DNA of 64,000 bases, taken from NCBI GenBank assembly GCA_965279375.1, contig OZ257156.1:2784001-2848000 (forward strand). Direction: 5' to 3'. Shown here in pieces: positions 1 through 64,000 of this stretch. Positions within the stretch are counted from its first letter, which is position 1. Every line of letters begins with the position of its first letter. The notes beneath the pieces are model-generated. The model was not told the origin of the DNA and ran no database searches. It saw only the letters and a program-made list of their open reading frames with translations. The position numbers and the translations under genes were made by a program. The DNA is from Gemmatimonas sp. GTDB taxonomy: Bacteria > Gemmatimonadota > Gemmatimonadetes > Gemmatimonadales > Gemmatimonadaceae.

Positions 1-366
1 GAGGTTGCGCGTGTGCTCGACGCGGCAGACAGTCGCTACGTGAAGCTCGAACTCGACATCGCGCATTGGGCTGCCGCCGGCGGTGATCCCGTGCAGGCCG
101 TTCGTAGCTACGCCGATCGCCTGCTCTTTCTGCATCTGAAAGACCTGCAGCGACCAGCGCCCGGACGCGGGCCCGCGTCGTACCGTTTCGTCGAACTCGG
201 CACCGGCGAGGTGGATGTCGCGGGAGTGCTCGATGCCTTGCGCACGTTGAACTTTGGTGGCTGGGCCATCGTCGAACTGGACGATGTCACGTCGCCCGGC
301 CGCTCGGCGAAACAGTCAGCGGAGCTCTCCAAGGCGTATCTCGCCGCACATGGTCTGACGCTGTGA
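1..366 (+). CDS. Sugar phosphate isomerase/epimerase (xylose-isomerase-like TIM barrel, IolE-like), 5' truncated
   Basis: ELDIAH, HLKD, ELGTGEVD and GWAIVELD motifs typical of the AP_endonuc_2 family; runs off the window start. Confidence 0.8.
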   Translation, partial: EVARVLDAADSRYVKLELDIAHWAAAGGDPVQAVRSYADRLLFLHLKDLQRPAPGRGPASYRFVELGTGEVDVAGVLDALRTLNFGGWAIVELDDVTSPGRSAKQSAELSKAYLAAHGLTL

Positions 367-397
367 TCGTGTCTGCGAATCACTCAGGAACAGCGCC

Positions 398-994
398 ATG
401 ATCAATCGGCGTGAACTGCTCGAGTGGCTGCTGGCCACCTCTGGCCTTGCGGCTCTCGGCAGGATTCCCCTCGCGGAGCTGGAGGCGATCGGTCGTGCTG
501 TCCATGGCGACGCGCATGAGCCGTCGCACACCCGGAGTGCGCAGATACAGTATCGGTCGCTTGACGTGGCGACGGCTGCTGCCGTGCGCGCAGCAGCAGA
601 GCTGATCATTCCGCGCACCGATACACCCGGCGCAACGGATGCGCGCGTCACCGAATTCATCGACGGCATGTTGACGGATTGGTACGATGCGGACGATCGC
701 ACGCGATTCGTCGACGGCATTCGTGCGCTGGACGTCGAGGCCAAGTCGCGATCTGGTCGCACGTTCGCGCAGTGCAGCGCGCGTGATCAGCTTGCGCTCC
801 TGGAAGAGGCCGAGGCACGCGTGGTCGCGCTGCGAAGTACCGATGCACGAACAGCCAACGCGAGTTGGTTCGCCATGCTCAAGTATCTCACGGTGTACGG
901 CTACTGCACCTCCGAGCCGGGGATGCGACAGCATCTGCGTACGTGGCCGCTGCCAATGACCTACGACCCGGCGGCACGGGTGCCTGCGCGATGA
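398..994 (+). CDS. Gluconate 2-dehydrogenase subunit 3 family protein (Tat-exported partner of a GMC flavoprotein)
   Basis: Tat-like NRRELL; IIPRTDTPGA..A.V.EFID and LKYLTVYGYCTSE motifs; adjacent to the GMC gene. Confidence 0.85.
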   Translation: MINRRELLEWLLATSGLAALGRIPLAELEAIGRAVHGDAHEPSHTRSAQIQYRSLDVATAAAVRAAAELIIPRTDTPGATDARVTEFIDGMLTDWYDADDRTRFVDGIRALDVEAKSRSGRTFAQCSARDQLALLEEAEARVVALRSTDARTANASWFAMLKYLTVYGYCTSEPGMRQHLRTWPLPMTYDPAARVPAR

Positions 995-1037
995 TACCTC
1001 GCATTCAGCTGCGCATGCACCACGGGGCCTGCACGCC

Positions 1038-2735
1038 ATGAGCACACAGCGTACCGACTACGACGCGATCGTTATCGGCTCCGGTCTCACGGGTGGCTGG
1101 GCTGCCAAGGAGCTGACGGAGGCCGGACTGCACACTCTCGTGCTCGAGGCCGGGCGTCCGGTCGATCCGGTGCGCGATGCCATGGAGCACGTCGCACCAT
1201 TCGAGATGCGTTTTCGTGGCCTCGGCGATCGCCGCGCGACGGAAGCGAGACAATCGGTGCAGCGGCACTCCGTTTCCTTCGATGAGATCAGCCAGCGCTT
1301 CTGGACGGACGACGTCGACAATCCGTATTCCACGCCGAGCGATCAGCCGTTCGATTGGTTGCGCGCGCGTCAGGTCGGGGGAAAGTCGATCATCTGGGGA
1401 CGTCAGGTCTATCGCATGAGCGATCTCGACTTCGAGGCGAACGCGCGTGATGGCATCGCGGTGGATTGGCCGATCCGCTACGCCGACATCGCTCCGTGGT
1501 ACGATCGTGTCGAGCGTTTCATCGGTGTATCCGGGCAGCGCGAGGGGCTCGCGCATCTCCTCGACGGCCCGTTCACGCCGCCGATGGCGATGAACGTCGT
1601 GGAGCGTCATGTGAAGTCGCGCATCGCCGCATCGTTTGGCGGTGAGCGTATGATGACCATCGGTCGCGTCGCGGTGCTCACGGAGCCGCGGCCGGATCGC
1701 TCGCCGTGTCACTACTGCGGGCCGTGTCAACGCGGCTGCTCCACCAAGTCGTACTTCAGCAGCATCAACGTCACGTTGCCTGTGGCGGCGGCCACGGGCC
1801 GCATGACACTGCGTCCGTACAGCGTGGTGCGCGCGCTCGACTACGACCGGCAACGTCGTCGCGTCTCCGAAGTGCACGTCATCGATGCACAGACCGGCGC
1901 CGAGCATCGCTTCACCGCGCGCATCGTGTTCCTCTGCGCGTCGTCCATCGAGAGCGCGCGTGTGCTGCTCAACTCCGCTACGACGGACTTCGACACGGGA
2001 CTCGCGAACTCGAGCGACCAGGTCGGTCGTAATATCATGGACCACATCAAGCAGGCCGGTGCGAGCGGGCGCTTTGATCAGTGGACGGACCAACAGATAC
2101 TCGGCTCACGGCCCAACGGCATCTACGTGCCGCGCTTTCGCAACGTCACATCCAAGCACGCGGACTTCATTCGTGGATACGGTTTCCAAGGCGGCGCCGG
2201 GCGCGGAAGTTTGTGGGGCTCACACGTGCGCACTCCGGGCTTCGGGGCGTCGTTCAAGGCGAGGCTTACCGACATCGGTCCGTGGTCCATGTCCTTCGCC
2301 GGATTCGGCGAAACGCTCCCCAACCCGAACAATCGCGCCGTGCTGCATCCCACACTCAAGGACAAGTGGGGAATTCCGTCGCTGCACATCACCGCGTCGT
2401 GGGGACCCAACGAGCTGGCCATCCATCGCGAGATGAGTATCACCGCCGCCGAAATGCTGGACGCGGCCGGCGCGCAGAACGTGCAGCCCAATCGCGCCGG
2501 TCCCAGCACCTTCGGCAACGCCAACCACGAGATGGGGACCGCGCGCATGGGGCGCGATCCCAAGACATCTGTGCTCAACGGCTTCAATCAATCGTGGGAT
2601 GTGCCCAACCTGTTCGTCACCGATGGCGCGGCCATGACGTCGAGCGGCTGTCAGAATCCGTCGCTGACGTACATGGCGCTCACGGCGCGCGCCTGCGCGT
2701 ACGCGGTGGACGAACTGAAGAAGCGGAACCTCTAG
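1038..2735 (+). CDS. GMC family FAD oxidoreductase (glucoside 3-dehydrogenase-like)
   Basis: GSGLTGG FAD motif, GGKSIIWG, C-x2-C-x2-C-x3-C cluster (CHYCGPCQRGC), HEMGTARMG, NPSLTYMALTARA. Confidence 0.9.
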   Translation: MSTQRTDYDAIVIGSGLTGGWAAKELTEAGLHTLVLEAGRPVDPVRDAMEHVAPFEMRFRGLGDRRATEARQSVQRHSVSFDEISQRFWTDDVDNPYSTPSDQPFDWLRARQVGGKSIIWGRQVYRMSDLDFEANARDGIAVDWPIRYADIAPWYDRVERFIGVSGQREGLAHLLDGPFTPPMAMNVVERHVKSRIAASFGGERMMTIGRVAVLTEPRPDRSPCHYCGPCQRGCSTKSYFSSINVTLPVAAATGRMTLRPYSVVRALDYDRQRRRVSEVHVIDAQTGAEHRFTARIVFLCASSIESARVLLNSATTDFDTGLANSSDQVGRNIMDHIKQAGASGRFDQWTDQQILGSRPNGIYVPRFRNVTSKHADFIRGYGFQGGAGRGSLWGSHVRTPGFGASFKARLTDIGPWSMSFAGFGETLPNPNNRAVLHPTLKDKWGIPSLHITASWGPNELAIHREMSITAAEMLDAAGAQNVQPNRAGPSTFGNANHEMGTARMGRDPKTSVLNGFNQSWDVPNLFVTDGAAMTSSGCQNPSLTYMALTARACAYAVDELKKRNL

Positions 2736-2812
2736 CACCGTTCGCGCCGCGCTGGCGTGGACCTGCGCTGTAACGCTTGCGGTGGATGCAACCTGTTGTG
2801 ATCTTGCGGCAC

Positions 2813-2932
2813 GGCATCACGGGATGCCTCCGGTCCGCGGAAAGGGCAGCGCCCACCCCTGCAGTTGCACGATTGCCCACGCCCTCTTCGGGCCGATGGT
2901 GCGGACGCCGGCCACAACGAAGGAGGCGTCCC
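2813..2932 (+). promoter_or_regulatory. Candidate structured cis-regulatory RNA leader (SD-sequestering switch)
   Basis: GGGATGCCTCC (2821-2831) pairs with GGAGGCGTCCC (2922-2932, contains the SD); competing hairpin GGCATC/GATGCC; inner helices GTCCGC/GCGGAC, GGGCAG/TTGCCC and GCCC/GGGC. Confidence 0.6.
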
Positions 2933-4468
2933 ATGGCATCACCGTTCAAGCGTGCGCTCCCCGCGCGCGTCAATCTCGAGCAGCAGAAGTCGCAGGCGAA
3001 AGAGCTTCTCCGTGCCTTCGCCGCTGCCGACCCCGAAGCCGTCGCGCGTGTACGCGCCGCGCTCCCCGACAAGTCGCGTATCGTGCTGGCGGATGCGCAA
3101 TTCACACTGGCCCGCGAGTACGGCTTCGAAAGCTGGAATGCGCTCAAGCAGCACATCGACGATCGCATGGCGGCCGCGCGTGCACCACACGAGCAGTTGC
3201 ATCACGCGATGCAGCGCCGCGACGCAGTGATGGCACGGCAGCTTCTCGCGCAGCACGCGGAGTTCCGACCGCTCATCAACGCGCCGATGTTTGCCTACAA
3301 CGCACCAGCGCTCGTTTCCTTCGCCGATGATGCCGCGATGGTGGACGTCCTGCTCGAGTTCGGGGCCGACCCCAACAAGAAGAGCGACTGGTGGGCTGGT
3401 GGTTTTCATCCGTTGCACGTGGCTACCGGAGCAGCGGCCGAGCGATTGCTCGCGGCTGGCGCGGTTCCTGACGCATGCGCCGCCGCGCATCTCGACCGAC
3501 CCGACCTGCTGCTGCGACTCATCGAGTCGAACCCACGCTGTGTCGCCGAACGCGGCGGCGACGGACAGACACCGCTGCACCTCGCGCGCTCTCAGCGCGT
3601 CGTTGACATCCTGCTCGATGCGGGCGCTGACATCGACGCGCGCGATGTCGATCATCGCGCGACACCCGCCGAGTGGATGCTCGATCGCAGTCGTGGCGGA
3701 GGGCGCTATGAGTTGGCGCGCTATCTGGTCGAGCGGGGCGCCAGCGCAGACATCTTTCTTGCGGCGGCACTTGGTCGCACCGTTGACGTACGCGCGATGC
3801 TCGAGCGCGATCCTGCGTTGCTCGAACTGCAAACCGGTCGCGGACGCTACGCCGAAGCGAAGCCAAGCAGCTTTCACATCTACTTCTGGACGATCGGCAG
3901 CTATCGTGGCCCGCTCGAAGTTGCCGCGCAGTTCGGTCACGAGGATACGCTCGCGGTCATGCTGCCGATGGCGACGCCGGTGCAACGATTGCGCCTCGCC
4001 TGCAGACGCGCCGATAGCGACGCGGCGCAAGCGTTGTTGCGCGACTATCCCGCGCTCGTGCAATCGCTGGCGACAGTCGATCAGCGCGCCATCACCGACG
4101 CGGCCTGGAATGGCGACGCACCCGCAGTCGCCTTGATGATGTCGCTGGGCTTCGATCCAGCCACCACCGGCCAGGACGCGGGCACTGCGCTGCACTGCGC
4201 CGCATGGCAGGGCAGTGCGGCCTGTGTGGCGGCGATTCTCAGCCACGAATCCGGGCGCGCCATCGTCAACGCGACCGAGGTGCATCACGGCAGCACTCCA
4301 CTAGGCTGGTGCTGCCATGGCTCGCTCAATGGACCGCGCGCCGGCGACTTCGAACAGGTGGCGCGCTTGCTGCTCGAAGCAGGCGCCACGCCCTACGCGT
4401 TCGACGCATCGGAGGCAGTCGAAGCGGTGCTCGCCGACTGGATGCAGGGAGACTCGCCCGTCGCGTAG
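2933..4468 (+). CDS. Ankyrin-repeat protein with an N-terminal helical domain (LPARVNLEQQK...LAREYGFESW)
   Basis: Ankyrin motifs GQTPLHLA, GTALHCAAWQG, GSTPLGW, LLDAGADIDA; AGGAGG SD before the ATG at 2933. Confidence 0.85.
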   Translation: MASPFKRALPARVNLEQQKSQAKELLRAFAAADPEAVARVRAALPDKSRIVLADAQFTLAREYGFESWNALKQHIDDRMAAARAPHEQLHHAMQRRDAVMARQLLAQHAEFRPLINAPMFAYNAPALVSFADDAAMVDVLLEFGADPNKKSDWWAGGFHPLHVATGAAAERLLAAGAVPDACAAAHLDRPDLLLRLIESNPRCVAERGGDGQTPLHLARSQRVVDILLDAGADIDARDVDHRATPAEWMLDRSRGGGRYELARYLVERGASADIFLAAALGRTVDVRAMLERDPALLELQTGRGRYAEAKPSSFHIYFWTIGSYRGPLEVAAQFGHEDTLAVMLPMATPVQRLRLACRRADSDAAQALLRDYPALVQSLATVDQRAITDAAWNGDAPAVALMMSLGFDPATTGQDAGTALHCAAWQGSAACVAAILSHESGRAIVNATEVHHGSTPLGWCCHGSLNGPRAGDFEQVARLLLEAGATPYAFDASEAVEAVLADWMQGDSPVA

Positions 4469-4510
4469 ACGAGCGAGTTTCAATCGAACGTTAGACGCTC
4501 CGCCGCCTGA

Positions 4511-5551
4511 TCAGCCGAGCAGCGTGCGGAGCGTCTTGTAGCTGGTGTCGATGCTCTTGAGCGAACCACCCGGCCAGCCGCCGGCGCCGTCCTGCTCCAC
4601 AAAGAAGTACTCGACGCCCGCGTCCCGCCACGCGGCGAAGATTGGCTTGAAGTCGACGTCGCCGCTGCCCACAGGGCAGGGGCGACCCGGCTGCGGCGCC
4701 GGCGGTCCACCGGCGCGACCGCCGGCGGGCGCGGCGGGGCGCGGCGTCTGCGTCCCTGATGCCAGGTTCTGCAGCGACTGTGTCTCCCGCGCCTGCGCCG
4801 CGGCAAGGCTCTCGAAGTCCTTCACATGCCACATGCGGAAGCGACCCGGATAGCGCTTGAACCACGCGGCCGGATCCTGACTCGCCACGCGCGCCCAACC
4901 CAAATCCATCTGGAACGTGAAGAGCGATGGGTCAGTCTCCGTCACGAACACGTCCATGCCCGTCTTGCCGCCACCCACGTTCACGAACTCGGCGGAGTGG
5001 CTGTGAAAGGCGAGCTTGAGACCGCGGCTCTTGAGCTTGGCGCCAATCGTGTTGCACTCGTCGGCGATGCGCTTCCACGCGTCCACGGTATTCATCGGCG
5101 TCTCGGTGCGGCCGAGCGAAGGGATCGTGATGTACTCGTGGCCGATCGTCTGCGCGATCTGGATCTGTGCCTCGAGATCCTTGCGCAACAGATCCATGCC
5201 GATGTGCGAGCTCGGCGACTTGAGCTTGAGTCGATCGAGCAGTGCGCGCACCTGCGCCGGTGTCTTGTTGTAGTAGCCGGCAAACTCCAACTGCTTGTAG
5301 CCGATCTGTGCGACTTTCTCGATCGTGCCCTCGAAGTCGGTTCGCATTTGATCGGCAACCGTATAGAGCTGCACGCCGATGCCGTCGATCGACGGCTTGG
5401 TTGCGGCGCTGAGCGCGCGCGAGCCGCCAGCGGCACCCACGGACGCGCGTGAGCAGTTCGCCAGCACGCTCCCGGTAACAGTCAGCGCAGCGACATCGCG
5501 AAGAAATACGCGGCGCGTGAGCGCGTGTCCGGGGATGGATCGGTCCGTCAT
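4511..5551 (-). CDS. Tat-exported sugar phosphate isomerase/epimerase (TIM barrel)
   Basis: TRRVFL Tat motif; GVQLYTV, FHSH, QMDLGW, HVKD and FVEQD motifs. Confidence 0.85.
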   Translation of the reverse strand: MTDRSIPGHALTRRVFLRDVAALTVTGSVLANCSRASVGAAGGSRALSAATKPSIDGIGVQLYTVADQMRTDFEGTIEKVAQIGYKQLEFAGYYNKTPAQVRALLDRLKLKSPSSHIGMDLLRKDLEAQIQIAQTIGHEYITIPSLGRTETPMNTVDAWKRIADECNTIGAKLKSRGLKLAFHSHSAEFVNVGGGKTGMDVFVTETDPSLFTFQMDLGWARVASQDPAAWFKRYPGRFRMWHVKDFESLAAAQARETQSLQNLASGTQTPRPAAPAGGRAGGPPAPQPGRPCPVGSGDVDFKPIFAAWRDAGVEYFFVEQDGAGGWPGGSLKSIDTSYKTLRTLLG

Positions 5552-5670
5552 GGGGAGAGGTCCTATCTGATGCCGGTGGGATGAGTCACGGGGAGGTAGA
5601 GGAAGATAGCGTTCCGATCGCCAATAGCGCGCGTGACCGCACCTGAGACGGCGTCGGTTCTCCACCGGCG

Positions 5671-5698
5671 TGAACCTTTTGCGGTTAGCTGCGACTCC
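5671..5698 (+). promoter_or_regulatory. Putative ECF-sigma (autoregulatory) promoter
   Basis: TGAACC-N16-GACTC just upstream of an ECF sigma gene; resembles GAAC/CGTC-type ECF promoters. Confidence 0.45.
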
Positions 5699-5732
5699 AT
5701 ATTCGGGAGCAACATCGTCCAGCGAGGATTCA

Positions 5733-6332
5733 GTGTACCAAGGGAGTGACGACGAACAGCGGCACGACGGCTTGAGCGAGCATGCGCGTCTAGCAGACGA
5801 GCTGCTGGCCGTTCGCTGCCTGCTCGGCGAGCGTCAGGCCATCGATACGCTGGTCGCGCGATGGCATGAACCGCTGTGGTCGTATCTGCGGAGCATCCTC
5901 GGCGACGACGACTTGGCTGCGGACGCCATGCAGGCCGGCTGGCTGCGAATCCTGCGGGCACTTCCTTCGCTGCGAGACCCTGCGCGTCTGCGGCCGTGGT
6001 TGTTCGGCATCATCCGCCGAACGGCGATGGACCGGCTTCGCGCCCGGTACGCCGAGCTCCCGCACGTTGTCGACGCGGCGGACGTCGCTGACACCATCTC
6101 GAATGACACGCAGGATGACGAGTCGCGGGATGATGACTTGGCCGCCATGCACCACGAACTCGCGCAGCTCCCCGCGCTCGAACGCGAAGTGCTCGTGCTG
6201 TTCTACCTGAAGGAACTGTCGCTGGCGCAAATCGCCGACGTGCTCGCCGTGCCGGTGGGAACGGTCAAGTCACGACTGTGGCGCGCGCGGACCTTGTTAC
6301 GGCAGCGACTCGAACACTCACGCGCCTCCTGA
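5733..6332 (+). CDS. ECF RNA polymerase sigma-70 factor
   Basis: Region 2 (AADAMQAGWLRI...WLFGI) and region 4 (LSLAQIADVLAVPVGTVKSRLWRAR); GTG start after GAGGA chosen. Confidence 0.9.
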   Translation: MYQGSDDEQRHDGLSEHARLADELLAVRCLLGERQAIDTLVARWHEPLWSYLRSILGDDDLAADAMQAGWLRILRALPSLRDPARLRPWLFGIIRRTAMDRLRARYAELPHVVDAADVADTISNDTQDDESRDDDLAAMHHELAQLPALEREVLVLFYLKELSLAQIADVLAVPVGTVKSRLWRARTLLRQRLEHSRAS

Positions 6333-6347
6333 GCGCGCGCCACGCAT

Positions 6348-6896
6348 ATGACCAACACCGAGGATACGAGGTATCCCATGTCCGACCGAACACCGGCGTC
6401 AACGCCAGCTCCATCGATTGCCGCGTTGCAGGTGACGCTCGCCAACGAAGTCACGCTGCCATCGCGTGTAGCGCATGTCGCGCTGCTGCTCGTCTCTGTG
6501 TGCATGGCCACGGTGATGGGCGCGTTGCTGGTGACGGAGGTGGGGCTCCCAGCGCGCACGCAGATCGCACTCGTGGTGATGTTCTTCATCGCGTGCTGCT
6601 GGACGGGGTACGCGTGGTGGGTGCTCGCGCGGCGTCGCGTGCTCTACGCACGCCATCGCGTCGTCGCGGGCGGAATGGCACTCGCGTTCAGTCTCGTCTT
6701 CACCGGCGGATGCGCGCTGCTCGGCATCTCGGGGCAGGGTGGAAAGTGGTGGCCTGCGGCGATCGCGACGGGAAGCACGCTGTTCGTTGTCGCAAGCTTC
6801 GGCTTCGTGAAGGCGCAGCGTTCCGTGCGCGCACTCGACCGTCGTCGTCTTGAGCTGGAACGTGCGCTCGGCTCGACCGCTGAGGTCGCACGATGA
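6348..6896 (+). CDS. 4-TM membrane protein, possible anti-sigma/accessory factor
   Basis: Four hydrophobic segments; directly downstream of the ECF sigma gene; ATGA overlap with the hydrolase. Confidence 0.6.
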   Translation: MTNTEDTRYPMSDRTPASTPAPSIAALQVTLANEVTLPSRVAHVALLLVSVCMATVMGALLVTEVGLPARTQIALVVMFFIACCWTGYAWWVLARRRVLYARHRVVAGGMALAFSLVFTGGCALLGISGQGGKWWPAAIATGSTLFVVASFGFVKAQRSVRALDRRRLELERALGSTAEVAR

Positions 6897-8251
6897 GGTC
6901 CGCGACGCGATCGACTCGACCCGGCATTCTGCTGGTCGCGCTCTCGCTCGTATACACCGCGACTGCGCGCGCGCAATCAGCAGTCATCACGCCGGGACGC
7001 TTCGCGCTGGGTGCGGATACCGTCCCGGTAGACGAGGGGCGATTCACGGTGCCGGCCAATCGTTCTGCGCGGGGCGGCGCGACGCTCACGCTGCGTTTCG
7101 TACGCTTTCCGACGACGTCCCGCACACCGCGCGCGCCGATCGTCTTCCTGGCCGGCGGTCCCGGTGACGCGGCCACGCGTGCCTTTCGCGGCATGCCGAT
7201 AGCGTTCCTGAACGAGCTCCGCGCCATCGCCGACGTCATCGCGTTCGATCAGCGGGGCACCGGCGGCTCCGAGCCCATCGATCCCCTCTGTCCTCCCGGA
7301 ACCGCGTATCCGCTTGGCGAAGTCGGCGATCCGTCACGCATGCTCGAACAGCTCCGCGCGCGCGTCAGCGCATGTATCGCTGCAGCCTCGTCACATGGGG
7401 GCGATGTGGCTGGCCTCACCACCGCCGAAAGCGCCGACGACCTCGAAGCGTTGCGCGTGTTCATCGGCGCGACGCAGCTCAACCTGCTTGCGGGAAGCTA
7501 CGGCACGCATCTCGCCCTGAGTACAGTGCGTCGTCATCCGCAATTGGTGCAACGCATGGTGCTGGCCGGCGTGGAGGGCCCGGACGACACGTTCAAGGAT
7601 CCTGCTCGTGTCGATGCCGTGCTTGCGCGGATCGCGGTGGCGCGGCGACCAACGCTGATGGACGATCTGCGCACGTTGACGACGCGGCTTTCGTCCAACG
7701 AAGTGAAAGTGAGCGCGCCCAACGGCGTGGTGATCGCTCTCGGCACATGGGATCTGCAGCGTTGGGTGGCGGAGTCGGTGGATCTCGTGCCCAAGATCGA
7801 CGCGATGGTCGCGGCCATTCCGGCCATGCTCGACAATGACTACCGCGTTCTGGCGCGGTGGGTAGCAGGCTATCGCAGTCCGCGAACGCTCAACCTGATG
7901 AACCTCGCGATGGACTGCGCCTCGTACGCCTCGCCTGAGCGACTGGCGCAGATCACCGCCGCCGCACCGACTGCGACCACAGGGAACGCGATCAACTTTC
8001 CGTTGCCGCAAATTTGCGACGTACCCGGCCTACCACGCCTGCCGGAGACGTTTCGCGACCCGCTCACCTCGAACGTTCACGCGCTGCTGATCTCCGGCAC
8101 GTTCGACGGACGTACGCCTGTGAGCAACGCAGAAGCCATCGCTCGCGGCATGCCGAATGCCCGCACGCTGGTGATCGAAGGCGCGTCGCACGGACTCTTT
8201 CGCGAACGGGAGGCCCTGAGCGCGATGGTGAGCTTCCTGCAGGGCAAATAG
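6893..8251 (+). CDS. Secreted alpha/beta hydrolase (TAP-like peptidase family)
   Basis: Signal peptide; FLAGGPG, DQRGTG, GSYG nucleophile elbow, D in FDGRTP, H in ASHG. Confidence 0.85.
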   Translation: MRSATRSTRPGILLVALSLVYTATARAQSAVITPGRFALGADTVPVDEGRFTVPANRSARGGATLTLRFVRFPTTSRTPRAPIVFLAGGPGDAATRAFRGMPIAFLNELRAIADVIAFDQRGTGGSEPIDPLCPPGTAYPLGEVGDPSRMLEQLRARVSACIAAASSHGGDVAGLTTAESADDLEALRVFIGATQLNLLAGSYGTHLALSTVRRHPQLVQRMVLAGVEGPDDTFKDPARVDAVLARIAVARRPTLMDDLRTLTTRLSSNEVKVSAPNGVVIALGTWDLQRWVAESVDLVPKIDAMVAAIPAMLDNDYRVLARWVAGYRSPRTLNLMNLAMDCASYASPERLAQITAAAPTATTGNAINFPLPQICDVPGLPRLPETFRDPLTSNVHALLISGTFDGRTPVSNAEAIARGMPNARTLVIEGASHGLFREREALSAMVSFLQGK

Positions 8252-8295
8252 TTGCGCTGACGCACGCGTGTGGGAGCGCACTTCCGGTGCGGCCG

Positions 8296-9450
8296 TCAGG
8301 GCTTTCGCGAGCGCGCCGGCGGTTCGAACAGTCGCTTCTCCGGCGCCTCGTTGACCCGCCGAGGCTCGGGCGGTGGTGTCGCGCCTTTCGCCGCCATCGG
8401 CGTCAGCCACGACGACAACCACCAGCGATACTTCTCGTCCTGATGCAACGCCAGAAAGCGTGGACCCGAGCCGGACATCGCCGAGGCGGTGAACGGCAGC
8501 ATCGCGCTCTGGATATACTCGCCGCGCTCGTTGTAGTAGTCGAGTATGCGCCCCTGTCGCTCGGATTCTAGGCCAAGCAACACCACATAGCCGCCATCCA
8601 CGACGGCAGCGTCCACGATGTAGGGCTGCTGTAGGCGTGTGCTGTCCGGCGCACCGCTGTTGCCATTGCCGTCGATCGCGACCGGTGCCGACGTTCCCGG
8701 CGGTCTGATCGATGACAGCCTCGGCGTGATGCCCACCCCCTCCTCGGTCCACGAGCGTACAACCAGCACCTCGCGATCGACGATGAGCAGGCACCGCCGC
8801 GAATCACCGTTGCCGAAGCGCAGACGCGTCTCCGGCGTGCCAACGATTCGATGCCGGCCGATCAGCGAATCTTCCTTCGCGATCGCGGTCAGCGTGAACG
8901 CCTCAAGCGAGCGACGCGCGCCCAGCTCGCGCACATGCAGCAGCGTCGCGGGTGATACCGTGCATAGACGACCGCTGCCGCCGCGCAGCATTGGCAAGTC
9001 GCGACGGAACATGAACCCACCGATCGTCTCTCGGATCAACTTGCTGCTGGCACTGTCGATGACGTCGTACTGCCCTTCGTCCGTGATACGCGACAGCTCT
9101 GTCGCGGCAACGATGTCACGCGGCACCTGCGCGTTGAGCACCGAATCGACCCGCACCGGTCGCGCTGCAAGCAGCATGCCTTTCCCGCGCAGCTCGAAGA
9201 GTGAAATGCGCTTGGGGTAATCCTGCAACAGAGCGACGGTGGCGCTGCCGGCGCGGAACACACGCGGGACCATCGTGCTGTCCGTGTGTTCCGTGATGTC
9301 TGTCCGCCATTCCTCGCGCTTGGCTGGATAGATCGTGCGTGCCTTGAGCGCGGCCTGCAGCGCAGGCGGCGCATCATTGGTGGCATTGACGGTGCCATCA
9401 CACGCAAGTACGGCGGCACTGAAGACCAGCGCCGCCGTCAGACGCACCAC
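8296..9450 (-). CDS. Lipoprotein, probable beta-propeller
   Basis: Lipobox VLAC; beta-rich with ILDYYNERGEYI blade-like motif; GTG overlaps the upstream TAG (TAGTG). Confidence 0.65.
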   Translation of the reverse strand: MVRLTAALVFSAAVLACDGTVNATNDAPPALQAALKARTIYPAKREEWRTDITEHTDSTMVPRVFRAGSATVALLQDYPKRISLFELRGKGMLLAARPVRVDSVLNAQVPRDIVAATELSRITDEGQYDVIDSASSKLIRETIGGFMFRRDLPMLRGGSGRLCTVSPATLLHVRELGARRSLEAFTLTAIAKEDSLIGRHRIVGTPETRLRFGNGDSRRCLLIVDREVLVVRSWTEEGVGITPRLSSIRPPGTSAPVAIDGNGNSGAPDSTRLQQPYIVDAAVVDGGYVVLLGLESERQGRILDYYNERGEYIQSAMLPFTASAMSGSGPRFLALHQDEKYRWWLSSWLTPMAAKGATPPPEPRRVNEAPEKRLFEPPARSRKP

Positions 9451-9680
9451 TACGCCTTGCACACGTTCCAGCGTACGACCGTTTCATCGTTGCAGCGATA
9501 GGTGCAGAAGCCGCACGTATTGCCGCTGATGTTGGTGCAGGCGCCATAGCCCGGGACGCGGGCGAAGCGTGGGCACCCGCGAATCTGCGATTGAGATGAC
9601 GCTGGTGCGAACAACGCCACCGCCAACGCGGCGGTGAGTCGGACGCGAGGGCTGAGAAGCAATCCGCGCAGCTTTTGCAT
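9450..9680 (-). CDS. Small secreted cysteine-rich peptide (6 Cys)
   Basis: GAGGG SD, ATG, signal peptide, then QIRGCPRFARVPGYGACTNISGNTCGFCTYRCNDETVVRWNVCKA. Confidence 0.7.
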   Translation of the reverse strand: MQKLRGLLLSPRVRLTAALAVALFAPASSQSQIRGCPRFARVPGYGACTNISGNTCGFCTYRCNDETVVRWNVCKA

Positions 9681-9711
9681 CGTTCAAATCCCTCGCGTCA
9701 GTTGACCAGAA

Positions 9712-11795
<2,084 letters not shown>

Positions 11796-11800
11796 CTTGC

Positions 11801-12130
11801 CTATCCGCGCAGAGTCCAACGCAGTTTGGTGACCGGGGGGCGGGAGGTGTCGCGGTTGAGCGACTTGAGCAGCTCCGGCTCCAACAGTGACAGCTCGTTC
11901 ATCCACGCATTCGTTCGTACCATCACCACCAGCGTGCCGTCCTGCTGCAGGTGCATCGGCTCCGTCACCGCCGCGATCTGTGGGCCCACCAGATGCGGCC
12001 ACTCCGGAATGACCGACGCCTGCGCCACGCGGTCGGTCAGCCCCGCCTTCTTGAGGACGGCCGCCAGTACGTCACTCACCGGTGCGAGCGGTCGCTTGCG
12101 ATCCTCGGGCCCGCCGTAGTCGCGCGTCAT
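11801..12130 (-). CDS. dciA: DUF721/DciA family protein
   Basis: W..LVG..IA..T.P...GTL.V...AW..EL motif; canonical position between recF and gyrB. Confidence 0.8.
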   Translation of the reverse strand: MTRDYGGPEDRKRPLAPVSDVLAAVLKKAGLTDRVAQASVIPEWPHLVGPQIAAVTEPMHLQQDGTLVVMVRTNAWMNELSLLEPELLKSLNRDTSRPPVTKLRWTLRG

Positions 12131-13269
12131 GCAGCTCCCGAGAGTGTGCCATCGTGCATGGTGCGACGCTCCAGACGGGTGAAGGCGCTGGGGATGTCTT
12201 CCAGACGCGGGACCGCGAGCAGCACCTGCCCGATGCCAGTCTCCTCCAGCAGCGCCAGTACGCGCGCCGCACGTCCCGTGTCGAGCTCCGCGAACGGATC
12301 ATCGAGCAGCAGCAACGGCGTCGCGCCGATGGCGTCACGTAGCGTGGCCAGCTCCAGCAACCGAAGCGCGATCGCCGCGCTCCGCTGCTGTCCCGCCGAA
12401 CCGAATGTGCGCAGCTCGCGACCGCCGAGCAGCAACTGCAACTCGTCGCGGTGCGGACCGACCAGCGTCAGGCCACGACGAAGCTCCTGCGCCCGCTGCT
12501 GCGCGAGCGCGTCAACCAACGCCTGCGCCTGCGCCGTGGGATTCTCCAGCGCGGCGCTGTCCAACGACGCAACCCCCGCCACGTAGCGCATGCTCACTGG
12601 CTGCCGTTCGCCGATGGCCACCGCGATGCGCGTGAACGTGTCGCGATGCGCTCGCACGAAGGCGTGTCGCAGTGCAGCCACCACGCCGCCGTGCTCCGCC
12701 AATGCCGGCTCCCACACACTGACGCGTGCATCGTGCGCGCCGCCCGCACGCGCGCCCTCACGCTGCGCGGTACGCAGGACCGCGTTCCGTCGCAGCAGCG
12801 CCGCGCGATACTGCTGCAACGCCGTGAGATAGGTCGGCGACGAGATCGCGAGCGCGACGTCGAGAAAACGACGGCGCTCGCCCGGTCCGCCAGCCACCAA
12901 CGACACGTCGGCCGGTGAGAAACAGACAGACGGCAACGCGCCCAAGGCCGCCGTCAGCCGCGGCTGCTCCACCCCGTCCAGCGTCGCTCGCTTTCGCTTG
13001 GAGGCGCGATCGTACCCAACGGCCACAGAGCCGAAAGCCGACGGTGCCTCCAGCTCGGCGCGAATGTGAAACACGCTCGCGCCGAAGCGCACGACGTCCG
13101 CGTCGCGCGCGCCGCGAAGTGAACGAAGCAGCGACAAGTACGCGACCGCTTCGAGCAGGTTGGTCTTCCCGTGCCCGTTCTCTCCAATAATCGCGATGCC
13201 GCTCGGCGGCAGGGCGATATCGAGGTGTGCGAAGTTGCGAAAATCACGCGCAACGAGGCGCGCCAGCAT
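12127..13269 (-). CDS. recF: DNA replication/repair protein RecF
   Basis: DFRN, GENGHGKTNLLEA, GPGERRRFLD, GPHRD, GSAGQQR, LLLDD. Confidence 0.95.
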   Translation of the reverse strand: MLARLVARDFRNFAHLDIALPPSGIAIIGENGHGKTNLLEAVAYLSLLRSLRGARDADVVRFGASVFHIRAELEAPSAFGSVAVGYDRASKRKRATLDGVEQPRLTAALGALPSVCFSPADVSLVAGGPGERRRFLDVALAISSPTYLTALQQYRAALLRRNAVLRTAQREGARAGGAHDARVSVWEPALAEHGGVVAALRHAFVRAHRDTFTRIAVAIGERQPVSMRYVAGVASLDSAALENPTAQAQALVDALAQQRAQELRRGLTLVGPHRDELQLLLGGRELRTFGSAGQQRSAAIALRLLELATLRDAIGATPLLLLDDPFAELDTGRAARVLALLEETGIGQVLLAVPRLEDIPSAFTRLERRTMHDGTLSGAA

Positions 13270-13310
13270 GATGAAGGGCTCGGCGAGACGGGGCGCGTCG
13301 GCGTGTGTGC

Positions 13311-14090
13311 TCAGTGTCCGGTGAAGGCGGGCGGGCGCTTCTCGAGAAACGCCGCCGTGCCCTCGCGCATGTCGCTCGTGCTCGACAGCATGCCGAACTG
13401 GTCGGACTCGATCGCGCACCCCTCCTCCACGGAGAGCGATGCGCCGCGATTGACCGCCTCGACGCACGCAGCGAGCGCCAGCGGTGCATTGGCCAGCATC
13501 GCGCGCAACAGCGCAGTCGTCGTGTCGAGCAGGGCATCGGCGGGCACCACCTGATCGACCAGTCCCAGACGGTAGGCCTCGGCGGCACCGATCATCTCGC
13601 CGCTCAGCAGCAGGCGCAGCGCGGCACCGCGACCGATCAGACGCGGCAGTCGCTGCGTGCCTCCATATCCAGGAAGCAAGCCGAGCTTGACCTCGGGCTG
13701 ACCGAGCTTGGCGGACTCACTGGCGATGCGCACGTGGCAGGCCATCGCGAGCTCGCAGCCGCCGCCGAGCGCAAAGCCATTGATCATCGCAATCGTCGGC
13801 TTGGGCGAGGTCTCGAAGCGTCGGAAGATTTCCTGCCCCGCGCGCGCACGTCGCATTCCTTCCAGCGGCGTCTGCGTGCCAAGCTCCGAGATGTCGGCGC
13901 CGGCGACGAAGGCGCGGCCCGCGCCCGTCAGAATGACGCCGCCTACATCGTCGCGCGACCGCGCTTCGTCGATAGCCACGCCAAGTTCGGCAATCGTCGC
14001 GTCGTTGAGCGCGTTGAGCTTGTCGGGACGGTTGACCGTGATGGTGGCGATGCGGTCAGCGACGGTGAAGGTCAGGAACTGGTAGGACAT
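13311..14090 (-). CDS. Enoyl-CoA hydratase/crotonase
   Basis: NRPDKLNAL, AFVAGADI, GGGCELAMAC, GQPEVKLG, GGTQRLPRLIG. Confidence 0.93.
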   Translation of the reverse strand: MSYQFLTFTVADRIATITVNRPDKLNALNDATIAELGVAIDEARSRDDVGGVILTGAGRAFVAGADISELGTQTPLEGMRRARAGQEIFRRFETSPKPTIAMINGFALGGGCELAMACHVRIASESAKLGQPEVKLGLLPGYGGTQRLPRLIGRGAALRLLLSGEMIGAAEAYRLGLVDQVVPADALLDTTTALLRAMLANAPLALAACVEAVNRGASLSVEEGCAIESDQFGMLSSTSDMREGTAAFLEKRPPAFTGH

Positions 14091-14224
14091 GCAGCTTCCG
14101 ATCGTAGCAGGAGTATTCAGGACACGTCGGGGGGAGACGGACGTGGACGACGCAGCGGAAATGTAACGCCTCTCGCCCTCCGATCTCGCTGGGCCGAAAT
14201 GCGCGTGCGGCGCTGCGCATCGTG

Positions 14225-14253
14225 CTGACAGGTCCGCCGTCGCAGGTTACGTT
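14225..14253 (+). promoter_or_regulatory. sigma70-type promoter, probably yielding leaderless mtnA mRNA
   Basis: CTGACA-N17-TACGTT, 6 nt before the GTG start, no SD. Confidence 0.5.
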
Positions 14254-14259
14254 GGGCTC

Positions 14260-15267
14260 GTGCTTCCTACTCCTGCTGTCGCATGGTCGGCGGACCGCCG
14301 ATCGCTCCGCATTCTCGACCAGCGGCTCTTGCCCAGTGCCGAGGTCGTGCGCGAGCTCCAGTCGCTCGATGACATCATCGAGGCTATCCGGACGCTGGCC
14401 GTGCGCGGTGCGCCGGCAATCGGTGTCGCGGCCGCCATTGGCTTGGTGGTGGCGCTCCAAACGGACGCTGCAGGCGACGCTGCGAGATGGCGCGCCAACT
14501 TGCCCTCGTTCGCTGAGCGGTTGATCGCGTCGCGCCCAACCGCCGTGAATCTCGCCTGGGCGGTGCAGCGACTCTTGGCGCGAGCGCAGCAGGTGTCGGA
14601 CGACACGCTGGCGGACGCGCTGTTCGCCGAGGCCGACGCGATTCTGCAGCAGGACATCGCGATGTGTCAGTCGATCGGCGCGCACGGTGCCTCGCTGGTG
14701 CTCGATGGCGCGCGCTTGCTCACGCACTGCAACGCCGGCGCGCTCGCGACCGCGGGCATCGGCACCGCGCTTGCGCCGATCTACGCGGCGCACGCCCTCG
14801 GCCGCAAAGTGCATGTCTACGCGGACGAAACGCGTCCGCTGCGGCAAGGCGCGCGGCTCACCGCATGGGAGCTGCAGCGCGCAGGCATCGAGGTGACGGT
14901 GCTGCCCGATGGGGCGGCCGCGTCGCTGTTGCGCTCCGGTGCTGTGGATCTCGTCATCGTCGGCGCCGATCGCATCGCTGCCAACGGGGACGTGGCCAAC
15001 AAGGTGGGTACGTACGGCGTGGCGCTCGCAGCTCAGGCGCATGCGGTGCCATTCTATGTGGCGGCACCATGGAGCACCATCGACGTCGCCACTGCCAACG
15101 GCGAGGCCATCGAAATCGAGCACCGTGCCGCTGCGGAACTCGGCGAGCTGCCCGCAGGCGTTGGCGCGTGGAATCCCGCGTTCGATGTGACGCCGCGCGC
15201 GCTCGTGACCGCGTATCTCACCGATCGCGGCATCGTGCAGCCACCGTTCGAGCGCATGGCCTCGTGA
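14260..15267 (+). CDS. mtnA: S-methyl-5-thioribose-1-phosphate isomerase
   Basis: LDQRLLP, VRGAPAIG, SRPTAVNL, THCNAGALAT, ETRPLRQGARLT, ANKVGTY, NPAFDVTP. Confidence 0.95.
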   Translation: MLPTPAVAWSADRRSLRILDQRLLPSAEVVRELQSLDDIIEAIRTLAVRGAPAIGVAAAIGLVVALQTDAAGDAARWRANLPSFAERLIASRPTAVNLAWAVQRLLARAQQVSDDTLADALFAEADAILQQDIAMCQSIGAHGASLVLDGARLLTHCNAGALATAGIGTALAPIYAAHALGRKVHVYADETRPLRQGARLTAWELQRAGIEVTVLPDGAAASLLRSGAVDLVIVGADRIAANGDVANKVGTYGVALAAQAHAVPFYVAAPWSTIDVATANGEAIEIEHRAAAELGELPAGVGAWNPAFDVTPRALVTAYLTDRGIVQPPFERMAS

Positions 15268-16751
15268 GCGCGGTCCTTTCTATCGATCAGGGCACGACGG
15301 GCACCACATGTCTCGTGGTGAACGCGGCTGGAGTCGTTACGGGGCGCGCGTATCGCGAGATCACGCAGCACTACCCGTCGCCGGGTTGGGTGGAGCACGA
15401 CGCGCACGAAATTCTCGAGCAAACGCTCGCGGCCGCGCGTGAAGCCGTCTCCGATGCCATCGCTCGCGGCGGCGAGATGCCTGTCGCGATCGGGATCACG
15501 AATCAGCGCGAAACGATCGTGCTCTGGGAGCGCGCGACGGGTCAGGCCGTGCACCGCGCGATCGTGTGGCAGGATCGACGAACGGCGGAGCGTTGTGCGC
15601 AACTCGCCGCCGACGCTGACGAAATTGCTGCGCGCACCGGTCTCGTCACCGACCCGTATTTCAGCGCCACGAAGCTCGAGTGGTTGCTCGCGCTGCCGGG
15701 TATGCGTGACCGAGCGGAGCGTGGTGAGTTGGCCGCCGGTACGATCGACAGCTGGTTGATCTGGCATCTCACGGGTGGCGCGGTGCATGCCACCGATCAC
15801 ACCAACGCGTCGCGCACGATGCTGTACGACATAGACGCGCGTGGCTGGAGCGAGGCTCTGCTTGCGAAGTTTGGCGTCCCGCGCGCCTTGCTCCCCGAAG
15901 TGCGCCCCTCGAGTGGCGCGTTCGGCACGGCGCTCGCCTCGCACGTGGGACTCGCCTTGCCCATCTGTGGCGTAGCCGGCGATCAGCAGGCCGCGCTCTT
16001 CGGGCAAGGTGGTTGGACCGAAGGCGGCGGCAAGAACACGTATGGCACCGGCGCGTTTCTGCTGCTCAACACCGGCACGCAGCGACCGTCCGGTGGGCGG
16101 GGACTGCTCACCACGATCGCCTGCGATGCAACAGGCGCACCGGTGTACGCGCTGGAAGCATCGATCTTCATCGCCGGCGCCGCGATCCAGTGGCTGCGGG
16201 ATGGATTGGGATTACTCGGTCGCGCCGGCGAAAGCGAGGCGATGGCTCGGTCCCTCTCTAGCAACGACGGCGTCTACTTCGTGCCCGCCCTGGTGGGCCT
16301 CGGCGCACCCGACTGGGAGCCGCACGCACGTGGCACGATCGTCGGGCTCACGCGCGGCACCACACCCGCGCACTTCGCCCGCGCGGCGTTGGAAGCGATG
16401 GCCTACGCCACCTACGACGTGCTGGGCGACATGCGCGCAAACGGGGGCGTCCCTTTCGATCGCCTGCGCGTGGACGGCGGCGCGACGACGAACGACTGGT
16501 TGATGCAGTTCCAGGCGGACGTGTTGGGTGTGCCCGTTGAACGACCGGACAACGTGGAGACGACCGCTCTGGGCGCTGCCGGACTCGCTGGCATTGCGAC
16601 GGGCGTTTGGTCTGACGCCGATGCCTTCCTCGCCTCCCGTCGCTTCACGCGCTTCGTACCGGGCGAGGGAATGGAAGCGGCGCAGCACGCGCATCGTGGC
16701 TGGCGCCGAGCCGTTCGCGCAACGCTCGCTTGGGCGCGCGATAACTCATGA
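15264..16751 (+). CDS. glpK: Glycerol kinase
   Basis: IDQGTTG, GITNQRET, WQDRR, GDQQAALFGQ, KNTYGTG, RVDGG, ETTALGAA; GTGA overlap with mtnA. Confidence 0.93.
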   Translation: MSAVLSIDQGTTGTTCLVVNAAGVVTGRAYREITQHYPSPGWVEHDAHEILEQTLAAAREAVSDAIARGGEMPVAIGITNQRETIVLWERATGQAVHRAIVWQDRRTAERCAQLAADADEIAARTGLVTDPYFSATKLEWLLALPGMRDRAERGELAAGTIDSWLIWHLTGGAVHATDHTNASRTMLYDIDARGWSEALLAKFGVPRALLPEVRPSSGAFGTALASHVGLALPICGVAGDQQAALFGQGGWTEGGGKNTYGTGAFLLLNTGTQRPSGGRGLLTTIACDATGAPVYALEASIFIAGAAIQWLRDGLGLLGRAGESEAMARSLSSNDGVYFVPALVGLGAPDWEPHARGTIVGLTRGTTPAHFARAALEAMAYATYDVLGDMRANGGVPFDRLRVDGGATTNDWLMQFQADVLGVPVERPDNVETTALGAAGLAGIATGVWSDADAFLASRRFTRFVPGEGMEAAQHAHRGWRRAVRATLAWARDNS

Positions 16752-18772
16752 TCCTTGTAGGTGAACTGTCGCTCTGGGTAGCGCTGCTCATGGCTGCCTG
16801 GGCGACCACAGTGTCGTTTGCCGGTGGCCTACAACCGCGCGGGGATCTGATCCGGAGCGGTGAGCGTGCCCTGCTCGCCACGTTCGCGTTTGTCACGCTC
16901 GCGACGGTAGGTCTCTGGAGCGCGCTCTTCGCGCACGACTTCTCACTCACGTACGTCGCGTCGCACACCAGCCTCAACGTGCCGCGCGTCTACCAGTTCG
17001 CCGCGCTGTGGGCAGGGCAGGAGGGAACGCTGCTGTGCTCGGCGTTGCTGCTGTCAGCGTACAGCGCTGTCGCCGTCATCGCGAATCGACAGCGCGACCG
17101 GGCGATGATGCCGTGGGTCAACGGAACGCTCGCTGCGGTGTGCCTGCTGCTGCTTGGCGTCATCTGCTTTGTCGCGAATCCATACCAGCCGCTTGGACTG
17201 GCATTGCCCGACGGGAGTGGCCTGCATCCGCAATTGCAGACCGCCGCGATGGTGCTGCAACCACCGCTGCTCGCACTTGGTCTGGCCGCTGCGGTGGTCC
17301 CGTTTGCGCTGGTGTTCGGCGGAGTTCTCGCACGTCGCGCCGACGGGGAATGGCTTGACGCAGTCCGGCGCTGGATGCTCTGGTCGTGGATCTTCGTCTC
17401 CGCCGGACTGCTGTTGGGGATATGGTGGGCGCAGATGGAACCCGCCTGGGGCGGACTCTGGACGTGGGATGTCGTCGAGAATGCTTCGCTGTTGCCGTGG
17501 TTGACGAGCACCGTCGCGCTGCACACGCTCATCCTCCACGAAAAGCGGGGCCTGTATCGCCGGTGGACCGTGGTGCTGGTCATGCTGACACTGGCGTTTG
17601 CGCTGCTCGCCATGTTCCTCTCGCGCAGTGCGATGGTCAGTGCCGGCCCCGACGCGTCAGCTGCGACATCATCGCAGTCGCCGGTGCGATCGATGTTGCC
17701 TTCTACTATGGAATCGACGCTTGCGGCGTTGCTCGGGTTTGTAGCGCTCACCGTTGTGTGCACCGTCGCGCTGCTGCGTGCACGGCGCGAGGAGTTGCGC
17801 CCCGTCGTGCTCCTGGAAAGTGCGATGAGCCGAGAGGGCGCAATGCTCTTCGGGAACGTCGGAATGATGGCGATGTGCTGGGCGACCCTGTGCGGCACGC
17901 TCTTCCCGCTCGTCTCTGGCGCGACCGCGGCGCAAAGGTCGGCGATCGACGCTCCGCTCTTCAACGGCGTCAACGGCGCGCTGGGACTCGTTTTGCTGGC
18001 GCTGCTGGGTATCGGTCCCGTGCTGGGATGGAGGCGCGTTTCGCGCGATCAGCTGCTGCGTGCGCTTCGCTGGCCGGTGGCATTGGGCGTGCTCGTCGGT
18101 GTGGCCCTCCTGGCGCTTGGCATGCGGAACGTGTTCGCACTCGTGGCGTTTGCGCTCGCGGGCATCGCTGCGGGTGGAATCGGGCAGGAGATCGCAGTTG
18201 GCGTCGGTGCGCGCCGGCGTCTGTTTGGCGAGTCGCCGCTCGCCGCATGTGCGCAGCTTCTGCTGCAACAGCGCAGACGCTACGGTGGCTACGTTGCGCA
18301 CGCGGGCATCGTCGTGCTCAGCTGCGCGCTTGCTGCTCAACTCTTCGCGCGCGACATCACCGCTACGGTCAAGACTGGCGACACGATCTCCGCAACGGAC
18401 CCATACGGTCGCGCGTGGTCATTCTCCAGCTTGGGCGTCTCGCGCTTCGAGGAATTGAATCGGCGCGTGCTCGCGGTGAGCTTCACGGCAGTGCGCGACG
18501 GCAAGAAGATGGGCGTTCTGTCGAGTGAGTCGCGTCAGTACATCGACAGCGAAGGCGAGCCGACTTACGAACCCACGACCGAAGTCGGTTTGATTCGCTC
18601 ACAGGCGCAGGATGTCTCGCTCGTCTTCACTGGCGCACTCGATGACGAGTCCACCGTGGTCAGCATCCGATTCAATCCGCTCGTGTGGTGTCTGTGGCTG
18701 GGAGGCATCCTGCTGACTCTGGGAGGCGCGATCGCGATGTGGCCTTCCGCGCAGCGGGAGCAGCGCGCATGA
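16748..18772 (+). CDS. ccmF: Cytochrome c biogenesis CcmF/NrfE family protein (divergent)
   Basis: LWAGQEG, WGGLWTWDVVENASLLPW (WWD domain), SREG, RRYGGYVAHAG, NPLVWCLWLGG; HPP and SVH motifs altered. Confidence 0.85.
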   Translation: MILVGELSLWVALLMAAWATTVSFAGGLQPRGDLIRSGERALLATFAFVTLATVGLWSALFAHDFSLTYVASHTSLNVPRVYQFAALWAGQEGTLLCSALLLSAYSAVAVIANRQRDRAMMPWVNGTLAAVCLLLLGVICFVANPYQPLGLALPDGSGLHPQLQTAAMVLQPPLLALGLAAAVVPFALVFGGVLARRADGEWLDAVRRWMLWSWIFVSAGLLLGIWWAQMEPAWGGLWTWDVVENASLLPWLTSTVALHTLILHEKRGLYRRWTVVLVMLTLAFALLAMFLSRSAMVSAGPDASAATSSQSPVRSMLPSTMESTLAALLGFVALTVVCTVALLRARREELRPVVLLESAMSREGAMLFGNVGMMAMCWATLCGTLFPLVSGATAAQRSAIDAPLFNGVNGALGLVLLALLGIGPVLGWRRVSRDQLLRALRWPVALGVLVGVALLALGMRNVFALVAFALAGIAAGGIGQEIAVGVGARRRLFGESPLAACAQLLLQQRRRYGGYVAHAGIVVLSCALAAQLFARDITATVKTGDTISATDPYGRAWSFSSLGVSRFEELNRRVLAVSFTAVRDGKKMGVLSSESRQYIDSEGEPTYEPTTEVGLIRSQAQDVSLVFTGALDDESTVVSIRFNPLVWCLWLGGILLTLGGAIAMWPSAQREQRA

Positions 18773-19284
18773 TCGCGGCGCTGCCTGAGGGATCGACGCC
18801 GCTGGCGATCGGGACGCTGCTGGCACTGGCCGCGCTGTCTCTGGTGCTCTGGCCGCTGCTCGGCGACGATACCAGCGCGGGTAAGGCGATAGCTTCACCA
18901 AACCATGCGCGGCTGCGGCAGAAGGCTGCTCGCGATGCAGCCGAGCTGCATGAGATCGAATTCGACCGGGAGACGGGAAAGTTGTCTGAAAGCGACTACG
19001 CCGAGACCAAGCTGCGTCTCACACAGGGCGCGCACGGTGCCGCTGCTTCTCTGGGAACATCCGCCGGCGCGGATGACAACGACCCAGTGGAAGCGGCCAT
19101 CCGCCGCGCACGCGCGCGGCAGAAGTCGTGCGTGACCTGCGGCCCACGCACCGAGCCGGATGCCACCTATTGCTCCAACTGCGGCCGCTATCTGGCCGAC
19201 ACGTGCGGCAGTTGCCACGCGCCCGTGCGCGAGCCCGCGGCGGCCTACTGCTCCTCGTGCGGCGAATCGCTCTCCACGCTGTGA
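18769..19284 (+). CDS. Membrane-anchored double zinc-ribbon protein (CcmI-like N-terminus)
   Basis: N-terminal TM, EIEFDRETGKLSESDY, four CxxC pairs. Confidence 0.75.
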   Translation: MIAALPEGSTPLAIGTLLALAALSLVLWPLLGDDTSAGKAIASPNHARLRQKAARDAAELHEIEFDRETGKLSESDYAETKLRLTQGAHGAAASLGTSAGADDNDPVEAAIRRARARQKSCVTCGPRTEPDATYCSNCGRYLADTCGSCHAPVREPAAAYCSSCGESLSTL

Positions 19285-19316
19285 CGGAAATGCGGTGAGC
19301 GAGATGCAGCACCACG

Positions 19317-21011
19317 TTAACCGCGCTCGAGTCCGTCCAGTCGGCGGCGAGCGAGCATGAGCGGTACCACCGTGGCGGCGGTGCACAAGGCGAGCGCCAC
19401 GACGAAGGGCAGCACCATCGCGACGGGATCCTTGGCCCAGCCATAGTGCTCGGCCACGAGAAATCGGGCCGCCGGTCTCCCTGTGAGGTACGCGACCGCG
19501 CCGATGAGCGCGATGCCGCTCATCATGAACAGCAGGCCGCCGAATGAGGTGGGAATCTGCGCGGCGTTCTCGCTGTCGAATTGCGGGTAGAACGTCCCGT
19601 AGCTGAGCGCGAGAGCCGTGAGCGGAAAGACCATCGCGACGATCGCGGAGAGCGACACCACGTGCACGAAGAGGCGCACGCCGAGCATGGCGTTCGTGGC
19701 GCCGACGAGAATGAGCGCCAGCACCAGCAGCGGCACCGCGCCTACCCAGAACTTGGCCCACAGCAGGTCGCGCATGGAGAACGGACTGGAACGCAGCAGC
19801 CACAGCGCACGCCCTTCGAGGCTCACGCTCGGGAAGACGAAGCGGGCGGCGATGGACGCGAGCACGAATCCAGCGAGCGCGAGATTGAGAAACGGAATGA
19901 CGTTGCGTAGCACCGCCGTCATCCCTTCGCCCGAGAGCGGCAGATAGCGCACGTTGGCCACGTACACCACAAGCAGCACGGCGAGCATGACCAACTGCGA
20001 CCATTGCGTCGAGTCTCGAGCGAAGACGCGCAGCTCCTTGAGCACGAGTTGCTTGCGCGTCGGGCTCATGTTGGACAGCATGCGTTCCAGCCACGAGCGC
20101 GTTACACCCGGCTCACTCCGTCGATTCGCGCCTTCCTGGGCCTGACTGAATCCGCGGGCCCATCCACGGGCGTGGAGCGCTCCGCCAACGATCGTGAGCA
20201 CGGTTGCCGTGCCCCACAGGCGAGCCAGCGGATTCCACACGGGCTTCCCCTTGAGCCAGCCCATCACCGCTTCGCTCACCCATTCGCTTGGTAGCCACGG
20301 CGACGACGGCGCATCGAGTGCGGCGATGAACTGCATGAAGTTCTGAAAGCCTTCGGGGCGCGCCAGTTGCTCGGGACGCGCGGCGCGAAACAGTACCACT
20401 AACGCCGCGACGGCCAGCGCGGTGATGACGCTCAGCAGGTCCCGCGTGCGCCGCGCGGGAAAGATGTTCACCAGCACAAGCGTGATGGCGGATCCCGCTG
20501 CGGCGGGTATCGCGAGGAAGGGTACGAACACGAGGAGCGCGAAAGGCGCGAATCCGAAGCCGCTGCGGTACGCGGTTCCGTATGCCGCGACGAAGGGCAA
20601 CAGCAGGAGCGCAACCATCCAGCTCGAATACATCGCCGTTTCGAGCAGTCGCGCGCGATACAGAGCCCACGGCTTCACCGGTGCGGCCGCCAGCTGATCG
20701 AGATCGCGCGCAAGGAAAAAATTCGAGAGCGCGGCGATGGTATTGGACAACAACAGAATCGACGAGAACGACAACAGGATCATCGACAGGAGCTTGCCTG
20801 CCAGCAGATCGCCGATGTCCTCCGCGCTCCGGAAGTAGCGAAGCAGCTTGAGCCCGATGAAGAACACCGCCGCCCAGAACGCGGCGCCGAGCAGAAAGAC
20901 GACGATGGAGCGTCGCAGATCGCCGGCTTGATGTCGCTTCACGCGATGCCGCGCCATCTGCCACTTGGGTGCCAGCAGCGCGATGGGGCCAGCGAAGCGG
21001 ACCTCAAGCAT
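19317..21011 (-). CDS. Putative ABC transporter permease
   Basis: About 12 TM segments, SLEGRALWLLRSSP motif; overlaps the ATPase gene end. Confidence 0.8.
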   Translation of the reverse strand: MLEVRFAGPIALLAPKWQMARHRVKRHQAGDLRRSIVVFLLGAAFWAAVFFIGLKLLRYFRSAEDIGDLLAGKLLSMILLSFSSILLLSNTIAALSNFFLARDLDQLAAAPVKPWALYRARLLETAMYSSWMVALLLLPFVAAYGTAYRSGFGFAPFALLVFVPFLAIPAAAGSAITLVLVNIFPARRTRDLLSVITALAVAALVVLFRAARPEQLARPEGFQNFMQFIAALDAPSSPWLPSEWVSEAVMGWLKGKPVWNPLARLWGTATVLTIVGGALHARGWARGFSQAQEGANRRSEPGVTRSWLERMLSNMSPTRKQLVLKELRVFARDSTQWSQLVMLAVLLVVYVANVRYLPLSGEGMTAVLRNVIPFLNLALAGFVLASIAARFVFPSVSLEGRALWLLRSSPFSMRDLLWAKFWVGAVPLLVLALILVGATNAMLGVRLFVHVVSLSAIVAMVFPLTALALSYGTFYPQFDSENAAQIPTSFGGLLFMMSGIALIGAVAYLTGRPAARFLVAEHYGWAKDPVAMVLPFVVALALCTAATVVPLMLARRRLDGLERG

Positions 21012-21759
21012 CGAGCACGTCCACCAGTTCGCGCGCGACGTTGTCGCCTGTCAGTCGCAAGAAGATGTCTTCGAGCGCGTCGTCCTCACCCGTCGCGCCA
21101 CGCAGTTCGTGCATCGTGCCGCATGCTACCAGCTCTCCCCGCTGCATGATGCCGATCCGATCGCACATCCCTTCAGCGATCTCCAGCGTATGCGTCGACA
21201 TCATGACGGTGTGTCCGCGCCGCGTGTACTCGCGGAAGAGGTCTTTGAGAATCTTCGCCGACTTGGGGTCGAGCCCCACCATCGGTTCGTCCACCACGAT
21301 CACGGGCGGGCGATGCACGAAGGCGCTGGCGATGATCAGCTTCTGGCGCATGCCGTGGCTGTAGCTCTCCACCAGTTCGTCGCGCCATCCGTCCAAATCG
21401 AAGAGCGCGAGGAGCTCCATCCCACGGCGGTCCACATCGGCGCCATGCTCGCCGTACAGGCCAGCCGCAAAGCGCAGAAACTCCATCCCGGTCAGCTTCT
21501 CGTAGATGAACGGCCGGTCGGGGATGAAGCCCAGCGCACGCTTGGCCGACAGCGGGTCGGTCCGCAGGTCGTGGCCGGCGATCTTCACCGAGCCCGAGGT
21601 GGGCTGCAGGATTCCCGCGATCATACGCATCGTGGTCGTCTTTCCCGCGCCGTTGGGCCCGAGGAAACCGAACAGCTCGCCACCTGGGACGGTCAGGTCG
21701 AGGGAACGAACGGCCGTGAAGGAGCCGTATCGTTTGGAGAGAGAGGCGATCTCGATCAT
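21004..21759 (-). CDS. ABC transporter ATP-binding protein
   Basis: GPNGAGKTT, YSHGMRQK, VVDEP, STH. Confidence 0.93.
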   Translation of the reverse strand: MIEIASLSKRYGSFTAVRSLDLTVPGGELFGFLGPNGAGKTTTMRMIAGILQPTSGSVKIAGHDLRTDPLSAKRALGFIPDRPFIYEKLTGMEFLRFAAGLYGEHGADVDRRGMELLALFDLDGWRDELVESYSHGMRQKLIIASAFVHRPPVIVVDEPMVGLDPKSAKILKDLFREYTRRGHTVMMSTHTLEIAEGMCDRIGIMQRGELVACGTMHELRGATGEDDALEDIFLRLTGDNVARELVDVLDA

Positions 21760-21955
21760 CGTCGGCCGGCCGAAGGGCAGTGCAGCGTCGTTACACAGGC
21801 CAATAGCCTGCGGGCACGGGCGCGAGGTGCCGTGCAAGTCGAGACGATCCACCGCTGTACAGCCGTCACGCTTCCGGGCAATTCCTGCCCGGGGTGTGAC
21901 AGTTCGTTCCCGGTGGGGTTGAACAAATCCCGAAGGCCCCACAGCTTGCATCCCT

Positions 21956-24868
<2,913 letters not shown>

Positions 24869-24916
24869 TGCGATCGTAGGACGGGCGCGACGAGCGCCGA
24901 GCCTTAGATTTCCGCC

Positions 24917-25585
24917 ATGGTCTCCCTCCTCGATATCATCGGCCCCGTCATGGTTGGGCCGAGCTCCAGCCATACAGCTGGAGCATGCCGGCTTGGCTTG
25001 CTTGCGCGCTGCCTCGTGGGCGGCACGCCCGAGCGTGCAACGGTCGAACTGCATGGCTCCTTCGCGCGCACCGGCGAAGGGCACGGTACAGACAAGGCCA
25101 TCGTCGGTGGCCTGATGGGCTTTCGCCCCGACGATGAGCGGTTGCGCGTCGCGCTCGAAATCATGGAGAAGGAGGGACTCGACTACACCTTCGAGAAGAC
25201 CTCGCTCGGTGACGACATCCATCCCAACAGCGTGCGCATCACGCTCGAGCGTGGCGAACGTCGTTCGCAGATGGTTGGCGCCTCGCTTGGTGCGGGCCGC
25301 GTGCTCGTGTCGGAGATCGACGGCTACCCGGTGGAAATCTCGGGCAACCTGCACACGGTCGTACTCGTGGCGGGCGATGTGAAGGGTTCCATCGCGCGCA
25401 TCGCGGGCTTACTGGCCGACAACGATCTCAACATCGCGACGCTCAAGCTGTCGCGGAAAGAGCGTGGCGGCGACGCCTTCATGGTGATCGAAGTGGATGA
25501 ACAGCCTGGCGAACCGCTGCGCGATGCCATTCGTGCACTGCCGTGGGTCAAGTGGGCGTTCCGTCTCGACAAAGTGAGCGCCTGA
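24917..25585 (+). CDS. sdaAB: L-serine dehydratase beta subunit (with ACT domain)
   Basis: IIGPVMVGPSSSHTAGA, GHGTDKA, HPNSV. Confidence 0.93.
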   Translation: MVSLLDIIGPVMVGPSSSHTAGACRLGLLARCLVGGTPERATVELHGSFARTGEGHGTDKAIVGGLMGFRPDDERLRVALEIMEKEGLDYTFEKTSLGDDIHPNSVRITLERGERRSQMVGASLGAGRVLVSEIDGYPVEISGNLHTVVLVAGDVKGSIARIAGLLADNDLNIATLKLSRKERGGDAFMVIEVDEQPGEPLRDAIRALPWVKWAFRLDKVSA

Positions 25586-26466
25586 TGTACAAGAGCCTGG
25601 CCGAAGCCATCAAGGACGCCGAAGCGCGCGGCGTGGCGCTGTCTGTCGTGGCGCTCGAAACGGAAGCGCGCGATCAGGGTCGTCCCATCTCCGAGATCCG
25701 CGACGCGCTGCGTCGCGCGTTGGTCGTGATGCGAGAAGCCGTGGCGCGCGGGATGGTCGGCGACCTGTATTCCAGTTCCGGCCTCGTGGGCGGTGACGCG
25801 GCCAAGCTGCGCACCGGCCCCGATGGTCCGCTCGCCGGCACTCCGTTTCGCGATGTGCTCGCGCGCGCGCTCGCCGTGCAGGAAGTGAATGCAGCGATGG
25901 GCGTGATCGTGGCCGCACCGACCGCGGGTGGCGCAGGCGTGCTACCCGCGGTGCTGACTGGACTCGCCGCGGCCCGCGGTATCGACGACGAGGCGCTCAT
26001 CTCCGCGCTCGCCACAGCGGGACTCATCGGAGCGGTGGTGGCCGAGCGTGCCTCGCTCTCTGGCGCGGAAGGTGGCTGTCAGGCGGAAACCGGTGCCGCG
26101 GCGGGCATGGCAGCTGGTGCCGCTGTGGAAATGCTCGGCGGCTCGCCGCGGCAGGTTGGCCACGCGACCGCGCTCGCGCAGCAAGGGACACTCGGACTCG
26201 TCTGCGATCCTCTGGGCGGCCTCGTCGAGCTGCCCTGCGTGTTCCGCAACGCGACTGGCGCGGCCATTGCGCTGGCCGCGATCGAAATGGCCATGGCCGG
26301 CATCGAGTTCGCCATTCCGGCCGACGAAGTCATCGACACGATGGGCGAGATCGGTGAGGCGATGGACGTGCGCTATCGCGAAACCGCCGGCGGTGGATTG
26401 GCCGCGACGCCAACCGGAAGACGTCTCGCGCGCGAGCGTCTGTACGAGTTGAAGCGCAAGGAGTGA
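25585..26466 (+). CDS. sdaAA: L-serine dehydratase alpha subunit
   Basis: APTAGGAG, GAEGGCQAE, GLVCDP, ELPCVFRN, RETA.GGLA; TGATG coupling. Confidence 0.93.
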   Translation: MYKSLAEAIKDAEARGVALSVVALETEARDQGRPISEIRDALRRALVVMREAVARGMVGDLYSSSGLVGGDAAKLRTGPDGPLAGTPFRDVLARALAVQEVNAAMGVIVAAPTAGGAGVLPAVLTGLAAARGIDDEALISALATAGLIGAVVAERASLSGAEGGCQAETGAAAGMAAGAAVEMLGGSPRQVGHATALAQQGTLGLVCDPLGGLVELPCVFRNATGAAIALAAIEMAMAGIEFAIPADEVIDTMGEIGEAMDVRYRETAGGGLAATPTGRRLARERLYELKRKE

Positions 26467-27407
26467 CTGCGCTCCGTTTGCGTGCACGCCACGTCGCGCG
26501 ATACGCCGCGCGCTGCGCCGCACTGCTGTCGTTGCTCGCCTGCGGAACGTCGAATGCGGGAGCTGATCTCGTCGTCGTCTCGCTGCGTGATCCTTCGGCA
26601 CTCGGCGCGCTCGGGGATCGTCAGCTGACCGAGGCATCAGGCGTCGTCCGCAGCGATCAGCATCCCGGCATCTTCTGGTCGCAGAACGACAGCGGCAACG
26701 ATGCGGTGCTCTTCGCCTACGACAGCGCAGGTGTCTCGCGCGGCGCAACTCGCGTTCTTGGCGCGATCAATCGTGACTGGGAGGCGCTGGCGAGTGGACC
26801 GTGCACCGAAGGCACGTGTCTCTACGTCGGTGATGTGGGAGACAATCGTGCGCGGCGTGACGACCTCGCCATCTGGCGCATCGTGGAGCCGGCCCCCGGC
26901 GACTCGCTGAGCGCCCGCGCGACGGCTCTGCGGTTGCGCTACAGCGATGGCCCGCGCGACGTGGAGGCGATGTGGGTTGGCCCCGACACAACGCTCTGGC
27001 TTCTCACCAAGCGGCCGATGTTCGCTCCGGGCGGCCAGCTGCGTCGCGCGCAGCTCTATCGTGTGTCGGCGAGCGCGTGGGCCGCCAGCGGCGTGCAGGT
27101 TGCAACGCTGACCGATTCGCTGCCCATCATCCCGCGCACCACCGACGACGGCAGTTGGATAACCGATGCAGCCCTGTCACCACCGGACAGCAGCGGGGCG
27201 CGTCGCGTCGCCATTCGCACCTATCAGTCCGTCTTCGTCTTTGCCGCGGATGCGCGCACCGGTCGGCCGGGAGCACTGCTGGCCACATGCAGCCTCGTCG
27301 CCCTCAACGAGCGTCACGGTGAGGGGCTGACGTGGCTCACCGACGGTCGACTGCTGTTCAACGCGGAAGGGCGCGGCGCCCGACTGCAGGCCGGACGCTG
27401 TCCCTGA
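26463..27407 (+). CDS. Lipoprotein, beta-propeller-like (NDSG/DWE/GDVGDN family)
   Basis: Lipobox LLAC; EASG, NDSG, DWEA, GDVGDN, DVEA motifs. Confidence 0.7.
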   Translation: MTALRLRARHVARYAARCAALLSLLACGTSNAGADLVVVSLRDPSALGALGDRQLTEASGVVRSDQHPGIFWSQNDSGNDAVLFAYDSAGVSRGATRVLGAINRDWEALASGPCTEGTCLYVGDVGDNRARRDDLAIWRIVEPAPGDSLSARATALRLRYSDGPRDVEAMWVGPDTTLWLLTKRPMFAPGGQLRRAQLYRVSASAWAASGVQVATLTDSLPIIPRTTDDGSWITDAALSPPDSSGARRVAIRTYQSVFVFAADARTGRPGALLATCSLVALNERHGEGLTWLTDGRLLFNAEGRGARLQAGRCP

Positions 27408-27588
27408 GGCGCGGGAGCGCCCGCACTGTCACAGTGGCGGGCCTTGGCTGCGCGCTGTCCCCACGGCCCGTGGCCGAGCGGACCGCTCACGCGTAGCTTG
27501 TGGGAAGCAGGCGCCGTCTCGATCGGACGAAACGCATCCGATCGTCCCGCCGTACGGAGCTTCGACTGAACCCAACAGGAATCACACT

Positions 27589-27993
27589 ATGGTTACTCGT
27601 GAAGACGTCGAAGCCTTCCTCGATCGCCTCGGCACCGATGGCGCAACGCACTCCGAGGTCGAACCCGGCCTTTGGATCGTTCGCCCCAGTGGTCCCCTCG
27701 ATTTTGACGTGGTCATCACCCACAATCCGCCCGTGTTGCTGCTTCGGGTGAAAGTGATGCCCGTGCCGGCCGATGCCGCGGAGGTCGCAGCGCTCAGCCG
27801 CCGCCTCCTCGAGCTCAACGCCACCGATCTACTGCATGGCTCCTACGGCATCGATGCCGACGCCATCGTCCTCACCGAGGCGCTCGAGTTGGCGCATCTC
27901 GACTACGAGGAGTTCCTCGCTTCCTACGAAAGCCTGACGCTTTCGCTGACCACGCACATGCGCGAGTTGGCCGCCTTCCGAGAGGTTCGCTGA
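27589..27993 (+). CDS. CesT/YbjN-like chaperone-fold protein
   Basis: Acidic 134 aa protein, LLELNA.DL.HG.YG; adjacent to pspA. Confidence 0.7.
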   Translation: MVTREDVEAFLDRLGTDGATHSEVEPGLWIVRPSGPLDFDVVITHNPPVLLLRVKVMPVPADAAEVAALSRRLLELNATDLLHGSYGIDADAIVLTEALELAHLDYEEFLASYESLTLSLTTHMRELAAFREVR

Positions 27994-27996
27994 ACC

Positions 27997-28854
27997 ATGG
28001 GCATCTTTGACCGTTTCTCGACGCTGATCAAGTCGAATCTCAACGACCTCATCTCCTCGGCGGAAAACCCCGAGAAGATGCTGAATCAGATCATCGTCGA
28101 CATGCGCAACCAGCTCGCCAAGGCCAAGCAGCAAGTGGCCGCGACGATCGCCGACGAAAAGCGCCTCAAGGATCAGGCGGACGCGGAGTTCAAGCTCGCC
28201 GACGATTGGGACAAGCGCGCGATGCTCGCCGTGCAGGAGGGGCGCGACGACCTCGCCAAGCAGGCACTGCTCCGCGGCCAGGAACATCTCGAGCACGGCC
28301 AGCAGCTCGCGATGACGTGGGAAACGCACAAGATGGAAGCGGAGAAGCTCAAGCAGTCGCTCCGTGACCTGAACGACAAGATCGAAGAAGCCAAGCGCAA
28401 GAAGAATCTGTTGCTCGCGCGGCAGCGTCGCGCCGAAGCGCAGGCGCGCATCTCGCAGACCATGTCCGGCCTCTCGGACAACTCGGCGTTCGATGCCTTC
28501 TCGCGCATGGAAGAGAAGATCACGACGAACGAACGGCAGCTTCAGGCCGCGCAGGAGATCGACGAGGAGTTCAGCGGCGATCGTCTCGCCGGCGAATTCA
28601 AGCAGCTCGAGCGCTCGGCGGGCGGCGCCAATGCCGACTCGCAGCTGTTGCAACTCAAGCAGCGCATGGGCATGTTGCCCGCGGCTGCTCCGGCAGCGTC
28701 GCGTCAGCTTGCCGCCGGTGCGGCGGCCGCCGAGGCGGCTCCTGCGGCCGCGCCGGCACAGCTCTCGGCCGGCGCGAAGGAAGAGGCCAAGACGGCCGAA
28801 GTCGATCTCATCGCCGAGATCGAAGGATTGCGCGAACCCAAGCCCCGATCGTAG
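27997..28854 (+). CDS. pspA: PspA/IM30 (ESCRT-III-like) protein
   Basis: MGIFDRFSTLIKSNLN...AENPEKML, coiled coil, FSRMEEKI. Confidence 0.92.
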   Translation: MGIFDRFSTLIKSNLNDLISSAENPEKMLNQIIVDMRNQLAKAKQQVAATIADEKRLKDQADAEFKLADDWDKRAMLAVQEGRDDLAKQALLRGQEHLEHGQQLAMTWETHKMEAEKLKQSLRDLNDKIEEAKRKKNLLLARQRRAEAQARISQTMSGLSDNSAFDAFSRMEEKITTNERQLQAAQEIDEEFSGDRLAGEFKQLERSAGGANADSQLLQLKQRMGMLPAAAPAASRQLAAGAAAAEAAPAAAPAQLSAGAKEEAKTAEVDLIAEIEGLREPKPRS

Positions 28855-29909
28855 TGGCCCACGCACGTCGATTTCTGATCCTCGCCGAAGGCAACTTCGG
28901 CCCGCTGACATCGAAGACAGCCAACGCCTGCATTCGATATTCCGAGTCTGAAGTCGTCGTCGTGCTCGACAGCGTCTCTGCCGGCAAGACCGCGCAGGAT
29001 GTGTTGGGGTTCGGTGGCGCCATTCCGGTGGTGGCCACTTACGCCGAAGCGATGTCGCATCAGCCGAACGCGCTGCTGATCGGCATCGCACCGGCGGGCG
29101 GGCAGTTTCCGGCCGCGTGGCGCACCATAGTGTGCGACGCGCTGCGCGCTGGACTCGATCTCTGGAGCGGCTTGCACACCATGCTCGGTGACGACGCAGA
29201 GTTCGCGTCGCTTGCCGCGGCATCCGGCGCAACGATTCGCGATTTGCGTCGCGCGCCGGCCGATCTCGACGTGTCGTACGGCCGCGTGCGCGATGTGTCG
29301 TCCACCGTCATCCTGACCGTGGGCACCGATTGCAACATCGGCAAGATGACGACGCAGCTGCAGGTGCAGGATGCAGTCCGCGCGCTCGGACATCGTGTCA
29401 GCTTTGCCGCGACCGGACAAACGGGCATCCTCATCGAAGGACGTGGCATCGCTGTCGATGCCGTCGTCGCCGACTTCATCGCCGGTGCCGCCGAACGACT
29501 CACGATCGAGGCCGCGCAGGACGCCGACATCGTGCTCGTGGAAGGGCAGGGGTCGCTCATCCACCCCGCGTACTCGGGCGTCACGCTCGGACTCATTCAT
29601 GGCTCGCTGCCGCATGCGATGGTGTTGTGCGCGCAGCCGTCGCGAAAGACGGTGCACCGCAATCCGTGGGTGCCGATTCCGTCGCTGACGGAGATGGTGG
29701 CGTTGTACGAACAGTCCATCAAGCATCTGCGTCCGTCGCCGGTCATCGCCATCGCGCTGAACACGTTCGATCTCTCCGACGACGAAGCGCGCGCTGCGGT
29801 GGACGCGGTGCAGGCGGAGACCGGGCTTCCAGCAACCGATCCGGTGCGCTTCGATCCGGCGCCCATCGCACAGGCAATCAGCGCGTTCCACAACAGCCGC
29901 TCGCGATAG
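28854..29909 (+). CDS. DUF1611 family P-loop protein (DgcN-like)
   Basis: KTA, SGLH, VGTDCNIGKMTT, ATGQTG, EGQGSL.HP. Confidence 0.85.
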   Translation: MAHARRFLILAEGNFGPLTSKTANACIRYSESEVVVVLDSVSAGKTAQDVLGFGGAIPVVATYAEAMSHQPNALLIGIAPAGGQFPAAWRTIVCDALRAGLDLWSGLHTMLGDDAEFASLAAASGATIRDLRRAPADLDVSYGRVRDVSSTVILTVGTDCNIGKMTTQLQVQDAVRALGHRVSFAATGQTGILIEGRGIAVDAVVADFIAGAAERLTIEAAQDADIVLVEGQGSLIHPAYSGVTLGLIHGSLPHAMVLCAQPSRKTVHRNPWVPIPSLTEMVALYEQSIKHLRPSPVIAIALNTFDLSDDEARAAVDAVQAETGLPATDPVRFDPAPIAQAISAFHNSRSR

Positions 29910-30010
29910 CAGCCGCCAGCGCGCTGCCGTGCATCGGTGTGCGTGATTTCGATGCGGTAGCGAATGAATCGGTAACGATATAGGCGCGCAGGACGGTCAT
30001 CGTACCGTCC

Positions 30011-30919
30011 ATGCGCCATCATCCTCCCAACCAACGCCTCGGGCGGCATACTCGAGGCCACGTGCTACTCTCCGTCCGCGATGCCCGGGCGGAGATCGCC
30101 GCCGGGCTAGGCAACGCGCTCTGTCTGGTACGCACGCTCGACGGCGTCTCGTGCGACGTGCACGCCGGGGAGCTGCTGTTGCTCGCCGGCCGACCAGGAA
30201 GCGGCGCCGCCGCGCTACTGCGCGTGCTGCATGGAGCGCCGATACGCGGACAGGTGTGGCGCGGAGTACGGTCTGGCGCGCAGGTACGTCGCGGTGTGGT
30301 CCCGCCGTTCGCGCGCGATGCGATCATCGCCGGATGGGACGCTGCGCACCTCGCATCACCCGCCGGCTCAGTCGCGCGCGCTCCCGCGGTCTACCTGCTC
30401 AGGGTGCGCGAGTCTGCACAACCGAGTGCGAGTGCGATGATCTCTGCGTCGCCGTCGGTCATCGACTCGTGGCGTCGCTGGGCCACGCATTTGCGCTGGA
30501 GCGGTGGCGCCGTTGTGCTTCAGGGAAGCTCGCCTCCTGACCCCGACGCGCGCGCGGAGACAAAAAAACAGCGCGCCTCGAATCGAAGCGCGCTGCCAGA
30601 GACGGGTCAGGTGCGAGAGGTGTCCCGCGCCGATGATTCAGCCATTCGTACGATCACGCTGTACGCAGGCCGGATCGTCAGCGCTGTCCCAGGCTCTCAC
30701 CAGACGTCGACGGACGGAACGTGCGGAGCTCCGTCGCATACGGCTTCTTGTCCATGCTCCACAGCGTCGCCTGAATCATGGCGTTCCGAATACGACGGAC
30801 GTTGCGCGCGGGGAGTGGGTTCTGACGAGCGCTCACGATCGCCGGCTCGGGGTGCGCCGCTTCCTTCGCATACACCTGGCTGTACTCGTACTTCTCGATG
30901 CCGTCCACCTTCTTCATGA
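30011..30919 (+). CDS. Degenerate ABC-ATPase-like protein
   Basis: LDGVSCDVHAGELLLLAGRPGSGAAA (Walker A without KS/T) and a late L.AGRIV motif; no Walker B. Confidence 0.45.
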   Translation: MRHHPPNQRLGRHTRGHVLLSVRDARAEIAAGLGNALCLVRTLDGVSCDVHAGELLLLAGRPGSGAAALLRVLHGAPIRGQVWRGVRSGAQVRRGVVPPFARDAIIAGWDAAHLASPAGSVARAPAVYLLRVRESAQPSASAMISASPSVIDSWRRWATHLRWSGGAVVLQGSSPPDPDARAETKKQRASNRSALPETGQVREVSRADDSAIRTITLYAGRIVSAVPGSHQTSTDGTCGAPSHTASCPCSTASPESWRSEYDGRCARGVGSDERSRSPARGAPLPSHTPGCTRTSRCRPPSS

Positions 30920-31250
30920 TGAACACTCGGCCCACGACCGGCTGCCCATTGATCAGCGTCTGACCCGTCGCCGGGTCAACTGGCCATGCGTCAGCAACCG
31001 GTACCGGCGCCGGGGCCGGAGCCATCACCGCAGCTGCGGGCACTGCGGGCGAGGCAGCAGCCATCGAGTCGATGGCGTCCACGATCGTCGGCAGGGTGTC
31101 GGTCTGAGCCGTAGTGGCGGCGGGCGGTGCCGCGGGAGGCTCTTGCGTGGACTGCGAACGCGCTGCCATCGCGATCACGGCGAGGGCGGCAACGCCGAGC
31201 GACAGGGCGGCGCGCGAGTACAACGGCGAACGATCGGAGCGAGGGCTCAT
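30678..31250 (-). CDS. Secreted/membrane-anchored hypothetical protein
   Basis: Hydrophobic N-terminal segment, Pro/Ala-rich linker, good codon usage. Confidence 0.65.
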   Translation of the reverse strand: MSPRSDRSPLYSRAALSLGVAALAVIAMAARSQSTQEPPAAPPAATTAQTDTLPTIVDAIDSMAAASPAVPAAAVMAPAPAPVPVADAWPVDPATGQTLINGQPVVGRVFIMKKVDGIEKYEYSQVYAKEAAHPEPAIVSARQNPLPARNVRRIRNAMIQATLWSMDKKPYATELRTFRPSTSGESLGQR

Positions 31251-31431
31251 GGGCGATCCAGAAGTGTTGAAGGTGCCGAACGTCTGACAAACGACGGACC
31301 TGTCCAATAGGCAGCTTTTTGAACGAATTCGCAATACGTATTCCCCCCGCGATGCGCTCTCGACCTGATACATTCAAGCGGTCACGCCGCGTCTGAGTGC
31401 CCGGCGCCATCACCAGTCATCCTTCCCGCGT

Positions 31432-32838
31432 ATGCCCGAGTTTCGTCTGTACAATACGCTCACGCGTCGCGTCGAGCCGTTTGCGCCCGCCGATGGACAC
31501 ACCGTGCGCATGTACACTTGTGGACCGACGGTCTACAACCCGGCGCATCTGGGCAACTTCCGCACGTTCCTCTTCGAGGACTTGATGCGGCGCGCGTTTC
31601 GGCTCGCCGGCTGGCAGGTGGAGCAGGTGATGAATCTGACGGACGTGGACGACAAGATCATTCGGAAGGCGGCCGCGACGAACGTCAGCATCACCGCCGT
31701 CACCGAGCCGTTCACGGAGCTCTTTCATCGCGATCGGCGCTACCTGCGCATCGAAGACGCGGAGATCTATCCCAAGGCGACGGAGCACATTCCGGAGATG
31801 ATCGCGCTCGTCGAGCGGTTGATCGCCAACGGTGTGGCCTACGTGGCGGAGGATGGTTCGATCTACTTCGCGATCGATCGCTTTCCGACGTATGGCCAGC
31901 TCTCGCAGCTCGACAAGCGCGAGGTGCGTGCGGGCGCGCGCGTCGCGCAGGACGAGTACGCCAAGGAGAATGCGCAGGACTTCGCGCTCTGGAAGGCGGC
32001 CAAGGACGAAGACGAGGCCACCGGTGCCGCCTGGGATTCGCCCTGGGGCCGCGGGCGCCCCGGCTGGCACCTCGAGTGCTCGGCGATGGCGATGAAGTAT
32101 CTGGGCGAGACGTTCGACCTACATGCCGGTGGAATCGACTTGATCTTCCCGCATCACGAGGACGAGATCGCGCAGTCCGAAGCGGCGACCGGGAAGACCT
32201 TCGCGCGTTGCTGGTGCCACGGAGAGTTCCTGCTGACCGACGGCGCCAAGATGGCCAAACGTGTCGGCAACGTCGCCAACGTGGTGGAACTGCGTGAGCA
32301 GGGGATTTCCGGCACCGCCTATCGTCACTTCGTGTTCAACGCGCACTATCGCAAGCAGCTCAACTTGGGCGAAGACTCGCTTGAGCAGTCGCGCGCGGCC
32401 GTGCGTCGCATCGGGACGTTTGCGGAGCGGCTCGGGCAGGCCACCGGCGGTAACGCCGCACTCGCCGACGCGGCGACACGCGCTGAGCAGGCGTTTCTGG
32501 CGGCGTTGTTCGACGACCTGAACGCACCCGAGGCGATGGCGGCGCTGTTCACGTTCATTACCGAGGCCAACCGTGAGTTGGACGCCGGAGGAACGGATCA
32601 CGCCGCGCTGGAGCGCGCGCGCGCCGCATTCCGCCTGATGGATGGCGTGCTCGACCTCGTGCCGGAGCAGGAGACGGACGAAGCGCTGGCGATGTGGGTG
32701 GAAGAGCGTCTCGAGGCGCGCCGTGCGGCCCGGGCGCGGCGTGACTTTGCCGCGGCCGACGCCGTCCGTGATGAACTGGTGGCCCGCGGCGTGACGATCG
32801 AGGACTCCGCACAGGGAACGCGCTGGCGCCGCGCTTGA
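31432..32838 (+). CDS. cysS: Cysteine--tRNA ligase
   Basis: CGPTVY, HLGN, DFALWK, GRPGWHLECS, DLIFPHHE, KMAKR. Confidence 0.97.
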   Translation: MPEFRLYNTLTRRVEPFAPADGHTVRMYTCGPTVYNPAHLGNFRTFLFEDLMRRAFRLAGWQVEQVMNLTDVDDKIIRKAAATNVSITAVTEPFTELFHRDRRYLRIEDAEIYPKATEHIPEMIALVERLIANGVAYVAEDGSIYFAIDRFPTYGQLSQLDKREVRAGARVAQDEYAKENAQDFALWKAAKDEDEATGAAWDSPWGRGRPGWHLECSAMAMKYLGETFDLHAGGIDLIFPHHEDEIAQSEAATGKTFARCWCHGEFLLTDGAKMAKRVGNVANVVELREQGISGTAYRHFVFNAHYRKQLNLGEDSLEQSRAAVRRIGTFAERLGQATGGNAALADAATRAEQAFLAALFDDLNAPEAMAALFTFITEANRELDAGGTDHAALERARAAFRLMDGVLDLVPEQETDEALAMWVEERLEARRAARARRDFAAADAVRDELVARGVTIEDSAQGTRWRRA

Positions 32839-32898
32839 TTCCGCTCGTGGCTGGGTTTAATCTGCGGGTCTGTCCGGGGCGAGCTTTTCCGTCGCCTT

Positions 32899-32971
32899 GC
32901 TGACGTAGCTCAGTTGGTAGAGCAGCTGATTTGTAATCAGCAGGTCGTCGGTTCAATCCCGACCGTCAGCT
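32899..32971 (+). tRNA. tRNA-Thr(TGT)
   Basis: Cloverleaf; acceptor GCTGACG/CGTCAGC, anticodon loop TTTGTAA, GGTTCAATC; CCA not encoded. Confidence 0.96.
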
Positions 32972-33019
32972 CTTCCAGGCCTGGTTGTGGCACTGGCGAC
33001 GGTGTCGCGGCTGGAGATT

Positions 33020-33102
33020 GGTGGGATACTCAAGTGGCCAACGAGATCAGACTGTAAATCTGACGGCTAACGCCTTCGAAGGTTCGAATCCTTCTCCCAC
33101 CA
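33020..33102 (+). tRNA. tRNA-Tyr(GTA)
   Basis: Acceptor GGTGGGA/TCCCACC, loop CTGTAAA, long variable arm, GGTTCGAATCC. Confidence 0.96.
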
Positions 33103-33129
33103 CTGCAGGTGTTCGTTGTTGTGTACCAC

Positions 33130-33202
33130 GCGGGAGTAGCTCAGTTGGTAGAGCGCTAGCCTTCCAAGCTTGATGTCGCGGGTTCGAGCCCCGTCTCCCG
33201 CT
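33130..33202 (+). tRNA. tRNA-Gly(TCC)
   Basis: Acceptor GCGGGAG/CTCCCGC, loop CTTCCAA, GGTTCGAG. Confidence 0.96.
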
Positions 33203-33218
33203 CTCGAATGCACAAATC

Positions 33219-33250
33219 AAAAGCCGGCCTCGTAAGTGGGGCCGGCTTTT
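33219..33250 (+). terminator. Intrinsic (likely bidirectional) terminator
   Basis: AAAAGCCGGCCTC-GTAAGT-GGGGCCGGCTTTT. Confidence 0.85.
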
Positions 33251-33323
33251 GCGTGTCGAGATCGAAGGCGGTTCCCGTCGCCAGCCCGCGGGACTCAAGG
33301 CTTCAGGCCCGGCCTCGCCGCGG

Positions 33324-33881
33324 TTACCGCTTCTCGCTGCGTAGCTCGCCGGGCGGATTCCTGCGCTTCATCATCGCTTCGTGCATCGCTGCCATCCCGC
33401 GATTCACCAGGTCGGTTACCTCGGCCGCATGAGCTTGCAGCAGCGCCACCGTCGCTGAGTCGGTGGATGTCTCCGTCAGTTCGACGCCCTTCTCGGTCAC
33501 GACCGTCTGGCGCACGATGCGAAGTCCATTGCTGAGCACGCCGTGCAGCGCCGGCGTGGACATCGGCAGGTTCGGGTCGACGCCCTTCGTCACGAACGCA
33601 CCAGTCGACGCCACGTGCTCCTTGATCTGCCGAGCCATCGCTGGATCGTCTGATTCGGTGACGGTGCGAATGCCGTCGGGCAGGTTCACGACGGTGCGTC
33701 GCAGTTTGTCGTGGTTCATGACCAGTTCGTGGACGACGCGCATGATGTCTGCCGACGTCGAGTCACCGCGTCCGCGCATCATCATCCCGCCGCCCATCAT
33801 GCCGCCCTGCGCGGAGAGCGGAGCCGCCCACGTCGCTGCGAAGAGGGAGGCTGCGAAGACTGCCTTTATTAGATGTCGCAT
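33324..33881 (-). CDS. Secreted Met/His-rich protein, possible metal (Cu) binding
   Basis: Signal peptide ending PLSA-Q, GGMMGGGMMM, HELVMNH, KEHV, QAHA, MAAMHEAMM. Confidence 0.7.
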   Translation of the reverse strand: MRHLIKAVFAASLFAATWAAPLSAQGGMMGGGMMMRGRGDSTSADIMRVVHELVMNHDKLRRTVVNLPDGIRTVTESDDPAMARQIKEHVASTGAFVTKGVDPNLPMSTPALHGVLSNGLRIVRQTVVTEKGVELTETSTDSATVALLQAHAAEVTDLVNRGMAAMHEAMMKRRNPPGELRSEKR

Positions 33882-34210
33882 GAGCAACTCGCTGATGAGG
33901 AGGGTCGGTCTGACACATCGGGACGACGCGTTGCATACGGCACGCGGCGGCACTTCGAATATCGCGCGCCCCGAACGTGCGAGTGTCAGGTATCCCCCCG
34001 GTCATTTGTGAGGGGTACATCCATTTATGTGCATATACGCAATAATGTATTGCACGCCGAGGCGCGGGAGCTCGGGTGCTCGGCAGATTGGGCATGTCAC
34101 GCACACGGTCACATCGCGAAGGCCATGGACCTGGGACCCCAGTCACGACAGCGCCCACCCGCGCTGATCTGCGGATGGGCGCGGCGCGGGCTGCTGCCGG
34201 CCTGCTGGCG

Positions 34211-35191
34211 CTAGAAGCGCACCGACACCGCGATCCCGGTGCCGCCGGTCCGTCCAACTGGAAGGATGGGCGACACGCTGGCGTCCGGCGCCGCGCGTCG
34301 CGGCTGACCGGCGGCCTCGCTCTCTCGCTTGGCCGCCAGATACTGCGACCGATGCATCAGCGACCGCGTGGATAGTGCGATGCCAAGACCGCCCACGGCC
34401 ACGCCGGCCGTCGCAATTCCGCGCACGACGTTGTTGTTGTCCCGGCCGGACACAAAACGCGCGTTGAAGGCACCCGCGAGTACGCCGGCTGAAATGCCGA
34501 TAATCGAACCGGCTCGACTGTGCCCATTCGCATTGCCCCACGCGTTCCACGTCGCAGTGCTCGCGGAGGCGAGCATCGAGAGCGGCGCGGCCAGCGCCAG
34601 CGCTGCCTCCTGCCGCTGTTGGGTGGGCGTCATCACGTACGGCACCTGGATGCGCGCGGCCTCTGCCAGCGAGAGTCCATGGTCGCTCAGCCACGCGGTG
34701 AACTCGGAGTCTCCCGCCAGCGCCGACACCCACACGTTGTTGTTCGTACGCGCCACGCGATCCACCAGCGCGCGATGTCCGGTGGATTCGAGCAGAAACG
34801 CCACCGCGCACAACGTGCCTGTCTTGCGATCCACGAAGTACGGCGTGGCCGCCTCCGCAAAATCGTAGTTGTGCGGGAAGACGCCACGCACATTGTAACC
34901 GGTCAGCGTGCGGACCAGTGCGGCGCGTGCCGCACGTTCCTCCACACTCAGCGACGAGAGATCGCGTGCGTCGAGTTCGGTGAGCACGCTGTCGAAGTGC
35001 GCATGGATGCGTGAACGTTCCGCCTGTTCTGCGGTGCGCTCGTACCACGTCGTCTTCTTCGCCAAAAGCGCGAGCGTGCCGCGCGAGGTCGTCTCCTCCG
35101 ACGTCGTCGACAGAATGCTGCTCGCGATCAACAGCGCGAGCGCGGACGCGAGCCCGGCAATGGCAACGGCGTTCCAACGATTGAGTAGCAT
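34211..35191 (-). CDS. Exported/membrane hypothetical protein
   Basis: GGAG SD; N-terminal signal/TM; FPHN...PYFVD...GTLCAVAFLL segment; C-terminal hydrophobic segments. Confidence 0.7.
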   Translation of the reverse strand: MLLNRWNAVAIAGLASALALLIASSILSTTSEETTSRGTLALLAKKTTWYERTAEQAERSRIHAHFDSVLTELDARDLSSLSVEERAARAALVRTLTGYNVRGVFPHNYDFAEAATPYFVDRKTGTLCAVAFLLESTGHRALVDRVARTNNNVWVSALAGDSEFTAWLSDHGLSLAEAARIQVPYVMTPTQQRQEAALALAAPLSMLASASTATWNAWGNANGHSRAGSIIGISAGVLAGAFNARFVSGRDNNNVVRGIATAGVAVGGLGIALSTRSLMHRSQYLAAKRESEAAGQPRRAAPDASVSPILPVGRTGGTGIAVSVRF

Positions 35192-35308
35192 GCGACTCTC
35201 CGTGGGTAGGTGACAGGAGCATCAGTGCACTCAGGGGCAACAGTGCGCATGAGACCACGGTCACACTACCCTGTCACCGGCCGCGCCGTCACCGAATGGT
35301 TCGGCCCG

Positions 35309-37084
35309 TCAGCGTTTCGGCTTGACGCCCGTGATCCCCCACTCGAGCCGGTCCAGCATCGCGTCCGAGACACCCTTCCGGAAATCCACCCACGTGAACT
35401 GGCGGAGGAACAGCGGCAACGCGGGGTTACCCGCGTCGGGAAGCAGCACGGGAATGACGGCCATCTTGCGGCGCACACACTCATCCAGACAGGCACGCAT
35501 CTCCGGCTCCTCCCATGGACCGATGCCATCAGGTCCGACAATCACGGCCGCCGTACGCGAATTGAGAATCGCCTGCTCGATCGCGGCTTGCCAGCGCTCA
35601 CCTGGGACGAGCTCCCATGCGTCGAGCCAGACGCGCACATTGCGGTCACGCAGCGCTTCCGCCAGTTCGATGACCGCGGGCTTATCCTGCGAGTTGTGCG
35701 ACAGAAACACGTCGAACGGTTCGGCCTTCGCCGCCGCTGTCTCGCTCGGCACCAACTCCGTCCTGGGCAGATGTACGCGCGCCTTTTGCAGGCGAGCACC
35801 GCCCGTGAGCGTAGCCGCAAGCAATCCCACCGCCAGCAGCGGATAGCTGGTGTCGATCCAGAGCAGCCCCACGCGCATCGCGACGGCGGCCGCGACCACA
35901 ATCGCGAGCGCGATCAGCGCCGCGCCAATCCAGAGCGCTCGCACCCCCGCGCCGCGCGCCTGGATCAGCGTCAGCAGATAGCAGATCAGAAAGACCACAC
36001 CCAGAGTCCAGCGAACGTCGACTCGGCGAATGACGAAATTCGACCGGAGTGCATGAGCCGCATAGGCGTGTATCATCACGCCCGATAGTGGGCCGTACGG
36101 CGTATCGAACACATCGCCTGCGCGACTCGAGCCGACGATCACGAAGCGGTCACGCAGGACGCGCACCTGTGCTGAATCGGGAACGCCGGCGATCGTCACC
36201 GGGGGCTTCCGCGGCCCGACGAACTGCGTCAACCCGACGTCCGGAAGCGACGTGCCGGGCGCGAGCAACGCCGCGATGCGATAGCTGAACGAGCGCATCG
36301 ACGCTTGCCCAAGGTGCGACGTGGGCACCATACGTACGCGCAGATCCGCTTCGCGCAGCCCCATCACCGTGCCCTGGCGTTCAATGCGAATGCACTGCGC
36401 CAGCTGGGGCGCGAGTTCGGCGCGACTCACCGCCGACTGCACGGTATCGAGGCCGTACCCGAGCACGACCGGCACTCCCGCTGCTTCGGCGCGCGCCGCC
36501 TGAAAGCAGAAGATGCGATCGATCGCTGACGGCGCCGTGAGCAGCAGGTCGAACGCGATCCCCTTCGCGCCGTTGTCGGCGGCCATTGCGATGAGGTTGG
36601 CCTCCGTCATGCGCGCGTCGTTCACGCTCTGACCACCGAACGAGGGCAGCGTGATGACCACGATGTCGCTGGCATCCGGCGCTTGCGGGGCAAATCGATA
36701 GTGCCAGTCCCCGAGTCGATTGAGACCGAGCACGTTGCTCGGCGTCTCGCCCTCGAACCCGTCGAGCGAAGTGCGCCTGCCTTCGAGTACGCGCGTTCCT
36801 GCTGCGAGAGCAAAGAGCACGCAGTACGCGACGAAGAATGGAAGGAAGCCGCCACCCAGAAGCACGCGGCGTTCGCGAACGAGCGGTGCGCCGAGTGCGA
36901 GGACCACCGCGAGGAGCGGGAGCAACACCACGGCGACGACGTACGGCCGATCGGAGAATGAACCGACCGCGCCGACGAGGAAGTACGCGCCGATGAGGAT
37001 CGGGATCGATGCGAGCAGGATCTGCACCTGTTCGCGTCGCAGCGCGCTTCGCGGGCCGCTCCGTGCTTCGCTGTCCAGTGCCAC
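35309..37084 (-). CDS. Membrane CHASE2 sensor fused to a C-terminal TIR domain
   Basis: 3 N-terminal TMs; CHASE2 motifs DIVVI, GAKGIAFD, VIVG, TPYG.LSGV.IHA; 3 TMs; TIR FDVFLSHNSQDK...WLD...WEEPEM...IPVLLP...WVDFR; start approximate. Confidence 0.85.
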   Translation of the reverse strand: MALDSEARSGPRSALRREQVQILLASIPILIGAYFLVGAVGSFSDRPYVVAVVLLPLLAVVLALGAPLVRERRVLLGGGFLPFFVAYCVLFALAAGTRVLEGRRTSLDGFEGETPSNVLGLNRLGDWHYRFAPQAPDASDIVVITLPSFGGQSVNDARMTEANLIAMAADNGAKGIAFDLLLTAPSAIDRIFCFQAARAEAAGVPVVLGYGLDTVQSAVSRAELAPQLAQCIRIERQGTVMGLREADLRVRMVPTSHLGQASMRSFSYRIAALLAPGTSLPDVGLTQFVGPRKPPVTIAGVPDSAQVRVLRDRFVIVGSSRAGDVFDTPYGPLSGVMIHAYAAHALRSNFVIRRVDVRWTLGVVFLICYLLTLIQARGAGVRALWIGAALIALAIVVAAAVAMRVGLLWIDTSYPLLAVGLLAATLTGGARLQKARVHLPRTELVPSETAAAKAEPFDVFLSHNSQDKPAVIELAEALRDRNVRVWLDAWELVPGERWQAAIEQAILNSRTAAVIVGPDGIGPWEEPEMRACLDECVRRKMAVIPVLLPDAGNPALPLFLRQFTWVDFRKGVSDAMLDRLEWGITGVKPKR

Positions 37085-37112
37085 CGCGAATCGACTCTGG
37101 TTCAGGTGTGAC

Positions 37113-38525
37113 TCACGGCGTGCGCGCGACGATCGCCTGCATCGCCGCCACTTCAGTCGCGGTGAGCTTGTGGTCCGTCGCGTTCTTCGCGATGGCGCGC
37201 TCGGCATTCGTCTTCTGCGAGGCCGCGCTGCGCGAGGCGTATGCGTTGGCCAGATCGAAGTGATCGCGCGAGGTGGCTGTACCAGCGCTCACGCGCGCCT
37301 CGAGCGCGCGAATCGTTTCGCTGACCACGGACACCGTGCCTGCGCTCATGCTCGCGGACCGCGCGCGGGTGCCCGAAACCGCCGTCGCGCTGGTGGTTGC
37401 TCTGGTAGTCGCGCTGGCCGCAGCGCTCGTCGATGCGCCAGCGCTGGCGGCAGTACTCGGCGATGACAGTGCCGCCGCGGCGGCAGCCGTAGCGCCACTC
37501 GCGGAGGCGCGCTCGGTCACGCTTCCGGCGGCCGTTGCGGAGATGCTTGCACCAGTCGAGGCGGGCTTGCGCGAGTAGACGCGGTCACGCAGCGTGGCGC
37601 TGGATTCGATGAGTGTCGGATCGATGCGATAGCTGCGCAGCGCCGAGTCGGTAGTGACGTTGGCGCGCTTGAGGTTGTAGGCAGCCTGCTCGTCGGACTT
37701 GATCTGGATCTGGCGTTTCGCGAGGTCCACGCGCTTTCGCGTGTCCGTGGGATTAGCCAGCATGTCGTACTGCAGCCGCTTCATCTCGGCGAACGTCGCG
37801 ACGGTGTCGATGTCAGGCTTCGCCGCGCGCGCCGCGTACACATCGAAACGAGCGTTGACCGTCGCAGCGGCGTCGAGCTCTCTCGTTCCAATGACCGTCC
37901 GTGCAGTGGTACCACGCGCCCAGGTCAGGCTGCGTCCCTGCGGCACGGCCTCACCGCTGCGGCGCACGTCCACCACACCTTCAAACACGGCAAGCTGACA
38001 GGCGATCAGCTCGCCCTCGCCGGTAACGTCGACCGAGTACTGCGTGCCTCGCGATGCGAGCGGCACGCCGCCGGCGGTGGTGACCGTCGGCATCTCGGCG
38101 ATGATGTCGCCGCGTCCCGACTTGATGTTCACGTGACAGATCGTGTCCACCGGCACATCGATCACGATCGTGAAGGGCGACTGCATGCGGTAGAGCGTGA
38201 TGCGTTGCCCGCCGCATTGCAGTTCCATCAGCGCCGCCGTTCCGGTCGCGGTGAGCTGATCGCCGGGGCTCAACGTCTGACCGGCGACGGCGTTCGTGTC
38301 GCGTGTGGCACCCAAGCGCCGCAACCGCACGCTGGCCGTGGCGGGGAGCAGCCGGGCGACGCGTGCGATGGCACTGGAGGGAAGTGGCGCCGGTTGCGTT
38401 GTCGCGGGCTGCGCCGAGGTGACGTTCGGCGCGACGGTCAGCGCGAGCACGGCGGTCAGCGCGCGCGCGCGACACGACAGTGTTCGCGTCCGACTGAACA
38501 GACGGTTTGCAATGAATGAGGACAT
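37113..38525 (-). CDS. Secreted FecR-domain protein with Ser/Ala linker and TPR-like C-terminus
   Basis: Signal peptide; LSPGDQL.T, RGTQYSVDV, VFEGVVDV (FecR hallmarks); terminal DHFDLANAY helix pair. Confidence 0.75.
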   Translation of the reverse strand: MSSFIANRLFSRTRTLSCRARALTAVLALTVAPNVTSAQPATTQPAPLPSSAIARVARLLPATASVRLRRLGATRDTNAVAGQTLSPGDQLTATGTAALMELQCGGQRITLYRMQSPFTIVIDVPVDTICHVNIKSGRGDIIAEMPTVTTAGGVPLASRGTQYSVDVTGEGELIACQLAVFEGVVDVRRSGEAVPQGRSLTWARGTTARTVIGTRELDAAATVNARFDVYAARAAKPDIDTVATFAEMKRLQYDMLANPTDTRKRVDLAKRQIQIKSDEQAAYNLKRANVTTDSALRSYRIDPTLIESSATLRDRVYSRKPASTGASISATAAGSVTERASASGATAAAAAALSSPSTAASAGASTSAAASATTRATTSATAVSGTRARSASMSAGTVSVVSETIRALEARVSAGTATSRDHFDLANAYASRSAASQKTNAERAIAKNATDHKLTATEVAAMQAIVARTP

Positions 38526-38693
38526 CACACTGCTCCGTGGTGCGGGGGCATTCCGCGTCGGGTGGGGGAACGCGCGGATGCTATGGGACTGCGCTGCGGA
38601 TCGTCACCCGATGCTGGCTGCGCAGACGTTACTCTCCGGGCACGAACGGCACGAGTGGCCCTCTGGATAGCGAGCAACTCCTTTCGGTGGCGC

Positions 38694-38722
38694 TTGTGTC
38701 GATACTCGAGCAGGACTAGCTT
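38694..38722 (+). promoter_or_regulatory. sigma70-type promoter for tRNA-Thr(GGT)
   Basis: TTGTGT-N17-TAGCTT, 33 nt upstream of the tRNA. Confidence 0.55.
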
Positions 38723-38755
38723 GCCCCTCTGCCCGAAAATCAACTCGGCGGTGCC

Positions 38756-38828
38756 GCACGCATAGCTCAGTCGGTAGAGCACATCCTTGGTAAGGATGAG
38801 GTCACCGGTTCGATCCCGGTTGCGTGCT
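38756..38828 (+). tRNA. tRNA-Thr(GGT)
   Basis: Acceptor GCACGCA/TGCGTGC, loop TTGGTAA, GGTTCGATCC. Confidence 0.96.
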
Positions 38829-38845
38829 TCTCAGTCTTTTGTGGT

Positions 38846-38884
38846 CGCAACCCCGTACCCACCCAGTGGATACGGGGTTTTGCG
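38846..38884 (+). terminator. Intrinsic terminator after tRNA-Thr
   Basis: AACCCCGTACCCAC-CCA-GTGGATACGGGGTTTT. Confidence 0.8.
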
Positions 38885-38931
38885 TTTCCGTCCTGATGGC
38901 GGGCGAGCGCCCGTCGGAGCGTTGTGATCTC

Positions 38932-40509
38932 GTGAGCCGTCCGTCGAGAAGTGCAGCGATCATCGGCGCCGGACCCAGTGGACTGGCGGCCGCGCGCTTT
39001 CTTCGCCGCGTCGGCTTCCGGGTGACGCTGTTCGACCGGTCGGACGGCGTTGGAGGCCAGTGGCGGGCGGACGCAGTCTCGAGTGGGATCTGGCCGGGGA
39101 TGCGCACCAACACGAGTCGCATCAACACCGCGTTCAGCGATCTGCCCCATTCATCGGATGCGGCGACGTATCCGACCGCCGAGGAGATGGGCGCGTATCT
39201 GGCGCGCTATGCCGCGCAGTTTGACCTGCTCGAGGGCGCGCGATTCCGGTCGACCGTCACTGAAGTCGAGCCGGAGGCCGGACAGTGGCGCGTGAGTTGG
39301 CGCGATACGACGGGGCACTCGCACGACGATCACTACTCGCACGTGGTCGTGGCGACCGGACGTCACCACCGACCGATCGTTCCGCCGGTGCCAGGACTCG
39401 ACGCGTTCACCGGGAGCGAGGGGGTGTCGCACGCCGCGAGCTATCGCGGCTCCGAGCGCTTCCGAGGCAAACGTGTGCTCGTCGCGGGGCACGGAATCAG
39501 CGCGCTCGAGATTGCGAGCGAGATCGCGATCGGCGGTGCCGCACGCGTCGTCATCGCGGCTCGCCGGCACCGGTATGTGCTGCCGCGACTGATCGACGGC
39601 GTGCCGATGGATCATCGCGTGTACACGCGGGCGGCCGGGCTGGCGTGGGAGACGCTACCCATTGAGCGGAGCAGTGCCGCGCTCAAGGAGCTCGTGCTCG
39701 CGAGCAGCGGCCATCCGTCGGCCTCGGGGGCGCCTGTGCATTCGGAGGACGTGCTCACGGCCGGTTTCACGCACTCTCCGCACTACCTCCGTCTTGTGGC
39801 GAGCGGCCAGATCGTACCGATGCCTTGGATGGGGCGGGTCGAGGGCGACACTGTGGTGATGCAGGACGGCCGCACCGAGGTGGTGGATGCGATCGTGTGC
39901 TGCACCGGGTATGCGCTGGATCTGCCGTTTCTTGGCCCGACGGTCCGGCGTGCGCTCGATCCGGACCTGCTCGACGCGGATCTCCATGAGCACACGTTCC
40001 ACCCCGATCTGCCGGGTTTTGCCTGCCTCGGGCTGTACGAGCAGGGAGGGCCGTATTTGCCGACGCTGGAGCTGCAGGCGCGGTGGGTGGCGTATGTGTG
40101 GGGCGGGGAGTGTGCGGCGCTGGCTGAGGCCGAGTTGGCGGAGGGGGTGCGTCAGGCGCGGGCGCGACGGGGCACAGGCCATGTGGAGCGGGCGCACCTG
40201 ATTGCGCGGCGGTTCGCACGGCTCGCGGGAGTGGAGCCGGCCCCTTGGCAGTGGCCGGATCTGGCGCGGGCGCTGTACTTCGGTCCGCTGTCGCCGGCGT
40301 CGTTCCGGTTGAGCGGCCCGGATGCGATGGCCGAGGCGCCGGCGCGGGTGGTGGCGGACGCGGCCGCGTTCGGATGTGTGGAGGGCGCGACGCTGAGCGC
40401 GGCCGAGTGGGCGCGGCTGCGAGAGTTGGCCGGGACGGGGCCGGAAACGGAAGCGAGCGCGGCGTTCGCGGGCTGGCTCGAGGGGCTCATGGCCGCCTTG
40501 CGTGCTTGA
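38932..40509 (+). CDS. Flavin-containing monooxygenase (FMO-like)
   Basis: IIGAGPSGL, GGQW, FTGSEGVSHAASY (FMO fingerprint-like), second Rossmann VAGHGISA, CTGY, ELQARW. Confidence 0.88.
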   Translation: MSRPSRSAAIIGAGPSGLAAARFLRRVGFRVTLFDRSDGVGGQWRADAVSSGIWPGMRTNTSRINTAFSDLPHSSDAATYPTAEEMGAYLARYAAQFDLLEGARFRSTVTEVEPEAGQWRVSWRDTTGHSHDDHYSHVVVATGRHHRPIVPPVPGLDAFTGSEGVSHAASYRGSERFRGKRVLVAGHGISALEIASEIAIGGAARVVIAARRHRYVLPRLIDGVPMDHRVYTRAAGLAWETLPIERSSAALKELVLASSGHPSASGAPVHSEDVLTAGFTHSPHYLRLVASGQIVPMPWMGRVEGDTVVMQDGRTEVVDAIVCCTGYALDLPFLGPTVRRALDPDLLDADLHEHTFHPDLPGFACLGLYEQGGPYLPTLELQARWVAYVWGGECAALAEAELAEGVRQARARRGTGHVERAHLIARRFARLAGVEPAPWQWPDLARALYFGPLSPASFRLSGPDAMAEAPARVVADAAAFGCVEGATLSAAEWARLRELAGTGPETEASAAFAGWLEGLMAALRA

Positions 40510-40762
40510 ACGGGGTGGGCTACGTTGCAAGGCTCACCCCACTGCATGCGGTCCCGCAGTTCGGCCACTCGTGGTGCCCTGATTTTCTGGGGCATCCATC
40601 CCGACAACGCTCTACGGTGCAAGCCGTCGGAACGTGCGGGGTTTCGGCCGTTCGGCAGTAGCCGGACCGTCAGGCGGGTTGGGTCACCCAGTTGGGGCAG
40701 CGCGCTCTGCGACCGCAGGCTGCGCACCTGATGTCGGAAGCTGCAGCACGGAGTCGCAAATC

Positions 40763-40915
40763 ATGGCACGCGAGAAAATCATCCTCGGTTGCACCGAGTG
40801 CAAGAACCGCAACTACTTCACCATGAAGAACAAGCGCCTGCATCCTGAGCGCGTCGAATGGAAGAAGTATTGCCCCCGCTGCAACTCGCACAAGACGCAT
40901 AAGGAAACGAAGTAG
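40763..40915 (+). CDS. rpmG: 50S ribosomal protein L33 (Zn-binding C+ form)
   Basis: [13 protein letters not shown]...KKYCPRC...HKETK. Confidence 0.95.
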
Positions 40916-40917
40916 TC

Positions 40918-41151
40918 ATGGCCACGTCGGTCGAAGTCGCCCGTCCAGGGCTCGGCACGCGGCTGGTCACGTTCTACCATGACGTGATCGCTGAGATGAA
41001 GAAGGTGACCTGGCCCGATCGCCCGCAGCTGCAGCAGGCGACGATTCAGATCATCGTCTTCGTGCTGTTGCTCGGTGCGGTGATCGCGCTCGTCGACGTC
41101 GCGTTGCAGGCGCTGCTGGTGCGCTTGCCCGCGATGCTGATCGGCCGCTGA
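40918..41151 (+). CDS. secE: Preprotein translocase SecE
   Basis: EMKKVTWP plus single TM; position between rpmG and nusG. Confidence 0.93.
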   Translation: MATSVEVARPGLGTRLVTFYHDVIAEMKKVTWPDRPQLQQATIQIIVFVLLLGAVIALVDVALQALLVRLPAMLIGR

Positions 41152-41165
41152 GCCCGCACGCGTTT

Positions 41166-41711
41166 ATGCTCGAGCACCGGTGGTATACGGTCCAGACGAC
41201 GTCTGGTCATGAGAACAAGGTGCTGCGCCTGATCCAGCGGAAGATCGACATGGATCCGGCTGCGCCCGAGGATCGCATGATCCGTCAGGCGCTCGTGCCT
41301 ACGCAGGAAGTGGTTGAGATCAAGAACGGCAAGAAGGTGACGGTGGAGCGGAAGATCTTCCCGGGCTATGTGCTCGTGGAGATGGTCGCGGGACAGGACA
41401 CGCTGCACGAAGTCAATGCCATTCAGGGCGTGATCAAGTTCGTGGGCAAGGAGAAGGACCCGACGCCGCTGCGCGACGACGAAGTGCGTCGTTTGCTGGG
41501 CGTGACGGATCCGGAGACCGAGTCGGCGGTGAAGGAAGAGATTCCGTTCCTCGTCGGGCAGGCGGTGGCGATCACCGAGGGCCCGTTCGCGGACTTCAAT
41601 GGCACCGTGGAAGAAGTCTTGCCGGATAAGGGCAAGGTGCGCGTGTCGGTGAGCCTGTTCGGTCGCCCGACCAGCGTCGAGCTCGACTATCTGCAGCTGC
41701 GGGGCTACTGA
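41166..41711 (+). CDS. nusG: Transcription factor NusG
   Basis: WY.VQT.SG.E, FPGYVLV, KOW GPFADF.G. Confidence 0.96.
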   Translation: MLEHRWYTVQTTSGHENKVLRLIQRKIDMDPAAPEDRMIRQALVPTQEVVEIKNGKKVTVERKIFPGYVLVEMVAGQDTLHEVNAIQGVIKFVGKEKDPTPLRDDEVRRLLGVTDPETESAVKEEIPFLVGQAVAITEGPFADFNGTVEEVLPDKGKVRVSVSLFGRPTSVELDYLQLRGY

Positions 41712-41868
41712 GTACTACTGCAGTTGAGTGGCAGGACAATGCCGGTGGGACGCAGAGCAAAGTGCATCGCTCTCCCCCGTCGCCAACCACAGCGACGTTA
41801 AAGATGCGGCGTGGCAGCACGACCGCGCGGGGATGGTCCCCGTGCGGAACTTGCGTTGAGGTGTAAGC

Positions 41869-42291
41869 ATGGCAAAGAAGGTCACTGGATTCGTCAAGCT
41901 GCAGATTCCGAGCGGCAAGGCGAACCCGGCGCCCCCCGTGGGTACGGCTCTCGGCCCCCAGGGTATCAACATCATGGCATTCTGCAAAGAGTTTAACGCT
42001 CGGACGCAGGGTGGCGACATGGTGATCCCGGTCGAAGTCACGATCTACGGCGACAAGTCGTTCACGTTCATTCTGAAGACCCCGCCGGCGGCGGAGTTGA
42101 TCAAGAAGGAACTGGGCGTCGAGAAGGGCTCGGGTCAGCCGAATAAGGTGAAGGTCGGAACGATCACGCGTGCGCAGCTCAAGAAGCTCGCCGAGATCAA
42201 AATGCCGGACCTCAACACGGAGTCCATCGATAGCGCGATCGCCATGATGGCGGGTGCCGCGCGTTCGATGGGCATCACGGTCAAGGACTGA
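41869..42291 (+). CDS. rplK: 50S ribosomal protein L11
   Basis: [25 protein letters not shown]. Confidence 0.97.
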
Positions 42292-42293
42292 GC

Positions 42294-42983
42294 ATGAAGA
42301 CGCATGGAAAGAAGTTTCGCACCGCGAGTGAGCGGCGCGAAGTCGCCAAGCCCTACGCCGCGTCGCAGGCCATCGCGCTGGTCAAGCAGATGAGCTTCGC
42401 GAAGTTCGACGAGACGGTGGAAGTCGCCGTTCGTCTCGGCGTCGATCCGCGCCACGCCGATCAGGTGGTGCGTGGCACGGTCGTGTTGCCGGCGGGTACG
42501 GGCAAGACGATGCGTGTGCTGGTGATCGCGGCTGGTGCCAAGATCCAGGAAGCGCAGGACGCGGGCGCCGATTTCGTCGGCACCGAGTTCCTGGCGAAGA
42601 TCAAGGAAGGGTGGCTGGACTTCGACGTCCTCATCGCCACGCCGGACCAGATGGGCCAGCTGGGTCAGCTCGGCCGTATTCTCGGTCCTCGCGGCCTGAT
42701 GCCGAATCCGAAGGCCGGCACCGTGACCTTCGACGTGGGCAAGGCTGTCCGCGAGTCGAAGGGCGGCAAGATCGAGTTCCGCGTCGACAAGGGTGGCAAC
42801 GTGCACGCCCCGATCGGCAAGGTCTCGTTCGAGCCGGAAGCACTCGCTTCCAACTTTGCTGCGCTGATGGACACTCTCGTCCGCTCCAAGCCGACTGCGG
42901 CGAAGGGCGTCTACATCCGGAACGTCGCGCTGTCCAGCACCATGGGACCCGGCGTCAGTGTCGACACCACGCCGTACCGTTAA
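42294..42983 (+). CDS. rplA: 50S ribosomal protein L1
   Basis: [30 protein letters not shown]. Confidence 0.97.
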
Positions 42984-42998
42984 GAGGCAGACGCGACC

Positions 42999-43523
42999 AT
43001 GAAAGCCAAACCAAAGGCAAAGAAGCACGACAAGCAGGTGCTCGTGGATAGCCTGAGCTCCAAGCTCGGCTCCGCCAGCGCGCTGTACTACACGGATTTC
43101 ACGGGCTTGAACGTGAAGCGTATGACGGAACTCCGTCGTCGCTTGAGCCGCGTGGGCGTGGAGTATGTCGTGATCAAGAACACGCTGGCGTTGCGTGCCG
43201 TGAACGAAAGCGGTCTCGTGTCGCAGCGTTTGAAGGGCCCGACCGGCGTGGTGGTGGCGAAGGATGCCATCGCGGCAGCGAAGGTGCTCTCCGAGTTCGC
43301 CAAGGAGAACGACCAGAGGCCGTCGGTGAAGGGTGGCATTTACGAAGGGAAGTCGATCGATGAAGCGCTGGTCAAGAAGTTGGCCACGTTGCCGTCGCGC
43401 GAAGACGCCCTCTCGATCTTTGCCGGTTACCTGAACAGCATTCCGATGATGTTCGCCCTCGCACTCGACGCGCGTAAGGCGCAGCTCGAAGGCTCTAACG
43501 AAGTTCCCCAGGCGTCTGCCTGA
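42999..43523 (+). CDS. rplJ: 50S ribosomal protein L10
   Basis: [23 protein letters not shown]. Confidence 0.95.
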
Positions 43524-43570
43524 TCACACGCCCCAGGCTCCCTGGGGGAAAGAATACGGAGAGTTTCAAG

Positions 43571-43957
43571 ATGGCTAACACTGCACTCAGCAAGGACGAG
43601 ATCATCGACGCGATCGGCGCGATGAGCGTGATCGAGTTGTCCGACCTGATCGAGACGTTCAAGACGAAGTTCAACGTCACCATCGCGGCCGTTGCCGCGG
43701 GCGGTGGCGGTGGTGGCGCGGCTCCGGCCGCCGCGGCCGAAGAGCAGACCGAGTTCACGGTTGTGCTCAAGGAAGCGGGCGCCAAGAAGATTCAGGTCAT
43801 CAAGGTCGTCCGTGAGATCACGGGCCTTGGCCTCAAGGAAGCCAAGGACCTGGTCGACGGCGCTCCGAAGAGCGTGAAGGAAAACGTCTCGAAGGACGAG
43901 GCGGCTCAGCTCAAGGCCAAGCTCGAGGCTGAAGGCGCGACCGTCGAAGTGAAGTAA
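43571..43957 (+). CDS. rplL: 50S ribosomal protein L7/L12
   Basis: [23 protein letters not shown]. Confidence 0.97.
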
Positions 43958-44200
43958 GGCATCGAACCCGGACCGGGCATCGCTGCGGCGGTGCCCGACT
44001 CCCCGGGCCTCGATCTCCTCACTTCCCCTCGACGTCTCCGTGCACCAGCCGACCTTTCGGTTTTTCTCGTCGAAGTACCACTCCGCCCCGGCAGCGCGCC
44101 TCGCGTTTTTCGCGAACGCCGCTATCGGGGACGGAGTGTTTTGCGCCCCCGGCACCCCCGGATTCAGCGCGCCCCGCGATGTGGGTGAGCCCCTAAGGAC

Positions 44201-48766
<4,566 letters not shown>

Positions 48767-48769
48767 TCC

Positions 48770-53095
<4,326 letters not shown>

Positions 53096-53119
53096 GCGGC
53101 CGTCTGAACGACTGAAATA

Positions 53120-53160
53120 CACGAAGGGCGGCATCGGGATCTCCGATGCCGCCCTTCGTG
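53120..53160. terminator. Long hairpin between convergent rpoC and kinase genes
   Basis: CACGAAGGGCGGCATCGG...CCGATGCCGCCCTTCGTG 18-bp stem. Confidence 0.75.
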
Positions 53161-53210
53161 CGTTTGGCGCGTGACGCGTCACGAGTCACGCACTGTGCGC
53201 GCGTCGTGCG

Positions 53211-55280
53211 CTACTCGGCTGGCGGCGCGGCTGGCGGCGCGGCCGGTGGCGTCGCGGGCGAAGGGCTTGCCGGCCGCGGCCCACCGGGCGGGCGACGCGA
53301 CATCATCGTGCGCGCCGAGTCGAGCCACATTGAGACCTTTGCCGCGGATGGATCGAGCGCGCGCTTGGCGTCCACTGACGGCACCACGATTTCGTACGAG
53401 CGCGAGAAACGGCCACCGCGCACTTCGGTAAGAATCGTCATCACTTCGATCGAGTCGCCGCGCTGGCTGATCACTCCGCTCACCACGACATCGGCGCGGA
53501 GTCCCCAGCCAAGTGACACACGATCGGCGCTCAGCCGCGTGGCGCGATCGGTGGTGGCATTGTCGACGACGTCGAACTTGTCTGCAGGAATCGCCGCGCG
53601 AATAGCCGCCGCCGCCTCACGACCGAGGTTTGAAAACTCGCGCTTGCCGGTGGCATTGGTGTAGTTGGAGATGACCACGCGCGTGCGTCCATCGGTTGGC
53701 GGCGCGATGAGTGGCACGATGCCGGTGGAGAGTCCCGACATCGCACCGGCTGCGGCTGCGAGGCCGGCACTGGCGGCGTTCGCCGCTACGCTGCGCGATG
53801 GATCGTTTCGCGGGTCGAAGCGAGGATCGAAGCGCGGATCCCGCGGCAAGTTGGCGAGATCCTTCTCGATGCGTTGCATTGCGTACGACATCGAGTCGGA
53901 GAAGATGCGGCGCACCTCGCTGAGCAGCGCCTCGCGATCCACCGTCACTTCCGTCTTCGGATCCTCGAGCGAACGCACGATGATGCGCGTCCCCTTGGCG
54001 ACGGTTGGCGCCGTGGCGGCGGCCGAGCTGTCCTTGAGCTTGGCGTCTGCGCGCGCCGCTGACTGTCGCTTGAGCATCACTTCCATGATGGCCAGCGATT
54101 CGGCGCGCGACAGCGTCACCGGCACCGCAGTGGTGCGCGCGCCATCGGCCGCGTCGGACCCGACCGCACTGTCTCGGAAGGCGGCGCTACCGGGCTCGAT
54201 TTGCGTCGTGTCTGCGCCTGCGACAGCGGTCAGCGCACCGTCGCCGTTTCGCGCTCCGCCGGGGCCGACATCGCGCGCGGCGAGAGTATCCGCTGCTGCA
54301 GTCGTCGCCGCTTCACTCGCATTGCGACGCAGGCGCTGCGCAATCGACAACGACGCGACCAGCAACAGCACAGCGGCAACGGCCATCGGCCAGCGGCGCG
54401 GTGAGCTAGGCGCCGCGCCCGCCTTGGCCCGCCCAGTCAGCGGCGGGAGGGCGTCGAGTTCGGCGAGCAATGCCTGCGCGCTGGCGGGACGCTTGTTGGC
54501 GTCCTTCTCGAGGCAGTGCATGATGACGCGCGACAACGCCTCGGGGATCTCGCTGAGCGCGGTGTGTGGCGCCGGCGGGGTGAGTGTCAGCTGCGCGGCG
54601 AGCGTTGCTTGCGGCGACGTCCCGGTGAACGGCGACGTGCCGGTGAGGAGCTCATAGCCAAGCAGACCGACGGCGTAGAGATCCACGCGATGGTCGGCGG
54701 CGGGGTCGGCCGCCAGTTGCTCCGGCGCCATGTAGGCTGGCGTACCGATGGCCATGCCGGTCGTGGTGCCGCCGTGCAGCGGAATTGCGGCGCTAAGCGC
54801 CTTGGCGACGCCGAAGTCGGTGACCAGGGCATGCATTCCCGACGTGAGGATGTTGTCGGGCTTGATGTCGCGATGCACGATGCCGCGCGCGTGCGCATAG
54901 GCAAGCGCGTCCACCACATCGTGCAGGATGCGAACGACGTCGCGTACCGGCAGGCGGCCCTGTCGCTTGATCGCGCCGCGCAGCGACTCGCCATCGATGT
55001 ACGGCATCGAGTACCAGAGCAGCGCGTCGTCGTCGCCGGCGGCGAGCACGGGCACGATGTGCGGATGCTGCAACTGCGCGGCGAGTTGGATCTCGCGGCG
55101 GAAGCGCTCGACGTTGACACCGGCCGCGAGGTCGGGCGGGAGCACCTTGATGACGACGCGTCGCTGCAGCGCGCGTTCGGTGGCGAGGAAGACGCGTGAC
55201 ATGCCGCCGCCGCCGATCTCCCGTTCAATCAGGAAGTCGGCGTCGAGTGCGTGCTGGAGGCGACTTTGAAAGTCAGTCAC
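53211..55280 (-). CDS. Hanks-type Ser/Thr protein kinase with TM and C-terminal alpha/beta (TolB-N-like) domain
   Basis: GGGGMSRV, VIK, HRDIKPDN, DFG, GTPAYMAPE; TM segment; GTG start. Confidence 0.92.
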   Translation of the reverse strand: MTDFQSRLQHALDADFLIEREIGGGGMSRVFLATERALQRRVVIKVLPPDLAAGVNVERFRREIQLAAQLQHPHIVPVLAAGDDDALLWYSMPYIDGESLRGAIKRQGRLPVRDVVRILHDVVDALAYAHARGIVHRDIKPDNILTSGMHALVTDFGVAKALSAAIPLHGGTTTGMAIGTPAYMAPEQLAADPAADHRVDLYAVGLLGYELLTGTSPFTGTSPQATLAAQLTLTPPAPHTALSEIPEALSRVIMHCLEKDANKRPASAQALLAELDALPPLTGRAKAGAAPSSPRRWPMAVAAVLLLVASLSIAQRLRRNASEAATTAAADTLAARDVGPGGARNGDGALTAVAGADTTQIEPGSAAFRDSAVGSDAADGARTTAVPVTLSRAESLAIMEVMLKRQSAARADAKLKDSSAAATAPTVAKGTRIIVRSLEDPKTEVTVDREALLSEVRRIFSDSMSYAMQRIEKDLANLPRDPRFDPRFDPRNDPSRSVAANAASAGLAAAAGAMSGLSTGIVPLIAPPTDGRTRVVISNYTNATGKREFSNLGREAAAAIRAAIPADKFDVVDNATTDRATRLSADRVSLGWGLRADVVVSGVISQRGDSIEVMTILTEVRGGRFSRSYEIVVPSVDAKRALDPSAAKVSMWLDSARTMMSRRPPGGPRPASPSPATPPAAPPAAPPAE

Positions 55281-55442
55281 GGATGCAGGGGTCGACGCAT
55301 GTTCGGTGTTTCGTCAAAGTACAGCGTTGGTCGCCGAGGGGTGAGCGCACGGGTATGGCGCGACTTCCTACTCATTCGTACGTTGCGAAGGTCGATCTTG
55401 TTCAGACACCGCGAGAAACCGGCGGGATGCCGGGAGGAACCG

Positions 55443-56009
55443 ATGATGCGGCGTGCCGTGATGTTGGCGAGCGTAGTGGTGTTGGGCGCGTGCGCGAGCG
55501 CCAAGAGCGGCACGGCGGCGCCGGATCTGTCGACGCAACGCGTCGGTTCGCAATCGATTGTGGCGGGATCGGGCTCCGCGAGCGTTGCGCTCCGTTCGGA
55601 AGCCGTGGCCTCGTCTTCGGTGGTCGACCTGTCACCTGACAAGGCGTTCGCTGCGCTCGAGTCCGCGTACATCGCGTTGGGCATCCCGATCTCCGAAAAG
55701 CTGCCGGCCAAGCGCCAGCTCGGGAATCCGGCCTTTCGCGCTCGCCGCAAGCTCGGCGACCTCCAGCTCACCAAGCTCGTGGACTGCGGCGGGGACAGCG
55801 GCATGCCCAACGCCGAGACCTATATCCTGACGCTGTCGATCTCGTCGGTCGTCTCGGCGAACGCGGCCGGAGGGTCGGTCGTGCAGACGGTGCTCGAGGG
55901 GGATGGCAAGAATCCGCTCACGAACGCGGCCACCAATGTCCGCTGCGGCTCCCTCGGGGAGCTGGAGAAGCGGATCGTGATGCGGATGAAGGCCGCACCG
56001 GCCAAGTAA
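55443..56009 (+). CDS. Lipoprotein of unknown function
   Basis: GGAGG SD; lipobox LGAC; Cys pair DCG...RCGS. Confidence 0.75.
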
Positions 56010-56082
56010 GCAGGGCCTTCGCAGGGGCCCGACCGCTCCGTGGTCGTCCGGAGCGAGCCGTCTGGTGGCCAGGCGGGTCGAG

Positions 56083-56111
56083 TTGACCCAGCCAGTGGGG
56101 CTGACTAAGCT
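56083..56111 (+). promoter_or_regulatory. sigma70 promoter of rpsL
   Basis: TTGACC-N17-TAAGCT. Confidence 0.65.
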
Positions 56112-56259
56112 TAGGGTTCTGTTCCGTGCCGCGTCCGGCAGTGTCCGACGTCCTGCGCATAACTGTGTCAGGAGCGGACGTTGTGGTGTCTCCGTCTTTC
56201 GAGGAGCCATCGCCGGCGTGATTCACGTAGATGTCGGTTTCCGAACACCCCATAGGCGA

Positions 56260-56672
<413 letters not shown>

Positions 56673-56676
<4 letters not shown>

Positions 56677-57143
56677 GCCGCCGCAAGAGCGCCGTAAAGC
56701 GCACCGTTCTGCCTGATGCGCGTTACGACAGCCAGACCGTTTCGAAGTTCATCAACAACCTGATGATCCAGGGCAAGAAGTCCACCGCCGAAGGAATCTT
56801 CTACGGCGCCATGGACATCGTCGAAGCCAAGACGAGCCAGCCGGGCGTGGGTGTGTTCAAGCAGGCGTTGAACAACCTCAAGCCGGTCGTCGAAGTGAAG
56901 AGCCGCCGCGTCGGTGGTGCCACCTACCAGGTGCCCGTCGAAGTGCGTCAGGATCGTCGGACTGCGTTGGCGATGCGTTGGCTGATCGGGTATTCCCGCG
57001 ATCGCAATGAGAAGTCGATGTCGGAGAAGCTGGCGGCCGAAGTGCTCGCGGCCAGCCGCGGCGAAGGCAATGCGATCAAGAAGAAGGAAGACACGCATCG
57101 CATGGCTGAAGCGAACAAGGCCTTCGCGCACTACCGCTGGTAA
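56673..57143 (+). CDS. rpsG: 30S ribosomal protein S7
   Basis: [24 protein letters not shown]. Confidence 0.99.
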
Positions 57144-57160
57144 TCGCGAAGTACTGACAT

Positions 57161-57204
57161 ACGAAAGGCGCCCCGGATCTCGAAGATCCGGGGCGCCTTT
57201 TCGT
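57161..57204. terminator. Bidirectional intrinsic terminator after rpsG
   Basis: AAAGGCGCCCCGGATCT-CGA-AGATCCGGGGCGCCTTTT. Confidence 0.85.
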
Positions 57205-57261
57205 TGTACGCGGTGCAGCGGACCAAGCCCGCTGCACCCTGTCGATGCCTAGTTCAAAACC

Positions 57262-58101
57262 TTACGCCTGACGCTTCCGACGGGCCGCGGCGACGACTGC
57301 CGCGAGGCCGAGGCCGACGAGCGCTACGGAGCCGGGCTCCGGTACCGTCGCAAAATCGAGCGCGATCACGGCGTCGTTGAAGTCACCGTCGCTCCAACCG
57401 GCTTCGTCTTCCCAGCCAAGGACAGCGTCGGAGGGGCCGCCGAAGTAGCCGCCGCCGTTGCTCCACGCAGACGTCCACGTCGCCGGCGCGCCGGCGCGAT
57501 TGCCGCTGCCGAAGACCAGCTCATCACTCACCGGCGCGCCGCCATTGAGGAAGACGTTGGCGAAGCCCAGTTCGAAGTTGCCGTCCTGCGTCGCCCGTCC
57601 GTTGTTGTTCTGTCGCACCCAGCCATACCCCGAGTAGTACCAATTCACGGTGTGCGTCTGCGTGTTGAAATCGTACGTGTTCACGCGGAGGCCGAACACC
57701 AGCTCCTGCGTGGACGCATACACGCCCGGCAGCTGCACCCACGGCGAGCCCGGGTTGATCGTGCTGCTGTTTTCAGGCTTGCCGCCGATGTAGGTGTAGT
57801 CGGCCGCGTTCACGAGGGGATTGAACGGGTTGAAGCCGCTGCCGAAGAACCCCTGAAAGAAATAGACGTCGCTCTGGAAGTACGCGATGCCGCCGAGGTA
57901 CCGCGCGGCCGCGACGACCGGCGTGCCACCCTGTCCGACGCCAGCCGCGGCCGCCGTCACCGTGGTGGATGTGGGCGAGGAGGGGATGAGGCAAAGGCCT
58001 GCCGCCTTGTCGGCGGCGGAGCACCCCTGGGCAGACGCCACCTGCGGAGCCATCAGACTGGCTGCCAGCAACAGAAGCGGGACGCGGAGACGAGACGACA
58101 T
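57262..58101 (-). CDS. PEP-CTERM sorting domain protein (DUF4114-like GWED...DFND motif)
   Basis: Signal peptide; C-terminal VPEPGSVALVGLGL...RRKR. Confidence 0.92.
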   Translation of the reverse strand: MSSRLRVPLLLLAASLMAPQVASAQGCSAADKAAGLCLIPSSPTSTTVTAAAAGVGQGGTPVVAAARYLGGIAYFQSDVYFFQGFFGSGFNPFNPLVNAADYTYIGGKPENSSTINPGSPWVQLPGVYASTQELVFGLRVNTYDFNTQTHTVNWYYSGYGWVRQNNNGRATQDGNFELGFANVFLNGGAPVSDELVFGSGNRAGAPATWTSAWSNGGGYFGGPSDAVLGWEDEAGWSDGDFNDAVIALDFATVPEPGSVALVGLGLAAVVAAARRKRQA

Positions 58102-58184
58102 GGGCAAGATCCAGAATTCGTGAGATGGTTCAGCGCAGGATCGCGCCGGAAACCGAAACCAACACAGCCACGACCTAGCATAGG

Positions 58185-58199
58185 GCAAGGTGCGTGCCG
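58185..58199 (-). promoter_or_regulatory. sigma54 (-24/-12) promoter of the PEP-CTERM gene
   Basis: CGGCAC-N5-TTGC on the minus strand. Confidence 0.7.
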
Positions 58200-58396
58200 A
58201 CCTCTACCATAAGACCCGCCGTCCATTTGGGCCGAAGAACGTCTCGTTTCCCTAGAGCGGCGTTACTGCTACGGCATTCGCGTGCGATCGGATGTCCGGC
58301 GCAGCTACTGAATTCTACGCGATCCTCTGCGGTGGCGCTGCAGCTGGACTACATGATGATCGCCAAGTTGTGGTGCGCACGCAACGCATCCGGACG

Positions 58397-59431
58397 TCAC
58401 ATACTCGCGGGATCCGGTGCGTCGGCAGTGCTGCCCGCGGACGGCGGTGCGGTTCGGCGCGGCCAATGCTCATCCACCACGAACGCCGGCCGACGGCGCG
58501 TTTCGTCGAGCGTGCGCCAGAGATACTCGCCCAGAATGCCGAGCATCAGCATCTGCACGCCGGCAGTGAAGGCGAGCAGGATGATGAGCGAAGCGAAGCC
58601 TTGCACAGGTATGCCGCGAAAGGCCCAGGCGGTGAAGACGAAACCGGCATACGCGAACGACGACAGCGCCACCGTGGCACCGAGCAATGAGAGAAATCGG
58701 ATCGGTGCGTACGAAAACGCGACGAACGAGTCGATGAAGAGCTTCAGCTTCTTCGAGAACGTCCAACGCGACGTCCCCTTCGTACGCGCGCGTCGAACGT
58801 ACGGGATCATCACCGGTGCAAAGCCTAGCCAAAAGATCAGCGACATCAGGTTCGTGTTCTTCTCGCGAATCTTGAGCAGCTCAGCGCGCACCTGCCGATC
58901 GATGAGAAAGCAATCGAAGCCGCCGCTCGGATAGTCGGGGAGCGCGTAGCGTTGCATCAGCGCGTAATAGGAATTGGCGAGCTTCGTTTGCAGCCAGCCG
59001 TCCTCGCGATCGGCGCGCACGGCCAGCACCACCTTGGTGCCACGACGCCAGTGCTCGATCATCTGCACGAACAGCTCCGGCGGGTCCTGCAAATCGGCGG
59101 TGATGACGCCAATGCAGTCGCCGCTTGCGGCCTCAATTCCCGCGAGAATGGCGGCCATCGATCCGAAATTTCGCGACAGTCGCAGGACCTGAATACAGTC
59201 AGGATGTCGCAGTTGCCATTCGCGCAGCATCGCGAGCGACTCATCTCCCGAGCGGTCGTCCACGAACACCAGCTCGAGCGCGACGTCTCCCAGTGCTTCT
59301 CGGAGCGCCAACAGCTGCGGCAGCGTGTCCGGAATATTCGGCGCAGAATAATAGATGGGCACGACGATACTCAGTCGCGCCGGGGCCGCGCTCGTGGCTG
59401 CCACGGCAGGCATCGTCGTTTCGATGGTCAT
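58397..59431 (-). CDS. GT2 glycosyltransferase, GtrB/ArnC-like polyprenol-phosphate glycosyltransferase
   Basis: SIVVP, FVDD.S.D, LSRNFG, ADLQDPP, two C-terminal TMs, LGEYLWR...RP. Confidence 0.9.
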   Translation of the reverse strand: MTIETTMPAVAATSAAPARLSIVVPIYYSAPNIPDTLPQLLALREALGDVALELVFVDDRSGDESLAMLREWQLRHPDCIQVLRLSRNFGSMAAILAGIEAASGDCIGVITADLQDPPELFVQMIEHWRRGTKVVLAVRADREDGWLQTKLANSYYALMQRYALPDYPSGGFDCFLIDRQVRAELLKIREKNTNLMSLIFWLGFAPVMIPYVRRARTKGTSRWTFSKKLKLFIDSFVAFSYAPIRFLSLLGATVALSSFAYAGFVFTAWAFRGIPVQGFASLIILLAFTAGVQMLMLGILGEYLWRTLDETRRRPAFVVDEHWPRRTAPPSAGSTADAPDPASM

Positions 59432-59432
59432 G

Positions 59433-60584
59433 CTAGCAGACTCCCGGTGCGCACAGCGCGTCGATGACGGCATCCTGCTGCGCGCGCGTAAGGTGTGGTC
59501 CGAGCGGGAGACTCAGGACCTGGTCGGCGAGTTCCGATGCAATCGGCAGTGCGTCGACCGCGATGCCAAGGTTGGCGTACGCCGCCTGCCGATGCGGTGC
59601 GATTGGATAGTGGATCATCGTACCGATGCCTGCGTGCGCGAGTGCGTCCTGTATCCGCGCACGATCTGCAGCGCCGCCGGGAACACGAACGACGTACAGA
59701 TGCCATGCTGGCTCCGCCCAGGACGGTACCATAGGTAGCAGGAGCGAGGTGTCGCGCAACGCATCGGTGTAGCGTGCCGCCTGCGCCGCTCGTCTCGCGG
59801 TCCACTCATCGAGCCTGGTCAGCTTGAGTCGCAGCACGGCAGCCTGCACTTCGTCGAGACGACTGTTGGTACCCTGCAGCTCGTTCACGTACTTCACGCG
59901 AGAGCCGTAGTTGCGCAGCACGCGCAGCGTGTCGTCGAGGGACGCGTGCCGCGTGGTGACGGCACCGGCATCTCCGAGCGCGCCGAGGTTCTTGGTGGGG
60001 TAGAAGCTCCACGCGACGGCGTCGCCGTGCGCACCGATGCGTTGGCCGTTGTAGCGCGCGCCGTGCGCCTGCGCGGCGTCCTCCACCACGAGAAGATCAC
60101 GTGCCGATGCGAAGGCCAGAATAGCGTTCATGTCCGCCGGCTGACCGTACAGGTGTACCGGGAGGATGGCGCGCGTGCCTGCAGTGCACGCGTCGGCGAG
60201 TCGCGCGGGATCGATATTGAACGTGCGAGGATCCGGCTCCACGGGGACCGGTCGCGCACCAACCTGCGTCACGGCAAGCCACGTCGCGATGTAGGTGTTG
60301 GATGGGACGAGGACGTCGTCGCCGTGGCCAACGCCGAGTGCACGCAGCGCGAGGGTGAGCGCATCGAGGCCATTGGCGACGCCGGTCGCATGTGGTGCTT
60401 GTACGTATTGCGCGAACTCCCGTTCGAATGCGGAGAGCTCCTCCCCGAGCAAGAACCATCCGCTCGCAACGACGCGGGCGATGGCCTCGGTCATCTCCGC
60501 ACCGATTTCGGCGGAGACGCCACGCAGATCGAGAAACGGCACATCGTGGCCGAGCGCGTGTGTAGAACCACGGACGGTGGTCAT
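59433..60584 (-). CDS. fdtB: DegT/DnrJ family aminotransferase (FdtB-like)
   Basis: ANGLDAL, VHLYGQ, EDAAQAHGA, SFYPTKNLG, NSRLDE. Confidence 0.85.
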   Translation of the reverse strand: MTTVRGSTHALGHDVPFLDLRGVSAEIGAEMTEAIARVVASGWFLLGEELSAFEREFAQYVQAPHATGVANGLDALTLALRALGVGHGDDVLVPSNTYIATWLAVTQVGARPVPVEPDPRTFNIDPARLADACTAGTRAILPVHLYGQPADMNAILAFASARDLLVVEDAAQAHGARYNGQRIGAHGDAVAWSFYPTKNLGALGDAGAVTTRHASLDDTLRVLRNYGSRVKYVNELQGTNSRLDEVQAAVLRLKLTRLDEWTARRAAQAARYTDALRDTSLLLPMVPSWAEPAWHLYVVRVPGGAADRARIQDALAHAGIGTMIHYPIAPHRQAAYANLGIAVDALPIASELADQVLSLPLGPHLTRAQQDAVIDALCAPGVC

Positions 60585-61267
60585 ACGAGACTCTCCGTGG
60601 CGAGCGTAGCCGCGTGTGCTGCGGTCACCGATGCCGTGTCATTCGCGTGGCATTCGAGCACAATGTGCGTGTAGGGAATGCGATAGAGCCCCGTGAGGAT
60701 GGAAGACTCGACGCGGCGAAAGCTGCCTGAGGCGAGCGCCTTCCACTCGGCTTCAGTGCGAATGTTCTTGCCGCGATCCTGTGCCATCAGCCAGCGAGAC
60801 GACCAGAGCTGATGCACCAACCACGTCGGTTCGAGGCACACCAGGCGGCCACCCGCACGCAACAGCTGCTTGGCGAGAGCGAATACCTCGTTCACCTCTG
60901 CGTCGTCCAGATGGTGCAGGAGGCCATTGCAGAGCACCAGGTCCGTGTCCCGCAGTTGTGGATGCGGTTGGTCGAGCAGCTGCGTTGCCGTTCCCACGAG
61001 AAACGTCGCGCGATTTCCGTAGTGAGCTTGCGCGCGCGCGATGTACGCCGCGCTGAGATCGATGCCAACGTAGTGTACGGTGCGTGGCAGGAAGTCGAGC
61101 ACCTCGCCCGTGCCGCAGCCGATGTCCACGACGCGCGTCTCCGGTCCGCAACGCCACACGTGCTCGGCCAGCCAGGTGCGGGCACGATTGGCGCCGGCGA
61201 GCGACTGGACCGCAGCATAAATCCAACCGCGGGACAGGAGCTGGCGAACGCCGGAATCATCCTGCAT
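60581..61267 (-). CDS. Class I SAM-dependent methyltransferase
   Basis: VDIGCGTG, GIDLS, GLLHHL. Confidence 0.88.
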   Translation of the reverse strand: MQDDSGVRQLLSRGWIYAAVQSLAGANRARTWLAEHVWRCGPETRVVDIGCGTGEVLDFLPRTVHYVGIDLSAAYIARAQAHYGNRATFLVGTATQLLDQPHPQLRDTDLVLCNGLLHHLDDAEVNEVFALAKQLLRAGGRLVCLEPTWLVHQLWSSRWLMAQDRGKNIRTEAEWKALASGSFRRVESSILTGLYRIPYTHIVLECHANDTASVTAAHAATLATESLV

Positions 61268-61272
61268 CGCGG

Positions 61273-62268
61273 CTAGGCGCGAGGCGACGACTGCACGACA
61301 CGCACAAACTCATCGTAGTCGCGAATGTAGTCGTGTTCGTCGTACACGTCGGAGGCGAGAACCAGCAGCAACGCGTCGGGTGAGTACTTGTACTGCACGG
61401 CCCAGACCATCGGCGGGATGTGCAGGCCAACCGTGGCGCTGCTCAGCGTGATCTCATCGCGACGTTCGCCGTCATCGAGCATGACGGCGCAGCTCCCACG
61501 CACGCACACGAGAAACTGGTGCAGCGCGCGGTGCGCATGCTCACCCCGTACGCGCGTGCTGGGGACATCGTAGATGGCGAAGAAGCGCTGTGGTGCGAAC
61601 GGCAGTTGCTTGCCTACCTCGCCAAAGGTGAGCGCGCCGCGCAGGTCTTCGATCTGAGGCACCGCGTGTAGCCGTGCGCCGCCTACGAGCGTGATGGACG
61701 ACGGCTCCGCTGGTGAGGAGACCGCAGGGGGCGTCGTCGCTGACTCGCCGAGGTCGCTCCTGCTGCGGCCGCTGCCGGCGGCGCGGCCAGCTTCGCCGGC
61801 ATGATCCACGTATCCGATGATTCGGGCCGGGTTACCCGCGACGATCGCGTTGGCCGGCACATCATGCGTGACGACGGCACCAGCGCCGACCATGCAGCCT
61901 TGACCCAGCGTAAGTCCGGGGAGGATGGTGGCATTGGCGCCGATCGACGCGCCGGCGCGTACGAGCGTCCGGGCGTACTGCGCGGGCCGCTGGCGACTGC
62001 GCGGGAACGGGTCGTTGGTGAATGTCGCGTTCGGGCCAACGAACACGTCGTCCTCGAGGGTGACGCCATCCCACAGCTGCACGCCACACTTCACCGTGAC
62101 CCGATCGCCGACGGCCACGTCATTCTCCACGAAGACGTGGTCGCAGATGTTGCAGTCTGCGCCGATCGTCGCGCCGGGCAGCACATGGGCGAAGGCCCAC
62201 ACGCGCGTACCGGCACCGATGCGCGCCGACTCGACCAGGGCCTGTGGGTGGGCGAAGAAATCGGTCAC
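61273..62268 (-). CDS. wxcM: WxcM-like bifunctional hexapeptide acyltransferase + FdtA-type 3,4-ketoisomerase (cupin)
   Basis: Hexapeptide repeats, GPNATFTND; C-terminal DLRG.L, RGEHAH, YIRDY. Confidence 0.85.
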   Translation of the reverse strand: MTDFFAHPQALVESARIGAGTRVWAFAHVLPGATIGADCNICDHVFVENDVAVGDRVTVKCGVQLWDGVTLEDDVFVGPNATFTNDPFPRSRQRPAQYARTLVRAGASIGANATILPGLTLGQGCMVGAGAVVTHDVPANAIVAGNPARIIGYVDHAGEAGRAAGSGRSRSDLGESATTPPAVSSPAEPSSITLVGGARLHAVPQIEDLRGALTFGEVGKQLPFAPQRFFAIYDVPSTRVRGEHAHRALHQFLVCVRGSCAVMLDDGERRDEITLSSATVGLHIPPMVWAVQYKYSPDALLLVLASDVYDEHDYIRDYDEFVRVVQSSPRA

Positions 62269-62338
62269 GCCTGTTCCTCGAGAAGTCTGGGAATCACAGT
62301 ATCGTTAATGTACAGGTTTCGGACCGGAGCGCTCCGGT

Positions 62339-64000
62339 CTGAATACAAACCACTCCTCGCCACACGATCGATCAGGGACGGTACGTCTGAGCCGATTCGC
62401 ACGATGGTTTGACCAAGCGGGCGCTGGCCGTGGAGCGCCATGGCCTGCGCTGCGTGCGTTCGGGGTACCCGAGCGCTGGGTTCTGGCGGCGCTCCTCGTG
62501 CTCGGCGCGTGGATTCGCTTGCACGACCTGGGCTACAACACCGCATTCAACGACGAGTCGATCAACGTCATCGTCGGGCGTGATGTGATCGCCGGCCGAC
62601 TGACGCCGAGCCCGATTCCGTTTTACGTGGGCTGGTATCTGTTCCCCGTGCTCGCGTGGTGGGCGGACCAGTTGGGTGGCGTCGTGGGCATGCGCGTGAT
62701 GACCGGGCTGTTCGGACTTGCCACCATGGTCGCCGTCGCCCACACGACCCGTCGTCTCTTCGGCAACCACGCCGCCATCGCGGCGATGATTCTTGTGATG
62801 GTGCTGTCGCCGTTCGTATTCGCCGGACGCGTGGCGTTCCGTGAGGCGGGCACGATCGGCTTCCTCGCCGTCGGCGTAGCGTGCTTCGTCGAGGCGTGGG
62901 CGACCGATCGACGGCGATTCTGGGCAGCGTCTGCGCTGTGTGTCCTCGCGGCGTTCCTGTGCAAGCATCCCATCGGCATGTACGGTCCGCCGATGGTCGG
63001 ACTGGCCATCCTCGCGGGCGCGCGCGGACGTCGCTGGTTTGCGCTGCTGCTCTCCTCGCTGGTGGTCGCGTATCTCGTGATCTATCGCGCGGAAATGCTC
63101 GAGATGTGGCACGTGCTGCGCACGACGCCGATTCTCTTTGCGCCGGAATCAGAAGTCCCGAAGATCTACGGCGTGCGACGGCTGGACGTCTACCTGCTCT
63201 TCGCGCTCTCGCTACTCGGCTTCGCACTCGATCGCGTGACGATGCGCATGCCGCGGCTGCTGCTGCTGGGGGGTGCGTTGCTCTTTGCGCTGGTGCATGT
63301 CACACAGCGCGCCGATCTCAACACCTACCGTCACGCGGCGTACGTGCTGGTGTACCTCATTCCGTTGACCGTGCATGCGCTGGCGCTGCTGCTCTGGCGT
63401 GTCTCGCAGGCGCAGATCGCAATTCCGCACTGGGCTCTTCCGATCGCCGCAGCGCTCGTGGCGGTGCCGTGCGCACTGGCCGGACGCGATTGGACGGTCA
63501 CGAAATCGGATGTCGCCTTCGCTTGGCCGAGTAATCGCATCGGCGCCGAGTATCTGCGTGCGTGGACTGGCGGCAATCGGCAGGTGTTGGTGGATGATCA
63601 GACGCTGCGCTACGAGCTGTGGCCGGAGTTCCAGACGTACCAGATCACCGATGCGTTCTACTACAGCTATCAGGGCCAGCTCAACGGACCAGCGTACACG
63701 GCGGCGGTGCGCGACGGCGTGTTCGACATCATCGTGCTCGACGGGGCCGCGTACGATGCCTCAGCCCGACTGCGCGACGCGATCATGCCTGGACTGGCGC
63801 AGCGATACGCGCTGGCGGTGGAAGCGGCCGACTCGCTCACCGGTACACCGGTGCAGATCTACAAGCGTGTCACGCCCGCACCACAACCGCCGGGTCAGCG
63901 CACGGGCCGGCTGCAAATTCTCGATCCGATCACCGGAAGCCGGAGTTCAACGGCATCGATCACCGTACGTGGCGTGCTCAATTCACCGCGCGGCGGCGAA
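62339..64000 (+). CDS. GT-C fold membrane glycosyltransferase (PMT/ArnT-like), 3' truncated; start uncertain
   Basis: Frame reopening after TAA 62306-62308 reads RLHDLGYNTAFNDE (acidic DE after TM1) followed by multiple TMs; absent from the ORF track, consistent with running off the window. Confidence 0.75.
   Translation, partial: MNTNHSSPHDRSGTVRLSRFARWFDQAGAGRGAPWPALRAFGVPERWVLAALLVLGAWIRLHDLGYNTAFNDESINVIVGRDVIAGRLTPSPIPFYVGWYLFPVLAWWADQLGGVVGMRVMTGLFGLATMVAVAHTTRRLFGNHAAIAAMILVMVLSPFVFAGRVAFREAGTIGFLAVGVACFVEAWATDRRRFWAASALCVLAAFLCKHPIGMYGPPMVGLAILAGARGRRWFALLLSSLVVAYLVIYRAEMLEMWHVLRTTPILFAPESEVPKIYGVRRLDVYLLFALSLLGFALDRVTMRMPRLLLLGGALLFALVHVTQRADLNTYRHAAYVLVYLIPLTVHALALLLWRVSQAQIAIPHWALPIAAALVAVPCALAGRDWTVTKSDVAFAWPSNRIGAEYLRAWTGGNRQVLVDDQTLRYELWPEFQTYQITDAFYYSYQGQLNGPAYTAAVRDGVFDIIVLDGAAYDASARLRDAIMPGLAQRYALAVEAADSLTGTPVQIYKRVTPAPQPPGQRTGRLQILDPITGSRSSTASITVRGVLNSPRGGE

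Follow-up and report, generated by a model that had tools for sequence, protein, structure and literature searches.

A two-gene unit pairing a putatively secreted FecR-fold protein with a predicted CHASE2-TIR membrane receptor

CHASE2 receptors usually end in a cyclase, a histidine kinase, a GGDEF/EAL domain or a Ser/Thr kinase. TIR domains are activated by oligomerisation and carry out anti-phage NAD+ chemistry in Thoeris, CBASS TIR-SAVED/TIR-STING, Pycsar TIR, Cat1 and SPARTA; to our knowledge, these systems all sense cytoplasmic cues, and the same holds for every other bacterial TIR system known to us. Animal Toll-like/IL-1 receptors combine an outside sensor, a membrane span and an inside TIR. 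CHASE2 receptors can work through a separate partner, as described for Sinorhizobium meliloti, where the available text of the reports has the CHASE2 cyclase CyaK responding via NsrA to the ribosomal protein uL2 in cell extracts (PMC7529298, PMC13001267).

Here we describe a two-gene unit, both genes on the minus strand, that encodes a FecR-fold protein predicted to be secreted and an inner-membrane CHASE2-TIR receptor. It lies in a window (the whole stretch of DNA that was analysed) of 64,000 nucleotides. The best reading of the sequences is that the pair represents a FecR/CHASE2 sensor in which a putative TIR NADase has taken the place of the kinase or cyclase outputs described for this type. 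No description of a CHASE2-TIR protein was found in the literature searched, most subscription papers lying beyond it; papers naming both CHASE2 and TIR leave the two terms unconnected, and the main text of a 2025 survey of TIR systems, whose supplements could list the pair, contains neither 'CHASE' nor 'FecR'.

Gene pair and genomic setting

The two open reading frames lie where the original prediction placed them, separated by the same 28-nt gap (Table 1). The region 32918-41500 is spanned by one contig, with zero differences, in each of four runs of one sample, which is possibly the source sample and hence not independent. Neither a promoter consensus nor a useful terminator was found for the pair.

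The expected linkage of the two genes is conserved. Specifically, the partner gene lies directly upstream of the receptor gene in 20 of the 21 assessable loci, representing at least three phyla, and the sole locus without it (L017) encodes a receptor truncated before residue 236 and lies among transposases. Among 301 genomes of an Acidobacteriota class, all three strong partner matches are upstream of a CHASE2-TIR receptor. No third gene recurs beside the pair in 25 loci and the window. The pair is rare yet conserved in soil and sediment bacteria, and its distribution appears patchy and mobile, and it was not found among 400 genomes of the phylum. Counting against the reading given above, the ectodomain had no match in 72,556 plasmids, and a search of 50,697 phages returned a single weak match, to the TIR only.

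In the source genome, the pair is part of an insert in the variable slot of a tRNA cluster. The insert holds two further ORFs, 35191-34211 and 33953-33324, which have no family in Pfam or NCBIfam and no homologue in related loci, and which we took as unlinked to the pair. No integrase or att-like repeat was seen for the insert. As predicted, Pfam and PADLOC scans of the neighbours revealed no adjacent Thoeris-type effector, and no Thoeris effector gene (ThsA or later types) was found in the TIR operon. PADLOC and NCBIfam matches of the pair itself are confined to the TIR region. The defence-island signal is weak: PADLOC has matches in the neighbourhood of 5 of 22 loci, including one to a generic TPR, and the comparison does not discriminate because loci of sister-clade TIRs gave 7 of 14, several merely generic ABC ATPases.

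Table 1 Features of the gene pair and its insert
Feature	Position	Strand	Residues	Composition or basis
Insert, 5552 nt	33204..38755			between tRNA-Gly(TCC) 33130-33203 and tRNA-Thr(GGT) 38756-38828
Receptor gene P0001	35309..37084	-	591 aa	GTG start; 3 TM, CHASE2, 3 TM, linker, TIR
Three N-terminal TM helices	36806..37021	-	22-93	hydropathy/charge profile and model helices
Extracytoplasmic CHASE2 domain	36017..36796	-	97-356 (Pfam match 126-369)	Pfam and predicted topology
Three C-terminal TM helices	35795..36013	-	358-430	hydropathy/charge profile and model helices
Cytoplasmic TIR domain	35312..35716	-	457-591	TIR_2, fold match, predicted topology; F457 starts at 35716, E528 is codon 35503-35501
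Partner gene P0002	37113..38525	-	470 aa	ATG start, GGAG 7 nt upstream; signal peptide, FecR-fold beta domain, helical/TPR-like domain, Ala/Ser/Thr linker, C-terminal TPR-like helices
Sec-type signal peptide	38412..38525	-	1-38	sequence-inferred; ends VTSA before Q, family consensus AxAQ
FecR-fold beta domain	37848..38366	-	54-226	fold match
Candidate FecR-type self-cleavage site	38043..38048	-	Gly160-Thr161	inference
Helical domain, low-confidence linker, TPR-like C-terminal helices	37122..37805	-	241-317, 321-394, 395-468	

Receptor, partner and their modelled complex

The receptor is the genome's sole CHASE2 match. Both of its predicted families were recovered above their Pfam cut-offs, with CHASE2 at E 2.8e-16 (60.3 bits; gathering cut-off 26.3 bits) and TIR_2 over residues 459-574 at E 4.9e-26 (92.1 bits; cut-off 28 bits), and 116 of its 119 best non-self matches also carry both. 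Six hydrophobic segments (residues 22-40, 48-66, 75-93, 358-376, 384-402 and 408-430), together with Lys/Arg-rich loops, predict that CHASE2 lies outside and the TIR inside, and the TM helices are also present in the structure model. This prediction fits a multi-TM protein with an extracytoplasmic CHASE2 domain and a complete TIR on the cytoplasmic rather than the periplasmic side. The predicted three-TM stretch directly after the extracytoplasmic domain is that of CHASE2 receptors, while the three N-terminal TM helices differ from the single one in the CHASE2 protein of PMC3501461. The C-terminus is TIR_2 and none of the described CHASE2 outputs. Fold searches with the whole receptor model gave match lists filled by TIR chains, and an Atlas search returned generic CHASE2 clusters only. 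The ectodomain was not found in longer proteins (757-2160 aa), which is weak evidence against further outputs for this CHASE2 subfamily.

The TIR is the best conserved part of the receptor, with a mean identity of 68%, compared with 44-46% for the CHASE2 and TM parts. The TIR fold, the WxxxE motif and the BB-loop Gly of catalytic TIRs are all present. E528 is indeed the Glu at the usual catalytic position (WEEPE), at the codon originally given, and W524 and E528 align with W204 (the cyclising Trp) and E208 (the catalytic Glu) of AbTir. All 92 aligned proteins keep both residues unchanged, and likewise G495 and E503, which align with AbTir G174 and D182. WxxxE also occurs in all 24 locus-encoded TIRs, one of them a 33%-identical domain from a Pseudomonadota MAG. 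In the available text on AbTir, activity is abolished by E208A, absent or very low in G174A and reduced in D182A, and two TIRs form the active site between them (10.1101/2022.05.07.491051). The closest solved sequences are AbTir/BtTir (PDB 7uwg, 7uxr; E 1.6e-9 and 2e-7). The motif alone is no proof of catalysis because other AbTir residues needed for activity differ: S176 corresponds to R/P497, R178 to Q499, Y207 to P527 and K202 to a gap. Taken by its sequence, the receptor TIR probably cleaves NAD+; that it acts as an enzyme is more likely than that it recruits adaptors.

The partner is predicted to be exported to the periplasm, and 48 of 54 members of its family share the hydrophobic N-terminus. 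No TM segment follows the signal peptide in the partner, nor in 53 of the 54 members. The FecR fold is supported by matches to 4m0h (Z 14.5, r.m.s.d. 3.0, 134 aligned) and PupR 6ovm (Z 13.6, r.m.s.d. 2.8, 131 aligned), both anti-sigma periplasmic domains, the next match reaching only Z 8.8; by Foldseek (E 4e-4); and by an Atlas FecR cluster (0.92, 153 shared features). The partner-family profile also retrieved Pfam-positive FecR proteins, and 20 of the 114 relatives have weak Pfam FecR matches within E<=0.1, the strongest at 9.2e-5. The partner itself has no Pfam FecR match at E<=1, its sole match being TPR_20 (E 0.035), and Pfam, NCBIfam and PADLOC assign it no family; a PDB sequence search with its profile returned TPR proteins only. 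Thus the anticipated signal-peptide FecR/TPR-like gene holds in FecR fold, signal peptide and TPR-like helices but lacks a Pfam FecR match of its own. The C-terminal part is absent in some relatives. A conserved pair, Cys104 and Cys130, lies in the FecR-fold domain and possibly forms a disulfide. In an alignment, the candidate self-cleavage site falls on RGTEY in two Pfam-positive FecR proteins; its Thr161 is present in 114 of 114 relatives and Gly160 in 77. The E. coli FecR cleavage site is Gly181-Thr182 (PMC12036975). We considered a classical FecR anti-sigma factor and rejected it: in place of a cytoplasmic anti-sigma domain and a TM helix the partner has only a signal peptide with no later TM segment, and no ECF sigma factor or TonB transducer recurs among the neighbours.

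Modelling CHASE2 together with the FecR-fold protein, as the original prediction had proposed, gave a score of 0.76, compared with 0.01 for the best control; of 157 solved complexes, 116 attain the mark set for this score, as do 2 of 215 mismatched pairs. The runs share at least 83% of contacts, with a partner pLDDT of at least 87. The model thus supports binding of the partner to the CHASE2 ectodomain, through a predicted face comprising partner residues 70-75, 87-88, 121-126, 150 and 153. The receptor profile matched 23 PDB sequences, none of them a CHASE2-named chain, which makes it less likely that the model reproduces a solved complex. Conservation at the predicted interface does not exceed that of the domain as a whole, at 0.44 versus 0.58 for the receptor and 0.41-0.58 versus 0.43-0.51 for the partner.

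Proposed mechanism and alternatives

Our leading, still tentative, reading is a two-component envelope receptor with a catalytic TIR output, in which the TIR is itself the effector and NAD+ depletion leads to arrest or death. The TIR is most simply taken as the effector because no conserved effector is found in cis. Also in favour of this reading, the TIR belongs to a mobile clade whose other members sit on conflict-type proteins, in fusions with NLR-like, FGE-sulfatase and Roco proteins. Among 62 clade proteins scanned, 16 carry FGE-sulfatase, 13 show a NACHT/NB-ARC/AAA match and 10 more have long TPR arrays, with Roco, pYEATS, CHAT and kinase also among the fusion partners. In such a mechanism, the exported FecR-fold/TPR partner would bind the CHASE2 ectodomain, and an extracytoplasmic cue, most likely a protein or an envelope-damage signal, would act on the partner's TPR part. 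The cue would alter the state of the partner by binding, cross-linking or release, so that receptors cluster in the inner membrane and their cytoplasmic TIRs adopt the head-to-tail form needed by TIR NADases. The ensuing NAD+ cleavage and depletion would arrest growth or kill the cell, so that a cue outside the cytoplasm would set off a danger or immunity response. Of the central steps, the ligand-driven clustering is conjectured and the NAD+ turnover by the receptor TIR is predicted from its motif.

The alternative that survives best, and a possible one, is that the TIR produces a cADPR isomer which, in place of cAMP or phosphotransfer, carries the signal to an unlinked receptor, in non-lethal signalling or a split Thoeris-like system. 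W524 corresponds to the Trp required for ADPR cyclisation, and its invariance speaks for a cyclic product, a better fit to a messenger role than to bulk NAD+ depletion; normal CHASE2 outputs are messenger enzymes or kinases, and most locus neighbours are metabolic or signalling genes. Two loci have TPR-S-type neighbours: in L092, a nucleoside-hydrolase-like plus TPR-S gene lies 15 nt downstream, whereas L098 has TPR-S-trypsin, RyR and a second TIR on the upstream side. However, no third gene is conserved, and TPR-S exceeds its cut-off in just 2 of 5 other carrier genomes, the one match in the source genome being a CHAT-TPR protein. SIR2_2, LSDAT_prok, ThsA_Macro, STALD, DUF4231 and DUF6650 were not found in the 99.95% complete genome, with control genomes positive only for the first two and blank for the other four. 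A two-gene unit moving alone is also easier to explain as self-sufficient.

A scaffold role, as in animal Toll-like receptors, with the TIR nucleating TIR-TIR assemblies in which TIR-NLR, TIR-FGE or other TIR proteins of the cytoplasm carry out the response, is improbable, although the best fold matches include MyD88, MAL and IL-1R-family TIRs besides SARM1. The same TIR clade, 55-70% identical, is found on many cytoplasmic proteins. The genome encodes five other TIR proteins; none of them belongs to the receptor's clade (<=58 bits versus 228), and in G424 and G426, MAGs of unstated completeness, the receptor is the sole TIR_2 match. A scaffold also has no need of an invariant WxxxE. In a quick tree (137 columns), CHASE2-linked TIRs are interleaved with others (3 changes); the tree, whose comparison set was chosen by similarity to the query and from which no donor or event order is derived, is compatible with what may be a single origin.

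Least probable is a guard or toxin-antitoxin arrangement without a positive ligand, in which the partner restrains a constitutively toxic receptor and its loss, cleavage or failed export (through envelope stress, blocked secretion or phage proteases) fires the TIR: the tight linkage, the truncation of the one partnerless receptor, and the self-cleavage and degradation that regulate FecR-family domains, with a Gly-Thr site that looks conserved here, would fit, but known pairs of FecR and CHASE2 kinase, and likewise NsrA-CyaK, act as positive sensors or are described as such.

Carrying the leading reading of a TIR effector one step further, by analogy with uL2 sensing through NsrA-CyaK, the secreted protein would detect an extracytoplasmic attack or a signal from lysed neighbours and the NADase would fire ahead of, or in the absence of, signs of infection in the cytoplasm, a counterpart of Toll-like danger sensing; we consider this doubtful. 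If the leading reading is true, NAD+-based immunity or signalling would, through a conserved inner-membrane receptor ending in a TIR, reach as far as the cell envelope. The pair also offers a handle on what CHASE2 domains and FecR partners sense, having two genes, a modelled interface and a simple read-out (NAD+ loss, growth arrest and a Glu-to-Ala control) for cue screening.

Comparison with known systems

A close arrangement is the LysM/FecR plus CHASE2 histidine kinase operon ('BiofilmReg') of Burkholderiales and P. aeruginosa, which, in the available text of its description, likewise has a signal-peptide FecR gene directly upstream of the CHASE2 receptor gene, three TM helices after CHASE2, and two-gene versions (PMC5192318). 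By the same text, its output is PAS-HisKA-HATPase with a response regulator, whereas the present pair has a TIR and no regulator; its partner carries LysM instead of TPR-like helices, and its receptor has one N-terminal TM helix instead of three.

NsrA with CyaK/CyaD1/CyaD2 resembles the arrangement proposed here in that a CHASE2 receptor of the inner membrane is switched on by way of a distinct envelope protein and has an enzymatic nucleotide output, as far as the available text describes it (PMC7529298, PMC13001267). There, NsrA is an outer-membrane beta-barrel and the CyaK-type output is cAMP acting via Clr, in contrast to the soluble partner and the proposed NAD+ cleavage here. An NsrA-type two-membrane pathway was rejected: the partner has no beta-barrel and ends in helices, and a barrel-like gene lies upstream in a single locus (L016).

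With AbTir/BtTir the receptor shares the conserved WxxxE and BB-loop Gly; in the available text these are soluble coiled-coil-TIR proteins without a sensor domain, and several of their interface residues differ in the receptor TIR (10.1101/2022.05.07.491051). TIR-NACHT/AP-ATPase-TPR, TIR-FGS and Roco conflict proteins share its TIR clade and are the probable donor pool, the tree itself naming no donor, but the available description gives them cytoplasmic sensors and no membrane receptor (PMC7159879).

Compared with Thoeris, CBASS, Pycsar, Cat1 and SPARTA, this pair is accompanied in cis by neither a ThsA-type effector nor a cyclase nor an Argonaute, and its sensor is predicted to be extracytoplasmic. 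The original comparison with Toll-like receptors stands for the layout only, as the receptor lacks a leucine-rich-repeat or Ig ectodomain, has six predicted TM helices and bears a NADase-motif TIR. If our reading is true, the pair would match Toll receptors in layout while being a prokaryotic system made of different parts, its likeness to animal Toll-like/IL-1 receptors being one of analogy and not of receptor homology.

Architecture of the receptor and its exported partner

The receptor gene product P0001 exceeds the Pfam cut-offs for both CHASE2 (residues 126–369, E 2.8e-16) and TIR_2 (residues 459–574, E 4.9e-26), which bears out the original prediction of a CHASE2-TIR membrane protein. 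The hydropathy averaged over 92 relatives reveals six hydrophobic segments, three on either side of CHASE2, and the helices of the AlphaFold2 model (mean pLDDT 90) coincide with them. Since Lys and Arg are abundant in the loops after TM2 and TM4 and in the segment following TM6, the predicted topology places CHASE2 outside the cytoplasm and TIR inside, as had been proposed. The C-terminal domain of the model resembles TIR structures (best Z 15.6).

The partner gene (product P0002) lies on the same strand at a spacing of 28 nt. It had been described as a FecR/TPR-like gene with a signal peptide; the FecR fold, a hydrophobic N-terminus and TPR matches in relatives agree with this, but P0002 itself has no Pfam FecR match. 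Specifically, the partner model (mean pLDDT 82) resembles the anti-sigma periplasmic domains of 4m0h (Z 14.5, rmsd 3.0, 134 aligned) and PupR (Z 13.6, rmsd 2.8, 131 aligned), both far above background (next row Z 8.8). FecR is weakly matched in 20/114 relatives, and TPR families in many. As the N-terminus is hydrophobic in 48/54 family members and no later TM segment occurs in 53/54, the partner is by sequence a soluble exported protein; by the same survey it is neither an anti-sigma factor nor a beta-barrel. Thr161 is invariant (114/114), is preceded by Gly in 77 and aligns with the RGTEY of two Pfam-positive FecR proteins. E. coli FecR is reported to cleave itself at Gly181-Thr182 (PMC12036975), and we infer that the Gly-Thr161 site is equivalent. 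The partner at one locus, L157, carries an internally duplicated helical domain.

The ESMFold2 complex of CHASE2 (residues 95–360) with the partner (residues 45–322) scored 0.76, against 0.01 for the best of three controls; the score mark was passed by 116/157 solved complexes and 2/215 mismatched pairs, counts only roughly valid with the alignments used. Contact agreement between runs was at least 83%, with partner pLDDT of at least 87. The predicted interface comprises partner residues 70–75, 87–88 (G88 invariant) and 121–126, and receptor helices 159–170 and 187–195. It is conserved no more than its domain averages, so conservation gives binding no support, while the modelled complex supports binding of the partner to the CHASE2 ectodomain.

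Features of the module, its surroundings and related loci
Feature	Position	Strand	Description
Insert holding the pair	33204-38755		5552 nt; between tRNA-Gly and tRNA-Thr(GGT)
ORF in insert	33324-33953	-	209 aa; signal-peptide-like start
ORF in insert	34211-35191	-	326 aa; signal-peptide-like start
Receptor gene (P0001)	37084-35309	-	591 aa
E528 codon	35503-35501	-	
Partner gene (P0002)	38525-37113	-	470 aa
17-nt direct repeat	38745-38761; 39530-39546		overlaps tRNA-Thr(GGT) start; within monooxygenase gene
Stretch with flavin monooxygenase gene	38824-40509		between tRNA-Thr(GGT) and rpmG
Other TIR proteins, same genome (G000:C1)	1275068-1276105; 1302293-1303156; 619056-620351; 44491-45636; 3371263-3373293		
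L092 gene	775-2112	+	TIR-like/TPR-S
L098 region	1930-17045		holds pair
L157 partner	8235-9971	+	

The TIR domain and its clade

BtTir and AbTir are the solved sequences nearest to the receptor TIR, whose W524, E528, G495 and E503 align to AbTir W204, E208, G174 and D182. The Glu thus stands at the usual catalytic position, as claimed. W524 and E528 are invariant in 92/92 aligned proteins, and WxxxE is kept in 24/24 locus-encoded receptor copies. In AbTir, whose active site is assembled between two TIRs, E208A is reported inactive, G174A retains very little activity if any, D182A is less active, and cyclisation requires W204 (10.1101/2022.05.07.491051). In contrast, S176, R178 and Y207, also required in AbTir, are R/P, Q and P in the receptor TIR, which has no counterpart of K202. 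The mean pairwise identity is highest in TIR (68%), compared with CHASE2 (46%), the TM parts (44–46%) and the linker (18%). On balance, the motif, the alignment and this conservation make NAD+ catalysis likely despite the differing residues.

Many proteins among the genome and metagenome matches listed share only the TIR with the receptor, at ~50–70% identity. Of the 65 found in genomes, 62 were scanned, leaving out three that are truncated: 16 contain FGE-sulfatase, 13 show a NACHT, NB-ARC or AAA match (3 also FGE-sulfatase), 10 further ones have long TPR arrays, and Roco, VWA, SLH, pYEATS, CHAT and kinase fusions occur once each; TIR fusions of these types are discussed for conflict systems (PMC7159879). 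The receptor TIRs intermingle with these proteins in a quick tree, which does not resolve their origin. The clade (L023–L088, L100–L168) spans Acidobacteriota, Planctomycetota and Methylococcaceae in many architectures with a very conserved GPWxxxE; WxxxE is retained in 122/130 distinct matches listed, and we found no characterised member.

Linkage, hosts and insertion site

CHASE2 and TIR_2 are both present in 116/119 best non-self matches (best 120 of 490). Scans of genome and metagenome contigs (best 80 matches of each) yielded at least 25 loci with a P0001-type receptor among the matches listed, of which L089, L092, L094 and L099 end upstream at contig edges. The partner gene, sought with a profile built from protein matches rather than from these loci, is directly 5' of the receptor on the same strand at 20 of the 21 assessable loci listed, confirming the anticipated conserved linkage with a FecR-type gene. 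At the sole exception, L017, a 1.18-kb repeat and transposases flank a decayed copy: its partner is missing and its receptor is truncated before residue 236. The L021 receptor ends ahead of its TIR, and L013 and L020 each have one frameshifted gene. Among the receptor loci listed, the pair has no recurrent third gene at a set position.

Among the matches listed, the named hosts include Gemmatimonadota, which supply the nearest named homologues; the others are Acidobacteriota (Thermoanaerobaculia) and a single Pseudomonadota MAG (receptor 33% identical). In the Acidobacteriota class of genome G427, 36/301 genomes matched the partner profile: all three strong matches lie upstream of a P0001-type receptor, and of eight weak ones examined, the five Pfam-scanned were all generic FecR proteins. 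Two of the eight face CHASE2 histidine kinases: at L252 and L253, from two genomes of this class, the FecR gene is oriented divergently to genes for such a kinase and a sigma-54 response regulator. The full-length receptor was not found in 40 relatives searched, and 400 genomes from the phylum, with four candidates scored in each, yielded neither ectodomain nor partner.

The insert splits a Thr-Tyr-Gly-Thr tRNA cluster. At 19 relatives' loci, the tRNA-Gly/tRNA-Thr(GGT) gap is 2–110 nt in 9 and ~1.3 kb in 2, Thr(GGT) is absent within 1.5 kb in 6, and a contig end interrupts the gap in 2; this gap is a variable slot in the genus. A scan of 24 homologous loci found no tRNA in any of them, so the module is not bound to this site. 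The two insert ORFs match no Pfam or NCBIfam family and were not found adjoining other copies of the pair. The exact direct repeat nearby is probably chance.

Possible outputs and known counterparts

We tentatively favor, at a little under even confidence, a reading in which the exported partner would bind CHASE2, an outside cue would cluster the receptor, and the clustered TIRs would assemble and then deplete NAD+, the TIR thus being its own effector. Possible, if doubtful, is that the TIR makes a cADPR-type messenger for an unlinked reader. TPR-S proteins adjoin the pair at 2/22 loci, as this would allow; however, they are not general among the carrier genomes checked, and none of six effector families (SIR2_2, LSDAT_prok, ThsA_Macro, STALD, DUF4231, DUF6650) was matched in the genome of the window, with controls also blank for four. 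At L092, a gene that begins 15 nt past the receptor encodes an N-terminal nucleoside-hydrolase/TIR-like domain, which matches a PADLOC TIR effector, and MAP3K_TRAF_bd/TPR-S, in an ASK1-like arrangement. At L098, the pair is surrounded by TIR_2, uracil-DNA glycosylase-like, TPR-S-trypsin, RyR, NlpC/P60, calcineurin-like phosphoesterase and VWA genes, possibly a conflict island.

A TIR acting as a scaffold is unlikely. Two carrier MAGs have no TIR_2 match besides the receptor (three others have 6–17), and the five further TIR proteins encoded by the genome of the window all fall outside the receptor clade, which disfavors an obligatory TIR-TIR adaptor. These five are one adjoining GmrSD/HEPN and HigB genes, TIR-Mrr, TIR-FGE-sulfatase, TIR-ricin lectin and a 664-aa protein. 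Guard logic is the least probable reading. Three of these four readings share an active enzyme. PADLOC matches lie near 5/22 receptor loci versus 7/14 sister-clade loci, where several are generic; it is therefore the TIR clade and the patchy distribution that suggest a defence role, rather than the neighbouring genes.

By analogy, the cue has its best precedent in the S. meliloti CHASE2 cyclase CyaK, reported to respond via outer-membrane NsrA to ribosomal protein uL2, an activity that bacterial and yeast extracts also possess (PMC7529298, PMC13001267); extending this case to lysis sensing by the FecR/CHASE2-TIR pair would be speculation. The sensor half is already known from Burkholderiales, where FecR-domain genes are reported upstream of CHASE2 kinases (PMC5192318), whereas no description of a TIR output on a CHASE2 receptor was found in the literature searched, bioRxiv supplements and most subscription papers lying outside it. 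The pair is thus a real, conserved FecR/CHASE2-type receptor, and its new part is the immune-type enzyme output.
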